Virus record (IMG/VR): IMGVR_UViG_3300030333_005770
Span: 5,087-69,086 of that record
Length of the DNA: 64,000 nt
Reading direction: 5' to 3' (one strand)
From: a virus
Within the stretch, counting starts at the first letter, position 1; every line of letters begins with the position of its first letter. The position numbers were made by a program, and so were the translations under genes. Below are positions 1 through 64,000 of the stretch, piece by piece. A model generated the notes under the pieces. It was not told where the DNA came from. It ran no database searches and saw only the letters and a list, made by a program, of their open reading frames with translations.

Positions 1-2
1 AG

Positions 3-299
3 CTTGCCGAGGAAGAAGGTGTAGAAATTCCGGGATATGATTTGCGTTGGCGCCAACCTTCTGCTAAGGTACAGGATCCTCAAGCCGCATATGAGGCTCT
101 AGCCGATGTTTTAACCCCCGAAGAATTTATGAAAGCCTCCTCCGTTTCCCTATCCCAGTTAGCTAAAATCTATGCTGAGAAAATGCCCCGTGGGCAGAAG
201 ACTGGGGCTCGTGGGCAATTAGAATTGATACTCGAGGAAGCCGGTGAGCTGGCTCCGGAGGAAGAGCGCATTCGTACCCCCTACCTCAAAAAACTTTAA
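3..299 (+). CDS. C-terminal part of probable DUF2800/Cas4-like PD-(D/E)XK exonuclease (5'-truncated by window edge)
   Basis: Frame is open from the window start (LAEEEGVEIPGYDLRWRQ...). The G.EIPGY.L motif and the position before SSB and PolA match this family. Confidence 0.5.
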   Translation, partial: LAEEEGVEIPGYDLRWRQPSAKVQDPQAAYEALADVLTPEEFMKASSVSLSQLAKIYAEKMPRGQKTGARGQLELILEEAGELAPEEERIRTPYLKKL

Positions 300-348
300 C
301 TTGGCGTGTTTATGCGTCATCCAACAAAAACAAAATAGAATACTAGTA

Positions 349-1062
349 ATGAGTAAATCGAAACTAAGTGAAGAAACTACGACTGAAACGACTGTCCTTG
401 CGGAAGCATCCGGGGAGACCAGCTACACCGAGGAATCCATTGGTGCAGTAACGGTGGCCGGGAGCAACCTAGTCGCAGACTTGGACGCAAGTGATATCGC
501 GTTTCCAAAGCTTCAGATCCTTCAGGGGATCAGCAAGCTCGCTCAAGAGAGCAAGGATTTCAACGCCGGGGACATCGTTCTCGACAGCGAGACCAAGCTC
601 GAGCAACCCTGCGAGTTCACGGTCTTGCGCATCAGCAAGATGTTTGAACAAAGCGTCAACTGGGATGACGGAGAGATCCCGATGATCAAATCCAAGGCCG
701 ATGCCGTAAAAGCCGGAGGTTCCTTCGAATGGGGCGCCAATGGCGAAAAACCGGACTGGCTTCCCATCGCAGACGCCCTCATCGCAATCAAGGGAGATGA
801 CCCGGAGGTGTTCCCGTTCGATTACAATGATGAGAACTATGCCTTTGCCGTGTGGCGGATAAAGGGTGTGGCCTATAAGAGAGCGGCCGTGAAGATGTTC
901 ACCGCTTTCCGGATGTACTACCGAGAAGGATTTACGGTCGGTACTTTCAATCTGTCAACTACCACCGACAACTTCAACGGTAAGACTGTGGTCGTTCCCG
1001 ACCTTAAGCGGGGCCACAAGAACACCCCGGAGTTCCAGGAGTGGCTCAAGGATTTTTGCTAG
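349..1062 (+). CDS. Putative phage single-stranded DNA-binding protein
   Basis: ATG at 349; acidic N-terminus; D...DI.FPKL.ILQ..S motif; located between exonuclease and polymerase. Confidence 0.5.
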   Translation: MSKSKLSEETTTETTVLAEASGETSYTEESIGAVTVAGSNLVADLDASDIAFPKLQILQGISKLAQESKDFNAGDIVLDSETKLEQPCEFTVLRISKMFEQSVNWDDGEIPMIKSKADAVKAGGSFEWGANGEKPDWLPIADALIAIKGDDPEVFPFDYNDENYAFAVWRIKGVAYKRAAVKMFTAFRMYYREGFTVGTFNLSTTTDNFNGKTVVVPDLKRGHKNTPEFQEWLKDFC

Positions 1063-1090
1063 AGGTTCGCTCATAGCCTCTAAGCACCAG

Positions 1091-1174
1091 TGTGTGTGTT
1101 CAGGGGGGCCCCTTCCTTCGGTGCGTTTTCTCCCAATGGACGTACTTCCCTAGGGGCCCCCCGCCTCACGCACG
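1091..1174 (+). promoter_or_regulatory. Long stem-loop between SSB-like gene and DNA polymerase
   Basis: Perfect 11-bp inverted repeat GGGGGGCCCCT (1103-1113) / AGGGGCCCCCC (1152-1162), with outer and inner G-U-containing helices. Confidence 0.55.
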
Positions 1175-1213
1175 TTAACCAACGGGGTGAACCCGTAAAC
1201 ATCACAAAATCAA

Positions 1214-3127
1214 ATGACTAAAAACGATATAAAAAGCGGTCACGTAGCTATTGACTTCGAGACCTACTATACAACGCAGCTGTCCATCACCAAGATGGGC
1301 ACTTACCAATACGTAACGCATCCCGAGTTTGATGCTTACATGGTATCCATTTACGGCCCGGACCTCGAGTTTGTTGGCCGCCCTTCCGACTTTGATTGGA
1401 AGAGGTTGGATGGGTACACTTTAATCGCGCATAATGCCAGCTTCGATTCCCGAGTGTTCTGGCATCTTCAAGAGAAGGGAGTGATCCCCGAACTTAATGT
1501 CAGTTGGATTTGCACCGCCGACATGTGCGTGTACTTCCAATATCAGCGGAACCTTAAGGGTGCCGCCAAGGAAATTCTCGGTGTCGAAATGGACAAGGGC
1601 GTCCGTGAAAACATGCGGGGTAAGAACTGGGATGATCTCGCCGCCATGGACGAGCTTAAAGAGACCTTGGCTTACGCTTTGGATGATGCCAAGTACTGCT
1701 ACCAAATTTGGGAAAAGCTTTGGGGGCTGTGGCCTGAGCAGGAGAGATGGTTATCTCAATCCACCAGAGACATGGCTTGGAGCGGGTTACCGGCTGACAC
1801 CTCAAAATTATCCAATTCCATTCAAGAGCTTGAACGCCTACTGTTCGAGGCTCAGCAACGGCTACCTTGGTTCGAGGAGATTGATCCGGACACCAAGAAG
1901 CCTTATGCCGTCTACAGCAAAAAAGCTTTGGCGATTGAGTGTCGTAACCGGGGTATCGAGCCTCCTAAATCTCTTAACCGGGACAACCCCGACTTTATAG
2001 CGTGGGAGAAAAAGTACGGTGAGGAGATCACCTTCCCCGCCGACATGCAAGCGGTAGGCCGGATTAATAAGCACCTTCAGACATTGTATGCCATTCGTGA
2101 CCGGATCCGTGCTGACTGTGATAACATCAGTTATAACCTCAAATACTGGGGCGCTGACGCTACCGGTAGATGGAGTGGTGATGGGGGATTTAATATCCAA
2201 AACATGCCCCGTGCCGCACAGTATGGGGTTGACGTCCGATCCATAGTCACCGCCCGAGACGGCCGGGTCTTACTCATAGTTGACCTCGCTCAGATTGAGG
2301 CTCGCATCACCGCTTGGCTGGCTCAGAATTGGGACTTCTTGAACATGTTGAAGGACGGCACCTCTCCTTACGAGGCTCACGCCCGTCAGACCATGGGCTG
2401 GGATTCCGGTAAGCTCAAGGATGAGGATCCTGAGCTGTACACCTTGGCCAAGGTTCGTGTGTTGCAGTTGGGCTACGGCTCCGGGTGGTTCAAGTTTGCC
2501 GAGACCGTCAAGCTCTACGGACAGCAGGACATCTTGGATCGGCCTTTTACTAAGCAGGATGAGATCGCCTTTCAATCCTTTGCTGGCTCGTATCAACCCG
2601 CCAAGGCTAACCTCTACCCCCACCTGTCGACCGAAGACCGTCGGCAATGGGTCAACGCCTATATTCAGGTGGACGATTTCCGGAAAAAGAATCCCGGAAT
2701 CACCGCAGGTTGGAAGCACTACGATCGTCTATTGCGCCAAGCCGCAGACAATGGGGACGACCTCCTATTCACTATTCCCAGCGGTCGTTACCTTAGGTAT
2801 TTCCGCTGCCGGCATGAGACTGACGGTATTACCACCGCCACTCAGTTAGGTAGTCTACGCCGTACCTTTACCTACGGGGCCAATCTTTTCCAGAACGCCG
2901 TGCAAGCTACGGCTCGGGATGTATTCGCTGACATGCTTTATCGTCTAGGTGTTGATGGGTATAACCCGATCATGCACGTCCATGACGAAGTTGTGATCGA
3001 GGTCGACGCCAAGGAAGCCGAGGACCATCTGAAGAATGTTATCGAAATAATGTCAACACCTCCGGCATGGGCGGAACAGGTTCCGCTTTCCGCCGAGGGT
3101 ATAATCACTGAACACTACACAAAATGA
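1214..3127 (+). CDS. Family A DNA polymerase with 3'-5' exonuclease domain
   Basis: Exo motifs DFETY, HNASFD, YALDD; TGRWS; motif A DLAQIEAR; motif B AKVRVLQLGYG; motif C HVHDE. Confidence 0.95.
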   Translation: MTKNDIKSGHVAIDFETYYTTQLSITKMGTYQYVTHPEFDAYMVSIYGPDLEFVGRPSDFDWKRLDGYTLIAHNASFDSRVFWHLQEKGVIPELNVSWICTADMCVYFQYQRNLKGAAKEILGVEMDKGVRENMRGKNWDDLAAMDELKETLAYALDDAKYCYQIWEKLWGLWPEQERWLSQSTRDMAWSGLPADTSKLSNSIQELERLLFEAQQRLPWFEEIDPDTKKPYAVYSKKALAIECRNRGIEPPKSLNRDNPDFIAWEKKYGEEITFPADMQAVGRINKHLQTLYAIRDRIRADCDNISYNLKYWGADATGRWSGDGGFNIQNMPRAAQYGVDVRSIVTARDGRVLLIVDLAQIEARITAWLAQNWDFLNMLKDGTSPYEAHARQTMGWDSGKLKDEDPELYTLAKVRVLQLGYGSGWFKFAETVKLYGQQDILDRPFTKQDEIAFQSFAGSYQPAKANLYPHLSTEDRRQWVNAYIQVDDFRKKNPGITAGWKHYDRLLRQAADNGDDLLFTIPSGRYLRYFRCRHETDGITTATQLGSLRRTFTYGANLFQNAVQATARDVFADMLYRLGVDGYNPIMHVHDEVVIEVDAKEAEDHLKNVIEIMSTPPAWAEQVPLSAEGIITEHYTK

Positions 3128-3690
3128 AAATATTAGGATTACATGGGCCGAAGGGGTGTGGGAAATCTACATTCGCAAAGGTACTGGTTGAAAAGTATGG
3201 GTTCGAGAGGCTGTCTTTCGCTGAACCTATAAAACGCATGCTCATAGCTATGGGCGTTCCCGAACATTGTATCAACGATCCGGTGCTGAAAGAAACACCG
3301 CTTCAAGATCTCAAGGTCACGCCCCGGTTTCTAATGCAGACGCTTGGGACTGAGTGGATGAGAAAAACCGTAGACCCTCTTGGCTGGGTACGAGTGGCCG
3401 AGTCCCGACTGAGAGCCGGCGGTAACCGATATTGGGTAATCGACGACGTTCGGTTTGTAAATGAAACGGAAATGATCCATACTTTGGGTGGAAAAGTAAT
3501 TAAATTGGACGCCCCTATTGAAAATAAAGACAACCACCCTTCCGAGCAGGAATTGCCCGCGGAGGAGGTTGATTTTAGGATCACGGATTATTGGGGTGTG
3601 GACCCAGTTGAGACAGTAACAAACTTTTTGGAGGTTGGTAGTAATGGAGCTTTTATGCCTAAAGAACTTAGTCTCGGAGCAGGTCAGTAA
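3124..3690 (+). CDS. Deoxynucleoside monophosphate kinase
   Basis: P-loop GPKGCGKS; FAEPIK, R.LMQTLGTEW and DDVRF.NE motifs. Confidence 0.9.
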   Translation: MKILGLHGPKGCGKSTFAKVLVEKYGFERLSFAEPIKRMLIAMGVPEHCINDPVLKETPLQDLKVTPRFLMQTLGTEWMRKTVDPLGWVRVAESRLRAGGNRYWVIDDVRFVNETEMIHTLGGKVIKLDAPIENKDNHPSEQELPAEEVDFRITDYWGVDPVETVTNFLEVGSNGAFMPKELSLGAGQ

Positions 3691-5740
3691 ACGTAAGCCT
3701 TGGGAGCTGGAGTTTGAACTCCCGGAGTTTGAAAGCTCCGAAGCCTACAAGCGTTTCGCCGCCTTACCGACCACCAAGTACAACGCTTACAGTGCCGCCG
3801 AGGGGGTTAACCCGCACGGCCGGATAAGCTCTAAAAACCCAATCAAATTTTTACACGGGGTGTGCGTAGATTGGGACGCCACCTTCACCAACGACGAGTT
3901 CGAGGAGATCGTTACCCGGCTGATCGACCACGAGTACCCCGTAAATTACGTTTCCCGTAGTTACAACGACGGTATTCATGCCGTTTGGTTTTTCGAATCT
4001 CCGATCATGACGATCAGCGCTTCCCACACCGTCCGTCTTTTAGATCGGATTGCAAAGGAAATGCGATTTACCGGACGTGACGCTATTGCCCGTGGATTTG
4101 ATTCCGGCAACTTCAAGCGTCAGCACTACCTCCTTCACGGTAAGGATTGGCGAGCCGTGGACGTTAATGCGCGTATACCGACGGCCGATCTGAATTACCT
4201 GATATTCGAGACGTCTAAGCCCGCTGACTTCGCCGGTTTGGCGCCCGAGATTCCCTTGGATGCCGTATGGGAAGAGGTGCAGAAGGTTTGGCCGGAGCAC
4301 GGGTGGCCGGGCGAGTTCAAGGAGGGGTTCCGTGGGCCTACTTTTTGGGACCCCGGCGGACAGCACAAGAGTGTTGACTCCGCCATCGTTCGGGATACCG
4401 GCATGCAGGTTTTCAACATGCCCAAGAATTTCTACACTTGGGCGGAGATTCTTAGTCCCGGTTTCGTTCGGGAATATGAAGTCGGTCGTATCGGTGAGTC
4501 CATAAAGGATTACTGGTTTGACGGGCAGAATTATTTCTTGGAATCCGGGGGTGGGCAGTATCACGACTACAAAAAGGATGACGTTTTACTAGACCTCCAA
4601 TGCCGGCATAGCCTTGCAGCCCGTCCTGCTCGTAACGAAAACGTCAGCGAATCTCGTCGGGCTTTGCATATGATCCATACTACTAAGCGGGTGCAGGCGG
4701 GGATTCCCTTCGCTTTTACCAAGGCTCGGATAGTGCATCACGAGGGCAATCGGTACTTCAATACGGCTACGGTTACGCCTTTGGTTCCTGCCGATGGTGA
4801 AGCCGGCGCTTGGGGCGATGCCTTCCCAACCATTGCCTCGTGGATGGAGCACATGTTAGGGAAGGAGCAGCTTAAGCATGAGCAGGCGTGGCTGGCTTAC
4901 GCATACCGTAACGCCCTTGCTGGGTCGCCAAAAAGAGGACACGCTCATTTTTTATGCGGCCCCTCTAACAGCGGTAAGACTCTATACAACATGCAAGTTC
5001 TCGGGGCCCTGTTTGGTGGTGGTATTAAAGCCTCTGAGTACCTGTGCGGAAAGAACGAGTGGACTGATCATCTGTTTGAGTTCGGCATGTGGCTGATTGA
5101 TGATGAGGCCCCATCGGAATCTCAAGCGAGCAACACCAGTTTCACAGCTAAGCTCAAGGAGCATGTCGCCAACGATACCTTTTTGATCAATGGCAAGTAT
5201 CGTAAAGCCGGCCGTGCCTACTGGAGAGGTCGTATCAGCGTCACCTTGAATGATGACCCGGTATCAATGCGGTTATTGCCCGACTTGGACATGTCTATTA
5301 AAGACAAGCTGATGATCTTTAAATGCCACGACGGGTTCGATTTCAAAAGTGACATCAAGGACAAAATCAAAGAGGAGTTGCCGGCCTTCGCCCGTTGGCT
5401 GTTGGACTACGATATTCCACAGGAGCAACGAGAGCTGAGGTTTGGGGTCAAAGCGTACATCAACCCTCACCTCGAGAATCTCGCTATTGCCGATTCTAGG
5501 TATTCGCACATAGCGGAATTAATGAATATCTACCGGGCCACCCTTAAGGATGGGGTCTGGGAAGGCACTACTTCAGAACTGTTGCAGGTACTTAGTGCTG
5601 ATGAGAAGCGGCGAGTCTTACTTAAGGATCTTAATCCTAGGAAGCTCGGATGGGGGTTGAACCACATTTTCTCTAAGGGGACCGATTGGCTTACTAAACC
5701 CAAGCATAGGGTTTGGAAGGTAGAGGGGCTTCTTGAGTGA
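3644..5740 (+). CDS. Primase-helicase (N-terminal primase-like region, C-terminal SF3/DUF5906-like ATPase)
   Basis: GGAGG before ATG 3644; VDWD...S.S..GIHAVW in the N-terminus; Walker A GPSNSGKT; Walker B LIDDE. Confidence 0.8.
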   Translation: MELLCLKNLVSEQVSKRKPWELEFELPEFESSEAYKRFAALPTTKYNAYSAAEGVNPHGRISSKNPIKFLHGVCVDWDATFTNDEFEEIVTRLIDHEYPVNYVSRSYNDGIHAVWFFESPIMTISASHTVRLLDRIAKEMRFTGRDAIARGFDSGNFKRQHYLLHGKDWRAVDVNARIPTADLNYLIFETSKPADFAGLAPEIPLDAVWEEVQKVWPEHGWPGEFKEGFRGPTFWDPGGQHKSVDSAIVRDTGMQVFNMPKNFYTWAEILSPGFVREYEVGRIGESIKDYWFDGQNYFLESGGGQYHDYKKDDVLLDLQCRHSLAARPARNENVSESRRALHMIHTTKRVQAGIPFAFTKARIVHHEGNRYFNTATVTPLVPADGEAGAWGDAFPTIASWMEHMLGKEQLKHEQAWLAYAYRNALAGSPKRGHAHFLCGPSNSGKTLYNMQVLGALFGGGIKASEYLCGKNEWTDHLFEFGMWLIDDEAPSESQASNTSFTAKLKEHVANDTFLINGKYRKAGRAYWRGRISVTLNDDPVSMRLLPDLDMSIKDKLMIFKCHDGFDFKSDIKDKIKEELPAFARWLLDYDIPQEQRELRFGVKAYINPHLENLAIADSRYSHIAELMNIYRATLKDGVWEGTTSELLQVLSADEKRRVLLKDLNPRKLGWGLNHIFSKGTDWLTKPKHRVWKVEGLLE

Positions 5741-6174
5741 GTGGGTGGAATGACAACAAGCGTAAAGGCACTGCATGGGAGTTTGCCTTTTACGCCCGTG
5801 CCTTAAAGGAAGGTCTCGATGTTTTCCTCCCATGCGGAGACCATCTACCCCAGGATTGCATCGTTGTAAACGGTGCCGGCACGGTCTTCAAGGTTCAGAT
5901 TAAAGGCACTTCTACAAAAGCGGTGTCCAGCCATAAGAACAGTAAGATCGAGCGTTACAAAGTCGTAGCTGCCGGTGGTTCCAATTCCAAAACACCTATT
6001 GATTGCACCAAGGTAGATGTAGTAGCTTGCTACATCCTACCTCTGGATCTTTGGTACATCATACCGTGCTTGGCTCTCAACAATGCGGTTTCTGTGTGGT
6101 TCTCCCCTAACTACGAAGAGACGAAGTCTAAGTTTGAGGTGTACAAAGAGTCTTGGGATTATTTCAAGTGCTGA
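5737..6174 (+). CDS. PD-(D/E)XK endonuclease (PDDEXK_5-like)
   Basis: KG...E, D.IV, VQIK, and D....Y....WYIIP pattern. Confidence 0.8.
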   Translation: MSGWNDNKRKGTAWEFAFYARALKEGLDVFLPCGDHLPQDCIVVNGAGTVFKVQIKGTSTKAVSSHKNSKIERYKVVAAGGSNSKTPIDCTKVDVVACYILPLDLWYIIPCLALNNAVSVWFSPNYEETKSKFEVYKESWDYFKC

Positions 6175-6245
6175 TGAACTTGATTGAGATCTTTGTGATC
6201 GTAATGATTGTTATACTGGCTTTAGACTTTATGTTTCTTAGCTAA
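6174..6245 (+). CDS. Possible 23-aa hydrophobic peptide (MNLIEIFVIVMIVILALDFMFLS)
   Basis: ATG overlaps the upstream TGA; single hydrophobic helix. Confidence 0.3.
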   Translation: MNLIEIFVIVMIVILALDFMFLS

Positions 6246-6519
6246 AGAACCCCGCTTTCCGCAGCCGTACTCGTATTGATTCTTCGGAGCAGGCTAATAT
6301 CCTCCCCAAAGTGCCGGGGTGATAACCCTCCAAGAATTTAGCGGAGATGAACCCCTCGTAGAACCGAAGCCTTCGTTGCATCCGCAACTGGTCAGAACCG
6401 CTGAGATAGTTCTTGTCAGACAGGTCTCTATTTACGAATGGCGGTGGTTCTGGAGTACCAAGCGCCTTCCTAACCTGATCCGCCGTTAAACCAAGCTTAG
6501 CAAGTATTTCATCACTCAC
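6238..6519 (-). CDS. Hypothetical protein, possible C-terminal HTH
   Basis: GYHPGTLGRILACSEESIRVRLRK resembles a helix-turn-helix. Confidence 0.5.
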   Translation of the reverse strand: MSDEILAKLGLTADQVRKALGTPEPPPFVNRDLSDKNYLSGSDQLRMQRRLRFYEGFISAKFLEGYHPGTLGRILACSEESIRVRLRKAGFFS

Positions 6520-6767
6520 TAGAAAACTACGGAAGCCGCCGATGAATGTTTCGCAGGGAAAGTTACGGAACCTTCGGTGTTTACTTCGGTTTCGTCATCA
6601 CGAAAGTCGAAAGTAATGTTCAGCTTTATAGTCGACGACATCTCCCCCTCCAGGGCCGCCAGTCGGACTTGGGGGAGTAGGTCATCGGCAACCATTTGCG
6701 CTTGTTCCCCCACAGCCCGCAATAGGTCTTTTTCAATTTTAGCTTGACGGTCTAACCAATCTTTCAT
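6519..6767 (-). CDS. Hypothetical protein
   Basis: ORF from ATG 6767 (MKDWLD...), divergent from the integrase. Confidence 0.6.
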   Translation of the reverse strand: MKDWLDRQAKIEKDLLRAVGEQAQMVADDLLPQVRLAALEGEMSSTIKLNITFDFRDDETEVNTEGSVTFPAKHSSAASVVF

Positions 6768-6824
6768 AAGTACCACACATAAGTTACACATACTATAACA
6801 TTGTATCACAAAATTACAAGTATA

Positions 6825-7991
6825 ATGAAAACAAGAACTAGAGTCAGTGAGCGGACTCGTTTAGGAACGACGATTTTTCGCAGAACAGAGAAAGGGACGT
6901 GGTCATACGCCACCAAACGGAATGGGAAACATTATTTATTCCCCCTCGGTTACGACTTAGACGAGGCTAAAAAAGAGGCCGACCGAATACGGGGCATGCT
7001 TATGGTGGAGGATCCCGAAGTAGTCCGTAAACAGTTTTGCCGGAAAATAATGAGCCGGAAAAACCTCCCCATACCAACGATTGGTGAGGTCTTAGATGTT
7101 ATTCGGGAGAGTAAAAACGTAAAGGATTGGAAAGTCTCCACCGTAAGAGACTACGTGGGTGCCGTTGGGTCAATCCCCCGGGTAGCTTTAAACACCCCCC
7201 GGGAAAAGGTTTTAAATATGCCGGCTGACATCCTGACTCCCGAACTGATTGAGACTTATAAAGAAAGAAAACTGGATGGTATCGTGGACCAAGGGCATCG
7301 GAAGAGCGTTATGCGAACAATCAATGGGAACATCCGTGCCTTGAAAGCCGTCTTTAGCCCCGGTATGGAATTACGTTTCAAGCATTACGACATTAGCTGG
7401 GCCATGCCCCTTAGAGACGAAGGCTTCTACGGGGGTCTTAAGAAATACTATAAATTCCCACCTTCAGAGATGGTTACCGCCGTGTTTGACCTTTGTGAGA
7501 CCTTGGAGGGTGATGAAAAAACGGCTCTTAGTTTGGCGCTTTATTTCGGTCTTCGCCGGGGAGAAATTTACCATTGCCGACGGGCATGGTTTGATACGAG
7601 AAATTCTATGTGCCGGTTGGATATAGCCGCCGAGTTGGATTTTACACCTAAAGGAGGGCATGAAGGTATGACCGTTGGCGACGAAGCCCGCGGTAAGAAA
7701 ATACTCAACGAAGCGGTAGGGGAAGATTACTTGTTGGGATACCGAAAAGACAACGGGCGGAAGCTGTTTGAAGGTATAATCAAGAAGCTACACTCGGTTG
7801 GGTTTACGGTAGAGAACGGGAGACCGCTACCAATGCATGAAATGCGTAAACTTTTTGGTAGTTATATCGCCACTACTCAGAGCCTCTACGTAGCTCAAAA
7901 ATACTTGAGGCATGCTGACGCCTCCACTACCGACGAAGCTTACGCCGATTTGATTGTAGATAAAGACGTGTTGCAAATGTGGGCGGCTTAA
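6825..7991 (+). CDS. int: Tyrosine recombinase/integrase
   Basis: GLRRGEI (R), TPKG (K), HEMR (HxxR), LRH and EAYA (Y) catalytic residues; N-terminal arm-binding-like segment. Confidence 0.92.
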   Translation: MKTRTRVSERTRLGTTIFRRTEKGTWSYATKRNGKHYLFPLGYDLDEAKKEADRIRGMLMVEDPEVVRKQFCRKIMSRKNLPIPTIGEVLDVIRESKNVKDWKVSTVRDYVGAVGSIPRVALNTPREKVLNMPADILTPELIETYKERKLDGIVDQGHRKSVMRTINGNIRALKAVFSPGMELRFKHYDISWAMPLRDEGFYGGLKKYYKFPPSEMVTAVFDLCETLEGDEKTALSLALYFGLRRGEIYHCRRAWFDTRNSMCRLDIAAELDFTPKGGHEGMTVGDEARGKKILNEAVGEDYLLGYRKDNGRKLFEGIIKKLHSVGFTVENGRPLPMHEMRKLFGSYIATTQSLYVAQKYLRHADASTTDEAYADLIVDKDVLQMWAA

Positions 7992-9949
7992 ACGTCCTGC
8001 CCCTGCAAGTAGCCCATCACCATTTCACGCAAGTTCCACGGGTGTTGTTCGTGAGCCGCAACGAACATACGTACGCGAAAACGTACGCCTCTGATGTTGG
8101 TGAACACTTTCATCTTGGGTTGAATCGTCCCCTTGTACTGACCGCTGACCAATCCCGTATCGCTTTCGACATAGGCCCAAACCCTGCCGACCGAGTTGTT
8201 TGAGAAGTTCAAGCTTACCGAATGCACTTGCTTCTCGGAGCTTTCATCAGAAAAGTGCATCCACGCAGTTTCCACGATTGCCAAGTTTGCGTCTGCAAAG
8301 TACATCGGGCTGTTTAAGGCACCGGTTCCCTGAACGGAATCCGCAAAAGGAGACGCAAGGTACTTACCACGATATAGGAAAGCACCTTCAGAGTCGGCGG
8401 CTATAAATCTTCCCGTAGGTACCGATGTTGTGTCGGGCCACGGGTCTGAAACCAGCGGAAAGTCACGATCCCGAAAGTGGTCTAAGTCGGCACGAAGAAC
8501 CTCGTAATTCTTGTTTACCGCCAGCACTTGCGAAGAGTTTCGGATACTCGTAATAGCGGTGATGTCGTTGTTTACAAATGGGCCGGATAAAGACTTGGCC
8601 AGCTCCGAGTATATGTAGGCTTTATATTTCGATGGGGGAGCCCAGCTAGTTGGAGACCCCGCGTTTAACCAAGCCTCATACTCAGTATTCTCAACGTAGA
8701 GGATATAGTACCCTAGCTCAGAGTTGTATGTTGCAAAGCTTTGGCTCAGGTCTGTGGGGAGTTCTTTGTTCCATCGACCTTTGGCCATCCAGCTGACTTG
8801 ATCGGGGTCGGCATACGCATCTTTAGCGTCCGGCCCGCGGGTGCCTGATTCGTCTTTATAAATCTCCCCGTCAAAGCCGGTCCAGAAAGGATAAGATCCA
8901 ATCTCTCCACCAACCACATCGTGATTGACCGAGGCAGAAGCGGCTGTTAACGGGGCTTGTTCGACGCGATATCCGGTTGAAGCTTGGTTGTCTTGGGGAG
9001 GCTGAAGTAGGTGGGCACCGCCATCCGTATGGACGACTACATGGTCTCGGCCGCCGGAAAGAGCTGTTATCTCATGGCCGTCAGACATTAGAATCCGGAC
9101 TTTACTCAGCCCTTTATCGGTGTACAAAGCGTCCCTGTAAGGGGTTTGTATGTCTGCGGGCTCGGAGATATAGACGGTTAAGGGCTCATCCGGGTTGCCT
9201 GCGGCAAAGATTGTCTTCTTGGGGCCCACTACAAAATACCGGCAGTTGGGGAACCTTGCGTACTCTCTGTGATACAGTTCGTCGTCCGGCTCCGCAACTC
9301 TACCCGGTATGCTCGGTGCCGTGGTATACTCCCACTGCAAGTTTTCATGCGAGATATGGATTCCAACACCACCACCGGTAGTCATAGCGTGGACACCGTC
9401 GGGCTGGACTAATGTGATTTCGTATTTTTGCCCAGCAACTAATCCCCGGGAAGGTTTTGTCTGTAGCGCTAAAATCCAATTCCCTGCAATAAAGGCAGAG
9501 TATTGGGGGAGGGTAGCGTGTATACCAACAGTAGAAGCTTCAGCGGACCCGTCACCCCAAGCTATTTCGTTGTTCCCAATAGATGATAGTGTACAGGGTC
9601 GATCCGGGTATATAGAAGACCCTAACGATATTGGAACTACTACGTTATAGGTTGAGCCTAGAGAGACTAGATCTGTATTGGCGACGGGGTTTACCCGCAG
9701 GTCTTTAACCTCTTGGGCTCGGCTAGAGAATAGCACCGAGTTTCCGTTGGCGTCGGTAGCACCCGACAGATAGTTATTTGAGTCGGGTGAGTATATTGAA
9801 ACAGTACCCACGTTTTGAAATATCGGTGAGGAGCGGAGCCCACCCGGTCCGGAAGGTACGCATCCCTCGGCCACTCTAAGACTCCCCCGGTCAGCATCAT
9901 CGCGGTGGGCTTGTATGCCCGTAAAACTTGGTACTCTAAACTGTCTCAT
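7988..9949 (-). CDS. Virion structural protein (probable tail nozzle / tubular protein B-like)
   Basis: 653 aa, beta-rich, last gene of the structural operon; call rests on position and size only. Confidence 0.5.
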   Translation of the reverse strand: MRQFRVPSFTGIQAHRDDADRGSLRVAEGCVPSGPGGLRSSPIFQNVGTVSIYSPDSNNYLSGATDANGNSVLFSSRAQEVKDLRVNPVANTDLVSLGSTYNVVVPISLGSSIYPDRPCTLSSIGNNEIAWGDGSAEASTVGIHATLPQYSAFIAGNWILALQTKPSRGLVAGQKYEITLVQPDGVHAMTTGGGVGIHISHENLQWEYTTAPSIPGRVAEPDDELYHREYARFPNCRYFVVGPKKTIFAAGNPDEPLTVYISEPADIQTPYRDALYTDKGLSKVRILMSDGHEITALSGGRDHVVVHTDGGAHLLQPPQDNQASTGYRVEQAPLTAASASVNHDVVGGEIGSYPFWTGFDGEIYKDESGTRGPDAKDAYADPDQVSWMAKGRWNKELPTDLSQSFATYNSELGYYILYVENTEYEAWLNAGSPTSWAPPSKYKAYIYSELAKSLSGPFVNNDITAITSIRNSSQVLAVNKNYEVLRADLDHFRDRDFPLVSDPWPDTTSVPTGRFIAADSEGAFLYRGKYLASPFADSVQGTGALNSPMYFADANLAIVETAWMHFSDESSEKQVHSVSLNFSNNSVGRVWAYVESDTGLVSGQYKGTIQPKMKVFTNIRGVRFRVRMFVAAHEQHPWNLREMVMGYLQGQDV

Positions 9950-10089
9950 TTTTTTGGTTTCTGTTTGTAAGGAAACATTTTGTTAAGGCGGGCTTGTCGT
10001 TTTTTGCACTTCCCGCAGGGCTTTATACCCACGGCTTTTGTCATCTTGGCCACGGTATCGCCTAATCCTTTTGATTCTTCTTTGCTCAT
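9946..10089 (-). CDS. 47-aa basic CxxC protein (MSKEESKGLGDTVAKMTKAVGIKPCGKCKKRQARLN...)
   Basis: Not in the ORF track; ATGA overlaps with both neighbours. Confidence 0.75.
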   Translation of the reverse strand: MSKEESKGLGDTVAKMTKAVGIKPCGKCKKRQARLNKMFPYKQKPKK

Positions 10090-11420
10090 GGTGGGTCTTC
10101 GGGGTCGTGGTCGTAAATTTCAACGTATGTCAGGCCGTTGGCGTCGTCTTGATCGTAGAAGAAACCGCCTATGAAGGGGTCGCATACTACGTTTTGATCC
10201 CAATTACCGGCCGTATGAGAGGGGGTTAAGCTAAGAATCCATGCACCGCTCCCTCCATTTGCGGTGGAGTCCCATGACAGGGTATAACCACTGCCATCCG
10301 CTGCTTCATAGTAGCAATCGGGGTATCCCAACCAAGTCATCTCGATGGATGTGTAGGTGCCAGTGCCGTTAAGGGGGTCTAGATTGTCGGGCTCATAAAG
10401 ATACAACCAAATTGTTGAATACCCTGGATCGCACTCACACTCATCATCTCCGCCGTTTCCGCCGTTTCCGCCCCCTCCTCCGCTACAACTGATACTCTGA
10501 GAAGTCCAACTTTCACTCCCTTTACTGATCCAGCCAGATTCTGCGGAGACAAGTTCTAGACGTCCACAGTCAAACGTGAGGGTCTTCGTCTTTACGAAAG
10601 TGGTTAGAGTAAACGTGGTTGTGGTTACGCTTAGAGTGAAGTCGTGCGAGTGGGAATTTCCGCCACTCCCGTAGTGTTCGTCAGTCGAACAGTTCAAGCT
10701 GCTAGACACTCCCCCATCGTTATCAAGCTCTTGCTTTGTATCCGTTACGAAATCCACACTCCCTGTGAAGTAAGATTGGTCTTCGAGGTCTACCGATTTT
10801 TCATGGGTGGTTACTGGGGAAATACTGTCAATTTCACCGCAAGCGTTTAACTCTACCGCTCGCGTTTTGTACAAGATCTTAAGCGATGAGGGGCAGTCAT
10901 AATCTACACCTAGCGATATATCGACCATTTGATCGAAGCTTATGCATCTAGCATCTCCAAGGCTTACTTGATGGGTGTCAGAGTACAAATCGTCGTAACC
11001 AAGAGAGGTGCATGGTGGGCAGTCTAGATCAAAATATTTCTCTTCTTGGGGGCCAATCGCGTCTATCTCCCCGCAACTATTTATGGAAAACGCACGAAGT
11101 TGCGCAATCATTTCCAAAGCATTGTAGGGGCGCCCATCATTTATCGAAACATTTTCGAGCGCCATTACGGACACGCAGTTTGATCTATTGTATAGACTTA
11201 TTGTACCCAGGCTAATAGCTCCAAGGCTTATTTTATCGCCCGCCGTCCATCCAGAAGCTATGGATACCGGCCGGTAAATTGAACATTCCGGGCATTCCAA
11301 ACCGCTACCACCGCCGCCGGTAGATGAAGACCAGCCGCTAAATTGAAATTCCCAGCCGTTACCTTGTGGGTATATGTTTGTAGGGGGTGGAATAGTCCCT
11401 GAGTCTATGTCGGTGCTCAT
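10086..11420 (-). CDS. Cys-rich acidic virion/tail protein
   Basis: 444 aa; about 16 Cys; Gly linkers; internal repeats N.CGEID.I.P. Confidence 0.6.
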   Translation of the reverse strand: MSTDIDSGTIPPPTNIYPQGNGWEFQFSGWSSSTGGGGSGLECPECSIYRPVSIASGWTAGDKISLGAISLGTISLYNRSNCVSVMALENVSINDGRPYNALEMIAQLRAFSINSCGEIDAIGPQEEKYFDLDCPPCTSLGYDDLYSDTHQVSLGDARCISFDQMVDISLGVDYDCPSSLKILYKTRAVELNACGEIDSISPVTTHEKSVDLEDQSYFTGSVDFVTDTKQELDNDGGVSSSLNCSTDEHYGSGGNSHSHDFTLSVTTTTFTLTTFVKTKTLTFDCGRLELVSAESGWISKGSESWTSQSISCSGGGGGNGGNGGDDECECDPGYSTIWLYLYEPDNLDPLNGTGTYTSIEMTWLGYPDCYYEAADGSGYTLSWDSTANGGSGAWILSLTPSHTAGNWDQNVVCDPFIGGFFYDQDDANGLTYVEIYDHDPEDPP

Positions 11421-11746
11421 CAGTTAATTGGTTTTTGATCCCCTCGGCCGGGATTATTAGCAACTTGGTGGGCCTCTAAAATTACTTGGTTCCCCTCTTT
11501 ATCTATGCCCGCGATCTTATCACCCTGCTGAACTGATTGTTCGTTGGGGTCAGCTAAGTAGGTGGCGAGAGCATCTACAAAATCCTGTACATCGTCGACT
11601 CCCCATTCAAGGTTATGCCAAAACCGGCCGGACACGTGGTGTGTTATAGGACCGCGGCTTTTTAGAGTACGCCTTAGCCACATCCTAGCGCCTTTTACTG
11701 CGGAGTAGGTCTCTGGGGGACCGTATGTTTCAGGAGACCAAACCAT
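11420..11746 (-). CDS. Hypothetical protein
   Basis: 108-aa ORF tightly packed in the structural operon. Confidence 0.7.
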   Translation of the reverse strand: MVWSPETYGPPETYSAVKGARMWLRRTLKSRGPITHHVSGRFWHNLEWGVDDVQDFVDALATYLADPNEQSVQQGDKIAGIDKEGNQVILEAHQVANNPGRGDQKPIN

Positions 11747-11748
11747 AA

Positions 11749-14700
11749 TTACATTGTGGTTATTTTTTCATTCCTAAAGATTTTAAAACCACTAATGGAA
11801 AGCACCTCTCTAGAACTTGAACCCAAACAGTTACCGCTATTAGACCAAGCCGAGGCGGGCATGCCGGTATACGTTGCACTCCCCGATCGAATTGATCGAC
11901 CCATAAACTCTGCGTTGGCGGCGGTTGCCCAGTTAATGGTTAGTCCGTTGGAATATGTATAGTTACTACCCCCGCCTTTTTCCAAGACATCGTCACTACC
12001 GTCATAAAATCTTACATGCATGGCTGCTGTTGCGACCGGTGGCACATATGTGGTGTAGGAGGCAGGTGTGGTGCTGTATTCAACATCAATTTCACAAGGC
12101 CACATAACCGTGTATGGTGGTGTTTCTACTACCCCGTGTTCAGAGGTTGACACATTCCCGGGGACAGTGAAGGCGTGCGTTTTGTAAATAGTGTAGGAAT
12201 CTGCTACGGCGAAGGCTTCGGTAACGGAATAAGTTGTTATCCCATACTGATCCGTCTGTTCACTTTCTTCGACAACATCCCCACCACCGACGTGTTTTTG
12301 CCCAAGGGTAACCGTGGTCACTAAGTAATAACCCGCCCTATGAACCGTGGTTTCGCTCAGGACTACTGAGTTCCCGTTAAAGTCTTGGGAAAAAGTATTC
12401 GTAGTTTTGTGCCAAATGTCTGGGGCTACTTGATTGTACGATACGAAATCCCCGACTGCTGGAGCAGCTGGCGGGGTGGACGTTACAGTTGTCACGCTGT
12501 GTTTTTTAACAAAGGCTTTGGCGGGCAACCAGCTTTGTTCGTCCCAAGAGTCTACTTGGACGTCTGTTTTTTCCCCGATAAAATCGTCTTTACTTAAGTA
12601 AGATTTAGAACCGCTAACCTCTGCGGTAGTGTGGTCTAGGTCTAATTCAGATATTGTTGTGTATTTAACACCCTGGCTGATCCTGAAATTAGTGTCTTGA
12701 ACAGCCGGCGTGTGCGTAGACCGGGAGGAATATCTGGTCTTTTGGTACCCGTCTTCCTCGGTTACTTGGATATCGAAAGCATCGGCGGGCGGGTTTGCGG
12801 TCCCAAGTATGACATAGGTTTCGATTTGGTATGTTTTTTCCTCCCGGGTTGACTCAAGGATTTGACCGCTTCCGTGGGCATAAACCCGGGTTATCGCGGA
12901 ATATATGTCATAAGTGTGGTCTCTTTCAGATATTAGAGTTCCTTGGGCGGGTGTGTTTGCAGAGTCCCAAGTGCTCCCGATTTGTGTAAGTGTGTATATT
13001 ACCAAAGCCCCGTTATTCCGGGTATCGGTTTTTGAATCTATTAGTCCGCTTTGGCTAGTGGTTATACTTACCCGCTCAATGATGTAGCCGTCTTGTTCGG
13101 ATACGTCACGTTTGAGTTCGTTAGTCTGTAAAGTGGTTGGTACAGTAGCGGTCGACAGATACAGGGTGGTTATCTCCGTAACCTCGGCTTGGCCCACCTT
13201 ACGGACTCCCCGGCTTATTTCCCCCGTACCCTTTGCATACACTCGGGTGATTGCTGGAAATGTCTGGAATTGGTGGTTCCGTTCCGATATAAGTGTGTAA
13301 TTTGTGGGTACGTTGGCTGGGTCCCAAGCGCTACCTAATTGGGTTCGTGTTTTGATCAGTAGCGCACCGTTATGTTTGGTGTCCGTCTTGTCATCAACCA
13401 GCCCAGTTAGCGCAGTAGTTACTGTAATCGTTACAACCTCGTAGCCATCTTTTTGGTCTACTTTTCTAGACAGTTCGTTTGCTGCTAAGGTTGTACCGAT
13501 AGTTGTTCCAGTTGCGCGGAGATATACCTGTTCAGTAACCTCAGTAAGCCCTACCTTTTTGGTAGATTCTCCGATCAAACCGTCCCCCCGAACAATCGTG
13601 TTTTTGAAAACATCGAACTCACCTTTAGTGTCTTCGGACTCCGAAATTATGACAAAATTACCAAGAGATGTGTGTGGGTCTCCGCTCGGGTAAACAAAGT
13701 CTACAACATTTTGAATGGTTGCGGCTTGCCCGTAAGAAATAGATTGAATGACTTCTAGCTTATGGGTTCCCTCGTCCCCATGTTTATACGCAACGGTTGC
13801 GTCTACTACGCCTGTTGCGTTAGATACATCGACCCCTCGGATGGTGTGGAGTTCGTACCCATCCTTTTCGTCCATACTAACAAAAGTCTGTCTTGTGAAA
13901 CTGGGGATAGCACTACTGGGAACAGTCCCGTTCTCACCCGTCAAAAATTGGATGGTTTTTACTTCAACCGTATTGGGTGGTTTACCTTTGACCTCGCTTT
14001 TCTCAGAGATCAAACCGTAGCCCTTGGCATACTTAACCGTCCACACGGTTTTCCCAACCTGCCCATAGTCAGCGTTGCCCGGGCCTTCGCTATTTTCGGT
14101 TTCAAACCATGGACCTGTTGGTCCGGGGCCTTCGGTCGGATCAGGTGTTTGGGGTTTAGCGACTCCGCGCAGGGTTCTTATTTCAAGCTTATGGTTTGGG
14201 TATTGCCCGTGTAAGTAGTCTACTTTTTCAGAAAGAACGCCGTCTTCGTAGTATTGCTCTATAAATTCCGTGAAGACTTCCGTTTCTTTGGATTGTACAG
14301 TCCCCAATATGCACTTGGCTCCATTCGCACTGCCGTCAGGAACCATTACAAAATCAACACCCACCCTCCCCGTTTGGTAATGTTGCGCGTAGGGGTTTTT
14401 AACTATGTAGGTTCTTTTAAGGGATAGGCGATCTTCTCCCGTTACCTGAATTTCATCGCCTCCAACCTGTACAGGTTCGCTGCTATTATCAAGCTCCTGG
14501 TACACGCGGGTAAGAATGACCTCATTTATATTCTGGCCGGGGTCAATAGACTGCTGTACTAAATAAGCCCCGGTGCCCTCAGCCGTACGATCTTCTCGAT
14601 CTACTTCGTCAGCTAGAGCCCCCGCAATCTGTACATTTTTTAGATCCTGAGTGGTGGTTGCGTCAAACTCAACATCGGCGGTACCCATAGGTAGGAACAC

Positions 14701-14823
14701 TTCCGATTCAATCGTGGCTTTTTCCGATATATCCCCCTGGACAACATACCGACGCGTGATTTTACGCAGCCCATTGGTATCGCGTTCGATCTTTGGGCGA
14801 CCTAGTATCCGAAGATAGCTCAT
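11749..14823 (-). CDS. Large Thr-rich virion protein with tandem internal repeats
   Basis: 1024 aa; two clear ~120-aa repeats (GL.D.KTDT..NGAL...LISER.H....AITRVYA.G.G.I) plus degenerate copies. Confidence 0.65.
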   Translation of the reverse strand: MSYLRILGRPKIERDTNGLRKITRRYVVQGDISEKATIESEVFLPMGTADVEFDATTTQDLKNVQIAGALADEVDREDRTAEGTGAYLVQQSIDPGQNINEVILTRVYQELDNSSEPVQVGGDEIQVTGEDRLSLKRTYIVKNPYAQHYQTGRVGVDFVMVPDGSANGAKCILGTVQSKETEVFTEFIEQYYEDGVLSEKVDYLHGQYPNHKLEIRTLRGVAKPQTPDPTEGPGPTGPWFETENSEGPGNADYGQVGKTVWTVKYAKGYGLISEKSEVKGKPPNTVEVKTIQFLTGENGTVPSSAIPSFTRQTFVSMDEKDGYELHTIRGVDVSNATGVVDATVAYKHGDEGTHKLEVIQSISYGQAATIQNVVDFVYPSGDPHTSLGNFVIISESEDTKGEFDVFKNTIVRGDGLIGESTKKVGLTEVTEQVYLRATGTTIGTTLAANELSRKVDQKDGYEVVTITVTTALTGLVDDKTDTKHNGALLIKTRTQLGSAWDPANVPTNYTLISERNHQFQTFPAITRVYAKGTGEISRGVRKVGQAEVTEITTLYLSTATVPTTLQTNELKRDVSEQDGYIIERVSITTSQSGLIDSKTDTRNNGALVIYTLTQIGSTWDSANTPAQGTLISERDHTYDIYSAITRVYAHGSGQILESTREEKTYQIETYVILGTANPPADAFDIQVTEEDGYQKTRYSSRSTHTPAVQDTNFRISQGVKYTTISELDLDHTTAEVSGSKSYLSKDDFIGEKTDVQVDSWDEQSWLPAKAFVKKHSVTTVTSTPPAAPAVGDFVSYNQVAPDIWHKTTNTFSQDFNGNSVVLSETTVHRAGYYLVTTVTLGQKHVGGGDVVEESEQTDQYGITTYSVTEAFAVADSYTIYKTHAFTVPGNVSTSEHGVVETPPYTVMWPCEIDVEYSTTPASYTTYVPPVATAAMHVRFYDGSDDVLEKGGGSNYTYSNGLTINWATAANAEFMGRSIRSGSATYTGMPASAWSNSGNCLGSSSREVLSISGFKIFRNEKITTM

Positions 14824-14824
14824 A

Positions 14825-15574
14825 TTACCAACCCCCGCGTTTAGTCAGTCTCAAAGACCCTTTATGTTTCTGCGGTGTGGACAAGGTATTCAACCTTTTC
14901 CGGGCGCTCATTGCGGCCTTCTCCAAGAACTCACGGTTTTGACCGTTGTACCGGGGGTCTGACAATAGTTTTTCTTGTGCGATGGGGAATAGTATATCCC
15001 ATACAACATCGCCCGGAAGTCTCGGCTCATCAGTATCGTTAGAAAGTTCGGCCGGCATTATGTTTGCCCTGACACGGACTTGGTAGTCTGAGTCGGGTCT
15101 GGGGTAAACATAGAAACGGGTCTTGACGCTGTCGTCCGTCCCCTTGTCCATAGTGTCTACATAATACCACAAAGGTTGACCCTTTTCGGCTTCCTTGGTG
15201 TGGAATCGGGGCCACCCCGGGCCTCTAAAACCGGGGGCCTTAAAATCGTGACTGTAGTGGGAACGTACACGGATTTCATCTTCGGGGCTAGAGAACGGGC
15301 TTAAGGGGCCTATACCAAGCAATTCCGGTATCTTGTCTACGTCGATAACATCGCGGTCTAACTCTGCAAACAGTTGGTCTTCAGCAAATGTTAAAGTGAT
15401 CTCTCTCGCCGACCAATGGGGTCGTCGACCGTCTATGGGTAGATAGCATTCCCGATATGCTTGATTTACATATATCCCGATTCTTGCTTGGTCTACTGGG
15501 GGCAGATCTGCTACCCCCGACGCACCCAACATTGTGGACAGCTGATTTTTAAGATCTAAAAAGGTAATGGCCAT
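14825..15574 (-). CDS. Head-tail adaptor-like protein
   Basis: TF.DLK.Q N-terminus, F.VYP.PD..Y motif, located after the capsid genes. Confidence 0.65.
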   Translation of the reverse strand: MAITFLDLKNQLSTMLGASGVADLPPVDQARIGIYVNQAYRECYLPIDGRRPHWSAREITLTFAEDQLFAELDRDVIDVDKIPELLGIGPLSPFSSPEDEIRVRSHYSHDFKAPGFRGPGWPRFHTKEAEKGQPLWYYVDTMDKGTDDSVKTRFYVYPRPDSDYQVRVRANIMPAELSNDTDEPRLPGDVVWDILFPIAQEKLLSDPRYNGQNREFLEKAAMSARKRLNTLSTPQKHKGSLRLTKRGGW

Positions 15575-15608
15575 AATCTTAAAATAACCCAAGAAGGGCC
15601 CGGGGCCT

Positions 15609-15617
15609 ACCGGTTGT
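15609..15617 (-). promoter_or_regulatory. ACAACCGGT late-promoter box, copy 1
   Basis: Box, 22 bp, TATTTT, 6 bp, ATG (15574). Confidence 0.65.
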
Positions 15618-15618
15618 A

Positions 15619-15954
15619 TTACGTAGCTTCTTTTTTGGCCGTCTTTCGACCCTTGGCCTTTGGCTTTTTCTCCTCGGCCTTAGGCTCTTCTTCCTCGGCC
15701 TTAGGCTCTTCTTCCTTGGCCGATGCACAGCATTCTTTTTCCTCGCCTACCCAGACGGAGAAATAGAGGTGTTTATACATCTTACCCTGGGCTCTAAAGA
15801 TATCATCCACCTGCTTCTGGCCCTCAGGCTCGTATGCATAGTGTCGAATCTCAGGATCCCACAAAAAATTGTAAGGTATGCGAGACATACCTTTTACGCG
15901 AATATTGGGGGTGGTACCCATTTGGTCTCTTTTTCCAAGGATGATTATTTTCAT
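15619..15954 (-). CDS. Hypothetical protein with AEEEEPK repeat tail
   Basis: 111 aa; short tandem DNA repeat at about 15670-15720. Confidence 0.7.
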   Translation of the reverse strand: MKIIILGKRDQMGTTPNIRVKGMSRIPYNFLWDPEIRHYAYEPEGQKQVDDIFRAQGKMYKHLYFSVWVGEEKECCASAKEEEPKAEEEEPKAEEKKPKAKGRKTAKKEAT

Positions 15955-15963
15955 AGTAAATTT

Positions 15964-16004
15964 AAAAACACCAAAGCCCCTCCGGATATGCTCCGGAAGG
16001 GGCT
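15964..16004 (-). terminator. Probable intrinsic terminator after the capsid gene
   Basis: AGCCCCTTCCGGA-gcata-TCCGGAGGGGCT followed by TTGGTGTTTTT. Confidence 0.6.
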
Positions 16005-16052
16005 GGGCTAGGCGGGTTAAACAAGGAAAACCCGCTATGTGGTGGATGGGAA

Positions 16053-17558
16053 TTAGTTGGCAAGGGTCAGACCTGGTACTTGGCGTACCACTTCGACCAG
16101 CTGTACCGACGGGATCCGGCCACGGGTGTCCTTGCGGGCGGCCATTCCGTAAACGGACTGGACACCTACCGAAGACAGGTGCGACTGGTTTCCAGAATTG
16201 GCGTAATCGTCGTAGTGGAAGATCTGCTCTCCGAAGACGCTACCCTTAGCGTAGTAGAGTGCATTTCTACCCATGGACAACGCGTATCCAATTGGAGTTC
16301 CGATGGCGTTAGCTTGGACGAATGTCGATCCTGGACCGAAGGCGTGGTCTCCGTTACCCTTTTCAGTACCGGCCGTCAAAGTGAGGGAAACCCACTGAAG
16401 GTTTTCGATCTTTCCAAGGTCTGAGGAGAAGTCCGTGTGCTGGTAGCTATAGAGATTGACATGGCCATTCGGGTCGATACCGAGAATGTAGAATTGCCCG
16501 GTTTCGCGAATTGCGTCCGCACCTCCACCGCCAGGAATCTTGACGTTGGAACCGAGGAAGTTTGCCATGTGATCTCCAGCTTCAGCAGCTGCTTGGTAAC
16601 CCACACCGGTTGCGGTGACGTCTGCGATGTCCTCGAAGTTCGAGAAGCTGGGCAGAAGCGGGCTACCTTGACGGCCACGGGCCGTGTCCATGATGACATT
16701 GTGGTTAGCGATGATGTTGTTGTCCCACTTGGCGTACGAACCGGTGTACAGCTTGTTGCTGTCGGAACGGACGTCAGCTTGCGTGATGGCCTCGAGGTAA
16801 TCGGGGTCGGAACGCAAAGGACGAAGGCAAGCGTCAGGAGCAAAGAAGAGATAACCAGGAATGTCCTGATTGATATCTCCGCCAGTGTTCATGGGCTCAC
16901 CGCCGGAGGCGATAAGAGCTTGCTTGGCTTCCTGGATGATGTCGGTCGAAAGACCTTCGGAGTACTTGAGGGCCCCATTTGCGCCGGTTCCGTAAGCTGC
17001 AAGCAGGTTGCGGGAAGCGTTGGCGGCATTCAAGCAGACCTGACGCATGACGAATTGGATGTGGTCCTGCTCGGTGCGGGCCATCCATTCGGTCATTACC
17101 TCGGCCGAAAGCTGGTCGATCGTTTTTCCGGTGAAACGCATAAGCTTGATGACTTGCGTCCAAGCGACAGCATGACGAACGAGATCGATTTCTACCGCGA
17201 AGGTATTGAAGTCGAGGCTGTCCGTGGCGTTCTTAAGCGTATCTTCCCCGCGGACACCTTGTCCACGAATAGGAGCAACGGTCGTGAAGACTACCCGGTC
17301 GGAACCACCTGCGGACAGGTCGCGCTTCTCGGTAATAGGCTTGTCACTTCCTTCTCCCCCGATGAATTTGTCGAACACGTTTTTTTCCCGGGCATCCCGA
17401 GTTACGAGTTCGGACCAAACTTTGGAACGCAATTCGGACTGCGGTCCGTCGAGGAGGCCTTGGTAGGATGTTATGTTTCCTTGTACCAGATCGACGTTTC
17501 CGGCGCCGGCGGCGGCGGTGATCGGGTTAGGATTTGCTGGTATAGTTTTGTCTGGCAT
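16053..17558 (-). CDS. Major capsid protein (N4-gp56/DUF4043-like)
   Basis: 501 aa; DL..GG.D.V.F, GV.GE.TL, ID.VRHAV and LRSDP.Y motifs; follows the scaffold gene; biased codon use. Confidence 0.85.
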   Translation of the reverse strand: MPDKTIPANPNPITAAAGAGNVDLVQGNITSYQGLLDGPQSELRSKVWSELVTRDAREKNVFDKFIGGEGSDKPITEKRDLSAGGSDRVVFTTVAPIRGQGVRGEDTLKNATDSLDFNTFAVEIDLVRHAVAWTQVIKLMRFTGKTIDQLSAEVMTEWMARTEQDHIQFVMRQVCLNAANASRNLLAAYGTGANGALKYSEGLSTDIIQEAKQALIASGGEPMNTGGDINQDIPGYLFFAPDACLRPLRSDPDYLEAITQADVRSDSNKLYTGSYAKWDNNIIANHNVIMDTARGRQGSPLLPSFSNFEDIADVTATGVGYQAAAEAGDHMANFLGSNVKIPGGGGADAIRETGQFYILGIDPNGHVNLYSYQHTDFSSDLGKIENLQWVSLTLTAGTEKGNGDHAFGPGSTFVQANAIGTPIGYALSMGRNALYYAKGSVFGEQIFHYDDYANSGNQSHLSSVGVQSVYGMAARKDTRGRIPSVQLVEVVRQVPGLTLAN

Positions 17559-17607
17559 AGCTAGATAAGTATAGGATTAATGATAGTTGAATTAATCCCT
17601 TAACAAC

Positions 17608-18612
17608 TTACCGGCGAGGTTGAGCCCCGCCTTGTGCGCCTAACAGCTTGTACAAATCTTCAGTAGAAAGGTTAGGCAAGGCTTGCTCAACACCGGCTGC
17701 CGTTAAGGGAGCGGTTGCTGGCTGCGCTGCGGTTCCAGTCGTAAGAACTTTGGCTTGCGTCCCGAGTTGTGGAGCTTGCAAGGGTGGCGCTTGAGGCGCT
17801 TGCCCCTGTTCAGCGGCTAGTCGGGCTGAAAACTGACTCGCCATAAGTTCCGGCCACATGGGCGATTGGAACACAGCTTCTAAATCGGGATCGTCCTGAG
17901 CCTGGCTTACAAAATCATCGAACTGTTTGCGGACGACAGAGTTGTCGTCAGCTAGTTCGGGATATTGTTCGTAAACTCTGTCCCGGCTATCCACCGCGCG
18001 TTGCTGGTGGTAGTTTTGTGCTTCATATCTCTCAGCTTCTTCTTGTCGCTCTCTCCTAGCGTACATGTTTTGAAGCGCCAGTTCCCTCTTCATAACCTCA
18101 CGCTGTAATTGAAGCGCTTGGGTTGTTTCGAGTTCTTCGGCAGCTTGGTCAACCTGTTGCTCAAGTTGTGCGATCTCTTGCCGGAGTTGTTGCACTTGGC
18201 CGTCAAAAGGGTCGGGCTGATGAGCCTCGGGTGCTTGCGGCGATTCTTGGGCTTGTGGATAGTCAGTCTGATAAATAATACGCGATGCGTCTTCAAAACT
18301 TCCGGAAAAGCCTTCGGACCTGTAAAGGTCGATGACTTGTTGATCCAGCTCGTTTCGAGGACGTATCCGTCTTTTTGCCAGACGATCTTCTTCCTCCCCG
18401 ACGTTAAAACCTGGGTCTTCCGGCTGTTCGCCTTCGACCTCCGGCTGATCGGTATATTCCGTCTCGTCGGTAGCAACTTCTTCAGTTGCGGGGACTTCTT
18501 CCGTAGAAGGAGCCTCGGTTAGCCCTAATGCTTCGCGGAGGTCGTTAGTTGACGCGTCCTCGATAGCTACATCATTTTGCGGGGAGTTAACCTCCGCGTT
18601 TTCAGTTTCCAT
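17608..18612 (-). CDS. Capsid scaffolding protein
   Basis: Acidic, Q/E-rich coiled coil directly upstream of the capsid gene. Confidence 0.75.
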   Translation of the reverse strand: METENAEVNSPQNDVAIEDASTNDLREALGLTEAPSTEEVPATEEVATDETEYTDQPEVEGEQPEDPGFNVGEEEDRLAKRRIRPRNELDQQVIDLYRSEGFSGSFEDASRIIYQTDYPQAQESPQAPEAHQPDPFDGQVQQLRQEIAQLEQQVDQAAEELETTQALQLQREVMKRELALQNMYARRERQEEAERYEAQNYHQQRAVDSRDRVYEQYPELADDNSVVRKQFDDFVSQAQDDPDLEAVFQSPMWPELMASQFSARLAAEQGQAPQAPPLQAPQLGTQAKVLTTGTAAQPATAPLTAAGVEQALPNLSTEDLYKLLGAQGGAQPRR

Positions 18613-18646
18613 GACCCGAGAATATCTATTTTTCCGAGAAAATGTA

Positions 18647-18655
18647 ACCGGTTGT
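18647..18655 (-). promoter_or_regulatory. ACAACCGGT late-promoter box, copy 2
   Basis: Box, 22 bp, TATTCT, 6 bp, ATG (18612). Confidence 0.7.
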
Positions 18656-18678
18656 CTATATAAAATGGATTGCGTAGA

Positions 18679-18837
18679 TCATTTCTTACGTTCTTTCCAC
18701 ATTTTTCGGAAAGATAACATAAGATGAACAAGAGTTAAGATACCACAAACAAAAGCAAGATAGGGGTTAACATCGGTCAAACCAAAGGTGGCTCCAGACC
18801 CAGCAAGGCCAATAACAGCATTCGTTCCGTCATTCAT
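18679..18837 (-). CDS. Small membrane protein, holin-like
   Basis: 52 aa from MNDGTNAV; hydrophobic segments; basic C-terminal tail RKMWKERKK. Confidence 0.5.
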   Translation of the reverse strand: MNDGTNAVIGLAGSGATFGLTDVNPYLAFVCGILTLVHLMLSFRKMWKERKK

Positions 18838-18851
18838 TAGATTAATCTCGT

Positions 18852-18947
18852 TTATTTGCAAACCTCGAAGGTTATAATAATAAGTACAAAGACAATAACG
18901 GCAGCTACCATTTTTTGTTTTGTGGTTAAAAGCTTTATATTTTTCAT
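18852..18947 (-). CDS. 31-aa single-TM peptide (MKNIKLLTTKQKMVAAVIVFVLIIITFEVCK)
   Basis: ATGA overlap with the upstream gene; one TM helix. Confidence 0.45.
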   Translation of the reverse strand: MKNIKLLTTKQKMVAAVIVFVLIIITFEVCK

Positions 18948-19420
18948 GATGGTCTTGGCGGTTCTCTAAGTTCTGGGTTATTTGCCCCCACAGTACGGGT
19001 TGGGAAGGGGGCTCGTGTTTGGTGCTTAATCGCTTCGCTCTTTGAGCATTGCCGGGCGACAAATATTGGGATAGCCAGATATGCCCCCAAGCAAACGGCC
19101 GCAATTATTAGGATCCTTTTCACATACGAAGTGAATTGGTCAAATAACCCGGCGTGTTCACCGGCTTGCTGCCTAAGCAACGCTTCTACATCACCCTTTG
19201 AAAGGGCCTCTATGGTATCTTTGGCTTCAGTCAACTCTTCGTTACCTCTGAATATCTCGCCCGACAGACCCCCACCGGCCGCACCGACTGCCGCTCCGCC
19301 CGGGCCGGCTAACACTGCCCCCGTTGCCCCGCCTACCGTTGCTCCAATTGTCGGGTAGAACTGCTTAAAGGAGCAGCCCGTAAAACAAATAAGCATACTA
19401 AGTATGGCAATGTATCTCAT
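18944..19420 (-). CDS. Lipoprotein with glycine zipper and C-terminal TM
   Basis: Signal peptide ending FTGC; GATVGGATG...GAAGG zipper; ILIIAAVCLGAYLAIPIFV TM segment. Confidence 0.65.
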   Translation of the reverse strand: MRYIAILSMLICFTGCSFKQFYPTIGATVGGATGAVLAGPGGAAVGAAGGGLSGEIFRGNEELTEAKDTIEALSKGDVEALLRQQAGEHAGLFDQFTSYVKRILIIAAVCLGAYLAIPIFVARQCSKSEAIKHQTRAPFPTRTVGANNPELREPPRPS

Positions 19421-19457
19421 AAAAGAAAAAGGGCTTGGAGTATTAAACCCCAGCCCT
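19421..19457 (-). terminator. Intrinsic terminator
   Basis: AGGGCTGGGGT...ACTCCAAGCCCT followed by TTTTCTTTT. Confidence 0.55.
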
Positions 19458-19486
19458 GATGGTTTAAAGTAATATGATATCTAAGA

Positions 19487-19723
19487 TCAGTCTTCAGCAT
19501 CGAGAGCTTCGACGAAATCTTCCGGGGCGATTTCTTCAGTGTCCCCGGAATCGTTAACTGGGAATGGTCCGTCAGCAGAAACGGGAATGCCGTACTTGCC
19601 GTCGACCTCTATAACCGGCCCGTAACCCGAGCTCCAGCGACCGTCAAAACGGTCATTAAGTTCAGAGTTCCGAGCGTTGGCCGCTTCTTCGGTTTCAAAT
19701 ATTTCTAGAGTAATCATGTTCAA
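19487..19723 (-). CDS. Hypothetical acidic protein (possible tail-fibre chaperone)
   Basis: 78 aa, directly after the fibre-like genes. Confidence 0.6.
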   Translation of the reverse strand: MNMITLEIFETEEAANARNSELNDRFDGRWSSGYGPVIEVDGKYGIPVSADGPFPVNDSGDTEEIAPEDFVEALDAED

Positions 19724-21099
19724 AGTCCTATGTATGTTGATTGAGTGTCGAGGTACCCGTCGAATTTTTCTTCCACGTAAGCGACCGCCCTGAGAATTTC
19801 TACATTTGAAAGAGCGACGGGCATAAGGATTTGCTCTGCTCGATTGCAGGATCCGTACAGGGGTTCAGTACTGATCGACCTAGAGACTATGCTCGGGTAT
19901 ACGTTGTAATCCTCGTTTTGCCCGGTGTTTGCTGCCGCTCCATTCTCCCAGTAACGGCCCAGCATGCTTTTGGTGGGTAATCCAGTAACATCCAGAACTA
20001 GAGCACCATCTATAAAGACTTTTTGGTCACCATTTCCCTGAACCCTACTAACAGCAACGTGCAAACGATCCTTCCAAGATGTGGCTACTGTTGGTAGGCT
20101 AACAGACCGTGTCAATGAGTAGTCCGAAACTCCCGACGAGCCGCCTATCCTAAACGATGCGGTAGACCAATTATTTCCACCAGCGTAGTAACTGTCTTTT
20201 CCTACAGCCCATGCTGGTGGGTTGGGATCTATCCATGGGGATCGTGTTGACCATCTCCAGGCGTATGCGTGGGTTTCTTTGGGGTTATTACCGGGGTGAG
20301 TAGCGGTAGCCATGCTCCTCCAAGACTCATGGTAGCTCTGGTTGACTCCAAAAGTGTCTCCATAAATGTTGGCGTTGTTCGGTGCAGCGGTAAAAACCAT
20401 AATTTCCGTAGTACCTTCGTCCATTATACAGATTCTGGAATCATGATTGCCCGTATTAGTGACAGTTGGAGCAAAGTAAGCGGCAAGCGCAGTTGCGTTG
20501 TTGTTGCTCCCATGGCGCCTGGCCCAGTATTGAGCAAGCGAAGGGTCATACCCGACAATAGGAATAGCTGATTGCGTACCCCCAGCCGTGTAATCCATCA
20601 CGCTAAGATTGTAGTGCGAGTATTGTCCTGGCCCGTCAATTGCGAAATCCCAAGAATCTGCCTGGTTTCCAACGTTCCCTGTATATGTCGCATTACCAAG
20701 AACTAGATGCTCAGCCTCAGCATTCAAATGCCATAGGGGCTCAGTACCCAGGAAATGAGTAACCCCCGACTGATCGCTTGGAACGTTATTTGGATATCCC
20801 AAGTCATCAGCACTGGGGAAATCGACAGGTCCAACAACATTGGGGCTGAGTGTTTCGTCAGTCCCACGTGTAAAGGATACCCGGTAAAAATACGCCGTGC
20901 CCGCGTTGGCAGTCATGTCGGTATATTGAACACTTGTCCCTGTGGTAGGAGAGTTGTGGGTGTACAATAGATTACTGGCATCAATAACACCGCCTGGGCA
21001 TGGGTCGCTACCTACATTGCGGTAGACCTTGTATCCGTCATTATCGTTAGCACCGCTGTTGTCGTCGGTGAAGGTGAGTCGTATTCTTGATTGAGCCAT
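19720..21099 (-). CDS. Virion protein with FN3-like N-terminus and LamG/ConA-like C-terminus
   Basis: L.F.DNS...DGYKVYR and YTD......Y.YRV (FN3-like); LHVAV...KVFIDG (lectin-like). Confidence 0.6.
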   Translation of the reverse strand: MAQSRIRLTFTDDNSGANDNDGYKVYRNVGSDPCPGGVIDASNLLYTHNSPTTGTSVQYTDMTANAGTAYFYRVSFTRGTDETLSPNVVGPVDFPSADDLGYPNNVPSDQSGVTHFLGTEPLWHLNAEAEHLVLGNATYTGNVGNQADSWDFAIDGPGQYSHYNLSVMDYTAGGTQSAIPIVGYDPSLAQYWARRHGSNNNATALAAYFAPTVTNTGNHDSRICIMDEGTTEIMVFTAAPNNANIYGDTFGVNQSYHESWRSMATATHPGNNPKETHAYAWRWSTRSPWIDPNPPAWAVGKDSYYAGGNNWSTASFRIGGSSGVSDYSLTRSVSLPTVATSWKDRLHVAVSRVQGNGDQKVFIDGALVLDVTGLPTKSMLGRYWENGAAANTGQNEDYNVYPSIVSRSISTEPLYGSCNRAEQILMPVALSNVEILRAVAYVEEKFDGYLDTQSTYIGL

Positions 21100-21101
21100 G
21101 A

Positions 21102-22502
21102 TTAAACTGAGTAGTAGTATTCTATTTCGTCGGGGTCGTTATTGCCCCCCGCATTGAAGATTAGTTCCGCTTGGTAGACTATTGGACCTTTAAGTATCTC
21201 AGACCCGTCATTTGCAAGGATAACACCTTCGGCGGACAGGGTGGGAGCTACCAGGGGAGCTATTTGCAGGACATAGTCTTGAACCTCGGTATTTTGAAGG
21301 CCGGTGTCGTCCGTAACTTTTAGGGATACTTGTACGGTCTGGGTTGTATCGCCGTAAACCCCAACAGGTAAAGTTACTTGATAAGTAGCACCAGTACCAA
21401 CTTCGGAGTTAAAATTATTTGACCATTCGCGTTGCACTACGGTGCCGTCATCATCGGTACTTGTGTCGGTAAAGGTGACCGTCTGACCGTAATTGAAGTT
21501 TCCGGGTGCAGGTGTAAATTCGGAGTCTGGAGCCGTGGGGGCGACCCCGTAGACTACCCACGAGGATCCGTTCCATATGATCAGGGCTTCTTTGTCGGAC
21601 TCCCATTTCATATGCCCAACATCTGTCCCGGTTCCGCGAGTTGCTCGGGTTGTGACCTCTATTTGACCAGCATCCGCACCTGGGGGGCCTTGATCGCCCT
21701 GTGGTCCTTGCGGTCCGACCGGTCCTTGAGCACCAGCGGCACCCGCTACGCCTTGCGCCCCGTCAGCACCGTCAGCTCCGTCAGTACCTGGAGCTCCCTG
21801 AGAAGCCAATAGCGCCCAGTTGGACGTGTCAACGGTAGGATCGTTGGTCGTTTGGGGACTAGCAAATTCCCAGGCCGTTCCACGGTTTCTAGGGTTGGAC
21901 GGATCGTTCAATTTGCACCAAACATCCACCCCCGCGTCATCTACGACTTTTATCGTGTCCGAATTTACCGAGTAGTTAGTAATAACGTACGAGTTTGAAA
22001 GTGAAAGAGTGAAGGTATTCCCCCCACCAGGCGATCCTATGTTTGTGATCTGTAGAAACACTATGCGTTTTCCATTTTCCGTCCCGTCAACCGTATGACC
22101 AGATGGGTAGACACCTGTTGCGTCAGCAACGTATGGGTTTACTGTAGATATGCAAAAGTACGAAGACCCGTTATGACCAACGGTATCGTTAATGTCGTAT
22201 GCGGTGGCTGTTGCCCATTGGCCCTCCCAGGTCAACCCTGCTGGAGCGACCGCTCCCGCTGTGCCCGCTGGTCCTGCTGGACCCGCCGGTCCTTGAAGCC
22301 CTTGTGGGCCTGCTGGTCCTTGTGCGCCAGCCGGTCCTTGAGCGCCATCAGCGCCATCAGCGCCGTCGTTTCCTGCTGGACCTTGTGGGCCGGCAGGTCC
22401 TGTAGGTCCCGGACCTCCGGGTGCGCCCCCCGCGTCACGCCCAAAAGGACGTACGCGGTCTTGAAAATTAAGAAACGGTTCGGTTTTTGCGTCGATGGCC
22501 AT
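21102..22502 (-). CDS. Collagen-like tail fibre with CBM5/12-like and PKD domains
   Basis: Two Gly-X-Y tracts; W...TAY..ND.V..NGSSY motif; [11 protein letters not shown]...VSLKVTDD.G (PKD). Confidence 0.8.
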
Positions 22503-22506
22503 TAAA

Positions 22507-22785
22507 TCATCTCCTCGGTTTAAACATTTCGGGGTTAGCTACTTTTCTATTTTTAACCTCTATTTTAAGGACCGTCTCCGCGATAGATAGCGGCGATAGG
22601 CTCTCAAGCGCGTTAACGACTGCCTTGAGAGCAAGAGTTTCGTCGGCTGGGGTTGATGGGTCAAGGAGCTTCCCGAGGTATCGGGATTTTTCCTTTTGAA
22701 AACGCTCATCAAGCGTCTGAAAAGCTTTATCATTGGTAAGTCTCTTAATGTCAGCAAGCTGATCGAATATAATTACGTCGGTCAT
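22507..22785 (-). CDS. Hypothetical protein
   Basis: 92 aa from MTDVII. Confidence 0.65.
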
Positions 22786-22836
22786 AATTTTCCAAGTATC
22801 GGCATAACTACATAATCCCCCCAATAGGGCATTAAG

Positions 22837-22848
22837 ACAACCGGTTGT
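22837..22848 (-). promoter_or_regulatory. Late-promoter box, copy 3 (perfect palindrome ACAACCGGTTGT)
   Basis: Box, 22 bp, GATTAT, 6 bp, ATG (22805) of a 7-codon minigene. Confidence 0.6.
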
Positions 22849-22855
22849 ACGGAGG

Positions 22856-23095
22856 TTAGGCCTTGGCGGTCGGGTTGCGATTGGCTTTACTTATTCCCGT
22901 ACCGTCATATAGAGCGCCTAAAGGAGCGCCATAAGCGGGAAATTCAGCGGAATAGATACGTTCCCGAGTGATAAACTCAGCGGCTACCCGGATTCGGGGG
23001 CGTAAACTTTGAATGCGCCTATTTAATATACGCGCAGGTTGATTCCCGCGGTGGCTTTTAGTTTTGGTGGATGGTTTGGAATGAATATATCTCAT
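22856..23095 (-). CDS. Hypothetical basic protein
   Basis: 79 aa, coupled to the portal stop codon. Confidence 0.55.
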   Translation of the reverse strand: MRYIHSKPSTKTKSHRGNQPARILNRRIQSLRPRIRVAAEFITRERIYSAEFPAYGAPLGALYDGTGISKANRNPTAKA

Positions 23096-25122
23096 TAGGA
23101 TGGTTGTTGGTATTGGTTCTGCCCTTGCGGGTTAGAGTTACCCATGCCGGCGGCAGCGGCGGATACTCCGTCTTTCGGTTGTGGTGATACACCAGGTTCT
23201 TTAGCCGCATTATCCCCCATCATTTTCATGATTTCGGCTTCCGACTTAGGATCTGGTGGTGCCTCTTGAGGCAAAAGTTCATCAGTACGCTCATAACCCA
23301 TAGCGTCAAGAATACGCTTGAGCATGGGACGCATAAAGGGGCGCATTTCGGGAGGAGATTGGAAGTATCTCTCTTGAGTTTGCAAGGCAAGCTGGGCTTT
23401 CTCTATCGCCCGTTGACCTTGGTCCTGAGACAGAACGACCTTTGCATTTATATTTAGACCTTCGATCAACTCAGGGGTCATGGTGGCAAAATGAGAAACG
23501 TCGCCTTCCATGTACTCAAAGACCTCTTCCTCGTCCAAAGTAGCCATGGAAATTTGTACAAGTTTGGTGAGGTGCCCTTCAAAACCCTTCACAATACGGC
23601 GCATCCATCGACGGCCAATTTTCGAAGCTTCTCGGAGGGTGGCCTCAACACCGGTAGCGGTATTCGCTGGTGCGAGTGCTTGGTAGTCTCCCTGAGCCAT
23701 GTTGGAAACACCGAGCCAGAGCTGAACGATTCCAAATACGAAATCGATCAACTCTTGGGTCTTAATGTCAACATTGGGAATAGCGGCGAAGTTTAAGAAG
23801 TCGTCGATGCTGTATTGGTCTTTAAGCTCGAATATTTTACCGGCGTGGAGTTCTACGTCTTCGGGCTCGTCCTCGACAGCATTGGGGTTGACTCCGATTA
23901 TCGGGTTGGCCGCCAATTCATTCCTATAGCTTTGAGCGTTGAACTGGCGATCGACATATTCTTGGAATATAGATATTCTCTCAGGTAAGCTTTTACCACA
24001 CCAGCGGTTACGCTCTTTACCAATAGACACGACGTTGTATGGTAATCTATTATCAGGAGTGAGCTTAGCTACGTACTCGTAGTATAAGATTTGTTTGGTC
24101 TCCGAATCGTAGAACACGCAAAATTCTTGGGGGTCTCCGGTCCCAAGAACATCTCTCTTAACCCAGCACTCAACAATTGGGACTACCGGGTTTTCATTTG
24201 AATCAAAGGTAAGATCCTCGGCCCCCTCATTCTTGTCGATATCGGAACGGGGGTTGGCGTCTTTTTTAACTTTATTGAAATAGTCGGCGTAGCTTACCCA
24301 CTCCCGCTCTAAAAACATGTCCTTAACCCAGTTCAAATCCTTATCATAAAGCTCGGCTACGATATCAGCTTTCTCAATGGATTCAGCATTACTGGGGCAG
24401 AGAAAACGATCGCTGTCTACGACCTCCGACCGTGGACCTTTGTACCGAACCTGTTGAGTGGGGACACCTTCAGGGAAAGGCATGAACTCATGCACCCCGG
24501 GTTCCAGCTTAAAACTAGGGTCTTCGGCCAATCTAAGTTCGGTCTCACCCGTCAGCATGTTGGGCTCCGGCACGAACTCGGAATCACCCTCAAGGATCGG
24601 CCCTTTTCCGGGGAGTTCTTCAAATTGCTGAAGCTCAGCGTTGTACAAGGCATTTCTTTCGCGGTCATACCATGTAGATATGTCTTCTTCGTAGACGGCC
24701 TTTAGTACGACGGCTCGTTGGATGAAAATATGTAAATAAGCCTCTTCCAAACGCTCCCGGGTTTCCGCTCTAGTTTCTAGCTTCCAGTTAAAATATTTAT
24801 CGTATGCTTCGGACATCTCTTCATCCCCGGCACCCTGAGCGTCAAATTTGAAATATGGGCTAGTGCCGGTAATTTCATCCTCTGCACGAGCCATGAAGTG
24901 GTCGACAACCAGAGAGGTCAGAGGTACCGATAGGTTTGATTTGTCGAAGATGGTGTCGTGGGAAATTCTATCGTCCCTGTAATTATTGTATGTCTTCCAA
25001 GATATCCTGTCCGATTCAATTCGGTCCTTATTGTCTTCAAGCAACTGATCCACCCGGTCAGTTAGGTATTTGAAGAGCTTTTTCTCCTGCTCTTCGTTAA
25101 GCTGTAAATTGGATTGTTTCAT
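23095..25122 (-). CDS. Portal protein (P22-like)
   Basis: 675 aa; E.WVKRD..G.G, G.SL.E, GVSN..QG and TATGV motifs. Confidence 0.85.
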   Translation of the reverse strand: MKQSNLQLNEEQEKKLFKYLTDRVDQLLEDNKDRIESDRISWKTYNNYRDDRISHDTIFDKSNLSVPLTSLVVDHFMARAEDEITGTSPYFKFDAQGAGDEEMSEAYDKYFNWKLETRAETRERLEEAYLHIFIQRAVVLKAVYEEDISTWYDRERNALYNAELQQFEELPGKGPILEGDSEFVPEPNMLTGETELRLAEDPSFKLEPGVHEFMPFPEGVPTQQVRYKGPRSEVVDSDRFLCPSNAESIEKADIVAELYDKDLNWVKDMFLEREWVSYADYFNKVKKDANPRSDIDKNEGAEDLTFDSNENPVVPIVECWVKRDVLGTGDPQEFCVFYDSETKQILYYEYVAKLTPDNRLPYNVVSIGKERNRWCGKSLPERISIFQEYVDRQFNAQSYRNELAANPIIGVNPNAVEDEPEDVELHAGKIFELKDQYSIDDFLNFAAIPNVDIKTQELIDFVFGIVQLWLGVSNMAQGDYQALAPANTATGVEATLREASKIGRRWMRRIVKGFEGHLTKLVQISMATLDEEEVFEYMEGDVSHFATMTPELIEGLNINAKVVLSQDQGQRAIEKAQLALQTQERYFQSPPEMRPFMRPMLKRILDAMGYERTDELLPQEAPPDPKSEAEIMKMMGDNAAKEPGVSPQPKDGVSAAAAGMGNSNPQGQNQYQQPS

Positions 25123-28100
25123 ACTGATAGATTAATACCTTGTTTTTGCATCTCGTTAATGAGTCGCGCAGCTAATAATAACCACTTTTCCTCTAGTTTT
25201 TCGACCCGTTGTGTTATCTGAACGTTTGTAAGTGTAGTTGAAGCCTTGACTTTTCTTATCTCCTCGTTCGTGCGTAAGCGCATACTTTCGAGCTTTCTGG
25301 CTGGTGCGGAGTATTTCAGGTACTTAGCATTTTCTTTCTGGTACATTTTCTTGGCAATTGGATCGGATTTGGAATCCAACTCCTTTTCCAAGATGCGCAC
25401 TTTCTCCCGGAAAGAACGGAATTTTCTTTTTGTCTGTCCACCATAAGTAGAGCCCGACCAAAATCTAGAAACGATGGGGATCCTGTTATACCCATCCGTC
25501 ATAGCTTTTCCGTTAATTGCCCCCCATGTTAATAGAGCGCCTTCTTCAAGGGTGGTAAACAAACCACCGAAAACACTTTGCAAAGCATGTCTCATGTGAT
25601 TACCGGCAATATCCCATTTAACATCGTTTACTTCGCTGTAATGTGCGGGATTGTCCCCGAGCAGTCCACGAATGGATCCTTTGACGTTCTCGGAACCTCC
25701 GGCGGCTTCGTTAATCTTACGAGATAATTCTGTCCAGAACTCAGGCGTTCTAGAGGGATCCCGGGTATGTGCGGGAGTGTTTTGCCCCCACATATCTTCA
25801 AACACAATATCCCGGCCCGTAAAGTCTTTATTAGACGCCCATTCCGTGGCCCCCTTGAGAACAGTAGGTGTGACCATAGTTTGTAAATTTCCCGAACCGA
25901 AAGGATTACCCATATCAAAAACAGCGCCCGCCATCCTCGACGTGCCTTCGAGCAAGCCAACACCGTTACGACCGCCGGATTGTGCAAATGCGGCCATATC
26001 CCCAAGCGTTTGGCCAATAGCCCACAGACCTGCGGGAAGACCAAGCGGTATGGGTAATGACCAATGATTTTCAGAACCCATATCGAGATCGTCACGCATG
26101 AACCCGGGAACCATAAATACAATATTCTTATCCCGTTTCCAATGGCTTATTTGATCGTACTTGTTCTCGGTATCATCCTCATCTTCATCAGAAAGTATTC
26201 GATTGAGCATGTTCATCGCGAAGGAGGTCATCACAATGTTCCCAGCCAATTCCATAGCTCCTTTGAAGCCTCGCTTCTTAAGCATGTCCCATGAACGGGC
26301 AGTAGCATTTACAGATGCCCGGAAGAACATGTACAAGGCATTCATATGCATGGAGAAATTACCACCCTTATTGAAGTCAACAGTAACATTCCGTGAAGAG
26401 GTTGCACTTTGCTGAACGGAGGCACCGGCTCCAACCGAGGCCCAGAAGGTACTTATCCGAACGGAGTTTTCAGCAACACTGTTTAAAGAATCCGTCCAAG
26501 CCCAGAAGTTGTCCCACGTAGATTTGACATCCTGAATCTTACCCTCCCGAGCATCCTTAATTTGATCCTTCAAAAGCTCGGGTATTGGTTTATGGCGGAA
26601 GTATCCAACAAGCGCACCTTGAGATTTTGCGAACATGTACATCTTGATCGGATCACCCTCGGCAAGTAAATCCTTAGCCACCTGATCGGGGTTCTTACCT
26701 TTGAACTCACGAGTGTCGAAAGGATTCTTGTTATCAATGTTCAGAGTATTTTCAGCTTCATAAATAGCCTTACCCCACTTGTATATATTGGAAGGTTTGA
26801 GAGCTTCCCCACGGAATCTCTTGGTCTCTTCAGTCTCCCCAAGATTGATAAATGCTTGCATGAAGTCCCGGGCAAAGTTGGGAACCACGAATGCGGGGTT
26901 TTTAGAAGTTACCATTGTGGATATGAAACGCGTAGACACGTTAAATATTTGCATCAATTCCGGTAGAGCTTCGTACCGTAAATTCTTCAATGATTGAGCC
27001 ATCTCCATCCCAGCCATGGTTTCGCGGAATTGGATGTAGTGGGTTTCACCCATCCGACGGAAGACAACAATGGTTGGGTCGTTCTTATATTCTTGGCTAA
27101 TCTCCTTACGAATAACCCGCATGCGCTTGCTGGAACCTTCAACACTAAGAGCTTCGTCTTTCCAATCGTACTCGGTTTTTGGAACCTTACGCACGAAAGT
27201 TTTGAAGATCTTATTGTATTCAGCCTTCATGAGCTCACGAACTTCTTCGTTCTTATGGAGAGCATCCAAATCAAGCCCTTGAAATTCCTTCAATTCTCTA
27301 ACTTCGGGATTTTCAGGCTCAGCACCAAAAGCTATGCGACGCATGGCATCATGCATATCGGCAAAGGAATTAACAACCTCAGCCTTGTGCGCAAGAATAA
27401 CGCCTTCGGAATATGCACGTTCGGCGGCGGGGAATGCAAACTTCGGATCTGGTCCGACCTGGTTGCTCCTACCAAAAGCCCCGTGCTTTAGAAGTCCGCG
27501 AGGCATATCAAAACCACGTCCGGAACTTCCGCTCGGGCTACCAAGCAAGCTCCAGGCTTCTTCACGTTCAAATAGAGTCTGCGTTTCCCCCTCAAACCCT
27601 TGCATAGGTGCATATGCATAGTTCTTGTTAACCCCCGCGGGGAATTGCGGTTTCCATTTCGATTTACCAGTCCAATCAAAATACGAAGCCGCTTGGATCA
27701 TTCGTTTCTCTTCAGTCGGATCAACGAGGTTAGCTGTGGTGCGGTTAGCCAAATCCTCAAGATTCATATCATAAAACTTCTGAATAGGATTATTCGGATG
27801 GTTCATGAATGCTTGGAATGCGGGCTGGTTCTCGATGTTCTTTACGGCTTCTATAGCTGCTTCGGTATCAATACCGGAATTAGGAACACCACGCTCTTCG
27901 GCTTCCTTGATCTTCTTGGCGTTCTTCTTTTTATCCTGCTTAAGATCACGGAGCATGTCCGCGTATTGCTTCTCGTGGTGAATGTTACGAGTGGGGGCAT
28001 TGCGGGCTTGGAACCAAGTACCAACGGTTTCGATGTCAACACCGCTATCGCGAATAGCTTCCATGAAAGGCTCCCGGAAATTCACACGGGCTTGTTCAAC

Positions 28101-31100
28101 GCTGTCGTAACCCTTACCAAAATAGATGTGTTTCTTGTCATAGGTATTCATGGCATCCGCAACTACGGAGTTGGGGTCAATACCAGCAATACCGAGCATA
28201 CGTTCGAAACCTTCCTTGATCGGTAAATCGGAATCCACGTAGTCGAGAGTGAGCCTGCGTTGATCGAAGAAACCCCGACCGGTCTTCATTGCGGAGGCCT
28301 CTTTTCGCGCCTCATTCCATGACTTAAGCTCGTCGGTTGCTACGCTAAGTCGGGATAAGATACCCGCTTGTTCTACGGGATGGCGATTGCCCAACATACT
28401 CGATCCGAGGTAGACATCTTTGACTTTCGCGAGGTCTCTAGCGTCTATCTTTTTGTCTGGCCGGGAGCCATGCACAAGGTCCTGTATGGCTTGGTTTCTT
28501 TTAGTCAAATCTACCCTATCCTTTTTACTTTTGGTGGTTTTATCGAAAGTTTTGGTATTCTTCTTATCGATAATAATACCGCCCAAATCGAGAACAGCTT
28601 CTAAAAGGGTGTTCTCGACCTTAAGCCTGAGAAGTTTCTTAACTGCGGCTACGAAAGCTTGCCAGAGATTAGTGGGCTTCCACCCGGTCTTAAGATCCTT
28701 AACCGCTTCGGCTATGTAATCGGGGGTCTTTATCGAAGCTAAATATTTTTGAAAAGCCGGATTCGAAAGACCTTCGGCTAAAAGCTCTTTAGAATTTCTA
28801 GTGGATCCGTAATCTACAATCTTAGCCTTATCACCCTCGGGTAATTTTAAATGCGCTTCCCTCAGCTCGTACTGAATTTGCTCGAGGATTTCATCGGCTC
28901 GGTACCCTTTCATCCGCTTATTTAGCGTGTCTTCACGAGCCATGTCTTCCATGACCCTCTTATCCCACTCCTCCGAGAATGGGTCCACTTCCTCCTCCAT
29001 CATTTGGGCCTGGTCTCTTCTACTCTTAGTCACAGCGACTGCAAGCTGGGCCTTGGCTAAAACATGTATGAGCTCATGGATAACTGTTTTTGCGTTTGCT
29101 CTACCCGCGACTAGAGTTACATCCATGTCGGCAACTTTTGCTATTTCGTAATCGGTACCCTTGAGATTTCGATAGTCATACTCTGTGTGGGCGAGCCCGG
29201 CAAACGTGTCCGACACATCCGACCGGCTCTTCTTATGTTTGGGGCTTCTTAAAGTTACTAAAGTCGATCGAATGCTCTTTGAATTTAGGAGTAAATCATG
29301 GAGAGATTTAATAAAATCACCCACTCTCGGTAGGTACGCTAGCTCGGCATTAAGTGATTTTTTCAACTCGGATAAACGCTTTGCGTATCCTGTGTCTGGG
29401 AACGCCCGGGACACATTCCGCTGGAGCTTTTCCAAGGTTGCTGGTCTTAAGGCCCGCCGTATAAGCTTAGCCCTATTGGCGTAATCCTTACGCATTGCCA
29501 ACAGTACCTTTGTATAAAACGCGGGTCCGCTGGTGCGTAACGACTCCCGCAAGAGAGTTTCTATTTTAGCACGAGCGCCAGAGCCAAAGTGACTGAAACC
29601 GGACATATCAATGGCTGTATTTTCAGCCGCTGGCTGCCAAGGTGCCCAAACCTCCCCTCCGCTTTTCCCCCGGCCTGGGTCAATACCGAAAACCTTGAAT
29701 GTTTCGGGAAAATAACTTGAGTCAAAAGTTTCTGTCATCCAATGCCGACGGAGAAGCCTCTGTTCCTTAGTGCTAAGATTCCGAGTTTTGATGGCGCCGG
29801 GATCTATTTTCTTATCCGTTCCGTGGATTTCATTAAAAAGCTCCGCGATCAGCGTAAGCTCCCCATCTGGGTCTTTTTCTTGGTTTAGGGCACCCCACAA
29901 ATTTCTAGGGATACCGCCGTTAGCCAGCATCTCGAGACTGTCGAAATCCATGTGGATGCTTGATCCGAGGAGTTGCTGATGCCCTGGATTCCGACGCTGC
30001 CATTCAGCAACTCGTTCAGCAACCGGATTGCCATTTTCAACTCCGCGGTCTATCTGGTCCTGCGTCGTTTGTCTAACCAATACTCCCACCAAATCTGCCT
30101 TGAGTGCCGCGGACGCACTAGACGATGTGTTTATGCTGTCGTAAACTGTACCACCCTCCCTTGGCCCAAGTATAAAGTAATTAGCTTCCTCCCGCCCATC
30201 TTGTTGGCGGGACATATCAATACGCAAGACATCCCCAAACCTTGCGTCCTGAACGAAAAGCTCATCATTTACAGCTAAACTCGATCCAAGGAGTTGATCA
30301 TTCTGCTGACCTTCGTCCGTCGGCTCGGGTCTTTCGACCGTACCCTCATCCGGTGAGACCTCATCTATTCGGACCTCCTCCCGTTGGACCTCAGGTTTGA
30401 TGTTAATCTCGTTGGTCGTTTGGGATTGTTCTTCGAGCAAGATCTGTTGGCCCTCGGCAATCTCCTTATCCAAAAGGTCGACGAAATCAGCTATGAACTC
30501 AACGTCCTCCATTGAAAGGTTTTTCAGCTTCTTAAACTTAATGGTCAGATCCTTGATCGCACCCATCAATGCATCTACCTTGAGGTAACCCTCAAAATTC
30601 TCCTTTGCTTGTACGATCTTATATTGTGCAGCTGCTCTTTTAAGAAGGATCAATTGTTTTTTGATATCCTCACTAGCCCCACTCCCCGTGCCTCGTTTCA
30701 ATAGGTTATACTTATTCCGGATTTTTGGTAGCTCTCGCTTGAACTCTTTCCAAATCTCCGGAGTGATTACGTATTTGCGTAAGCGTTCATTAATTTGCTC
30801 GCGTGTGTGAAAACCTGCTTTTTTCTGAGCAGCATGTATGGCGTCTTGTGCAGCCACCCAACGCTTGTGCTGGGCGGTGCCAAACATCCCCCAAGGTGTT
30901 TTGAGAAGCTTTTTTTCAAGATCATGTAGCCCCAGCTCCTTCTTAATCCTTCTAGTTATAAAGAGTTCAAGCTCCGTGGTTTCCTGTAAAAAGTCCTTGT
31001 TGGAGGGTTTGTCTTCAAAAAGAGAACCTTGTGCGGACACATTAGACATGGTCGCACCTTTGGAGAATTTCATGACTAGATCATTATACCGGTCTATCTC

Positions 31101-34100
31101 CTCATTCAGTTCCTTGAATGCCTGATCGTTCATATCCCCCAGTACGAGCGATTCAAGATTCCGCTCCAGATCTTCAATATATACCTGAAGAGTTTCGGCA
31201 TTCATGTTCTTGATCCGACGGGACATTACTTTAACTTCGTCCTTTAATCGATAGCCTGTTTCACCGGGTCCCATTGGGAGATCAAGATCTCTTTCCCCAG
31301 CTGAACCGTATATCACATCAACCCAGTTCTCTCGGCGACTGGTATAGCTAGAAACCCCCGGTCCCGTTGGGGCTCGCTCGGTAATCAATCGACCATCTTC
31401 TGGTCCTTCACCCATCATATAGTGGTACAGGTCTTCTTCGCCCGCCAACGCGTCCATATATGCATGATCAACCTTGGTAGCCGTTGCTTGAAGAGCGAGC
31501 AGCTTCTTAAAACTTTCAAAAGCTGCTCTTTGAGCGATATCCGTTGGTGGGGTCGATGGAATCTTCGGAGCAGCCACCGCCAATGCCAAGCTCTTCAAAA
31601 ATCCACGACGCGTGGGTTTCATACTCGAGCCATACATCTGTATGGGTTTGTTCTTACGCTCGCTCTCCGAAGGCATTCCCCCGCCACCTTCCCACCGTCT
31701 CTGCGCTTCTTGGACCGCGCGTGCTAATCGGAAAAGGTATTGACTTAAAGTTTCTGAGGATAGTACGGGTTCTCCCATTTGTACAATATCCCCCTTTGCT
31801 AAATCGTCCAAAAGTTTTAAGGGGCTGTCTTTAACGCCTAGTGTCTCCTTCGTACCAATAGAACCTGGTTCCGTGCTTGTAATCGTCGCGGTACCTTTAC
31901 CCACGCTTGTAATCTCCCCGGTAAACGGAGCCATCCGCCCTTCGCCTTGTTTTTCCCATTGAGGGCCGAGAAGCTCTAAAGTTGCTCTTAGCGCTTTTAA
32001 CCCGTCCGGATTAACTTGTCCGACCTCGTCAAACCATTTAGTAATGCGCGCATCAAATGTATTACGCCAGCCGGGAAGAAGTCTTCCATTTTCATCTACG
32101 GGAAGTTCATCAACACTCGGAGGGTATGGCACATCATCCCAATTGTCGATCGATTTGCCGTGCCTATCGTGTGTCGTAACATGATGAAAGTATTCCGCAG
32201 TAAGTATTTCTTGTTCTAAGATGTGGTTTATCAAAGGTCGGGCACGTTCGGTTTGGTTATTAGCCCACCGGAAAATAGCATCGGTAGCCCGATTCATCTG
32301 TTCGGTAAACGAAGCCCGCATACCCTCATATGTTTGCTTATGCTCCTTATCCAGACTAGCTTCGGCTTCGTCGAGAGGGCTGTCCTCAGTTGGGTCAGCC
32401 GTGGCCGGCGCATCTACTTTTATATCTTCCTGAGGCGGAGGCTCGCCGGTTGCTTGGCCGTCATCGTCTGAATCACCAGAATCACCCATATCCGCACCGG
32501 CAAAATCCTTCTTCGTAGATTTCGTAGAATGTTCGGCGCCTTCAGCGGTAGCTTCGTCAATGTTTTGTTCTTCTCCCTGCTCCTGTTCGAGGATGGTGTG
32601 ATCAGTCTGTTCATTCCAGTAATCATGTCGGCCGGCATTAGACACGGCTCGGGCAATCGGACCGAGTGCTTTGACAAGGTTCTGGTTCAACCACTCTTGA
32701 TTACCGACCATGGATGCTGGTACGAACATCCAATCATCATCAAATCGAGAACGGGTAAGGTTTTTACGGGCATCTTCAAGTATCCTTGGAAATTCTTTCG
32801 ACCAGACTTTATCCTTTACTTTATGCTCTAGCTCCTTACCCCGGGTGGAGGCTAAAACGGTACGGAAAACGCCATCTTCTTTGACACGTATCTTGATCAA
32901 TTCTTCCATCAATTTGATGTTGTAATCGTCTTTGGTGGTGGGTTCTATACCCTTGCCCGCCTTTTGAGCAGCCCTACCTTCCCAATCCTGCTGGCCTTGG
33001 GTCTCTCTAAGAACCTTGGTGTAAGCTTCTTCAAGCTTGTTTTTATTTTCCCGGACGCCCTTGTTTTTCAATACCTGATACGCTTGTTCAACACTGAAAA
33101 ATCTGTAGAACTCACCATTAACGTTTGTAACCCCGGGTACGGTAAAGAACTTAGGAGTACCGTCAGAACCCAAACCCATGCCGCTAAAGTTAGAAAGGTA
33201 TGACCATTCATCCTTAGTCGAGGATTTGATGTTGATCTTTTTAGCGGTCTTACCACCGGTGGATTTTTTGCTCTTCTTGCCCTTCTTGGCTTTTACACGT
33301 GCGGTAAATTCGCCAGTTTCCAAAGCCTCAAAAATATTACTGAAGTCAGCTTCCCGGTCCTTGTTCGGTTTTACATTGCTGTAAATCCAAACATTGTCCA
33401 TGGTTTTACCCTGCTTAATAAAAAAGTCTTTCAGTTGGGCCATGTCTTGAGCAACCGCCCTGGGGTCAAATTTATCTACATCAAACTGACGAACAATCTT
33501 ACCTTGTGCAAGGGCGAGCTCTTGGATCTGATCTATCTTTTGGTTCTTATTCCATTCACCCTGGGAATCCGAAGTCCGGAATACATAGATAATATCTGCT
33601 TTTTGCGCATTCTCGGCCAAGGCGAGGTTATCGTATACGAAATCAGTAGTTCCTTCTTTTTGCCTCCCGACAACTTCCTTTTTATCCAAGCCATAGAGAG
33701 GGTGGTCTGGGGTAGGGTTACCCTCCTTATCTGTTGTAAAGTTTTTAGTAGTAGCACCCGATATATTGGACTTACTGTATGATTGTAGCTTAAGAGCTAA
33801 GAACTCGGACATTCCTTCACCATCTACAATGATGTTTTTAGGTACGCCAATAGCGCCAGCGTCGACGACTACCTTTTTATTTGCATCGGTATCGGTAACA
33901 TCAGCAAGGTCTACATCTGGTAACAGGCTGTCAAAATTCGGATCGGATATATCAAATCGCTTAAGGGCTTTCCACGCTTCTTCATCCTTGGGGATAAGCT
34001 GACCGTTCTCTTCGGTAAGTAATCCGAGTTCAAGATAGAATTTTTTGAGAAGCGGGAAAATAACACGGGGGAATAATCCACCCATAGGTGCTCCGGGAGT

Positions 34101-37100
34101 GCCTTTACCGCCCCGGTCGATATTCCCAGCCATCATGAACATATCCACCCCGTAATTCATGATCTGTTCGATCAATCGACGGGGGGTCATGTGTAAACCG
34201 CTGACCAAAGAGTTATGCCAGTAATTACCCCGGGATTCTTCTTTTGCCAACCAAGCCCGTTGGATACGGTAGTAGTCGTTTTCGAGGTTTACTTCTTCAT
34301 CAGGACCGCTGGCTTCATACTCAGCATGTCGATAAACCTTGCGTTGGTTCTTGGTGTTTACCCAGCGGTCACCCCGCCAAGTAGCGGAGTCCTGAACGCC
34401 TTTTTCATTTATGAATTTGACCTCAGTAAGTGGGGGAATACCTTCGCGAGCGAGGCTGTTTATTATGACCTCAGAGGCTTCGAGATTGTCCCGGTGCCAG
34501 CCTTTCCATTCGGATGAGAAATATTGAGGGCCTGCTCCAGTTACTCCGCCGTACCCGATCATCTCGGCATACATCTGTACAAAATTGGTAGGAGTATCAA
34601 CGGCCGCCCGGATGAAATCGTTATGGTCTTTACCCTCGTTACCGTCCTTAACTATACCGTTTGGACCTTTTATAGGATTGGACTCATCGAAAGCGTCTTT
34701 ATGTTGGATATACGGACTTTCTCGGTCCAAAAAGGCATCTATTCCATCGCGGAATTTATCATGCTCATCAATAGCGAAGCTGGGGTTGTCCTGCCGGATG
34801 CGCCAACGGGTATTACCAAAGGCTTTGATCGTGGCTTTCTTCCCTTGGTCGGTTGAATGAACTTGGGTAAAGGGATCACCAAAGATCATGGGATATCCAC
34901 CCTGGACATAATGCTTTCTAAGAGCGTCCATTATGTGGTCATCTTCCTCGGTCCAAAAATCTCCAAGGCGTTCTTTTTCCCGCGCTTCCAGTCGGTCAAC
35001 AAGAGCAGAGCGTAGGGCGGGTGGGTAATCCCCAATACCTCCCTTTTGATCCTTCTTATCCTTACCGCGTAAAGATTTTTCAAGAGCTTTACGGGCTTCT
35101 TTCTTAGCCGCTTTTCTTTGTCCGGAGCTCTTTTCAGCCCACGCTTTTTTTTCTTCTTCGGATCTTGATTCCTGTATAGATGCCCAATAATCATTGAAAG
35201 CATCATTCATTAATTCGTTGTCCTTGTTCCGCATCCATTGAGCTGGGTTACCAAGCTCATGGGACTTCCACCATACATACATGGAACCAACGCCCCCGGC
35301 CCAAGAGCCTTCCATCTCATCGGCTTCTTTATTCCAATACTCCAGCATTGCTTCAGCAATGCGGTGGGGGTATTGCCATTCCCGGAACGGATCTAATCTC
35401 TGAGACTTAGGAGTGCTACCAGATTCATCGGTGGGGTACTTACCCCCGGTGACATCCATACCAGCTGCAAATTTAAAAGAGCCGGAAGGTGCAATCTTGG
35501 CACTAGCTTCGGTCGGCTCGGCACTTTGAGAGTAAGTAGTGTCGCCCTTTCCGAATATACGATACCCAAATCGTTTTTGGGCCATCTCTTCACCCATCTC
35601 CTCAAGATACTCACTAACCGTTCCGCGGAATTTAGCTTTCTCTTTGGCGATCCTTACCTTCTTCATGTCAAGAAGGCTGTATACAGACCCGGGCATTTCC
35701 CCGGTCATGTCACCAGTAGCTAGTCTGGATATTAGACGTTGATGAAGTTTAAAAAGCGGAATGCCCCCAGGTACTCGTTCTTCAAGAACAAGCTTATTAC
35801 CATCAAGGGCAATAAAACGAGCCTCCCGAGAAGCGTTAGTTTGAAAAGAGGGGGATCTTGGGAGGCCTTTAGATTTCCATTTTTCCCACGCTTTTTCATC
35901 GCTCTTCGGCGGTTGCTTTGGTGAGAAAGCACTATATACCTTTTGTGTTTCACCACCCGGGAGCCTAAAACCTCCCCGCTCAACTCGAGCATCTGTTGAC
36001 TCTTTTCCTGTTACAAACCTAAAACCCTCGGTGACGTTTTTCTTGGTTACCCAGGGATGGAGTACGTCCTTACCCCTCTTCTCGAGTTCTTCCTTACTCA
36101 GACCACCAAGTTTAATCGCAAGCGCCCGGGAGTCCGCATCAAGCTCATTAATATTGATCTCTACCCGACGGGTCTTTTTTCCTTTTTCATCACCCCAACC
36201 GTACATACGTCCATAAGCAGTGGCATTACCCCAGACTTCTTGACCGTCAACTATTTTAACTTGGCCTTCCTTCCGGGTATCAGTCATGAGTGATTCAACG
36301 TATCGACGTCTCTGGTGGAGAAGGATTCTCATCCTTTGACCACTACGCAAACCGTCGTAATCCTGAGCGGCACCGGTAAAGGCTTCCCCTACCCGGCCCT
36401 GAAGAATACTAGCAATCATCTCCTCTTCAGGAGTGGGCACGGCTGATTGTACGGTGTTATATGAAACAAAAGGATGAGTACCTTCGGGATCGTCCAGCAA
36501 TCCATCCTTTTTGAACTTGTCGTATTGACGCTTTCTTCTCTTTTCTGAGACCTTAAGAATCTGGTGAGCAAGGGTCTGAATTAAAGTGGTCCCTTCGTCG
36601 GGGGTAGCATACCCTAAATCTTTAGGGTCCCCATCGGCATCAAACCGTGTGGGTGAAAAAGTAATTTTACCCTTACCTTGATTAGACCAAGAAGCTTCGG
36701 CAGCTACGAGGTGCATGTAATACTCATCGGGCGTGAGGAAGCTCAAATAGTCTTTTCGGAACTCGGACTTCTTAAGCTTCTTGGGATCAAAATCCTTTAG
36801 GTATTGTTTAAAAGCGGTGGGTCGGTAAATGCTGGTCTGGTATTTTTTGTCCTTAAGATTTATGTACCCGGGTTTTGTCTTTGTCGCTTTACCGGGGCGG
36901 GAATCTTTGTACGCTGTGATCTCATTAGTTCCCTCAATCAAATCCTTTAAAGTAACCCTCCTCCAGGAAATCACATTTTTCTCAACCTGTTGCACCCCAT
37001 CCTCATCCGCTTCAGCCAACGGCTGTGGAGTTTCGACCTTGAGCCAATGGTTTTGATAGGGCCCTAACGCAGGTACATCAGCCCATTTAATACGGGAGTT

Positions 37101-40100
37101 AGAAGGGGAAATTAAAAATAGATAATCTCGAAGGCGTTTGATCTGTGTGCGTACGGAATCAACTCGCTTGTCCTTAGCGGCTCGGGCTTGCATCTCGAGC
37201 TGACCCTGAGAAGCACTCATACGATCAAGAACATATTTGCGTACGCCCTTGGGATCTTTCGGATGTGCCTTTTCGGCATCCAAAACGGTGTTGTACCAGA
37301 AATTGTAAATGTTGGACTCCGCAGAGGGCTCGAAGGTCTTCTTCTTCTTATCGTACCTCCCGGACGCGAGCCGTTGTATCATGGCAAAGAAAGCCTGGCC
37401 TTTTGAATCTTCCTCGTTCACAGCGCCCAAGTCATCCCAAGAATCCGTATTAAAAGTTGTTGCGGATTCCGTGTTAAATTCGTCCTTGGCCTTTTTACGG
37501 CGAAACTTATCAACAAGTTTGGTAAGTTTACGGGGGGTCATGTCGGGGAGTTCGATCAAGGCCTGAATAAAGCGGGGTATTGGTCCGGCTCCTTTAAAAA
37601 TATGGAACGCCGGGGCTTTAGCGATAGCCTGGCCGGCTTTTTCAGGTGTGATCTTCGAAGGTTGGTTGTCCACCTTTTTGCGCAGTTTCGAAAGTGCGGA
37701 ATCAATATCTTTACCACCGAGTTCTTCCTTAATAGCATTTTCCAAATACTCGCCAAACACATCCATCAGGAGGGTCCGTCTTTCATTTTCCTTCTTTAAT
37801 TCTGTCCCGGTAAGTGGGATGTCTCCCCGAGTTAAGAAAACCCCGAACTGATATTTAGGCCGGCCCTTCTTCATTTTACGCACCCGGAACCCTACATTGA
37901 ACTGCCTATTAAACTTTGCATCTTTACCCTTACCCGTAGTGAGTTTAAATTGTGCTTCGGGGTTTCCTGCGTAATCTTTTTGGTATTGGAAATTCTTAGC
38001 TACCCCAGCCCAATACTTAAACCTATTTAACAGGTTCTTGTAATCTTGTTGGTCCGCCTTGTTTTTGCTTTTTCTGAGGTATGCGATGCTGTCTGCAAAC
38101 GCCTTTTGGCCGTAAAATATTTTAACCCCTTTAGCCGGTTGGGACTTAATTTTTACCAACCTCGCCTTACCTTTACCTCTACCTTTACCTTTCTTCTTGG
38201 GGACCGCTTCTAAAGGCCGGCCCAAGCTACCTTGCGGGCGTTTCTTTACCTTCTCAAAATTTCTTTGGTTAACACCGATGGCTCCTTCCACAGAGTCCAT
38301 CTGGTTTGTCAACTCATTAATACGCTGCTGGATAGCTTCGGCAGTCATTGTCTGTAACTGCTCGTCTTGGAAATAAGCTTCCTCAATATCTTCAGGAGAC
38401 GGCGTCAGTTCCGAGTCCCTCTCGGCAAGATCTTTAGTCGCTACGAGGGGGCCCAATTTTGAACGGTCTACCAACTTTTCTATGTCTACAATAGAAGCCA
38501 AAACCTCAGAATCACTAATCTGAGAATCCAGTACGGCACGAACATATTTTTCTACAGTGGCTTCGAATCTACCAGGTATCTCATATTCCTCGGGGTTAGC
38601 TTCACGATGTTCTTCAATCTTGGCTATTACATCGGGAAATGCTTGAGCGATATTGGGATCCTCTTCAAAGATACTGTCAACCATCTCTTTTCTTTTGAGG
38701 TACATCGCTTTTTCCAATTCCTTAGGGTCTTGGATAAGCTTTTGCATGCGTTCCTGCGCAGCAAGAGTGTCTTTGTCCTGCTCATCAACAACGGCGCGTT
38801 CGGCAGTAACAAAGGCGCGCGCCTCTTCGACCGTCTTATGGTAGGTTTTTGCAGGGGTCGGCAAATTATACCCTTTTCCACCGGTACGGGTGACTGTGAC
38901 TGAACCGTTTTCGTTCTGGGAAGCGGTGTATTTTGGGCGGTCTACTAGTTGCTCTATATCACGTCTTCGATCTCTTTCAGCATCCTGAATGAGGCCGGCG
39001 TCATCCGCTTTAGTCTGGACGGTCTGTACAATCTTTTCCGCTCGGGCAATATCGGGGTCTTCGGTGGCTTTAACAGGCACAGTCCCTCCATACCCATCAT
39101 CCCTTGATCCTTCTTGACGAAGATACTCGGGGTCAGCCGCAATAGCTGCATCCACTTCAGCAGTGGCTTGGTCAAAGATACCACCCTCTTCCAAAACAGC
39201 GTCTGAACGACGCTTTGCCTCTTCTCGCTGCTGATCGACCGTTTGGAACATGGTGTCCTGAGGGTCGAGAATATTCGCACCCATCAAGGAGTTCACCGCC
39301 CAGATCGCACGCTCACGGTCAAGAACATCCATGGCTGCGATCTTATTCTTAAGATTATTCAGACCCTCCTGCTCGGTAAGCCCCTCATAACCCGTAGGTA
39401 GATCGGTACGATTGTCAGCACGATTGACGTCGGATCTATATTTGAAAAAGGTTTCAAGGTCACCCATGCGGGAACCGTTGTTCGTATACCCCATGGCGTT
39501 GAGAACAGCCTGACCAATTCGAATCTGTTGTTCCGGGGTACCTGCGTATTCTTCAGCGCCCATATAACCGGCAAAAGACGGTACGATATGCGACTCGAAA
39601 AACTGCTTGAGTGGTTTGGCAACTGATTGGTGAGCGCTGTCGCCAACCAATAAACGGGCAAATTGATAAGCAAACCATTCTTCGGCACGGACAAGCTCGG
39701 TAGACGCGTTCCATACGGCATCCACTTGACGTTTGCCCGCGGGATCAAGCTGGCTGTACTTGGCCTTGGGTGTCTTTACTACATATTCAGTAAGCGCATC
39801 AAGTTGAGCTTCTTTGGTAGGAAGCGCGGCATAGTAGGTGTTGATGAACGCTTCGTCGTTCTCGAACATTGATTGACGGGCAAAGTGAGCCGATTCGTGC
39901 ATGAACGCACGGAGCGGATTCTTAGCCATCATTTCTTTGTTCAAATAGATAAGCGTGGCTCCAGTCTCCGAATCATACTCAAATGAACCCTCCTGAAGAA
40001 TGTCGGGGGATGGTGTACGGTCGGATAGAACCCACCGGATATTCGAAAACTTCTCAGGGTTGAGCTGTTGTAAACGAGCCATGTAATCCTGAGTCCATTG

Positions 40101-42617
40101 ACCCATTGGAGAATCGTACTCAAGACCGCTTGCTTGTAATAAATGGGCGGCGGCAGCATCGGATCGTTCAAAGCTATTCCAGTCCCTAACCATACCCGCA
40201 CGGGTAACGGTACCGGTCAGACCTGTGTTGGTACCCCTCGGGGTACTGAACTCTATGGCAGAGGTGCTGAGATCCATCTTGTCCGGGTTGCGCATAACCT
40301 GCGCAATCGCACCACCCATACTCATCGGACTAGCGACATCTACGATACCTTCGGCCGCGATAGCGTGCATATCAAGGGGTTCGCCCTCTTCACGCTCCCA
40401 CAGCTGAGCAAGCAATTCACCACTCATACCACCAGCGGCACCAGCGGCCATTTCTCCAGCGGCACCACGGGCTCTTTGCCAGCGGGTAAATCTAGGTACG
40501 GAAGCTTTGGCTTTTCTCCAAGCATCCGCATTGACCAGTTTTCCACCCCGTAACTTGTTGTACTTGGTAAGGTGTCCAACCCGGCCAGCTAGTAAAGCCA
40601 TCAATGCATCTACACCACCGACACCAAGACCACGCTTATAAGCACGCTCTTTAAGACGCTCCATTATGGCGGGCGAATTAAACGCAGCCATAACGATCTG
40701 AGGATCTCCGGTATCAATACCCAGCTCACGGAGTTCCTCCATGATGGCCCCGGCATATTCAATAGTCAAAGAAGACACACCCCAATTAAGGCGAGCGCCG
40801 AAACCAAGCCCAACTTTAAGCCCTGCAAATCCACCCACTCCCATACCCGCCGTGGCAGTGGTACCAAGCACTTCTGGAGCAGTGTACGCATAGGCGGGTA
40901 AAAAAGCGGACAGGGACTCAACGATGAATTCTGGGATCGCTTTGGGGTTGTCAGCCAACAGACCGAAGGCGTATACGATGTCGTCAAACCAGGACTCTCC
41001 CTTGGATGGGTTTGCTTGCTGGGCTTCTTGAAGCCGCTGAAGCGCGGTGGATCCCGGAAGATCTTCTATATCTTGGGCCGCATCCAAAAAGTTCTGAAGC
41101 TCGGATTCTTGGACGTCGTTGAGCAAGATTTCCTTAGTGAGCTTAGACATTTCGGCACTCTTGAAACCACGCTTAAGAGCATTACCAAGACCTTCAAGCA
41201 AACCAACCCGTTCATGGCGGGAGGTGGCTTGCTCATACAGACGGCTCACCAATCCGGCATCACCAGCGGTATATAGAGCTTGATGATAGTGGTCACGGGC
41301 GGCATTCATTGCATCCCGTGCATTGTTCCGTTCGTCCGGATCACCACCGCCAGCCATCCGAATAAAGTCTTGTTGGGCGAGCTGGTAAGCATCCCGGGTG
41401 GCATATACGTTCTTTAAGAACTTGGTAGCACGAAGACGCTCATCACCACCCATGCTTTGGAAAGCTTCCTCGAGAGATTGGCCCTTGTACTCGGTAAGCC
41501 CGGCCTCACGCATCCTGGCAATATCCAAGATATCCTCGTCCTCACGGCTAAGACCGCGGGGATAAATAGCTTCTTTTCGGGGCATCATATACCCCTTGTC
41601 CCGAAGCGCACGAATACGCTCGGCCATGGATCGACTATTTAAGAAGCCTTCAAGATCACCCTTTTGCGCCGCGGACAAACGCTTGGTTTGGCGGGCCATC
41701 GACTTGGTACTGGCTCCACCATAAGTGGATACCCAGCGGGGGTCGATCTTGTTGATGTTTAAAATGTCACCAGTCTTTGGATCGAATCGTGGGGCTTCCC
41801 ATTTATACGAACCAAGCATCTGATCAAGCTCAGTGTCATCAAGTTTTTGACTACCTTTAAGAGCTTTTCGAGAAGCAGCAAGCTCCTCGAGTTCCATCTT
41901 CTGTTCAAAAGGAATGCTGAGCAAACGCTCCTGCATATAGTCCCGCTCACGGGCAAAGTGATCAGCGCGTTCTTGACGGGCTTCGTATTCCCCACGTAAG
42001 CGTTCGTATTTCTCACGTAGGCCATTACGCGCACTAAAAGGATTCCATAGCTCAGATTGCTCACGAGCCATAAGGGTTTCATCAGAGGGTCCGCTTGAGA
42101 ACAGCCCATCCTGGTCAGGAGAACTCGCCAATTTTTGATTAGTGGCGAAATCGTTATCCAACCCTTGGATATAAGAATCTACATCAAAGTCTTTACCGTA
42201 GGTTTCGAACCTACCCATTTCCGTACCAAAAGGTACGAGCTCATTCTCTAAGAAATCTTCATACCGTTTTTTCCAAACACTGGCTTGCGTGTTATGATCT
42301 CTTGCGAAACCGTCTAGTTGGGTAAAGAATTTATCAGCTTCCTCATATTCATCCAGCGCGGAAAAGGACATCGCCGGTTTATGGGCAAACTTCTTATCCC
42401 ACCGACCATCCGGATCGTATGTTTCATGAGATTGAAAAGTCGGGAGCTTATCGTGCTGAGCAATAGGGCCCGTAGACTGTGAAGCCGGACCAGTACCGGG
42501 GTCAAAAGGCTGCCACTGGCGCTGGATCGGTTTACTAAGAAACCGGGTCAGCCCTGCTTTTTCGAACTCATCCTCCTCGTAGTCGTCAAGCAGCCCTATA
42601 TTATCAAATAAGGACAT
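25119..42617 (-). CDS. Giant polyvalent internal-virion/ejection protein (two MPTase-like HExxH domains, SLOG-like, NADAR-like, C-terminal LPD38-like)
   Basis: 5832-aa ORF; FMHESAH...AEEWFA; VIHELIH...ELLAE; YLSNF...SVEQAYQ; NP.F...NF.RD, EN..R, VDFNKGG and N.DF.GR.I in the C-terminus. Confidence 0.85.
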   Translation of the reverse strand: MSLFDNIGLLDDYEEDEFEKAGLTRFLSKPIQRQWQPFDPGTGPASQSTGPIAQHDKLPTFQSHETYDPDGRWDKKFAHKPAMSFSALDEYEEADKFFTQLDGFARDHNTQASVWKKRYEDFLENELVPFGTEMGRFETYGKDFDVDSYIQGLDNDFATNQKLASSPDQDGLFSSGPSDETLMAREQSELWNPFSARNGLREKYERLRGEYEARQERADHFARERDYMQERLLSIPFEQKMELEELAASRKALKGSQKLDDTELDQMLGSYKWEAPRFDPKTGDILNINKIDPRWVSTYGGASTKSMARQTKRLSAAQKGDLEGFLNSRSMAERIRALRDKGYMMPRKEAIYPRGLSREDEDILDIARMREAGLTEYKGQSLEEAFQSMGGDERLRATKFLKNVYATRDAYQLAQQDFIRMAGGGDPDERNNARDAMNAARDHYHQALYTAGDAGLVSRLYEQATSRHERVGLLEGLGNALKRGFKSAEMSKLTKEILLNDVQESELQNFLDAAQDIEDLPGSTALQRLQEAQQANPSKGESWFDDIVYAFGLLADNPKAIPEFIVESLSAFLPAYAYTAPEVLGTTATAGMGVGGFAGLKVGLGFGARLNWGVSSLTIEYAGAIMEELRELGIDTGDPQIVMAAFNSPAIMERLKERAYKRGLGVGGVDALMALLAGRVGHLTKYNKLRGGKLVNADAWRKAKASVPRFTRWQRARGAAGEMAAGAAGGMSGELLAQLWEREEGEPLDMHAIAAEGIVDVASPMSMGGAIAQVMRNPDKMDLSTSAIEFSTPRGTNTGLTGTVTRAGMVRDWNSFERSDAAAAHLLQASGLEYDSPMGQWTQDYMARLQQLNPEKFSNIRWVLSDRTPSPDILQEGSFEYDSETGATLIYLNKEMMAKNPLRAFMHESAHFARQSMFENDEAFINTYYAALPTKEAQLDALTEYVVKTPKAKYSQLDPAGKRQVDAVWNASTELVRAEEWFAYQFARLLVGDSAHQSVAKPLKQFFESHIVPSFAGYMGAEEYAGTPEQQIRIGQAVLNAMGYTNNGSRMGDLETFFKYRSDVNRADNRTDLPTGYEGLTEQEGLNNLKNKIAAMDVLDRERAIWAVNSLMGANILDPQDTMFQTVDQQREEAKRRSDAVLEEGGIFDQATAEVDAAIAADPEYLRQEGSRDDGYGGTVPVKATEDPDIARAEKIVQTVQTKADDAGLIQDAERDRRRDIEQLVDRPKYTASQNENGSVTVTRTGGKGYNLPTPAKTYHKTVEEARAFVTAERAVVDEQDKDTLAAQERMQKLIQDPKELEKAMYLKRKEMVDSIFEEDPNIAQAFPDVIAKIEEHREANPEEYEIPGRFEATVEKYVRAVLDSQISDSEVLASIVDIEKLVDRSKLGPLVATKDLAERDSELTPSPEDIEEAYFQDEQLQTMTAEAIQQRINELTNQMDSVEGAIGVNQRNFEKVKKRPQGSLGRPLEAVPKKKGKGRGKGKARLVKIKSQPAKGVKIFYGQKAFADSIAYLRKSKNKADQQDYKNLLNRFKYWAGVAKNFQYQKDYAGNPEAQFKLTTGKGKDAKFNRQFNVGFRVRKMKKGRPKYQFGVFLTRGDIPLTGTELKKENERRTLLMDVFGEYLENAIKEELGGKDIDSALSKLRKKVDNQPSKITPEKAGQAIAKAPAFHIFKGAGPIPRFIQALIELPDMTPRKLTKLVDKFRRKKAKDEFNTESATTFNTDSWDDLGAVNEEDSKGQAFFAMIQRLASGRYDKKKKTFEPSAESNIYNFWYNTVLDAEKAHPKDPKGVRKYVLDRMSASQGQLEMQARAAKDKRVDSVRTQIKRLRDYLFLISPSNSRIKWADVPALGPYQNHWLKVETPQPLAEADEDGVQQVEKNVISWRRVTLKDLIEGTNEITAYKDSRPGKATKTKPGYINLKDKKYQTSIYRPTAFKQYLKDFDPKKLKKSEFRKDYLSFLTPDEYYMHLVAAEASWSNQGKGKITFSPTRFDADGDPKDLGYATPDEGTTLIQTLAHQILKVSEKRRKRQYDKFKKDGLLDDPEGTHPFVSYNTVQSAVPTPEEEMIASILQGRVGEAFTGAAQDYDGLRSGQRMRILLHQRRRYVESLMTDTRKEGQVKIVDGQEVWGNATAYGRMYGWGDEKGKKTRRVEININELDADSRALAIKLGGLSKEELEKRGKDVLHPWVTKKNVTEGFRFVTGKESTDARVERGGFRLPGGETQKVYSAFSPKQPPKSDEKAWEKWKSKGLPRSPSFQTNASREARFIALDGNKLVLEERVPGGIPLFKLHQRLISRLATGDMTGEMPGSVYSLLDMKKVRIAKEKAKFRGTVSEYLEEMGEEMAQKRFGYRIFGKGDTTYSQSAEPTEASAKIAPSGSFKFAAGMDVTGGKYPTDESGSTPKSQRLDPFREWQYPHRIAEAMLEYWNKEADEMEGSWAGGVGSMYVWWKSHELGNPAQWMRNKDNELMNDAFNDYWASIQESRSEEEKKAWAEKSSGQRKAAKKEARKALEKSLRGKDKKDQKGGIGDYPPALRSALVDRLEAREKERLGDFWTEEDDHIMDALRKHYVQGGYPMIFGDPFTQVHSTDQGKKATIKAFGNTRWRIRQDNPSFAIDEHDKFRDGIDAFLDRESPYIQHKDAFDESNPIKGPNGIVKDGNEGKDHNDFIRAAVDTPTNFVQMYAEMIGYGGVTGAGPQYFSSEWKGWHRDNLEASEVIINSLAREGIPPLTEVKFINEKGVQDSATWRGDRWVNTKNQRKVYRHAEYEASGPDEEVNLENDYYRIQRAWLAKEESRGNYWHNSLVSGLHMTPRRLIEQIMNYGVDMFMMAGNIDRGGKGTPGAPMGGLFPRVIFPLLKKFYLELGLLTEENGQLIPKDEEAWKALKRFDISDPNFDSLLPDVDLADVTDTDANKKVVVDAGAIGVPKNIIVDGEGMSEFLALKLQSYSKSNISGATTKNFTTDKEGNPTPDHPLYGLDKKEVVGRQKEGTTDFVYDNLALAENAQKADIIYVFRTSDSQGEWNKNQKIDQIQELALAQGKIVRQFDVDKFDPRAVAQDMAQLKDFFIKQGKTMDNVWIYSNVKPNKDREADFSNIFEALETGEFTARVKAKKGKKSKKSTGGKTAKKINIKSSTKDEWSYLSNFSGMGLGSDGTPKFFTVPGVTNVNGEFYRFFSVEQAYQVLKNKGVRENKNKLEEAYTKVLRETQGQQDWEGRAAQKAGKGIEPTTKDDYNIKLMEELIKIRVKEDGVFRTVLASTRGKELEHKVKDKVWSKEFPRILEDARKNLTRSRFDDDWMFVPASMVGNQEWLNQNLVKALGPIARAVSNAGRHDYWNEQTDHTILEQEQGEEQNIDEATAEGAEHSTKSTKKDFAGADMGDSGDSDDDGQATGEPPPQEDIKVDAPATADPTEDSPLDEAEASLDKEHKQTYEGMRASFTEQMNRATDAIFRWANNQTERARPLINHILEQEILTAEYFHHVTTHDRHGKSIDNWDDVPYPPSVDELPVDENGRLLPGWRNTFDARITKWFDEVGQVNPDGLKALRATLELLGPQWEKQGEGRMAPFTGEITSVGKGTATITSTEPGSIGTKETLGVKDSPLKLLDDLAKGDIVQMGEPVLSSETLSQYLFRLARAVQEAQRRWEGGGGMPSESERKNKPIQMYGSSMKPTRRGFLKSLALAVAAPKIPSTPPTDIAQRAAFESFKKLLALQATATKVDHAYMDALAGEEDLYHYMMGEGPEDGRLITERAPTGPGVSSYTSRRENWVDVIYGSAGERDLDLPMGPGETGYRLKDEVKVMSRRIKNMNAETLQVYIEDLERNLESLVLGDMNDQAFKELNEEIDRYNDLVMKFSKGATMSNVSAQGSLFEDKPSNKDFLQETTELELFITRRIKKELGLHDLEKKLLKTPWGMFGTAQHKRWVAAQDAIHAAQKKAGFHTREQINERLRKYVITPEIWKEFKRELPKIRNKYNLLKRGTGSGASEDIKKQLILLKRAAAQYKIVQAKENFEGYLKVDALMGAIKDLTIKFKKLKNLSMEDVEFIADFVDLLDKEIAEGQQILLEEQSQTTNEINIKPEVQREEVRIDEVSPDEGTVERPEPTDEGQQNDQLLGSSLAVNDELFVQDARFGDVLRIDMSRQQDGREEANYFILGPREGGTVYDSINTSSSASAALKADLVGVLVRQTTQDQIDRGVENGNPVAERVAEWQRRNPGHQQLLGSSIHMDFDSLEMLANGGIPRNLWGALNQEKDPDGELTLIAELFNEIHGTDKKIDPGAIKTRNLSTKEQRLLRRHWMTETFDSSYFPETFKVFGIDPGRGKSGGEVWAPWQPAAENTAIDMSGFSHFGSGARAKIETLLRESLRTSGPAFYTKVLLAMRKDYANRAKLIRRALRPATLEKLQRNVSRAFPDTGYAKRLSELKKSLNAELAYLPRVGDFIKSLHDLLLNSKSIRSTLVTLRSPKHKKSRSDVSDTFAGLAHTEYDYRNLKGTDYEIAKVADMDVTLVAGRANAKTVIHELIHVLAKAQLAVAVTKSRRDQAQMMEEEVDPFSEEWDKRVMEDMAREDTLNKRMKGYRADEILEQIQYELREAHLKLPEGDKAKIVDYGSTRNSKELLAEGLSNPAFQKYLASIKTPDYIAEAVKDLKTGWKPTNLWQAFVAAVKKLLRLKVENTLLEAVLDLGGIIIDKKNTKTFDKTTKSKKDRVDLTKRNQAIQDLVHGSRPDKKIDARDLAKVKDVYLGSSMLGNRHPVEQAGILSRLSVATDELKSWNEARKEASAMKTGRGFFDQRRLTLDYVDSDLPIKEGFERMLGIAGIDPNSVVADAMNTYDKKHIYFGKGYDSVEQARVNFREPFMEAIRDSGVDIETVGTWFQARNAPTRNIHHEKQYADMLRDLKQDKKKNAKKIKEAEERGVPNSGIDTEAAIEAVKNIENQPAFQAFMNHPNNPIQKFYDMNLEDLANRTTANLVDPTEEKRMIQAASYFDWTGKSKWKPQFPAGVNKNYAYAPMQGFEGETQTLFEREEAWSLLGSPSGSSGRGFDMPRGLLKHGAFGRSNQVGPDPKFAFPAAERAYSEGVILAHKAEVVNSFADMHDAMRRIAFGAEPENPEVRELKEFQGLDLDALHKNEEVRELMKAEYNKIFKTFVRKVPKTEYDWKDEALSVEGSSKRMRVIRKEISQEYKNDPTIVVFRRMGETHYIQFRETMAGMEMAQSLKNLRYEALPELMQIFNVSTRFISTMVTSKNPAFVVPNFARDFMQAFINLGETEETKRFRGEALKPSNIYKWGKAIYEAENTLNIDNKNPFDTREFKGKNPDQVAKDLLAEGDPIKMYMFAKSQGALVGYFRHKPIPELLKDQIKDAREGKIQDVKSTWDNFWAWTDSLNSVAENSVRISTFWASVGAGASVQQSATSSRNVTVDFNKGGNFSMHMNALYMFFRASVNATARSWDMLKKRGFKGAMELAGNIVMTSFAMNMLNRILSDEDEDDTENKYDQISHWKRDKNIVFMVPGFMRDDLDMGSENHWSLPIPLGLPAGLWAIGQTLGDMAAFAQSGGRNGVGLLEGTSRMAGAVFDMGNPFGSGNLQTMVTPTVLKGATEWASNKDFTGRDIVFEDMWGQNTPAHTRDPSRTPEFWTELSRKINEAAGGSENVKGSIRGLLGDNPAHYSEVNDVKWDIAGNHMRHALQSVFGGLFTTLEEGALLTWGAINGKAMTDGYNRIPIVSRFWSGSTYGGQTKRKFRSFREKVRILEKELDSKSDPIAKKMYQKENAKYLKYSAPARKLESMRLRTNEEIRKVKASTTLTNVQITQRVEKLEEKWLLLAARLINEMQKQGINLSV

Positions 42618-42630
42618 GTCGAGCTACAAG

Positions 42631-45600
42631 TTAGCGGTTCTTACGCCTCTGATCCCGCTTCTTCTCCCACTTAGACTTTCTGGCAGTTCCGGCTTTGGTG
42701 TGCTTTTTCGAAGAATATTTCTTAGACTGCCCTGCTGGATTACTGACTGTCTTTTTAGGTTTTGAAGACTTTTTAGGTTTTGACTTACGCGCTGTAGTCC
42801 AAGGGTTTGGCTTGGCCTTAGCTTTAGGTTTCGCCTTGGCTACCTCTTTCATCGTGTTGACGGATTTAAATTGATCCATCATAGCTCGGTTGGGCCCCAT
42901 ATTACGGTGGCTAAGAATCCTTCCATCCTTTACAAACCTTTCGTTACTCTTCATACCACCGGTAAACAGATCAGCGTTTTTATTTACCGAGCTTGGGATA
43001 GGCAGGGCGACTGATGCTGATTTCGTAGAGGGCGGATCTCCAGGACCCCGGGGGGACGGATCGGGCTTCCTGTCTCTAGCGGCTTTTTGCGCGTCGCTCA
43101 GTTCTTTACGGCCTTTGCGGTTCCGGCTACTAGAAGACTTACCCGGCTTCTTAAGAGATTTTTTCCTACCAGCCGTTGACCCGGGATTGCGCGGCGACAT
43201 TCTCCCGGACGGTTTCCTGATATTATCCTTCTTAGGAGTAGTTGACTTCTTACCCTTCTTAGGAGTGGTTGACTTCTTACCCTTAGCCGGACGGGTCCCT
43301 TGTACTCGGGGTTTAGCCCTTCCTAGAGAGCTGTCACGGCCCCCTGGGGTACGGCCTGCGGGGGCCGGTGTGGTTAGATTTGCTTTGGGAGCGGCGGAAG
43401 CGGAAGCAGGGCTAGCGCCGCTAGCACCGCGTCCTGGGACATGGGCCGCTGGAGGTGGAGCTGTCTTAATACCATCTTTCGCTTTCCCAGCCTGTTCTCG
43501 GGCAGCTCCGGATTGAGGCGTTCTTTTTGCCCGGCCCACGGATTCAGGAGTGCCTCCTGTATACTTAGGCTTGGCTTTGCCTCCGGTTTTAGTGGCGGAC
43601 TGAGCCAAAGTCGACAAGGCTTTCTTGTCCTTACCACGGCTGAGGATAGCGCGCGCTAGAGCCGCAGCAGTAAGACCACCTCCGAGTATGGCCGCAGTGC
43701 CGGTACCGTCGGGAGTCCAAGGACGATTACCTTCGGGAGTGTAAGGAGCATTAGGATCGGGAGCGGGCTCTTCTGGAGCGGGAGCAGCTGGAGCTTCCGG
43801 AGGGGTATCCGATACATACTCGGGAGTCCCCCGATTGAGATATTTAAGAGCATCCGCACGGGATTGAAAGCCCATGTCGGGATAATTCTGGTCATCAGAA
43901 CCGATACGTACGGTACCCTCATTCATACGATGCTGACCACCAAATTGATCGGTGTACATACCCTTACCAGAAGCAGAATTAGCTTCCTCAGGTCGAAGAC
44001 CGGAACCAGGACCGTATTGTTGAAGATGGCTATAAATCGCGTCTCCTCCGGCTATAGGTGCGGGGGCAGGCCCTTGATCATATGGATCATCGGGATCTTG
44101 CCCGGCTGGACCAGGAGCTGGTGCTTGTGGACCAGGAGCTGGCGGAGCTGGCGGCGTTGGTGCTTGTGGACCCGGGGCTGGTGGAGCTGGCGCTTGTGGA
44201 CCCGGAGCTGGTGGAGCTGGTGGGGGTGGGGCGGATGAATTGCTATCTAGGCCCGCTTCAGGTTGGCCCCCGGGAGGAGGCGGTCCTTTCTCCCACTCAT
44301 CGATAGGCATCGCTGGAGGAGCGCCGGCGGGACCGGCGGGACCGGGTTGACCGGCGGGACCGGTTTGACCTGCGGGATTTGCAAGGCCGTACTTTGCACG
44401 GACACGATCACGAACATGTTGAGGGATTTCAGCATTACGATTTGGATCCATAAGGAATCCAGAACCTCCCCCATAGGGGTCGGCGTAAGCAGGGTCATCG
44501 CTCTCTCCAGTTAGAACCTGTCGGGCAGTGTCCATACCCCCGGCATTATCAAAGGCTTTACCTGTTTCAATGGTGGTAACGCCCCCGGTACCATCAAGAT
44601 TCCGGTCAATCATACCAGTCCCTTGATTTCGCATACCAGTAGCATCACTAAATTGCTGATTGGTCATTCCTCCGGTGTCGAAAAAGTTATTATCAGCTTG
44701 TCCACCAAGCATGGGTTGGGGCTTACCCGCGGCGGCATCACCACTGTCAAGCCACTGCTGGGTCATGCGTTGTTGGAGAGCGTCCATTCTATCCCTCTCA
44801 TCATTCGCATGGCTTTGCTTGATGTTAAAGTTTCGGATCATTTGCTGCTTCTGACCGGGATTCAAAGCATCCCAAGCACCGGCTTGGCGACCACCCGTGG
44901 TGTCATAAGCTTGCTTGTACTTATCCATACCACCGGTCTTCTCGAGGTGGTCCATTACGGTTTGGGCTTTGAAGTCCGTCATTTCCTGACGACGCGCAGC
45001 ATTTCTCATATACTCCTCTTGGGCCAGATCCTTAGCATTCATGTTGATCCGACGATGCTCCATAGCTTTTTGAGCAGCTGTGGCGGATGGATCGTTAAGA
45101 GTGGCTCTCGTTTGTTCCCGTTGGATCTGATCGGGAGTGGGCCCCCCTGCGGGTGCATTACCTTCCTCCATCTCTCTCCCAATACGGTCCGAGTTTCGTT
45201 GATCCGTAGTCATACCATGACCGGGATTCTGGGGGGCATTTTCCAGCTCCTCATCGTCACCCATAAATTGGCCCGCAACAAAGCCAATACCTCCGAGGGT
45301 GGCGCCACCCTTCAAAGCGGTTTTTCCCCAACCGCCCTTCTTGGCAGCTTGTTCAGTACCCTCGGCAACACTCGAGCCAAGCATATTTGGATTACCCCCC
45401 TTACCAAAAGCTCCTGTCCCGGCCCCAGCCTGTCTGGCGGCGTGCGCCTGCATCTTGGGATTAGATGTGGCCCGGCCGGTGGCTTTAGGCCCAAACCCTT
45501 GATATTTGGCAAATTTACCACCCGCTCCACCTAGAGCTCCCGGAGCACCTTTAAGACCTTTTACACCCAAGGACGCTAACCGGCCAACTGGGATTACGGA

Positions 45601-45945
45601 AGCGGCCGTAACAAGGTCAGTAGCATTCCAGTCACGGTCGTAACCCTCATGCCCTAACAGATCGCCACGGACGGCATCGACACCCATACCACCAATCGAT
45701 CCAATAGTACCGGCGGTCCAATCCCCGGCGGTCTTTAGACCTTTAGTAAACCAAGTGTCGTCTTTGGTATGACCAAACCAGTCATCGCGCCATTTGTTAA
45801 TAGCGTCCTCGGACTTAGTAGTACGATCTTTTTGGAACCAGCCCCCCACGGTTTCAAGGGCGCCTTTCTTTTCTTCCGGTTTCTTCTTAGAGACTCCAGG
45901 AGCTCGGTACTTAATCTTATTTGGGTCGTATCCTCCGTAATTCAT
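42631..45945 (-). CDS. Low-complexity Gly/Pro-rich protein with very basic C-terminus (probable ejection/core protein)
   Basis: 1104 aa; PAPGPQA tandem repeats at about 44110-44230; KKGKKSTTP repeats. Confidence 0.65.
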   Translation of the reverse strand: MNYGGYDPNKIKYRAPGVSKKKPEEKKGALETVGGWFQKDRTTKSEDAINKWRDDWFGHTKDDTWFTKGLKTAGDWTAGTIGSIGGMGVDAVRGDLLGHEGYDRDWNATDLVTAASVIPVGRLASLGVKGLKGAPGALGGAGGKFAKYQGFGPKATGRATSNPKMQAHAARQAGAGTGAFGKGGNPNMLGSSVAEGTEQAAKKGGWGKTALKGGATLGGIGFVAGQFMGDDEELENAPQNPGHGMTTDQRNSDRIGREMEEGNAPAGGPTPDQIQREQTRATLNDPSATAAQKAMEHRRINMNAKDLAQEEYMRNAARRQEMTDFKAQTVMDHLEKTGGMDKYKQAYDTTGGRQAGAWDALNPGQKQQMIRNFNIKQSHANDERDRMDALQQRMTQQWLDSGDAAAGKPQPMLGGQADNNFFDTGGMTNQQFSDATGMRNQGTGMIDRNLDGTGGVTTIETGKAFDNAGGMDTARQVLTGESDDPAYADPYGGGSGFLMDPNRNAEIPQHVRDRVRAKYGLANPAGQTGPAGQPGPAGPAGAPPAMPIDEWEKGPPPPGGQPEAGLDSNSSAPPPPAPPAPGPQAPAPPAPGPQAPTPPAPPAPGPQAPAPGPAGQDPDDPYDQGPAPAPIAGGDAIYSHLQQYGPGSGLRPEEANSASGKGMYTDQFGGQHRMNEGTVRIGSDDQNYPDMGFQSRADALKYLNRGTPEYVSDTPPEAPAAPAPEEPAPDPNAPYTPEGNRPWTPDGTGTAAILGGGLTAAALARAILSRGKDKKALSTLAQSATKTGGKAKPKYTGGTPESVGRAKRTPQSGAAREQAGKAKDGIKTAPPPAAHVPGRGASGASPASASAAPKANLTTPAPAGRTPGGRDSSLGRAKPRVQGTRPAKGKKSTTPKKGKKSTTPKKDNIRKPSGRMSPRNPGSTAGRKKSLKKPGKSSSSRNRKGRKELSDAQKAARDRKPDPSPRGPGDPPSTKSASVALPIPSSVNKNADLFTGGMKSNERFVKDGRILSHRNMGPNRAMMDQFKSVNTMKEVAKAKPKAKAKPNPWTTARKSKPKKSSKPKKTVSNPAGQSKKYSSKKHTKAGTARKSKWEKKRDQRRKNR

Positions 45946-45974
45946 AACACAAAATTATACTAGATTTTATGCGG

Positions 45975-47726
45975 CTACAACCGCTTGTGACTGCCCGTCA
46001 AGCCCCTAGGCACTCGAGTATACCCGTCAGGGCACATAAGAGTTGGGTTCTTGCGTAACATACGTGTGGTGATCTTCTTTTTCTTGGGTCTTTTGTAGGA
46101 AGACGCCAGATCCATATTGTAAAGTGCGATAGCAGCCGCTAGGACATGGTCATCATGATGCCCCGGAGCCGCTTCGGGCTTCCCTTTGTCATTAATTACG
46201 AACACCTTCATCTCATGAAGAACGTCCTTATCGGGAATATCAAAGTTACCCTCCATCAACTCGGCGGCCATATGGTCAATAACCGTCTTTCGGGTGATCT
46301 TGTCAGTACTCCACCCAAAACTCTTTTCCACCATACCGCTGGAATCATTGACCTTTCGACGGCGGTATACGCTCAAGCCCATCTCTAAAAGGTATTTAAG
46401 AAGAGCAAGACCGGAATTATTTACTTCGGGAACGATAAAAGCCCCGCCATACCACCGAGCAGCGCCCTCGAGCTCATGCGCGAGTATGCCTATATCAAGA
46501 CGGGAATGGTGAACGGCTACCAATCGAGGCACATGCCAGTTACCATGCCAGTCTTCATAGGGAGCTTTCCAGACCTGAACGCTGTGATAATCGGGATCAG
46601 CGGCCAAACCCTGCTGCTGTTGGTCCTCCCCAGTACAAGTATCGGCGGAAATTAGGTATTTGGAGTCATATACAGGTTCTTCATAAACCTTCCAGCCACC
46701 CGCCGGATCCCTCCGGAAGGAGCCTTTGTCACCGTCTTGCACGGACATTACCCCTGTTTGGTAAGTAACATCCTCGGCGGCGGCCCGCATGTCCTTAATA
46801 CATTGGATATGGAACCGGGGGCGGCTGGACATGAGGAAACATTCTTCCGGGTCGGAAGGATATTCCTGTCTAAACTTACTTATATCCCCATTACATTTGT
46901 CCTGAAGAGTCCTACGACGCCAATGCATGTTTTCCCAAGTGACGTCAAAACGATCCATCTCGGATTTCTCGTCATCAGTCAGGGTATCCTTGAAAATTTG
47001 AAGTTCAACTTCAGATTTGAAAGGAATGGTAGAGTCATCAAATTCATACCAAGCGGCAAATATCTTGGCCCATTCGTTGTCTTGTACCCAAGTACGGTAA
47101 AACCAGCCGGCAGGGCCATTGGGGGTGGAGTCAGCAATAACCAAGGAAACGTTATCCCCGTCGTATAAAGACTGCAAATACCCCAAAGCCGGGTCTCTTT
47201 CCCCAGCCATAGGCCAAAACGCGACCTCAGTCATGTTACCGACCTGAATGGTACCGGAACGGCCAGCATTCTTAGATCCAGCGGTCTCCTTACCATAAGC
47301 ACTCTTGCTCTTCAATTTGATCAAATCCGCCAGACTACCACCGTCGGCTAACGACCCTCCGCCTTCGTCCCACGGGAAAAGGTCATTCTCCGCGTACCGG
47401 CGGTAAATCTCGAAAACCTTGTCACTCGTGCCACTAATATCCCCCATCAAGGAACCATTCAAATTCTCGTGCTTACGCATGTGGTGGTACGTAAGTGCTT
47501 GGGCGCAGGTCGATGCACCCTTTTGCCGGGGTTTCAGGATGATCATCTTGCACGGCTTGCCCTCAAGCTGGCATTTTCGGTAATGCGCGAACATTCGCTT
47601 TTGCAAGGTATTGGCCACGGGCTTGATATCCTTACCCCGTTTGTCCTTAATAACCCCAAAAGTACCGAACCAGACCTCTGGATCGATACGTATAAGATCA
47701 GCTAACTGCCTATCGTGTTCGGTCAC
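45975..47726 (-). CDS. terL: Terminase large subunit
   Basis: KPRQKGAST (Walker A), MTEVAFW (Walker B), STPNG, F.QEYP, and nuclease motifs AD..TG, E.NN.G, HDD.V.A. Confidence 0.93.
   Translation of the reverse strand: MTEHDRQLADLIRIDPEVWFGTFGVIKDKRGKDIKPVANTLQKRMFAHYRKCQLEGKPCKMIILKPRQKGASTCAQALTYHHMRKHENLNGSLMGDISGTSDKVFEIYRRYAENDLFPWDEGGGSLADGGSLADLIKLKSKSAYGKETAGSKNAGRSGTIQVGNMTEVAFWPMAGERDPALGYLQSLYDGDNVSLVIADSTPNGPAGWFYRTWVQDNEWAKIFAAWYEFDDSTIPFKSEVELQIFKDTLTDDEKSEMDRFDVTWENMHWRRRTLQDKCNGDISKFRQEYPSDPEECFLMSSRPRFHIQCIKDMRAAAEDVTYQTGVMSVQDGDKGSFRRDPAGGWKVYEEPVYDSKYLISADTCTGEDQQQQGLAADPDYHSVQVWKAPYEDWHGNWHVPRLVAVHHSRLDIGILAHELEGAARWYGGAFIVPEVNNSGLALLKYLLEMGLSVYRRRKVNDSSGMVEKSFGWSTDKITRKTVIDHMAAELMEGNFDIPDKDVLHEMKVFVINDKGKPEAAPGHHDDHVLAAAIALYNMDLASSYKRPKKKKITTRMLRKNPTLMCPDGYTRVPRGLTGSHKRL
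45977..45988 (-). promoter_or_regulatory. Late-promoter box, copy 4 (ACAAGCGGTTGT), inside the 3' end of terL
   Basis: Same offset to ATG (45945) as copies 1-3; TATAAT/TAATTT -10 element. Confidence 0.6.
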
Positions 47727-48007
47727 CTATTAAGTGGATGGTTGCCGGTTCCGAACTTTTTTTCGGCCTTAACCTTGTTAAAGAGGTCATCCAGCTTTTT
47801 ATCCCTATCCACGTCCTTTTTCTTCCTCTTCTCGTCGGCGAGGAGCCTTTTATAATCCCTTTGGGCGTCCTTTTTGCTGCCTAGTTTCTTATTGAGCTTC
47901 CGCTCGGCCTTACTTGGTTTGTATTTGGGGCCATCGGGTATAAAAGGTTCGATTTCCGCTTCGCTAGTCCCGGACTTCCTACCGTGATCTGTGCTTTTGT
48001 TTTTCAT
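47723..48007 (-). CDS. Hypothetical Lys-rich protein
   Basis: AGGAGG upstream; stop overlaps the terL start. Confidence 0.65.
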   Translation of the reverse strand: MKNKSTDHGRKSGTSEAEIEPFIPDGPKYKPSKAERKLNKKLGSKKDAQRDYKRLLADEKRKKKDVDRDKKLDDLFNKVKAEKKFGTGNHPLNR

Positions 48008-48030
48008 GGCCGGCCTCCTAGTACCGCTTC

Positions 48031-48222
48031 TTAGCGGGTTTCTTTCGGGAGGTCTTCGCTTTGCGGGACACCTTCCGGCTCTTTTTCTTGGTTCTCTTCA
48101 TGTAGTTTCCTAATGGCATTATTTTTATTCTCCCGGATACGATTGAGCTTACGAGCATAAGCTATCCGTTGCTTGATCTGCTCGTCGCTATTTATGAATT
48201 TGATGGTTTCCAAGTCCCACAC
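48031..48222 (-). CDS. Hypothetical protein
   Basis: 63 aa, coupled ORF. Confidence 0.45.
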   Translation of the reverse strand: MWDLETIKFINSDEQIKQRIAYARKLNRIRENKNNAIRKLHEENQEKEPEGVPQSEDLPKETR

Positions 48223-48434
48223 TATATAGAATCCTCTTCACCATCCTCAGGGTCAAAATCGGCATCAAAAGCGACATCAATGTCGAAAAAGCGATCGACG
48301 GCATACGAAGCGGTTTCCGCCATCGACTCGTCGTCAAGATCGCTCTCCTCATACCAACGTATGAATACGCTGAGGACCTCATTAAAAAACTGTTTACACG
48401 CCGGACTCATCTTTTCGTATTCGGAATCCTTCAC
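48222..48434 (-). CDS. Hypothetical acidic protein
   Basis: 70 aa; GGAGG upstream; ATGA overlap. Confidence 0.65.
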   Translation of the reverse strand: MKDSEYEKMSPACKQFFNEVLSVFIRWYEESDLDDESMAETASYAVDRFFDIDVAFDADFDPEDGEEDSI

Positions 48435-49630
48435 GCGTGCATCCTCCCTGTAAAAAATCCCGGAGGCTGTTGGGCGTCATTCTTCGAAATTTTCATCATC
48501 GAGCGGAGCTTGTCCAACAGCTCGGGGTCTTTTCTATACTCTTCCAAAGGAATCACAGGCCTGAAGGGATGCCCAGACCCTTCAATTAGCGGGATCTTTT
48601 TCTTACCGGATTTGAAATCTTTTAACTCCTCGCCAACGAGAGCCTTGTCAGACCCCCGAAGGTACCGGGCATCGGCCGCCCCCGTTCCGTCATGGTAAAA
48701 ATCACTAATCATGTGGTCAATCTCAGCCTCAGTAGGTTGCCAATTAGATTGAGGGGTAGCCTGGAGGAACTTTTGATAATCGATCAAAAGCTGTTTGTCT
48801 TTAGCGTTGGCGGGATCATCCCACCATTTAGTAGCCCCCTCGCGGTCGTCTTTAAGGCGCTTACGCATATCCTCATACCTTCGAGGCATCCGATCATGGT
48901 AATGCTGGCGTTTGATTTGAGACATTTCGGGAACAATTTCCGTAGTCTTGCCCGCATGGTCCAGCATACCCGAAGCGTTTATACCATGCATAGTACCCCC
49001 AATCCGCTTTTTCATCTCGGGGGTCAACCACGTATTACGTCGAAAGTCCATATGGTGGGTAGGATAAATATGGTGGGCCGCTTCGTGGATCTCGGTCCCA
49101 TACCTAGTCTCAGCGCCCCCGGAGTCGGCAGCAAAATGCGCTATCTCGGGCGGTTCTTTTGAGTTCCAGCCGCGATACCAACTTACAACCCCCTCCTTCG
49201 GTTTCTTGTAGTACGAGTGGCGGATAATGTCATCATACCGATCACCCGGGTGAGGAGGTAGGTATTTACGCTGACCGTCGGCAGTCAACTCAGTATGGGC
49301 AGCTTTGGAAGCTCCTTGGAGAATTTTCTCACGATCCTCGACATAAAAACGGCCGCGCTCGGGTAATCGGCTGACATCGCTTTTAACGGCGGCATCAAAA
49401 TCCATCAAATCGGTCTTATAACGCCGGCCGTACCCCATCTCTTTGTTGCGGTTAAGGGGCCTCCTATTATAAACTACAGCCGCATCTTTGGGGTCAGTAG
49501 CAGTAAAAGGGGCGCCTCCGGGCGATTTGGCAGCATACATGAGCGCAGTATCGCGCATCTTGGAGTCTAGAGGGCTCAGATCTTCCTCGAAGAAATTCAA
49601 GCCCTTAAGCGATACTTTAGCGTCACTCAT
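48431..49630 (-). CDS. Putative zincin-like metallopeptidase
   Basis: EIHEAAHH (HExxH) with a downstream Glu. Confidence 0.5.
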   Translation of the reverse strand: MSDAKVSLKGLNFFEEDLSPLDSKMRDTALMYAAKSPGGAPFTATDPKDAAVVYNRRPLNRNKEMGYGRRYKTDLMDFDAAVKSDVSRLPERGRFYVEDREKILQGASKAAHTELTADGQRKYLPPHPGDRYDDIIRHSYYKKPKEGVVSWYRGWNSKEPPEIAHFAADSGGAETRYGTEIHEAAHHIYPTHHMDFRRNTWLTPEMKKRIGGTMHGINASGMLDHAGKTTEIVPEMSQIKRQHYHDRMPRRYEDMRKRLKDDREGATKWWDDPANAKDKQLLIDYQKFLQATPQSNWQPTEAEIDHMISDFYHDGTGAADARYLRGSDKALVGEELKDFKSGKKKIPLIEGSGHPFRPVIPLEEYRKDPELLDKLRSMMKISKNDAQQPPGFFTGRMHA

Positions 49631-50018
49631 CGGTGGACTCCAATAATTGGGCTTCTTTGGCCGATTCGGCATAAACGTCGATGATTTGACCTAAGGCAGC
49701 ACCAGAATCGCGTAAACGGGCCATAATTTCGGCCGGAGAGGCGGATTTTTGGGTATCATCGTTGATATTGATCTCCGCACGGGTGGCTGGTTTGCCAAAC
49801 CCGTATTCGAGCATGAGCCTGGCACTGGTCAAACGGGTGCCGTGGTCGGCTTTTTCAGCATATTCGACGCCCCGTTGGCCATCCTCCCTGTTTTTACGGA
49901 CAACGGTCGTTGCTTGAAGGCCCTCACGGAGAGCGTCAACGGCTTTAGCAAAGTCATCGTCCTCAATAAAACGATGGATGTCCTCTCTAAGTTTCTTTAC
50001 CGAATTTTTACGTGACAT
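49623..50018 (-). CDS. Probable terminase small subunit
   Basis: RL.SA..MLEYGFGKP motif; first gene of the late region. Confidence 0.55.
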   Translation of the reverse strand: MSRKNSVKKLREDIHRFIEDDDFAKAVDALREGLQATTVVRKNREDGQRGVEYAEKADHGTRLTSARLMLEYGFGKPATRAEININDDTQKSASPAEIMARLRDSGAALGQIIDVYAESAKEAQLLESTDE

Positions 50019-50077
50019 TTTTGGCGATATGGGTTCCCTATTCCCACACATAATACTCATTTGGTACCCCCCTGCCT

Positions 50078-50086
50078 ACCGGTTGT
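50078..50086 (-). promoter_or_regulatory. ACAACCGGT late-promoter box, copy 5
   Basis: Box, 22 bp, TATTAT, upstream of the terS-like gene. Confidence 0.65.
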
Positions 50087-50451
50087 GTTCGATTGGGAGA
50101 CCGCCGAAAAGGATACCTTTTTATTTAGGTGATTACTAGGCGGATGCGAGCGGTAGTGATAGTGGTACCACACGGAGGGTGGGGGCATTGTCACCCGCGG
50201 ATAAGCATCCGACTGTATCAGGGAGTGCAGAGTCAGTGCGACGTAGGAGTACGGATTCTGTATGTACCTGATACGAATGGACTTAGGCCATGACGCGCAC
50301 AGTATTCGGAATCCGCAACTGTGAACAGGAGGTCGGGCGTCGACTGAGGGACGAAGGAGGCCCCTACCCCTGAGCACTTGTAGGGAGGATAATGTGTGCT
50401 AATGGGCTAAGTCAACAGAAAAATGGATTGGACTTGACCAAGTCTCAAGAC

Positions 50452-50496
50452 AAAAAAAAGCGCCCACCTCCACGACCTTGGCGTGGAGATGGACGC
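50452..50496 (-). terminator. Intrinsic terminator
   Basis: GCGTCCATCTCCACG-ccaaggt-CGTGGAGGTGGGCGC followed by T8. Confidence 0.85.
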
Positions 50497-50509
50497 AAGT
50501 CCTAGGGGA

Positions 50510-50974
50510 CTATGTCGCCTGTGGTGGAGGCGTCAGCGTATGCTGCGCCGGTACAACAGCCGGGACGGCCTGTGCCACTTGTGTGGAGCCCGGTTGAGGG
50601 TTCAAAACACGTATCAGATCGATGTTATCGGTCTGGGGACGAGACCCAACTCGGTTGGGATCGTACTTCGGATTCGGCGAAGACGTAATCCGGAACTGGA
50701 CATGCACCGCTTGTCCAGCGGCAAGAGCAGACTTGATCTGCTGCTTGATCGTAAGCATTTCCTGCGGGGATGCGAACTCGACGGGGTCGTTAATCGACCC
50801 GTCCCAACGAGCGCCATTTCCAATGGCGTCGTCGGCGTGGTGATACTTCACCATGCCTTTGTGGTCGGGCTGCGTTTCGCAGACGAGCGCATTATCCGTA
50901 AAGGAACTTACGGTGCCGGTATGTACACCGGCGGGTAACCACTGAGTGGTACCAGAAGACTTATATGATTTCAT
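50510..50974 (-). CDS. Hypothetical protein
   Basis: 154 aa; AAAGGA SD; has its own terminator. Confidence 0.75.
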   Translation of the reverse strand: MKSYKSSGTTQWLPAGVHTGTVSSFTDNALVCETQPDHKGMVKYHHADDAIGNGARWDGSINDPVEFASPQEMLTIKQQIKSALAAGQAVHVQFRITSSPNPKYDPNRVGSRPQTDNIDLIRVLNPQPGSTQVAQAVPAVVPAQHTLTPPPQAT

Positions 50975-51005
50975 ATATCCTTTCTTTTAGGTTATTGTTT
51001 AGTGA

Positions 51006-51084
51006 ACACCTTATAATATTTATTAATTATAATATGGACATGACGAAAGTCATTGGATGAGCCTGTATGATAGTACTCTGGACA
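51006..51084. repeat. Bipartite direct repeat, left copy (dif-like 28-mer plus 24-bp box)
   Basis: ACACCTTATAA-TATTTA-TTAATTATAAT (51006-51033) and GCCTGTATGATAGTACTCTGGACA (51061-51084). Confidence 0.8.
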
Positions 51085-51092
51085 CATCTGAC

Positions 51093-51485
51093 TTAGGTTA
51101 TGTCGTATAGGCGTTCTGCTAGTGGGCTGAGCTTACGCATCGTATCAAGTTTCCAGGCGAAATGCTCCATTGTTGGGTATTGTCCTGTTGATTGGGACAA
51201 CTCCGGCCAATTGGGATGAGCTTTGGATGTGGGATACCAGTTAGTAGATGCGTGCGCATGGTATGTGTATTGGTGTTGTTGATTAACTCGGGACCAATTC
51301 AGTCTAAAGCATATGGAATTGTATTCCGGATATATGTATAGACCATTCTTCATATCGCATTTTCGAGTTGAGCTTGGAATAATCTCCATTTGAGCTTCGT
51401 CTTCGGGGGATATGTTGGCTCTGAGTTTCCGACTGCTCAACCAGATGATTGGCAGTGGTAGTGGTATTTGTGCTGGTGTTGTCAT
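51093..51485 (-). CDS. Hypothetical protein
   Basis: 130 aa from MTTPAQ; ATGA overlap with rIIA. Confidence 0.55.
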   Translation of the reverse strand: MTTPAQIPLPLPIIWLSSRKLRANISPEDEAQMEIIPSSTRKCDMKNGLYIYPEYNSICFRLNWSRVNQQHQYTYHAHASTNWYPTSKAHPNWPELSQSTGQYPTMEHFAWKLDTMRKLSPLAERLYDIT

Positions 51486-53716
51486 CGTTGTAGGTAGTTG
51501 AGGATATCGCGAGCGGCGTCTTTCTTGTCGACTTGCCATCCGACGTTTAGGTATTTGAGCATTGGGTGAGCCTTGGTTATAGCTTCCCACATAGTTTCCG
51601 GTTCATCTACTCGATCTCGTAGACCAAACCATTGGGCCACCCATCCGATAGTAGATGCTTCCCATGAGGTTAGCTTGTCTGGTAGATCGTCCTTAGTGTA
51701 GCGATGTCGGACAGTATTGAGGAAGTCAGACCAATCAAGCAATAGGAAGAACTCTTTAGATCGGGGGAAGGTGTTATGCCTTTTGATCTGATTAAAGCAC
51801 CGTTCTTCTGTGTGTTGCATGTTCCATGTTACATTTGCCCATGAGGCCAGCTTGAACATTTTCCGGTTGGCGTTCTTGATTATCGAGAACCATTCTTTAT
51901 ACCACTCATCGATGGTCATCCATTCATCAGTAAGCTTACTAAGGTAATGCTTCTTGACTCCATGGATTGTAGGCATTTCTGCATTGTATCGGTTGCAGAT
52001 CATTTCGATGGCCGTGATCAGTTGTTCGAACCGGTCTTCTTCTAGGTTATAGATTCCTCCATCCCAAGAGAATCGATCAAGAGGGATATATAGATATTTC
52101 TCTTCACCGGTCAGTGGGTTTTTCCATTTGTTGATGACGTCGTGTTTAATGATGCGTCCGTTAGCAGTTTTACTTGGCCTTAAATGACAAGTATCAATCT
52201 TAACATATTCAGTAGGCGTACCATCGGCGTTCTTCTTAGTGCGTTGGGCTTTGAGGGGTTCGATATGCTTGAGGTTGATGAGGTCATCTTTTAGGTGTGT
52301 CCAATCGAACTCGGTAGTATATCCGGTCGATAGGTTGACCCGGATGTTACCTTTCAGTACTGCGAGGGGGACAGCTGTTGCGACTTGTTCCCGGGTGTAG
52401 ATACCTGAGATGGTATTAATCTTCTTCATTGGAATCATGTAGTAGACAGATTCTTTATCCCACCCGGCCTCGTGTTGTAGTGTGCGTACCCGGCGTGTTG
52501 CTTGGGCTTGGCTAATCTTATCGGGATTATACCGGCAGTAGTAATGCTTAGGTCGTATCTTTAGATGAGTCTCTTCGGACTTACTGTTTACATAGTCTCC
52601 GGAACGATATCTATGCTTGCGTACGTGGGCTACGATAGCTAGTGGGGCCGAGAAGAACTTCAATAAGTCTTTACCATTCCATTTGGCATGCATGAATACT
52701 TTTTCGCGAATGGCGTCAGGCAATGAACTGATGATAGTTTCTGCGGTGTGACAGGCTTCTATGAAGGTTTTGGATCCGGCAATGTCATTGGTTAGCTGTT
52801 TTTGTAAGCTTTGCAGGACTTTGTTTGCTTCGATCTCAATAGCTTGGCAGGTGCGGGGGGTGTACTCTAAGGATTCCCGGGATGCTGCAATGTCAAGAGC
52901 CCCAACATTGAATTTAATAATGAGGTTCTTGCAGGCCAGGATGTTGCTATTACCTTTGAAATTACTGGAGATTTTATCAACGTCTATTTCATAAGGTATG
53001 TTACCCATGAGTGCTTTGGTCTTACCCATGTTGCGGTAGTATCCGGTTTCTTCGGTCCTAAGTAGGAACCAATTGTCACCAGTGCTGAGGATGTCTAGGG
53101 GCTTGATATCAATATTGCATTCGGGCATGACCTTGAAGTATGGGAATAATTCACGGGCATACTTTTCGAACTCTTGGACATCTTGGTTATGAACCGCGGC
53201 GGAGACTTCAACACCTTGTTCACCGGGTGCGGGTACTGTTGCGACATGGAACAATTCACCTTGTGATGATTCATCAATGACGGCTGTGTAATCGTTACGA
53301 TTTTGGCCATCGAAGGTGCTTATTGTGAATTGGTCTGTGTATGAGAAGAAGGCTTTACAACCAATACCTAGGCATCCGGTGTAGTCATTGGATGAACGTT
53401 TGGTGCTAGCGCCGTACATGATATAAATCTTGCGCACTTCTTCGTCGGTTAGGCCGGAACCATAATCTCTAATCTTGATGACCGGTGATGATAGTGTCGG
53501 CAGGGTTACTTTGATGGGGGTTGTTTCGATGCCTGCTTCAACATGAGCATCAATAGCGTTGGTGCAGTATTCGCGTAGGACAGCGAGCCATTTGTTGGAA
53601 TAGATCTTTGATCTTAGTATTCCTATGACATGGGACATGTCTTCTTTTTGGATACCAAAGCCGGAAGCATTGGCTAGGTTTGTTGAACGTGTGTGTTCGG
53701 GTGTGGATAATTTCAT
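51482..53716 (-). CDS. rIIA: RIIA-like protein (GHKL/HSP90-type ATPase N-terminus)
   Basis: IYSNK..AVLREY..NA.DAH, IRDYGSGL, YGASTK, G.LGIG.K and SRESLEY motifs. Confidence 0.88.
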   Translation of the reverse strand: MKLSTPEHTRSTNLANASGFGIQKEDMSHVIGILRSKIYSNKWLAVLREYCTNAIDAHVEAGIETTPIKVTLPTLSSPVIKIRDYGSGLTDEEVRKIYIMYGASTKRSSNDYTGCLGIGCKAFFSYTDQFTISTFDGQNRNDYTAVIDESSQGELFHVATVPAPGEQGVEVSAAVHNQDVQEFEKYARELFPYFKVMPECNIDIKPLDILSTGDNWFLLRTEETGYYRNMGKTKALMGNIPYEIDVDKISSNFKGNSNILACKNLIIKFNVGALDIAASRESLEYTPRTCQAIEIEANKVLQSLQKQLTNDIAGSKTFIEACHTAETIISSLPDAIREKVFMHAKWNGKDLLKFFSAPLAIVAHVRKHRYRSGDYVNSKSEETHLKIRPKHYYCRYNPDKISQAQATRRVRTLQHEAGWDKESVYYMIPMKKINTISGIYTREQVATAVPLAVLKGNIRVNLSTGYTTEFDWTHLKDDLINLKHIEPLKAQRTKKNADGTPTEYVKIDTCHLRPSKTANGRIIKHDVINKWKNPLTGEEKYLYIPLDRFSWDGGIYNLEEDRFEQLITAIEMICNRYNAEMPTIHGVKKHYLSKLTDEWMTIDEWYKEWFSIIKNANRKMFKLASWANVTWNMQHTEERCFNQIKRHNTFPRSKEFFLLLDWSDFLNTVRHRYTKDDLPDKLTSWEASTIGWVAQWFGLRDRVDEPETMWEAITKAHPMLKYLNVGWQVDKKDAARDILNYLQR

Positions 53717-53747
53717 AGTGTGTGAGTTTGGTGGTTAATAGTATGGT

Positions 53748-53785
53748 GAGCCTTTTATATGGACATGCTCAGGTCCAACCATGAT
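53748..53785 (-). ncRNA. H-type pseudoknot motif, copy 1
   Basis: AUCAUGGUU-GGAC-CUGAGCAU-GUCC-AUAUAAAA-GGCUC. Confidence 0.6.
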
Positions 53786-53787
53786 TA

Positions 53788-54741
53788 CTAACCTAAATAG
53801 GGTGTGATTATGTAATCGTTATGAGTGTCAGACCAGTCGATGTAGATTTCGTGGTAGATGTCTTGAAACTCCTGTGCCCGGTGCACTTCATCGGGGGATA
53901 TGTTTCGAAACTTCTTGGCCATTTTCCGGAAGAGGATAGGTTTACCCTTCTTGATCTTTTTATGGATATACTTGTTGATCTCATCAGAACGATTTTGATC
54001 TCCAGAGTATAGGCCGTCGTCAAGCTTTTCCCGGGCATGGCATTCACCGATAACTTTGTATCGGCAGACACGAAGCTTTTGGTATTCTGAACAGTGAGGT
54101 ACCGATACAGCATCTTTAGGGTTGAAGGATACTTGCATTAGGCGACCGTTGTGGCCCCAGCTGTCAGCATATTCATGGGATCCGATATGGAATCCGGCTG
54201 AGCAACCGTGGTCAACAGAATCATCTACATTGGCGCGATCCATTTGATTGATGCAACCGATGCTGTTATCAAACTTACCGGAATAGATGTCGGTATAGTC
54301 GTTGTTGACACCTTTGTATCCGATGACATCGCCGTCTTCATTGATGGGCATGTTGGAATGTTCAAGGAATTTATACAGTTGTTTCCGGCTGTTGTAGCTG
54401 GGGTTCTGCATAAGTTTTTCAATGAAGCGCATCCATGGTCGTGGATCGGCGAGGCCGTCGTCGAGTAGGTTGAGCAGTTTTTGAGCAGCGGCGTTGTTTA
54501 CCGGTTCATTCCTGTAGTATATGCTGTTATCTCGGATGGTAATTTGGCCTTCACTTATCTTAGCTAAGGACTTACCGGGATTCAGATGGTCTTTGATTTC
54601 GTCATAGTGCCCATCAAGCAGACAACGTTTTAGGTCCGGGTAGTTAACGGCTGTGGCCGGTATTGTGTATGATTCTCCTTCGTAGGAGAGCGTTATGCAA
54701 TTATCTGTAATCAGATATGGTGGTGGTGTGTTTGTATTCAT
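53788..54741 (-). CDS. rIIB: RIIB-like protein
   Basis: L.QNPS....QLY.FL, I..DG....YK.V, CS.G.H.G...YA, NPKD.VSVP and K.RVC.Y motifs. Confidence 0.88.
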   Translation of the reverse strand: MNTNTPPPYLITDNCITLSYEGESYTIPATAVNYPDLKRCLLDGHYDEIKDHLNPGKSLAKISEGQITIRDNSIYYRNEPVNNAAAQKLLNLLDDGLADPRPWMRFIEKLMQNPSYNSRKQLYKFLEHSNMPINEDGDVIGYKGVNNDYTDIYSGKFDNSIGCINQMDRANVDDSVDHGCSAGFHIGSHEYADSWGHNGRLMQVSFNPKDAVSVPHCSEYQKLRVCRYKVIGECHAREKLDDGLYSGDQNRSDEINKYIHKKIKKGKPILFRKMAKKFRNISPDEVHRAQEFQDIYHEIYIDWSDTHNDYIITPYLG

Positions 54742-55331
54742 GATTCTATTAGGTAGTTTGCCCAGTATAGTGAGTCGGGCTGTTGTTGGATTTGATCCCA
54801 GAAGATATTCCGGCTGATGACAGGTGGAATGTTCTTCTCGTTTGATTTGGTGATCCAGTAGTTTTCGTAGTACTGGTATTGTGGAATGGACACGGTTTGA
54901 TCTACTTGTGTCCATCCGAATGCTTTCAACATATGTCGATCAAGGCATATGCATTGAGCTGTGGTTGGGTGTAACATTTCAATGGCGAAGCTGGTCTTGG
55001 CTGGGCCAAGCTTTGGTAACTTCGACATGAGTTCGTTACGCCATTGTTGCCAATCGGCGTTGGGTACAAAGGCCAATGGGTTTGTATTCCATTGGTAATG
55101 TAGTCCATTAATGCCAGTGGCTTTGATGTTGAACATACCCCCGGAGCTCGATGATAGTAGTTTTTCGAGCTTGGATATGGGAGTTGTGGTATCTTCGTGT
55201 TTGATTTGATCGTATTGTTCGCAACTACGTTCCCAAGGGGTGTGAACAGTGCAGTAAGCAAAGCGCCATCGGTTTAACGCTTGTCGTGGGGTAGAGGGTC
55301 GGATTTTAGTCCAATCCTTAACGTATTTCAA
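54738..55331 (-). CDS. HhH-superfamily DNA glycosylase-like protein (start uncertain, TTG assumed)
   Basis: LPKLGPAKTSF helix-hairpin-helix followed by CLDRHML. Confidence 0.65.
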   Translation of the reverse strand: MKYVKDWTKIRPSTPRQALNRWRFAYCTVHTPWERSCEQYDQIKHEDTTTPISKLEKLLSSSSGGMFNIKATGINGLHYQWNTNPLAFVPNADWQQWRNELMSKLPKLGPAKTSFAIEMLHPTTAQCICLDRHMLKAFGWTQVDQTVSIPQYQYYENYWITKSNEKNIPPVISRNIFWDQIQQQPDSLYWANYLIES

Positions 55332-55338
55332 AACAACA

Positions 55339-56154
55339 TCATTTGTTAGACTGTTGAAGAATCTTGTTATACGCTTTTTGCACGCTCTGGGAATTGTCCG
55401 TAGTGTTGTACCCGGTCCAGTTGTGCTCTTTTTTGAGAGCTTGGAGGGCTTTGGATGCGGATGATCCTGCGGGTTGGCATCCGTGGATGAGGTGTCCGAA
55501 GGATCGTCCGGGTTTGTAGGCGTGGGAATCGTCATGATCTAGTTCTAGTCCTTTCTGTTTTGCTTCTTCGAGTGAGTATACTACTTCAGCTGATTTTAGT
55601 TTGTGGATATCGATGAGGTCATCGAACTTGCCACCACGTGAAGCATTGAGCTCGAAGTTGCTTGGTATTAAGTTCATGTGCATGACCCAAAGATCTATTC
55701 GTTTGGTGTAGGAATAGAATTGGGTAGGATCAAACAGGCGTGCTAAATCCATCCATGCGAGGAAGTAATCTTCTTTGAAGAAGTCACCTCCGACATGAGC
55801 TCTGACGATTGGTCGTTGTTGATGATTTTCAATATATGTATCGTGTAGGGGTTGGAGGGATTCTGATAGTAGTTTCAGGATCTTCTTGTGCCCTAGTCGA
55901 CGTAGGATATTGAAGTTATTCCACCTTAGGTTGCGTATGTGCTTGTGCCTTGCTTCTTGCATGGCGGCATAGCAACGGTAGATTTGGTTAGGTCCGTCCG
56001 TAATTTTGCCTGTTTGGGCATCGGCGCGGGCGAGACATTGCATCGCTGCTGGGCAGCTGTGTCCAGATGGAAGGCTGAAGTGCAATACTCGGGAAGGTAG
56101 CTTGATGTTACCTTGATTCCATTTTAGAGATGGCTGTATCTTTGACTTAGTCAT
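55339..56154 (-). CDS. GP88-like protein (divergent radical-SAM-like)
   Basis: GN.KL, FSLP.G.SCP, C...CYA, R.HV.GDFF and YSYTK motifs. Confidence 0.8.
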   Translation of the reverse strand: MTKSKIQPSLKWNQGNIKLPSRVLHFSLPSGHSCPAAMQCLARADAQTGKITDGPNQIYRCYAAMQEARHKHIRNLRWNNFNILRRLGHKKILKLLSESLQPLHDTYIENHQQRPIVRAHVGGDFFKEDYFLAWMDLARLFDPTQFYSYTKRIDLWVMHMNLIPSNFELNASRGGKFDDLIDIHKLKSAEVVYSLEEAKQKGLELDHDDSHAYKPGRSFGHLIHGCQPAGSSASKALQALKKEHNWTGYNTTDNSQSVQKAYNKILQQSNK

Positions 56155-56362
56155 ATAGGTTGTGACCTTTGCGAAACCATTTCGTGCATGAGAAGCATGC
56201 TATTTTGAAACGCAATGCGCGTTTATTGATATAGTTTTCTTTGCAACTCGGGCATAATACAAATGATTCGCATTCGGCTTTAATTTCCAGAGCCTCTCGA
56301 ACCTGCGCAGCAGAGTATTTCTCTCTGTTACGCAGGATCTTGTAGGCTCCGGCGGGGTTCAC
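56147..56362 (-). CDS. Small Zn-ribbon protein
   Basis: CPSC ... CFSC. Confidence 0.6.
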   Translation of the reverse strand: MNPAGAYKILRNREKYSAAQVREALEIKAECESFVLCPSCKENYINKRALRFKIACFSCTKWFRKGHNLYD

Positions 56363-56364
56363 AA

Positions 56365-57177
56365 TTATACCAACTCGAAATCAACGGCCTCTGCTACGGC
56401 CTCTTCGTATTCATTAGTGGAATCAATCCGGGCATCGATGGCATCCTTACAGTAATCGGTGAAGGTGTTATGCAATCGGATAGACCGGTCGGTAAGCATT
56501 GATGGAGACGTCTTCTGAACTTCAGTGAAGGCATTGAACAAAGACCAGCAGTTACGAGGTTCAAAGGCCTCATGCTGGGGATTGTCCCATTCCTCGATGA
56601 CAGCTTCAAGCTTAGAGCTGGGCAAAGCTTTGTTTCGCATGCTTTGCATTATGACATCGTGGGCCTGGACGTCGTTCAGGGTTGTGTCGGCGTAGGCTTC
56701 ATACCGGATTTCTTGGTAGTTCCATTTGTCAACGACTTGAAGAACCATGTGGCCAATCAGACTACTTAGATCCCGGAGGATGTGACGGGTGTGCTTACGA
56801 TTCATCTTAACTTCACCGGTGAAGGCCAGGTTATCGCATACGAATACGCGTGATCCGGCAACCAATCCGGCACTGAAGTGTTTGATGTGGCTGTTTCGGA
56901 TACCGACAACATTTTGGAAGGTACCGTTACCTTCGGAATCCTGACGTTCGATATTGTAGAGGGCAAAGAGATCATTGCCTTCATGATTCAATCCGTAATG
57001 CCGGTCAGTGATAGTAAGACTATGCTTGTTAAGAACATTATCGATGGTGTTCAGCAGGGTCTCATGCGGTATCGGGTAGTGAGTAGCGGTAGGCGCTGGC
57101 GTTTCGATGGAGCATACATCGGAGTAGTTAGCTCCGGTACCTCCACAGTGTAGATATAGTCTATTATTATCGCTCAT
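56365..57177 (-). CDS. DUF932/DUF945-like protein
   Basis: T.TH.PIPH, G.RNSH, G.RVFVCDNLAF, RKHT and WSLFNAFTE motifs. Confidence 0.8.
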   Translation of the reverse strand: MSDNNRLYLHCGGTGANYSDVCSIETPAPTATHYPIPHETLLNTIDNVLNKHSLTITDRHYGLNHEGNDLFALYNIERQDSEGNGTFQNVVGIRNSHIKHFSAGLVAGSRVFVCDNLAFTGEVKMNRKHTRHILRDLSSLIGHMVLQVVDKWNYQEIRYEAYADTTLNDVQAHDVIMQSMRNKALPSSKLEAVIEEWDNPQHEAFEPRNCWSLFNAFTEVQKTSPSMLTDRSIRLHNTFTDYCKDAIDARIDSTNEYEEAVAEAVDFELV

Positions 57178-57395
57178 GATATTATAGTTAGTTGTGGTGT
57201 ATGGTTTACGTTATAGGCCCAACCTTGGATAGTTATTAAAGGTTGAGACTTGTTGTGTTTTGATTCAGTAGGTACTGAAACAGTGATGTTTTGGGTTAAT
57301 AAACATTTGCCTCGCCAATGTACGGTTAGGCATTTGTTTGGTTTATTGTAATGGAAGAAGAATCTATATTTTCTCTTCCGTGGTTTGGAGGCCAT
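57174..57395 (-). CDS. Hypothetical protein
   Basis: 73 aa; FFFHYNKP...TVHWRG.C; coupled ORF. Confidence 0.65.
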   Translation of the reverse strand: MASKPRKRKYRFFFHYNKPNKCLTVHWRGKCLLTQNITVSVPTESKHNKSQPLITIQGWAYNVNHTPQLTIIS

Positions 57396-57744
57396 GATCG
57401 TTGGTGTTGGTTATGGCTGTGTCCACAGGATCGGAGATAGGATCCGGATCTATGTGATGAACTTTACCGTTACATTTGACGTATAGTATGGTGTCTAAGT
57501 TGAGAGCTCGCCAAGCGGTCACGTTTTCCCAGGTGTTCCATCCACGCAGGTTATGCATGAGGTACACAGGAAGTAGTGAGTTATCCGGTTGAGAGACTCT
57601 ACGGCCGGTTCCTTTGATGGATTTCTTGACGTATCGTCGGACGTTAGCGGTTCTGATTGACCCGTCTTTCTTAATCCAGCAGACATGGAATATGTTACTG
57701 CCGAATGAACGGATGAGATCTAGTATTTTAGTACGGTTATGCAT
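57364..57744 (-). CDS. WYL_2/Sm-like SH3 beta-barrel protein
   Basis: F.V.W.KKDGS.R and WR.LNLD motifs. Confidence 0.65.
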   Translation of the reverse strand: MHNRTKILDLIRSFGSNIFHVCWIKKDGSIRTANVRRYVKKSIKGTGRRVSQPDNSLLPVYLMHNLRGWNTWENVTAWRALNLDTILYVKCNGKVHHIDPDPISDPVDTAITNTNDHGLQTTEEKI

Positions 57745-58339
57745 GGTAGTTGTGGTATCTGGGTGCTTGTTCTGGTTTGTTGTTGGCATAAGCTTGCCAT
57801 ATAGCTGTGTCTAATTCACTAGGTGACATGTCTAATTGACATGACCGGCCAAGGAATAGAGCTTCAAGATCTTGATAGTAGTTTTCGTCTTGAGGTGTGG
57901 TGTCGGGTATCTCGGCATTAGGCCACTCGAGCTTTAACCATTTTAGTACATGGGTGTCGAGTACGGCTACTTCGGCATATTCACGACTGTGAGCAATGAA
58001 GAAGCTAGCTGTCTTGGGGCCGATTCCGGGTATGTTAGTCAGTTCATTACGATTGATGGTATATAGTTGACCACCGTTCTTGAACGTATTGCGAATAGAC
58101 TTCCAACATTTGGATAGACGATCGTATTGGCCAAGCCCAACGGTTTTCATGATTTTGCGTAGTGCATTTCCATGGAGGTCGAGGGTTGTTAGATCTCGGT
58201 TTTTGAACAGACGATTAAACTTCGCAGTCTGTACATCTGATCGTTTGCCGGCTACGGTAGTAGTCCATAGCAGGAACAGTAGTAGATCACTCGGACTTCG
58301 ATTGAAGTTGGTGATTTGATTTTGGTTTATTGCTTTCAT
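57737..58339 (-). CDS. HhH-GPD DNA glycosylase/AP lyase (Ogg-like)
   Basis: IPGIGPKTASFF (HhH with catalytic Lys), AVLDTHVL, Y..LE..F. Confidence 0.8.
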   Translation of the reverse strand: MKAINQNQITNFNRSPSDLLLFLLWTTTVAGKRSDVQTAKFNRLFKNRDLTTLDLHGNALRKIMKTVGLGQYDRLSKCWKSIRNTFKNGGQLYTINRNELTNIPGIGPKTASFFIAHSREYAEVAVLDTHVLKWLKLEWPNAEIPDTTPQDENYYQDLEALFLGRSCQLDMSPSELDTAIWQAYANNKPEQAPRYHNYHA

Positions 58340-58439
58340 GGTTCGTAGGATTTTGGCAGTAACCAATTGCCATGGTTATTAATAAGCAGACCAGGATTGT
58401 GCCCCAATCTGCTTTGTGGTTATAAAAAGATTTCATGTT

Positions 58440-58508
58440 AAAAAAAAAGAGCCCGACCCACGCATACCATAGGACGACAGAAACCTATGATAGTACGTGA
58501 ATCGGGCT
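58440..58508 (-). terminator. Unusually long hairpin terminator after the DUF2828 gene
   Basis: About 24-bp G-U-rich stem with a single-nucleotide bulge, followed by T9. Confidence 0.75.
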
Positions 58509-58546
58509 GAAAAGACGCTTGACAGCGTCCGGGTGCAGGTGCGTGG

Positions 58547-60070
58547 TTACGGGGCTTTGACGCCCCAAGAGTTAAAGCTGAGGTTCAGCTTATCGATAGC
58601 GTTCACAATAGGAGCATAACGCTCGTTATCGAGAACAGCGGCCTTCATGAAGGACTCTGGATTGTAGTCATTACTAAAAGCCATGGACAGGATGGTGGGT
58701 GAGCGACCGCTAATCAGGATGACACCGTCGTCATTCTTGGTAGCAGGTACTTGATTACCGCGAGAACATACATTCCAGAACACAATGGTTGGAAGGGTAA
58801 GACCGGCCATCTCTGCATGCGTACGCATAGCATCGAGGTTGGTGGGACTATTCCCGTAGTAGTTATCGGTGGCGGCATTGAACTCCATATCGGATACAAT
58901 AACTAGATTGTCCGGAAGTTCGCATTCGGCCTCAACAGCGCTGTCGATCAGAGTCTTCACAGCACCTTCGATGTTGGTAGACATCCCCCAATCGGCAGAG
59001 CTTAGCGCCTCGAGCTTCTGATCAATCGAGTTAAGAGGGTTGATTACCTCTAGAGCCGGCTCATCGGTGAAGGTCATGAACTTGTTCTGCCAATGTCCGG
59101 AGACATTTCGTTCAGCCATGTACATAGCTAATGCGATGGAAACAAAGATAGAATCAAATTCATCATACATGCTTCCGGATACATCGGCCATTACGATGGT
59201 GTCTTGGGGTTCACCAAAGGTAGGAAGGTTATCCCATAATGCGTTCAGGGCTGGATCTCCGGCAGACTGGTCCTTGTCTTGCATGATCTGCTTGATGATC
59301 TGATCCGGAGTAAGGGTACCGGCATTGATCTTAGCTTCACCCTTTTCAACACTATTTATGTAAGTGTTGAAACGTTCTTGATCATGCTTACCGAAAGCAG
59401 AGCGTAACCGGAGCATAGCTTGGCTAGGCACGGCAGCGTAATCAATCTCTTCCCATCGGCCGGAACACATCTTGGATTCAACAACGTTGAGATGCTCACG
59501 TAACTTACGGAGATTCTTACGGTATTGTTTCTGTGTCCAACCGAGGTCATGGCAGATAGCTTTCGCTAATGCTTTCTGGGTACGGTTGCTAGCGGTTAGG
59601 CTAGGTAACCATTTACCAAGAAGGGTACATTCTTGGCCAAGCTCGGAGGCGGCAAGATCAAGACTGAGATGGTGCTTAACCTTTTGCCGAACGGTGGCGT
59701 TAAGCTCGTAGTGCCGGATTACATCGTCCCAACGGCCATAGTTTGGAGTAAATCCAATAACAGCGTTGTAGATATCTTGGCAGTCACGATTTTTGGCCGT
59801 GAGCAAGAAGTCCATGCATACCCGGAAGATGTTCCGTTCACCCATACCATTACGGATATCGCGGGTGTAGAACAGAAGGGCAACTGCAAGTACAGGGTTT
59901 TCAACAAGGGCATTCTTGAAGAGTTTGAGGGCGGATACGACATCGTGTCGGAGAGCTCCGATACGAGAGAACATGTCCAGACAAGCGTCTAAGGTGGACT
60001 TGTTGCTCGATGCACCATTTTGGGTTTGAGTGCTGTTGGTGCTCGCACGTACTGAATCAACTAGGTTCAT
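58547..60070 (-). CDS. DUF2828 / TROVE-vWA (Ro60-related) protein
   Basis: RDIR.G.GER, YGRWDD, KWLP, MIDAS DVSGSM, WGMSTN, SDMEF and FWN motifs. Confidence 0.85.
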   Translation of the reverse strand: MNLVDSVRASTNSTQTQNGASSNKSTLDACLDMFSRIGALRHDVVSALKLFKNALVENPVLAVALLFYTRDIRNGMGERNIFRVCMDFLLTAKNRDCQDIYNAVIGFTPNYGRWDDVIRHYELNATVRQKVKHHLSLDLAASELGQECTLLGKWLPSLTASNRTQKALAKAICHDLGWTQKQYRKNLRKLREHLNVVESKMCSGRWEEIDYAAVPSQAMLRLRSAFGKHDQERFNTYINSVEKGEAKINAGTLTPDQIIKQIMQDKDQSAGDPALNALWDNLPTFGEPQDTIVMADVSGSMYDEFDSIFVSIALAMYMAERNVSGHWQNKFMTFTDEPALEVINPLNSIDQKLEALSSADWGMSTNIEGAVKTLIDSAVEAECELPDNLVIVSDMEFNAATDNYYGNSPTNLDAMRTHAEMAGLTLPTIVFWNVCSRGNQVPATKNDDGVILISGRSPTILSMAFSNDYNPESFMKAAVLDNERYAPIVNAIDKLNLSFNSWGVKAP

Positions 60071-60145
60071 GATAGTATATTTAGTTATGTAGGTTAGTGT
60101 GGGTTTAAAGGGGAGAGTGGGGATTGGACCCACTCTCGAAGCGGT

Positions 60146-60436
60146 TTAACTTATGCTATAGTGGCAACGGTCTAAGCTTGCGCGTAGAGTAATGGGGGAG
60201 GTACAACCGAGATCGTAAGCGTCTGCTTGCCAAGATTGTGGTTCCAGGGTTCCATGTTTTTCGAGGAAACGATCTTTTGCATATTGTTGGACAGCATCGC
60301 GGTGAGCGAACTCGAACGAATAATGCTTCTTGTTCATATCGACTAGGATCTCAAGCACGTTTTGGCATATTTGAGCTTGGGTGAGGCTTTTGATTTCGGT
60401 TGCACCTTCCATTAGGTTGAGTATTGCATTTTGCAT
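60146..60436 (-). CDS. Hypothetical protein
   Basis: 96 aa from MQNAIL. Confidence 0.55.
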   Translation of the reverse strand: MQNAILNLMEGATEIKSLTQAQICQNVLEILVDMNKKHYSFEFAHRDAVQQYAKDRFLEKHGTLEPQSWQADAYDLGCTSPITLRASLDRCHYSIS

Positions 60437-60574
60437 AGTATGTATGTTGCTTATTTGTTGTGGTTTTGTGCATATTTCTACGCACTCGGAAAGGGATGAG
60501 AGGTCGAGCCGCCACACTCGATAAAGCTTTCAAGGATAAACCTACTAGGCGTAGTACTGCCCTCTCAAGAATAG

Positions 60575-61420
60575 TTACTTGGCCTGAGGGTACCCAGATG
60601 TTGGGCCAAAGTAACGGGTAACTGACCGTGAAACCGGACGGTCAAAGCGGACATGGTTCCAGGTCTTGATAAGGCCGGCTAGGGCTTCGTACCTAGTCCA
60701 AGGTTGCTTATCGAAACGGACCTTAAACATCTGTTCACGGAAGTGCCGGATGGGACTGTCTTCGGAAAGGTCAATACCTTTAGCGAATCTAACGAGGAAG
60801 TCGTCAGCTTCTTCTTCATCGATATCGGCAAAGATGCGGTGGGCCGTGGCGCAGATGGAACCGGCGATGGGCAATTGCTTCTTCAGGGGGGCGATGAAGT
60901 TAACTGACTTAGGCATTTCCGGGTACATATCCATGAGGGTTTTGGCGTACTCATTGGGATACTTCATGCCTTTGCCACCGACTTTGATGGTCTGGTTCGT
61001 ATACTGGTCGAAGAGAACAACTGCGGAGGCCAACAGGGCAGAGTTTTCATAGCCGAGAATACCGAGGACATCGGACATACTACGACGTTTTCCGGAATCG
61101 ATCGTATCGAATACCTTGGGATCAAGGTTCTTAACGATGTAGGTCCGGAGTGGAAGGTTGGCTTTAACGCAAGCGGACAACCGGTGCTGGCCGTCGATGA
61201 GGATTTCACTGCCGTCGGAATTGCGTCCGACGCAGATGGTTTGGCCGTTTTCTTGCCACTCGCCGTCAAGCATGGCTTGGGCTAGTTTGTCGACGTGTTT
61301 TTGGGCCAGTACTCTGTTTCTCCGGGGGAGGTCGAGGAGGCGTTGAGCTTCGCGGGGGGAGATGGTTACGAGGTTAGCGGTTTTGTGGGTGGTAACGGTT
61401 GGTGTATATGTGTTCTGCAT
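60575..61420 (-). CDS. ParB/Srx-like N-terminal domain protein
   Basis: ISP..A..LL, NR.L, M..GEW..NG..I, LIDGQHRL.A and ID.G..R motifs. Confidence 0.8.
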   Translation of the reverse strand: MQNTYTPTVTTHKTANLVTISPREAQRLLDLPRRNRVLAQKHVDKLAQAMLDGEWQENGQTICVGRNSDGSEILIDGQHRLSACVKANLPLRTYIVKNLDPKVFDTIDSGKRRSMSDVLGILGYENSALLASAVVLFDQYTNQTIKVGGKGMKYPNEYAKTLMDMYPEMPKSVNFIAPLKKQLPIAGSICATAHRIFADIDEEEADDFLVRFAKGIDLSEDSPIRHFREQMFKVRFDKQPWTRYEALAGLIKTWNHVRFDRPVSRSVTRYFGPTSGYPQAK

Positions 61421-61425
61421 GATAG

Positions 61426-61683
61426 TTAGACGTTGGATTGAGTGAAGACAATGGTCTTCTGTTTGGTGAATGGTGTGGGTTCTGTGTCAATGACAATGAG
61501 CATCTCTCCGCCCACGAGTGCTTTGAACGCGGTGGTTAGAAAATCATCATTGTCGGTTAAGTGCTCTAGACCTATGTCTTTGAGCCGGTCGATGAATTGT
61601 TTCGATGAATCAAGGGATTCAACGATTCCTTCTTCGGTCAGCAGTTTTCGGATCTGCTCCGGATCCCCAAGTGGACTAGACAT
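61426..61683 (-). CDS. Hypothetical protein
   Basis: 85 aa from MSSPLG. Confidence 0.55.
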   Translation of the reverse strand: MSSPLGDPEQIRKLLTEEGIVESLDSSKQFIDRLKDIGLEHLTDNDDFLTTAFKALVGGEMLIVIDTEPTPFTKQKTIVFTQSNV

Positions 61684-61852
61684 TGGATTTTTTGTGGTTA
61701 GCTTCGTGAAGTCGAAAGACTGGAGATCTGGATAGGTCGGCAATGAAGCCGGGTATGTTCCGATTCTCGAGCTTGCCATATCGACGTTCGTGCTTCTCAA
61801 GGGCAATAGGTACAACGGCCTTGAGCGTTTTTCTAGAGATTTTTATGATCAT
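61676..61852 (-). CDS. Hypothetical protein
   Basis: 58 aa from MIIKIS; ATGA overlap. Confidence 0.5.
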   Translation of the reverse strand: MIIKISRKTLKAVVPIALEKHERRYGKLENRNIPGFIADLSRSPVFRLHEANHKKSNV

Positions 61853-62025
61853 GCTAGTTTGGGTTCGGGTATTACGATTGATTTGAAGTAAGCTATGGTA
61901 ACCTTGTGGCAGGTTCCGTCCGGGTAGGTCATCCAGCAATGGTTGCTGTTTGCGGGCCCGTACTGGAGATGGATATGGTTGAGCGAGCCATCCCACTCGC
62001 GTATTAGATGTGTCATTGGTTTCAT
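61849..62025 (-). CDS. Hypothetical protein (MKPMTHLIREWDG...)
   Basis: 58-aa ORF not in the track; stop overlaps the next start. Confidence 0.5.
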   Translation of the reverse strand: MKPMTHLIREWDGSLNHIHLQYGPANSNHCWMTYPDGTCHKVTIAYFKSIVIPEPKLA

Positions 62026-62056
62026 TGGTTTCGTGGTTGTGTGTTAGTTCACGGTT

Positions 62057-62290
62057 AAAAAAAAAGAGCAGTTTAAGGTCATACTCAGGACCAACCATGA
62101 TCGTTGCCGATCTTTGGGCGAAGGATGTCGCCCGATAGCGTATGCTATGATGTTGGATTAAGGATCGCTGGGTCATCGTGTTTCGACGATGTTTGTTCAC
62201 TAAAGAGCAGTTATTGAGACGGACATACTCCGGTCCGGTGTTTTCTAGATGAGTAATAGCTGGATCATCGTATTTCTACGATGTGGAATT
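62057..62290 (-). ncRNA. Putative structured ncRNA containing pseudoknot copies 2 (62066-62101) and 3 (62205-62236)
   Basis: Two pseudoknot motifs and five hairpins, ending in U9. Confidence 0.55.
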
Positions 62291-62516
62291 TTTGCATAGC
62301 TAGGTCATGACTAGATAGCGGGTTGGTTTTGTTATCAGTGTGGATTGCTGTAGTAACGTTTCTTATCAACGTTGAGACTAATGCGGTAAACAGGGCTTAC
62401 CACGTACCCATAGATCTTGTGTCTTATTGGATGGATTGCAGAAGTGGACGCGTTTCGGCGTTCTTCGGACTTGGACATAGGTACAGATCTACAAACTCCC
62501 TATACTCCCAAATCCT

Positions 62517-62583
62517 ACACCTTATAACATTTATTAATTTAAATTAGGAGCCCTAAAGCGCCTGTATGATAGTTCTCTGGACA
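62517..62583. repeat. Bipartite direct repeat, right copy (dif-like 28-mer plus 24-bp box)
   Basis: ACACCTTATAA-CATTTA-TTAATTTAAAT (62517-62544) and GCCTGTATGATAGTTCTCTGGACA (62560-62583). Confidence 0.8.
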
Positions 62584-62618
62584 AATTTATATATTCCTGT
62601 AGGGTGCCGGCGGCGTTC

Positions 62619-62910
62619 CTTTTACGTTTTATACGTTTTAGATCCGTTTTTTTACTTAAAACGTAATTTATAAACTGCTGGCCTTGAAAACCTTATACCT
62701 TATTTTACGTTTTTACGTTTTAATATATAGAAAGTATAGTATATATAATATAAGGGGTTCTCTGATGGTGTGTGTCCTGTGAGATATTACCGAGGGGTTT
62801 TTCTACCGTAAAAACGTAAAAACGTAAAATGATTCCCGAATTCCTTGCCTATAAAGACTTTGTGATTTTACGTTTTTAAGCCCCAACCGTTTCCCGAACG
62901 TTAAAACGTT
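62619..62910. repeat. Iteron-like TTTTACGTTTT repeats with AT-rich core (candidate replication origin)
   Basis: Many copies in both orientations; perfect 20-bp inverted repeat at 62702-62721 / 62811-62830. Confidence 0.65.
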
Positions 62911-63178
62911 ACTTCCGCTTAAAGGAACGATTCTTGGATTTCGGTACCGCCCGCAGGTTATTCCGGCTATTGTTACCGGTGTTTCGGTCTTTGTGGTCTA
63001 CATCCTTGCCGTCGCCCTTCCGTACCCGACCCGCCTTTGTCATGATTCTTCGAGCGGCGTTCCTCTGAGCCCGCCTCTTTTTTTGGTCTGGCCGGCCGTG
63101 ATACCTCCGGTACTCCCTTTTGTAGTCTCGAGGCTTCCGAATGGATGATCTGCGTCTGTTTCGTCTACGTAGTGGCAT
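62909..63178 (-). CDS. Small HNH endonuclease
   Basis: RDYKREY, DVDHKD, N...NLR and NRS motifs. Confidence 0.85.
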   Translation of the reverse strand: MPLRRRNRRRSSIRKPRDYKREYRRYHGRPDQKKRRAQRNAARRIMTKAGRVRKGDGKDVDHKDRNTGNNSRNNLRAVPKSKNRSFKRK

Positions 63179-63211
63179 ATGTATATCTTAGCCAAATGTT
63201 GAGTTTTTGTA

Positions 63212-63220
63212 AGCGGTTGC
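63212..63220 (-). promoter_or_regulatory. Degenerate late-promoter box, copy 6 (GCAACCGCT)
   Basis: Box, 21 bp, TAAGAT, 6 bp, ATG of the HNH gene. Confidence 0.5.
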
Positions 63221-63276
63221 GGTTGACCTGCTTTAAAACGTTACTGGCGTCAAGCAATACGTCACAAAAAGATCTC

Positions 63277-63306
63277 TTGCATCGCTTATGTAATACATGG
63301 TATAAC
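63277..63306 (+). promoter_or_regulatory. Sigma70-like promoter of the replication operon
   Basis: TTGCAT, 18 bp, TATAAC with extended TG; 6 nt before ATG 63313. Confidence 0.55.
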
Positions 63307-63312
63307 CTATCT

Positions 63313-63468
63313 ATGCCGTTAGATAATCAAGTAAACATACGGGTTGACGACGACCTGCTATATAAAATAAAGCTACTAGCGAAACAGCGCTACTCAACAC
63401 CCTCTCAAATTGTCCGGCAGGCGGTGGCTGAATACCTCGAGAAGATGGCGGCTAAGAGTAAGTCATGA
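63313..63468 (+). CDS. Ribbon-helix-helix (CopG-like) regulator
   Basis: QVNIRVDDDL...LA.....S.IVRQAV.EYL. Confidence 0.85.
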   Translation: MPLDNQVNIRVDDDLLYKIKLLAKQRYSTPSQIVRQAVAEYLEKMAAKSKS

Positions 63469-63593
63469 GTACCCTGAAAGTCCTAGTATTCCTAATAGTA
63501 AGTGCTTTCGCCGGGTGCAATCACCCATGTACGGTGGCTTCCCATAGCTGTCCCGAACCGGGTCACGGGCCTTGCTACCTTTGCGATAAGTGA
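63465..63593 (+). CDS. 42-aa Cys/His-rich lipoprotein
   Basis: MSTLKVLVFLIVSAFAG-C lipobox; overlaps the stop/start codons of both neighbours. Confidence 0.55.
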   Translation: MSTLKVLVFLIVSAFAGCNHPCTVASHSCPEPGHGPCYLCDK

Positions 63594-64000
63594 AAATCTT
63601 GACCGTTGACCCCGGCGTCGGTGGTGGGATGGCTCTTTATGATAGTGCCGATGGTACCCTGGAGCTTGAAAAATTCACCACTGAGCATGAGTTCATCACC
63701 TTCGCCCGTCGGCTGTTGACCAAGGACCATCAAGCAACAGCTTACGTAGAAGATGTCCCCTCTTATGTAAGTCGTGCGACATCCAACGCGAGTAGTTTCA
63801 AATTGGGGTATAACTTCGGTTTCGAGGTGGGTGTTCTTCGTGGGATGGACGTACCAGTCAACCTCGTTGGTCCTAAGTCGTGGCAGAAAGGTCTCCGGGG
63901 GTTGAAGCCTAAGATGGGGTATACTGAGCGTAAACGGCAGTTAAAGGACAACGCGGTCCGGCTGTATCCCGATTACAAAATAACGAACGCCACGGCTGAC
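63590..64000 (+). CDS. RuvC-like Holliday junction resolvase (3'-truncated by window edge)
   Basis: GTG start; ILTVDPG..GG, YVE.V, F..G.NFG, P..WQK and ...AD motifs; not in the ORF track. Confidence 0.85.
   Translation, partial: MKILTVDPGVGGGMALYDSADGTLELEKFTTEHEFITFARRLLTKDHQATAYVEDVPSYVSRATSNASSFKLGYNFGFEVGVLRGMDVPVNLVGPKSWQKGLRGLKPKMGYTERKRQLKDNAVRLYPDYKITNATAD

Follow-up and report, generated by a model that had tools for sequence, protein, structure and literature searches.

A compact H-type RNA pseudoknot ahead of genes and tRNAs in phages of diverse hosts

The genome of a marine phage (69,086 bp; IMG/VR record IMGVR_UViG_3300030333_005770) contains three copies of a small RNA pseudoknot, all on the minus strand, and no others. 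The window, i.e. the whole stretch of DNA that was analysed, is 64,000 nt long (positions 5,087 to 69,086 of the record), and all coordinates refer to it (Table 1). Copies 2 and 3 lie in the leader ahead of the first early ORF. Copy 1 lies between genes resembling rIIB and rIIA; it starts 11 nt past the rIIB stop codon and ends 31 nt short of the rIIA ATG. The copies are dispersed, with spacings of 144 nt and 8.3 kb. In copy 2, a run of nine U residues is found directly 3' of the P2 strand, and the first early ATG (62025) is 40 nt away; the small ORF which begins there has no Shine-Dalgarno sequence. The original prediction placed all copies outside genes. This is true for the convincing genes; the only formal overlap is between copy 2 and a GTG frame of 174 aa (61676-62200), for which no family match was found.

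Table 1. Coordinates of the pseudoknot copies and neighbouring features in the window
Feature	Position	Strand	Description
Copy 3	62205..62236	-	Reads GGAC-CGGAGUAU-GUCC-GUCUCAAUAACU-GCUC; P1 GGAC/GUCC, loop CGGAGUAU, linker 12 nt, P2 3' strand GCUC; 26.0 bits, E 2.7e-4
Copy 2	62066..62092	-	Reads GGUC-CUGAGUAU-GACC-UUAAACU-GCUC; P1 GGUC/GACC, loop CUGAGUAU, linker UUAAACU, P2 3' strand GCUC; 47.2 bits
Copy 1	53748..53776	-	Reads GGAC-CUGAGCAU-GUCC-AUAUAAAAG-GCUC; within the 71-nt rIIB-rIIA spacer; 35.8 bits
rIIA-like gene, downstream of copy 1	51482..53716	-	phrog_612, E 9e-92; HATPase_c_3 domain
rIIB-like gene, upstream of copy 1	53788..54915	-	phrog_609, E 2e-63
First small early ORF, downstream of copy 2	61849..62025	-	58 aa; mechanical ORF call only
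Abundant early-leader RNA	62127..62476	not given by contigs	Metatranscriptome contigs; includes copy 3, excludes copy 2

The three copies had been proposed from the sequence, and reading of the minus strand together with a pattern search of the whole genome confirmed them. The exchange of GGAC/GUCC for GGUC/GACC in P1 is exactly as described. The pattern GGWCCKGAGYATGWCC occurs three times on the minus strand of the 69,086-bp genome and never on the plus strand, and a reversed control pattern has no match in the same sequence. When up to two mismatches are allowed, the window contains three matches, each with no mismatch; shuffled windows searched at this loose setting gave 0.47 +/- 0.74 matches, and three were reached in 2 of 100 shuffles. 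A covariance model built from relatives recovers all three copies in the window (bit scores in Table 1), and the next-best match scores 12.8 bits (E 0.35). In nested folding, the single copies have energies that do not surpass those of shuffled sequences (z -0.87, 0.00 and -0.43); support for the fold thus comes from covariation, not from thermodynamics. Copies 1 and 2 also share a 5' AUCAUGGUU. This resemblance is real, but it is not a feature of the family: the potential for a flanking helix among 206 instances (5.06) is close to that in mismatched flanks (4.91 +/- 0.08).

The motif, an H-type RNA pseudoknot, is compact (about 33 nt), and 208 distinct instances were gathered from viral and bacterial contigs. 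It consists of a 4-bp stem (P1), a 1-nt L1 (C), a 5-6-bp P2 formed between the 8-nt hairpin loop and the 3' tail, a 1-2-nt L2, and an A-rich linker (L3) of 6-7 nt; linker length ranges from 1 to 11 nt across instances. For P1, the scan pattern placed no constraint on the outer three stem positions. All three are paired in 119 of 141 instances, and about 40 different stem sequences are represented. For P2, four core positions were left free on each side; all four are paired in 48 of 53 instances, and 17 of these 48 have a non-consensus helix changed on both sides (e.g. GAAU:AUUC, AAAC:GUUU and GGAC:GUCC). An alignment of 120 sequences has 94.8% paired cells compared with 77.0% in shuffles, and double-sided changes occur in eight of ten pairs. 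Its covariation score is 0.49 (0.138 in shuffles, none of 500 of which reached the observed value), and slid controls give 27-42% pairing. The H-type fold of the original prediction is therefore borne out by strong covariation of both helices in relatives. In all of the gathered material the junction and linker are constant and both helices are variable; this constancy was partly imposed by the scan patterns used to collect the instances.

The motif is carried by isolated phages whose hosts are Staphylococcus, Lactobacillus, Mycobacterium, Rhizobium and Roseobacter-group bacteria, and also by crAss-like phages. It is common to phages of at least three host phyla, with between one and eight copies per genome. 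It is located in spacers, on the coding strand: the nearest long ORF has the same orientation in 163 of 191 cases downstream and in 170 of 198 cases upstream. An ORF starts within 120 nt of 151 instances, and 91 of these lie 18-36 nt before the start. Eleven tRNAs begin 4-14 nt 3' of a motif. Distances to the upstream gene are far broader (median 43 nt). The stretch 3' of the motif is G-poor. Terminators occur within 90 nt downstream of 7 of the 208 instances and within 90 nt upstream of 10. The motif is independent of the identity of the downstream gene; 119 downstream proteins form 78 clusters, and 64 PHROG families were matched among 110 proteins, none of them dominant beyond a nuclease with nine members. 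Neighbours include genes of the replication module (nuclease, primase/helicase, methylase and HNH).

In Firmicutes siphophages the motif is found directly ahead of scaffold and capsid genes. It occupies the boundary between low-copy and high-copy head genes, just before the scaffold and major capsid genes, in StB12, vB_Sau_IS1, phi jlb1, phig1e and D6E, and its spacing to the scaffold gene varies from about 23 to 143 nt. The first two infect Staphylococcus and the next two Lactobacillus; D6E is a thermophilic phage. A different arrangement is seen in region L257, which has seven copies in 4 kb and few ORFs, and where some copies are directly followed by terminators. Some copies in L257 and L105 resemble stand-alone units of motif plus terminator. 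In a Saccharimonadia pair (L159 and L236), a downstream segment has the potential to pair with both the loop and the 3' strand of P1.

The motif is absent from Rfam 15 and no description of such a motif was found in the literature searched; it is new to the catalogue, in agreement with the original prediction that it belongs to no named family. No Rfam 15 family reached its gathering threshold: there was no match to the copies in the window, none in 14 + 18 related loci and, at E<=1, none in ten loci from isolated phages. At E<=10, cmscan of both sites returned only sroD (13.5 bits) and Histone3 (10.1 bits), both of which are noise. Models for ribozymes, preQ1, xrRNA and ToxI-type RNAs do not match the motif.

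Copy 3 is transcribed at a high level. It lies within metatranscriptome contigs with depths of 243 (run X4, 62127-62476) and 81 (run X6, 62130-62383); the other five pieces of this phage have depths of 2-8. The RNA with copy 3 is 30-70 times deeper than the coding pieces. Its low-coordinate end is within a hairpin, GGGCGAcauccuUCGCCC (62133-62116), and the region has a z of -3.25 when folded as minus strand. The contigs, which show neither RNA ends nor strand, pass through copy 3 and reach at least 147-240 nt further upstream; the abundant RNA is thus not simply a decay product starting at the knot. Covariation, co-orientation with flanking genes and transcription of one copy together support the earlier view that this is a functional, conserved element at the RNA level.

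The motif probably aids the survival or processing of the downstream message. The reading ranked first, and favoured tentatively, is an exonuclease block, which the original prediction had also suggested alongside ligand or protein binding: the motif may be a cis-acting barrier or processing module which defends the 5' boundary of the RNA downstream. Transcribed as part of phage messages, it would serve as a punctuation module in the untranslated spacer immediately before a gene or tRNA. Once folded, the knot would impede 5'-end-dependent decay in a directional manner, whether by RNase J-type 5'-3' exonucleases or by RNase E scanning; alternatively, it could be a processing site. By either route, the RNA upstream would be shorter-lived than that downstream (ribosome-binding site and gene, or pre-tRNA). 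In this phage, copies 3 and 2 would protect the first early messages and copy 1 would protect rIIA. In the Firmicutes siphophages, the scaffold/capsid message would be raised over that of the portal and minor head proteins.

Covariation of both helices and the polarity relative to flanking ORFs are consistent with a barrier, as are the tight link to the downstream gene or tRNA (set against the broad upstream distances), a placement which is not gene-specific, the conserved position at the head-gene boundary and the high-level transcription of copy 3. A phage parallel is the gene 32 leader of T4 and T2, which confers mRNA stability. An H-type pseudoknot with an L1 of 1 nt stands at its 5' edge, the leader itself being unstructured and G-poor, and the present motif is similar in these respects. 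The gene 32 knot, however, is an autoregulatory operator, present in one copy and serving one protein; the motif is found before dozens of genes and tRNAs that are unrelated to each other, in phages that are unrelated as well.

Precedents for exonuclease resistance come from eukaryotic viruses. A flaviviral xrRNA halts the bacterial enzyme RNase J1, acting as a general mechanical block (PMC5760640). The dianthovirus xrRNA is a very small module (43-44 nt, compared with about 33 nt here) made of a stem-loop and a single-stranded 3' tail, in which a loop GAG pairs with a tail CUC and this pairing is required for resistance (10.1101/262683). The phage motif has the same core pairing, and its pseudoknot is shown by covariation; as a barrier, it would share protein independence and 5'-to-3' action with the dianthovirus element. 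In the plant virus xrRNA, two coaxial helices are combined with an internal loop and a bipartite apical loop, and the RNA encircles its own 5' end; the motif, by contrast, has one 4-bp stem, a longer P2 and no match to an Rfam xrRNA model. Known xrRNAs ring their 5' end, and no such topology is evident here. In the phage hosts the enzymes are RNase J or RNase E, not Xrn1, and resistance of the phage RNA is hypothetical. Other observations also weigh against a barrier: the knot is small (4 + 5-6 bp) with unremarkable nested-fold energies, abundant RNA continues upstream through copy 3, and L257 looks more like a set of stand-alone small RNAs. Finally, high sequence conservation of a loop and linker across phyla is, by a heuristic given in PMC5737381, typical of ribozymes or riboswitches.

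The motif could instead be an aptamer, acting as a riboswitch-like sensor or as a trans-acting decoy or sponge for a universally conserved small molecule or host protein, which we consider doubtful. The constant junction and linker between variable helices (a constancy partly imposed by the scans) would suit a binding site, and the apparent motif-terminator units, the presence of copy 3 in a very abundant non-coding early RNA and the alternative pairing in the Saccharimonadia pair are compatible with a sensor or sponge. The topology and size resemble those of the smallest riboswitch aptamers. The preQ1-I aptamer (RF00522) is an H-type knot of about 34 nt with an A-rich L3 following P1, and the motif is alike in all three respects. 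It differs in having an L2 of only 1-2 nt without the ligand-pairing C, and a P2 3' strand which is not a Shine-Dalgarno sequence; the preQ1-I model has no match to the motif at E<=10. The junction, with 1-2 unpaired nt, probably leaves little room for a pocket. The downstream genes are mutually unrelated and eleven are tRNAs, which leaves no metabolite logic, and terminators are no more frequent downstream than upstream. Queuosine and preQ1 genes are not associated with the motif among the 78 downstream clusters and 64 PHROG families. The preQ1-I riboswitch itself was rejected: it has no covariance-model match, no queuosine-related downstream genes and no expression platform in P2.

It also appears unlikely that polycistronic phage transcripts are cut at gene boundaries by the motif, whether as a small self-cleaving ribozyme of a new class or as a dedicated signal for RNase processing. 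We know of no natural self-cleaving class as small as 33 nt, and no Rfam ribozyme model matches even at E<=10. The flanks show no conserved nucleotide that would mark a site of cleavage. High-depth contigs pass through copy 3, although contigs cannot exclude cleavage. On the other hand, the distribution mirrors that of phage-borne hammerhead, twister, pistol and HDV-like (theta) ribozymes: intergenic, on the coding strand, not gene-specific, in multiple copies, patchy across phyla, and near tRNAs and replication genes. The phage motif is far smaller and its catalysis is hypothetical. A multi-phylum pseudoknot with conserved nucleotides fits the 'sophisticated RNA' heuristic (PMC5737381). Theta ribozymes are a precedent for tRNA-adjacent placement, being placed by phages within about 5 nt of tRNAs (PMC10879173); they lie 3' of the tRNAs, whereas the motif lies 5'.

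The tight spacing to start codons, the G-poor stretch after the motif and the placement ahead of the most abundantly needed head proteins might indicate a translational enhancer or standby site, which would contact the 30S subunit and boost initiation at the downstream start codon. This is improbable: eleven copies stand just before tRNAs, the spacing to scaffold genes is variable, and the hosts include lineages with and without Shine-Dalgarno use.

The original prediction likened the motif to type III antitoxins, and a ToxI-like mimic neutralising a ToxN/AbiQ-family RNase would also be a compact pseudoknot of similar size (ToxI and phage pseudo-ToxI are about 35 nt, and some are phage-carried). 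The motif is phage-borne and one copy is inside an abundant early RNA. This analogy is nonetheless highly improbable. Between 53000 and 64000, TRF found only periods of 8-12 nt; units of 30-45 nt are not tandemly arrayed there. Pfam and PADLOC scans of ten neighbouring ORFs gave no ToxN-like, toxin or defence match except a weak TmtA for rIIA, and neither sequence nor Rfam match links the motif to ToxI. Type III antitoxins are cognate-specific; the same motif in phages of unrelated hosts is a misfit with antitoxins matched to a cognate toxin. ToxI, CptI and TenpI are thus largely ruled out by anatomy (repeats and neighbours).

A DNA-level hairpin acting as promoter or origin signal, as in N4, which a virion or phage RNA polymerase would read in single-stranded form, is scarcely credible: copies do cluster close to the genome end, where the early region begins, tRNAs start a few nt downstream of motifs and the phage has a virion-type protein of 5832 aa, but this protein has no RNA-polymerase family match, the loop-tail P2 covaries where a hairpin promoter needs no such pairing, the linker varies in length, a 4-bp stem with an 8-nt loop would be unlikely to extrude from duplex DNA, and the motif also occurs in temperate siphophages which use host RNA polymerase.

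Two covarying helices and a constant junction are common to phages of Gram-positive, Gram-negative, actinobacterial and gut hosts. Such broad sharing, together with a position at gene starts that does not depend on which gene follows, bears the signature of an RNA with a demanding and general task. It is possible, if uncertain, that this uncatalogued 'sophisticated' phage RNA is either the first protein-independent xrRNA of a prokaryotic virus or the smallest natural self-cleaving ribozyme, punctuating the transcripts of tailed phages of many phyla. The relative levels of capsid/scaffold and portal messages from a single late operon are a long-standing puzzle. If the motif is a cis-acting barrier which blocks or directs RNA decay, it would explain how scaffold/capsid message comes to lie far above that of the portal in a single long late operon, and would carry the xrRNA principle over from viruses of eukaryotes to those of bacteria. 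A catalytic or ligand-binding role would make it a new minimal ribozyme or aptamer. Whichever applies, it would be a compact and portable part with which bacterial transcripts could be stabilised or insulated.

The IMG/VR record of this phage (69,086 bp) is rated 100% complete, and the window spans its bases 5087-69086. Over the whole genome, the pattern GGWCCKGAGYATGWCC has three matches on the minus strand and none on the plus strand; the reversed control pattern has none. When up to two mismatches are allowed, the window yields the same three sites alone, every one perfect, against 0.47 ± 0.74 in shuffles. The sites are present on the minus strand exactly as the original prediction described them. 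With a covariance model derived from relatives, copies 2, 1 and 3 score 47.2, 35.8 and 26.0 bits, and the window has no further site above 12.8 bits. The early region, on the minus strand, extends from a divergent control region at about 62.5-63.1 kb. A search with the rIIA protein gave no relative among viral contigs and none in five motif-bearing records, and megablast of 10.5 kb of this phage against the phage collection gave no match.

Features of the phage sequence discussed in the text (window positions)
Feature	Position	Strand	Remarks
Motif copy 1	53748-53776	minus	71-nt spacer between rIIB- and rIIA-like genes; ends 31 nt upstream of rIIA ATG
Motif copy 2	62066-62092	minus	Leader upstream of first early ORF; 144 nt from copy 3
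Motif copy 3	62205-62236	minus	Leader upstream of first early ORF
First early ATG	62025	minus	40 nt downstream of copy 2; no Shine-Dalgarno
Start codon	53716		No Shine-Dalgarno
Tandem duplication	62013-62032		9 nt; first ATG doubled
Early-leader RNA contigs	62127-62476; 62130-62383		Depth 243; depth 81
Hairpin	62133-62116		Abundant-RNA region ends within it
29-nt repeat	62164-62192; 62256-62284		86% identity
47-aa ORF	62478-62335		
Iteron-like array	62600-62900		Divergent control region
Inverted repeat	62702-62721 / 62811-62830		Perfect, 20 nt; control region
DUF2828 + DUF7788/VWA protein	58547-60133	minus	Early region
5832-aa ORF	25119-42617	minus	Single frame

The predicted fold is an H-type pseudoknot in which the loop of a short stem (P1) pairs with a 3' tail (P2). 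It is real, and both helices covary in relatives. An initial search of viral contigs with TTGGWCCKGAGYATGWCC gave 24 stretches. Fifteen share the same tail, an A-rich linker followed by (G/U)GCUC, and their two W positions are complementary in 15/15. Eight are GC-rich and tail-less, with non-complementary W positions in six, and look like chance matches. The last, contig L018, has no tail either; its hairpin part (L018:11866-11883) lies directly against the 3' end of a tRNA-Ser. Close to motifs in L018 and in another locus, L015, the word GGGGAGUCGCAGA is found repeatedly.

With the stem left free (CCTGAGYATGN{4,14}AAAMKGCTC), at least 120 stretches were found in viral contigs and at least 119 in species genomes. 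The matches listed include 141 distinct viral instances: of the three free stem positions, all are paired in 119, two in 21 and one in a single instance. Their stems come in about 40 different sequences, and the linker before AAAMKGCTC is 2 nt long in 112. A 2-nt linker with a fully paired stem is present in 52 of the 126 bacterial and archaeal matches among those listed; the others have various linker lengths, as chance matches would. Freeing the pseudoknot positions (GGWCCTNNNNATGWCCTTAAACTNNNNA) gave 67 stretches, 53 of them distinct. In 48/53 the tetramers of loop and tail are fully paired, the other 5 have a single mismatch, and the W positions are complementary in 53/53. Both sides of P2 have changed to a non-consensus helix in 17 of the 48: GAGU:ACUC (7), GAAU:AUUC (2), AAGC:GCUU (2) and, once each, GGGC:GCCC, AAAC:GUUU, GAGA:UCUC, GGAC:GUCC, GGUC:GACC and GGGC:GCCU. 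In A2, an alignment of 120 sequences picked by patterns that fix the closing C-G pair, L1, L2 and much of L3 (and, for 98 rows, require a paired stem), the two-helix structure is 94.8% paired vs 77.0% in shuffles and 27-42% in slid controls. Double-sided changes occur in 8/10 pairs, and the covariation score (0.49 vs 0.138) was reached by 0/500 shuffles. Since these rows are pattern-selected, the unbiased figures are the free-stem (119/141) and free-pseudoknot (48/53) counts.

The motif consensus is NNNC-C-UGAGYA-U-GN'N'N'-NNAAAC-UGCUCA, with a P1 of 4 bp, an L1 of 1 nt and an A-rich L3 of 6-7 nt. P2 has four core pairs, plus U:A in 85/120 and A:U in 94/120 A2 rows. In the Staphylococcus version (phage vB_Sau_IS1, L334:2498-2531) the loop reads UUAGCA and the tail UGCUUC; one P2 pair is therefore U-U and the helix has 4 bp. 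The D6E version has A in place of U in L2.

All 30 records tested with the covariance model contain the motif, in 1-8 copies that usually cluster within 4-16 kb of a single strand. The isolated phages verified by the model are Staphylococcus StB12 and vB_Sau_IS1, Lactobacillus phi jlb1 and phig1e, thermophilic D6E, Mycobacterium Labelle, Rhizobium RHph_Y65, Roseobacter SIO1, Lentibacter ICBM1 and crAss-like cr7_1; their hosts, Staphylococcus, Mycobacterium and Rhizobium among them, differ widely. BLAST with three natural 43-nt instances gave candidate matches in 41, 78 and 144 phage records, including 85 Staphylococcus records and cyanophage, Vibrio, Bacillus, Streptococcus and Arthrobacter phages. 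Canonical copies also lie about 33 nt upstream of an ORF in two contigs binned to archaeal Methanobrevibacter MAGs (L211:373-401 and L263:1889-1917), which may reflect an archaeal virus or a binning error. A bacterial contig, L257, has seven copies on one strand within 4 kb (248-3997) and few convincing ORFs; strong terminators directly follow some copies and a second repeated module is present. These copies may be stand-alone small RNA genes.

Genomic context was compiled for 208 distinct full-stem instances, only four of which are inside a same-strand ORF. The long ORFs on either side share the orientation of the motif in 163/191 cases downstream and 170/198 upstream. An ORF of at least 50 aa starts within 120 nt downstream in 151/208, at 18-36 nt after GCUC in 91 of these 151; a tRNA starts 4-14 nt downstream in 11 cases. 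Upstream distances are broad (median 43 nt; stop codon within 10 nt in 56/197), and the position of the motif is therefore linked to what comes after it. The downstream proteins are unrelated, with 78 clusters (119 proteins) and 64 PHROG families (110 proteins), which rules out a gene-specific riboswitch. The largest family is a nuclease (nine members); others include primase/helicase, methylase, thymidylate synthase, anti-restriction, endolysin, scaffold and rIIA. Firmicutes siphophages have one copy each, always between the portal/minor-head genes and the scaffold and major-capsid genes.

The flanks have a frequent A after GCUC and then a G-poor stretch; no other flank nucleotides are conserved. 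Enclosing helices are not enriched around motif instances, and one suspected from the shared AUCAUGGUU was rejected on this ground. Copies 2 and 3 read UGCUCUUU(A), which suggested an rrn-type boxA; this identity was rejected because the family shows no conservation at the positions that follow GCUC. A sigma-70 promoter at a fixed upstream distance was rejected, since motif instances show no positional enrichment of -10-like hexamers. A terminator/antiterminator platform was likewise rejected, terminators not being enriched (7/208 downstream vs 10/208 upstream). In this phage (53716 and 62025) and several marine relatives (loci L005, L009 and L017), start codons lack a Shine-Dalgarno and lie in A/C-rich leaders of the form ...CACACACUAUG.

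RNA data come from two metatranscriptome runs of one marine sample, as contigs that carry no strand, ends or local depth. The early-leader contigs are far deeper than five other, coding pieces of this phage in the same runs (depth 2-8). The abundant RNA spans copy 3 and excludes copy 2; its region, folded as the minus strand, is stabler than shuffles (z -3.25). Parts outside contig cover, copies 1 and 2 among them, are uninformative. The contig data show that copy 3 is transcribed, and little more. The 47-aa ORF starts 2 nt outside the abundant-RNA contig end and could be leaderless. Copy 3 is flanked, inside this RNA, by the two 29-nt repeats, each a hairpin CAUCGU-NGAAAN-ACGAUG followed by AYCCAGC. 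The iteron-like array, in which TTTTACGTTTT(A/T) is repeated at least five times, may be an origin or operator cluster. The DUF2828 and DUF7788/VWA protein, which has a Ro60/TROVE-like architecture, is labelled 'RNA-binding protein' by PHROGs (E 1.7e-122). Matches to the 5832-aa ORF are confined to its C-terminal part (LPD38, phrog_14770 and phrog_616; function unknown), and a search of it for RNA-polymerase families gave no match.

These results define a self-contained, strand-specific RNA fold that marks functional RNA units on their 5' side, irrespective of what these encode. As to its role, a cis-acting barrier or processing module is tentatively ranked first: against 5'-end-dependent decay, the knot would shield the RNA that lies downstream. 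The nearest precedent is the small plant-virus exoribonuclease-resistant RNA (xrRNA), a stem-loop of 43-44 nt in which GAG of the loop pairs with CUC in the 3' tail, a pairing essential to block a 5'-3' exonuclease (10.1101/262683). Bacterial RNase J1 is halted by a flaviviral xrRNA through a general mechanical block (PMC5760640). A barrier or processing module would explain the placement before scaffold and capsid genes in single-operon siphophages and before tRNAs, and the indifference to gene identity. The abundant RNA through copy 3 and the ORF-poor seven-copy L257 array sit awkwardly with it.

An aptamer, sensor or decoy comes second and is unlikely; a small self-cleaving ribozyme of a new kind, or an RNase signal, follows as a doubtful third, and a translational enhancer is improbable. 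The suggested ToxI-like antitoxin did not hold up, as there are no tandem units and no ToxN-like neighbour among 10 ORFs scanned, and a ToxI mimic is very improbable. The same slight chance is given to a DNA hairpin promoter; a double-stranded DNA protein-binding site or promoter is ruled out because arm sequences differ freely between copies, including those of a single genome, and the helix of loop and tail covaries.

The motif matches no Rfam 15 family: cmscan gave no match at the motif in the window copies or in related and isolated-phage loci. A hammerhead suspected by eye beside the motif in Paenibacillus and Syntrophomonadaceae loci had no cmscan match. No description of the motif was found in the full-text literature by exact sequence or topic, a scope outside which supplements and subscription journals fall. 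The available parts of 10.64898/2026.09.22.753630, PMC8040213, PMC6316719 and PMC5737381 hold no match to it; 'GP20' is absent from the main text of PMC5737381, whose supplements, outside this scope, could hold motif lists. Judged by Rfam 15 and the full-text literature, this type of fold is known, and what is unfamiliar is the family, together with its breadth and habit. With its multi-phylum distribution, pseudoknot and conserved nucleotides, the motif fits a heuristic for biochemically sophisticated RNAs (PMC5737381). It can be tested at once using cultured phage-host pairs.
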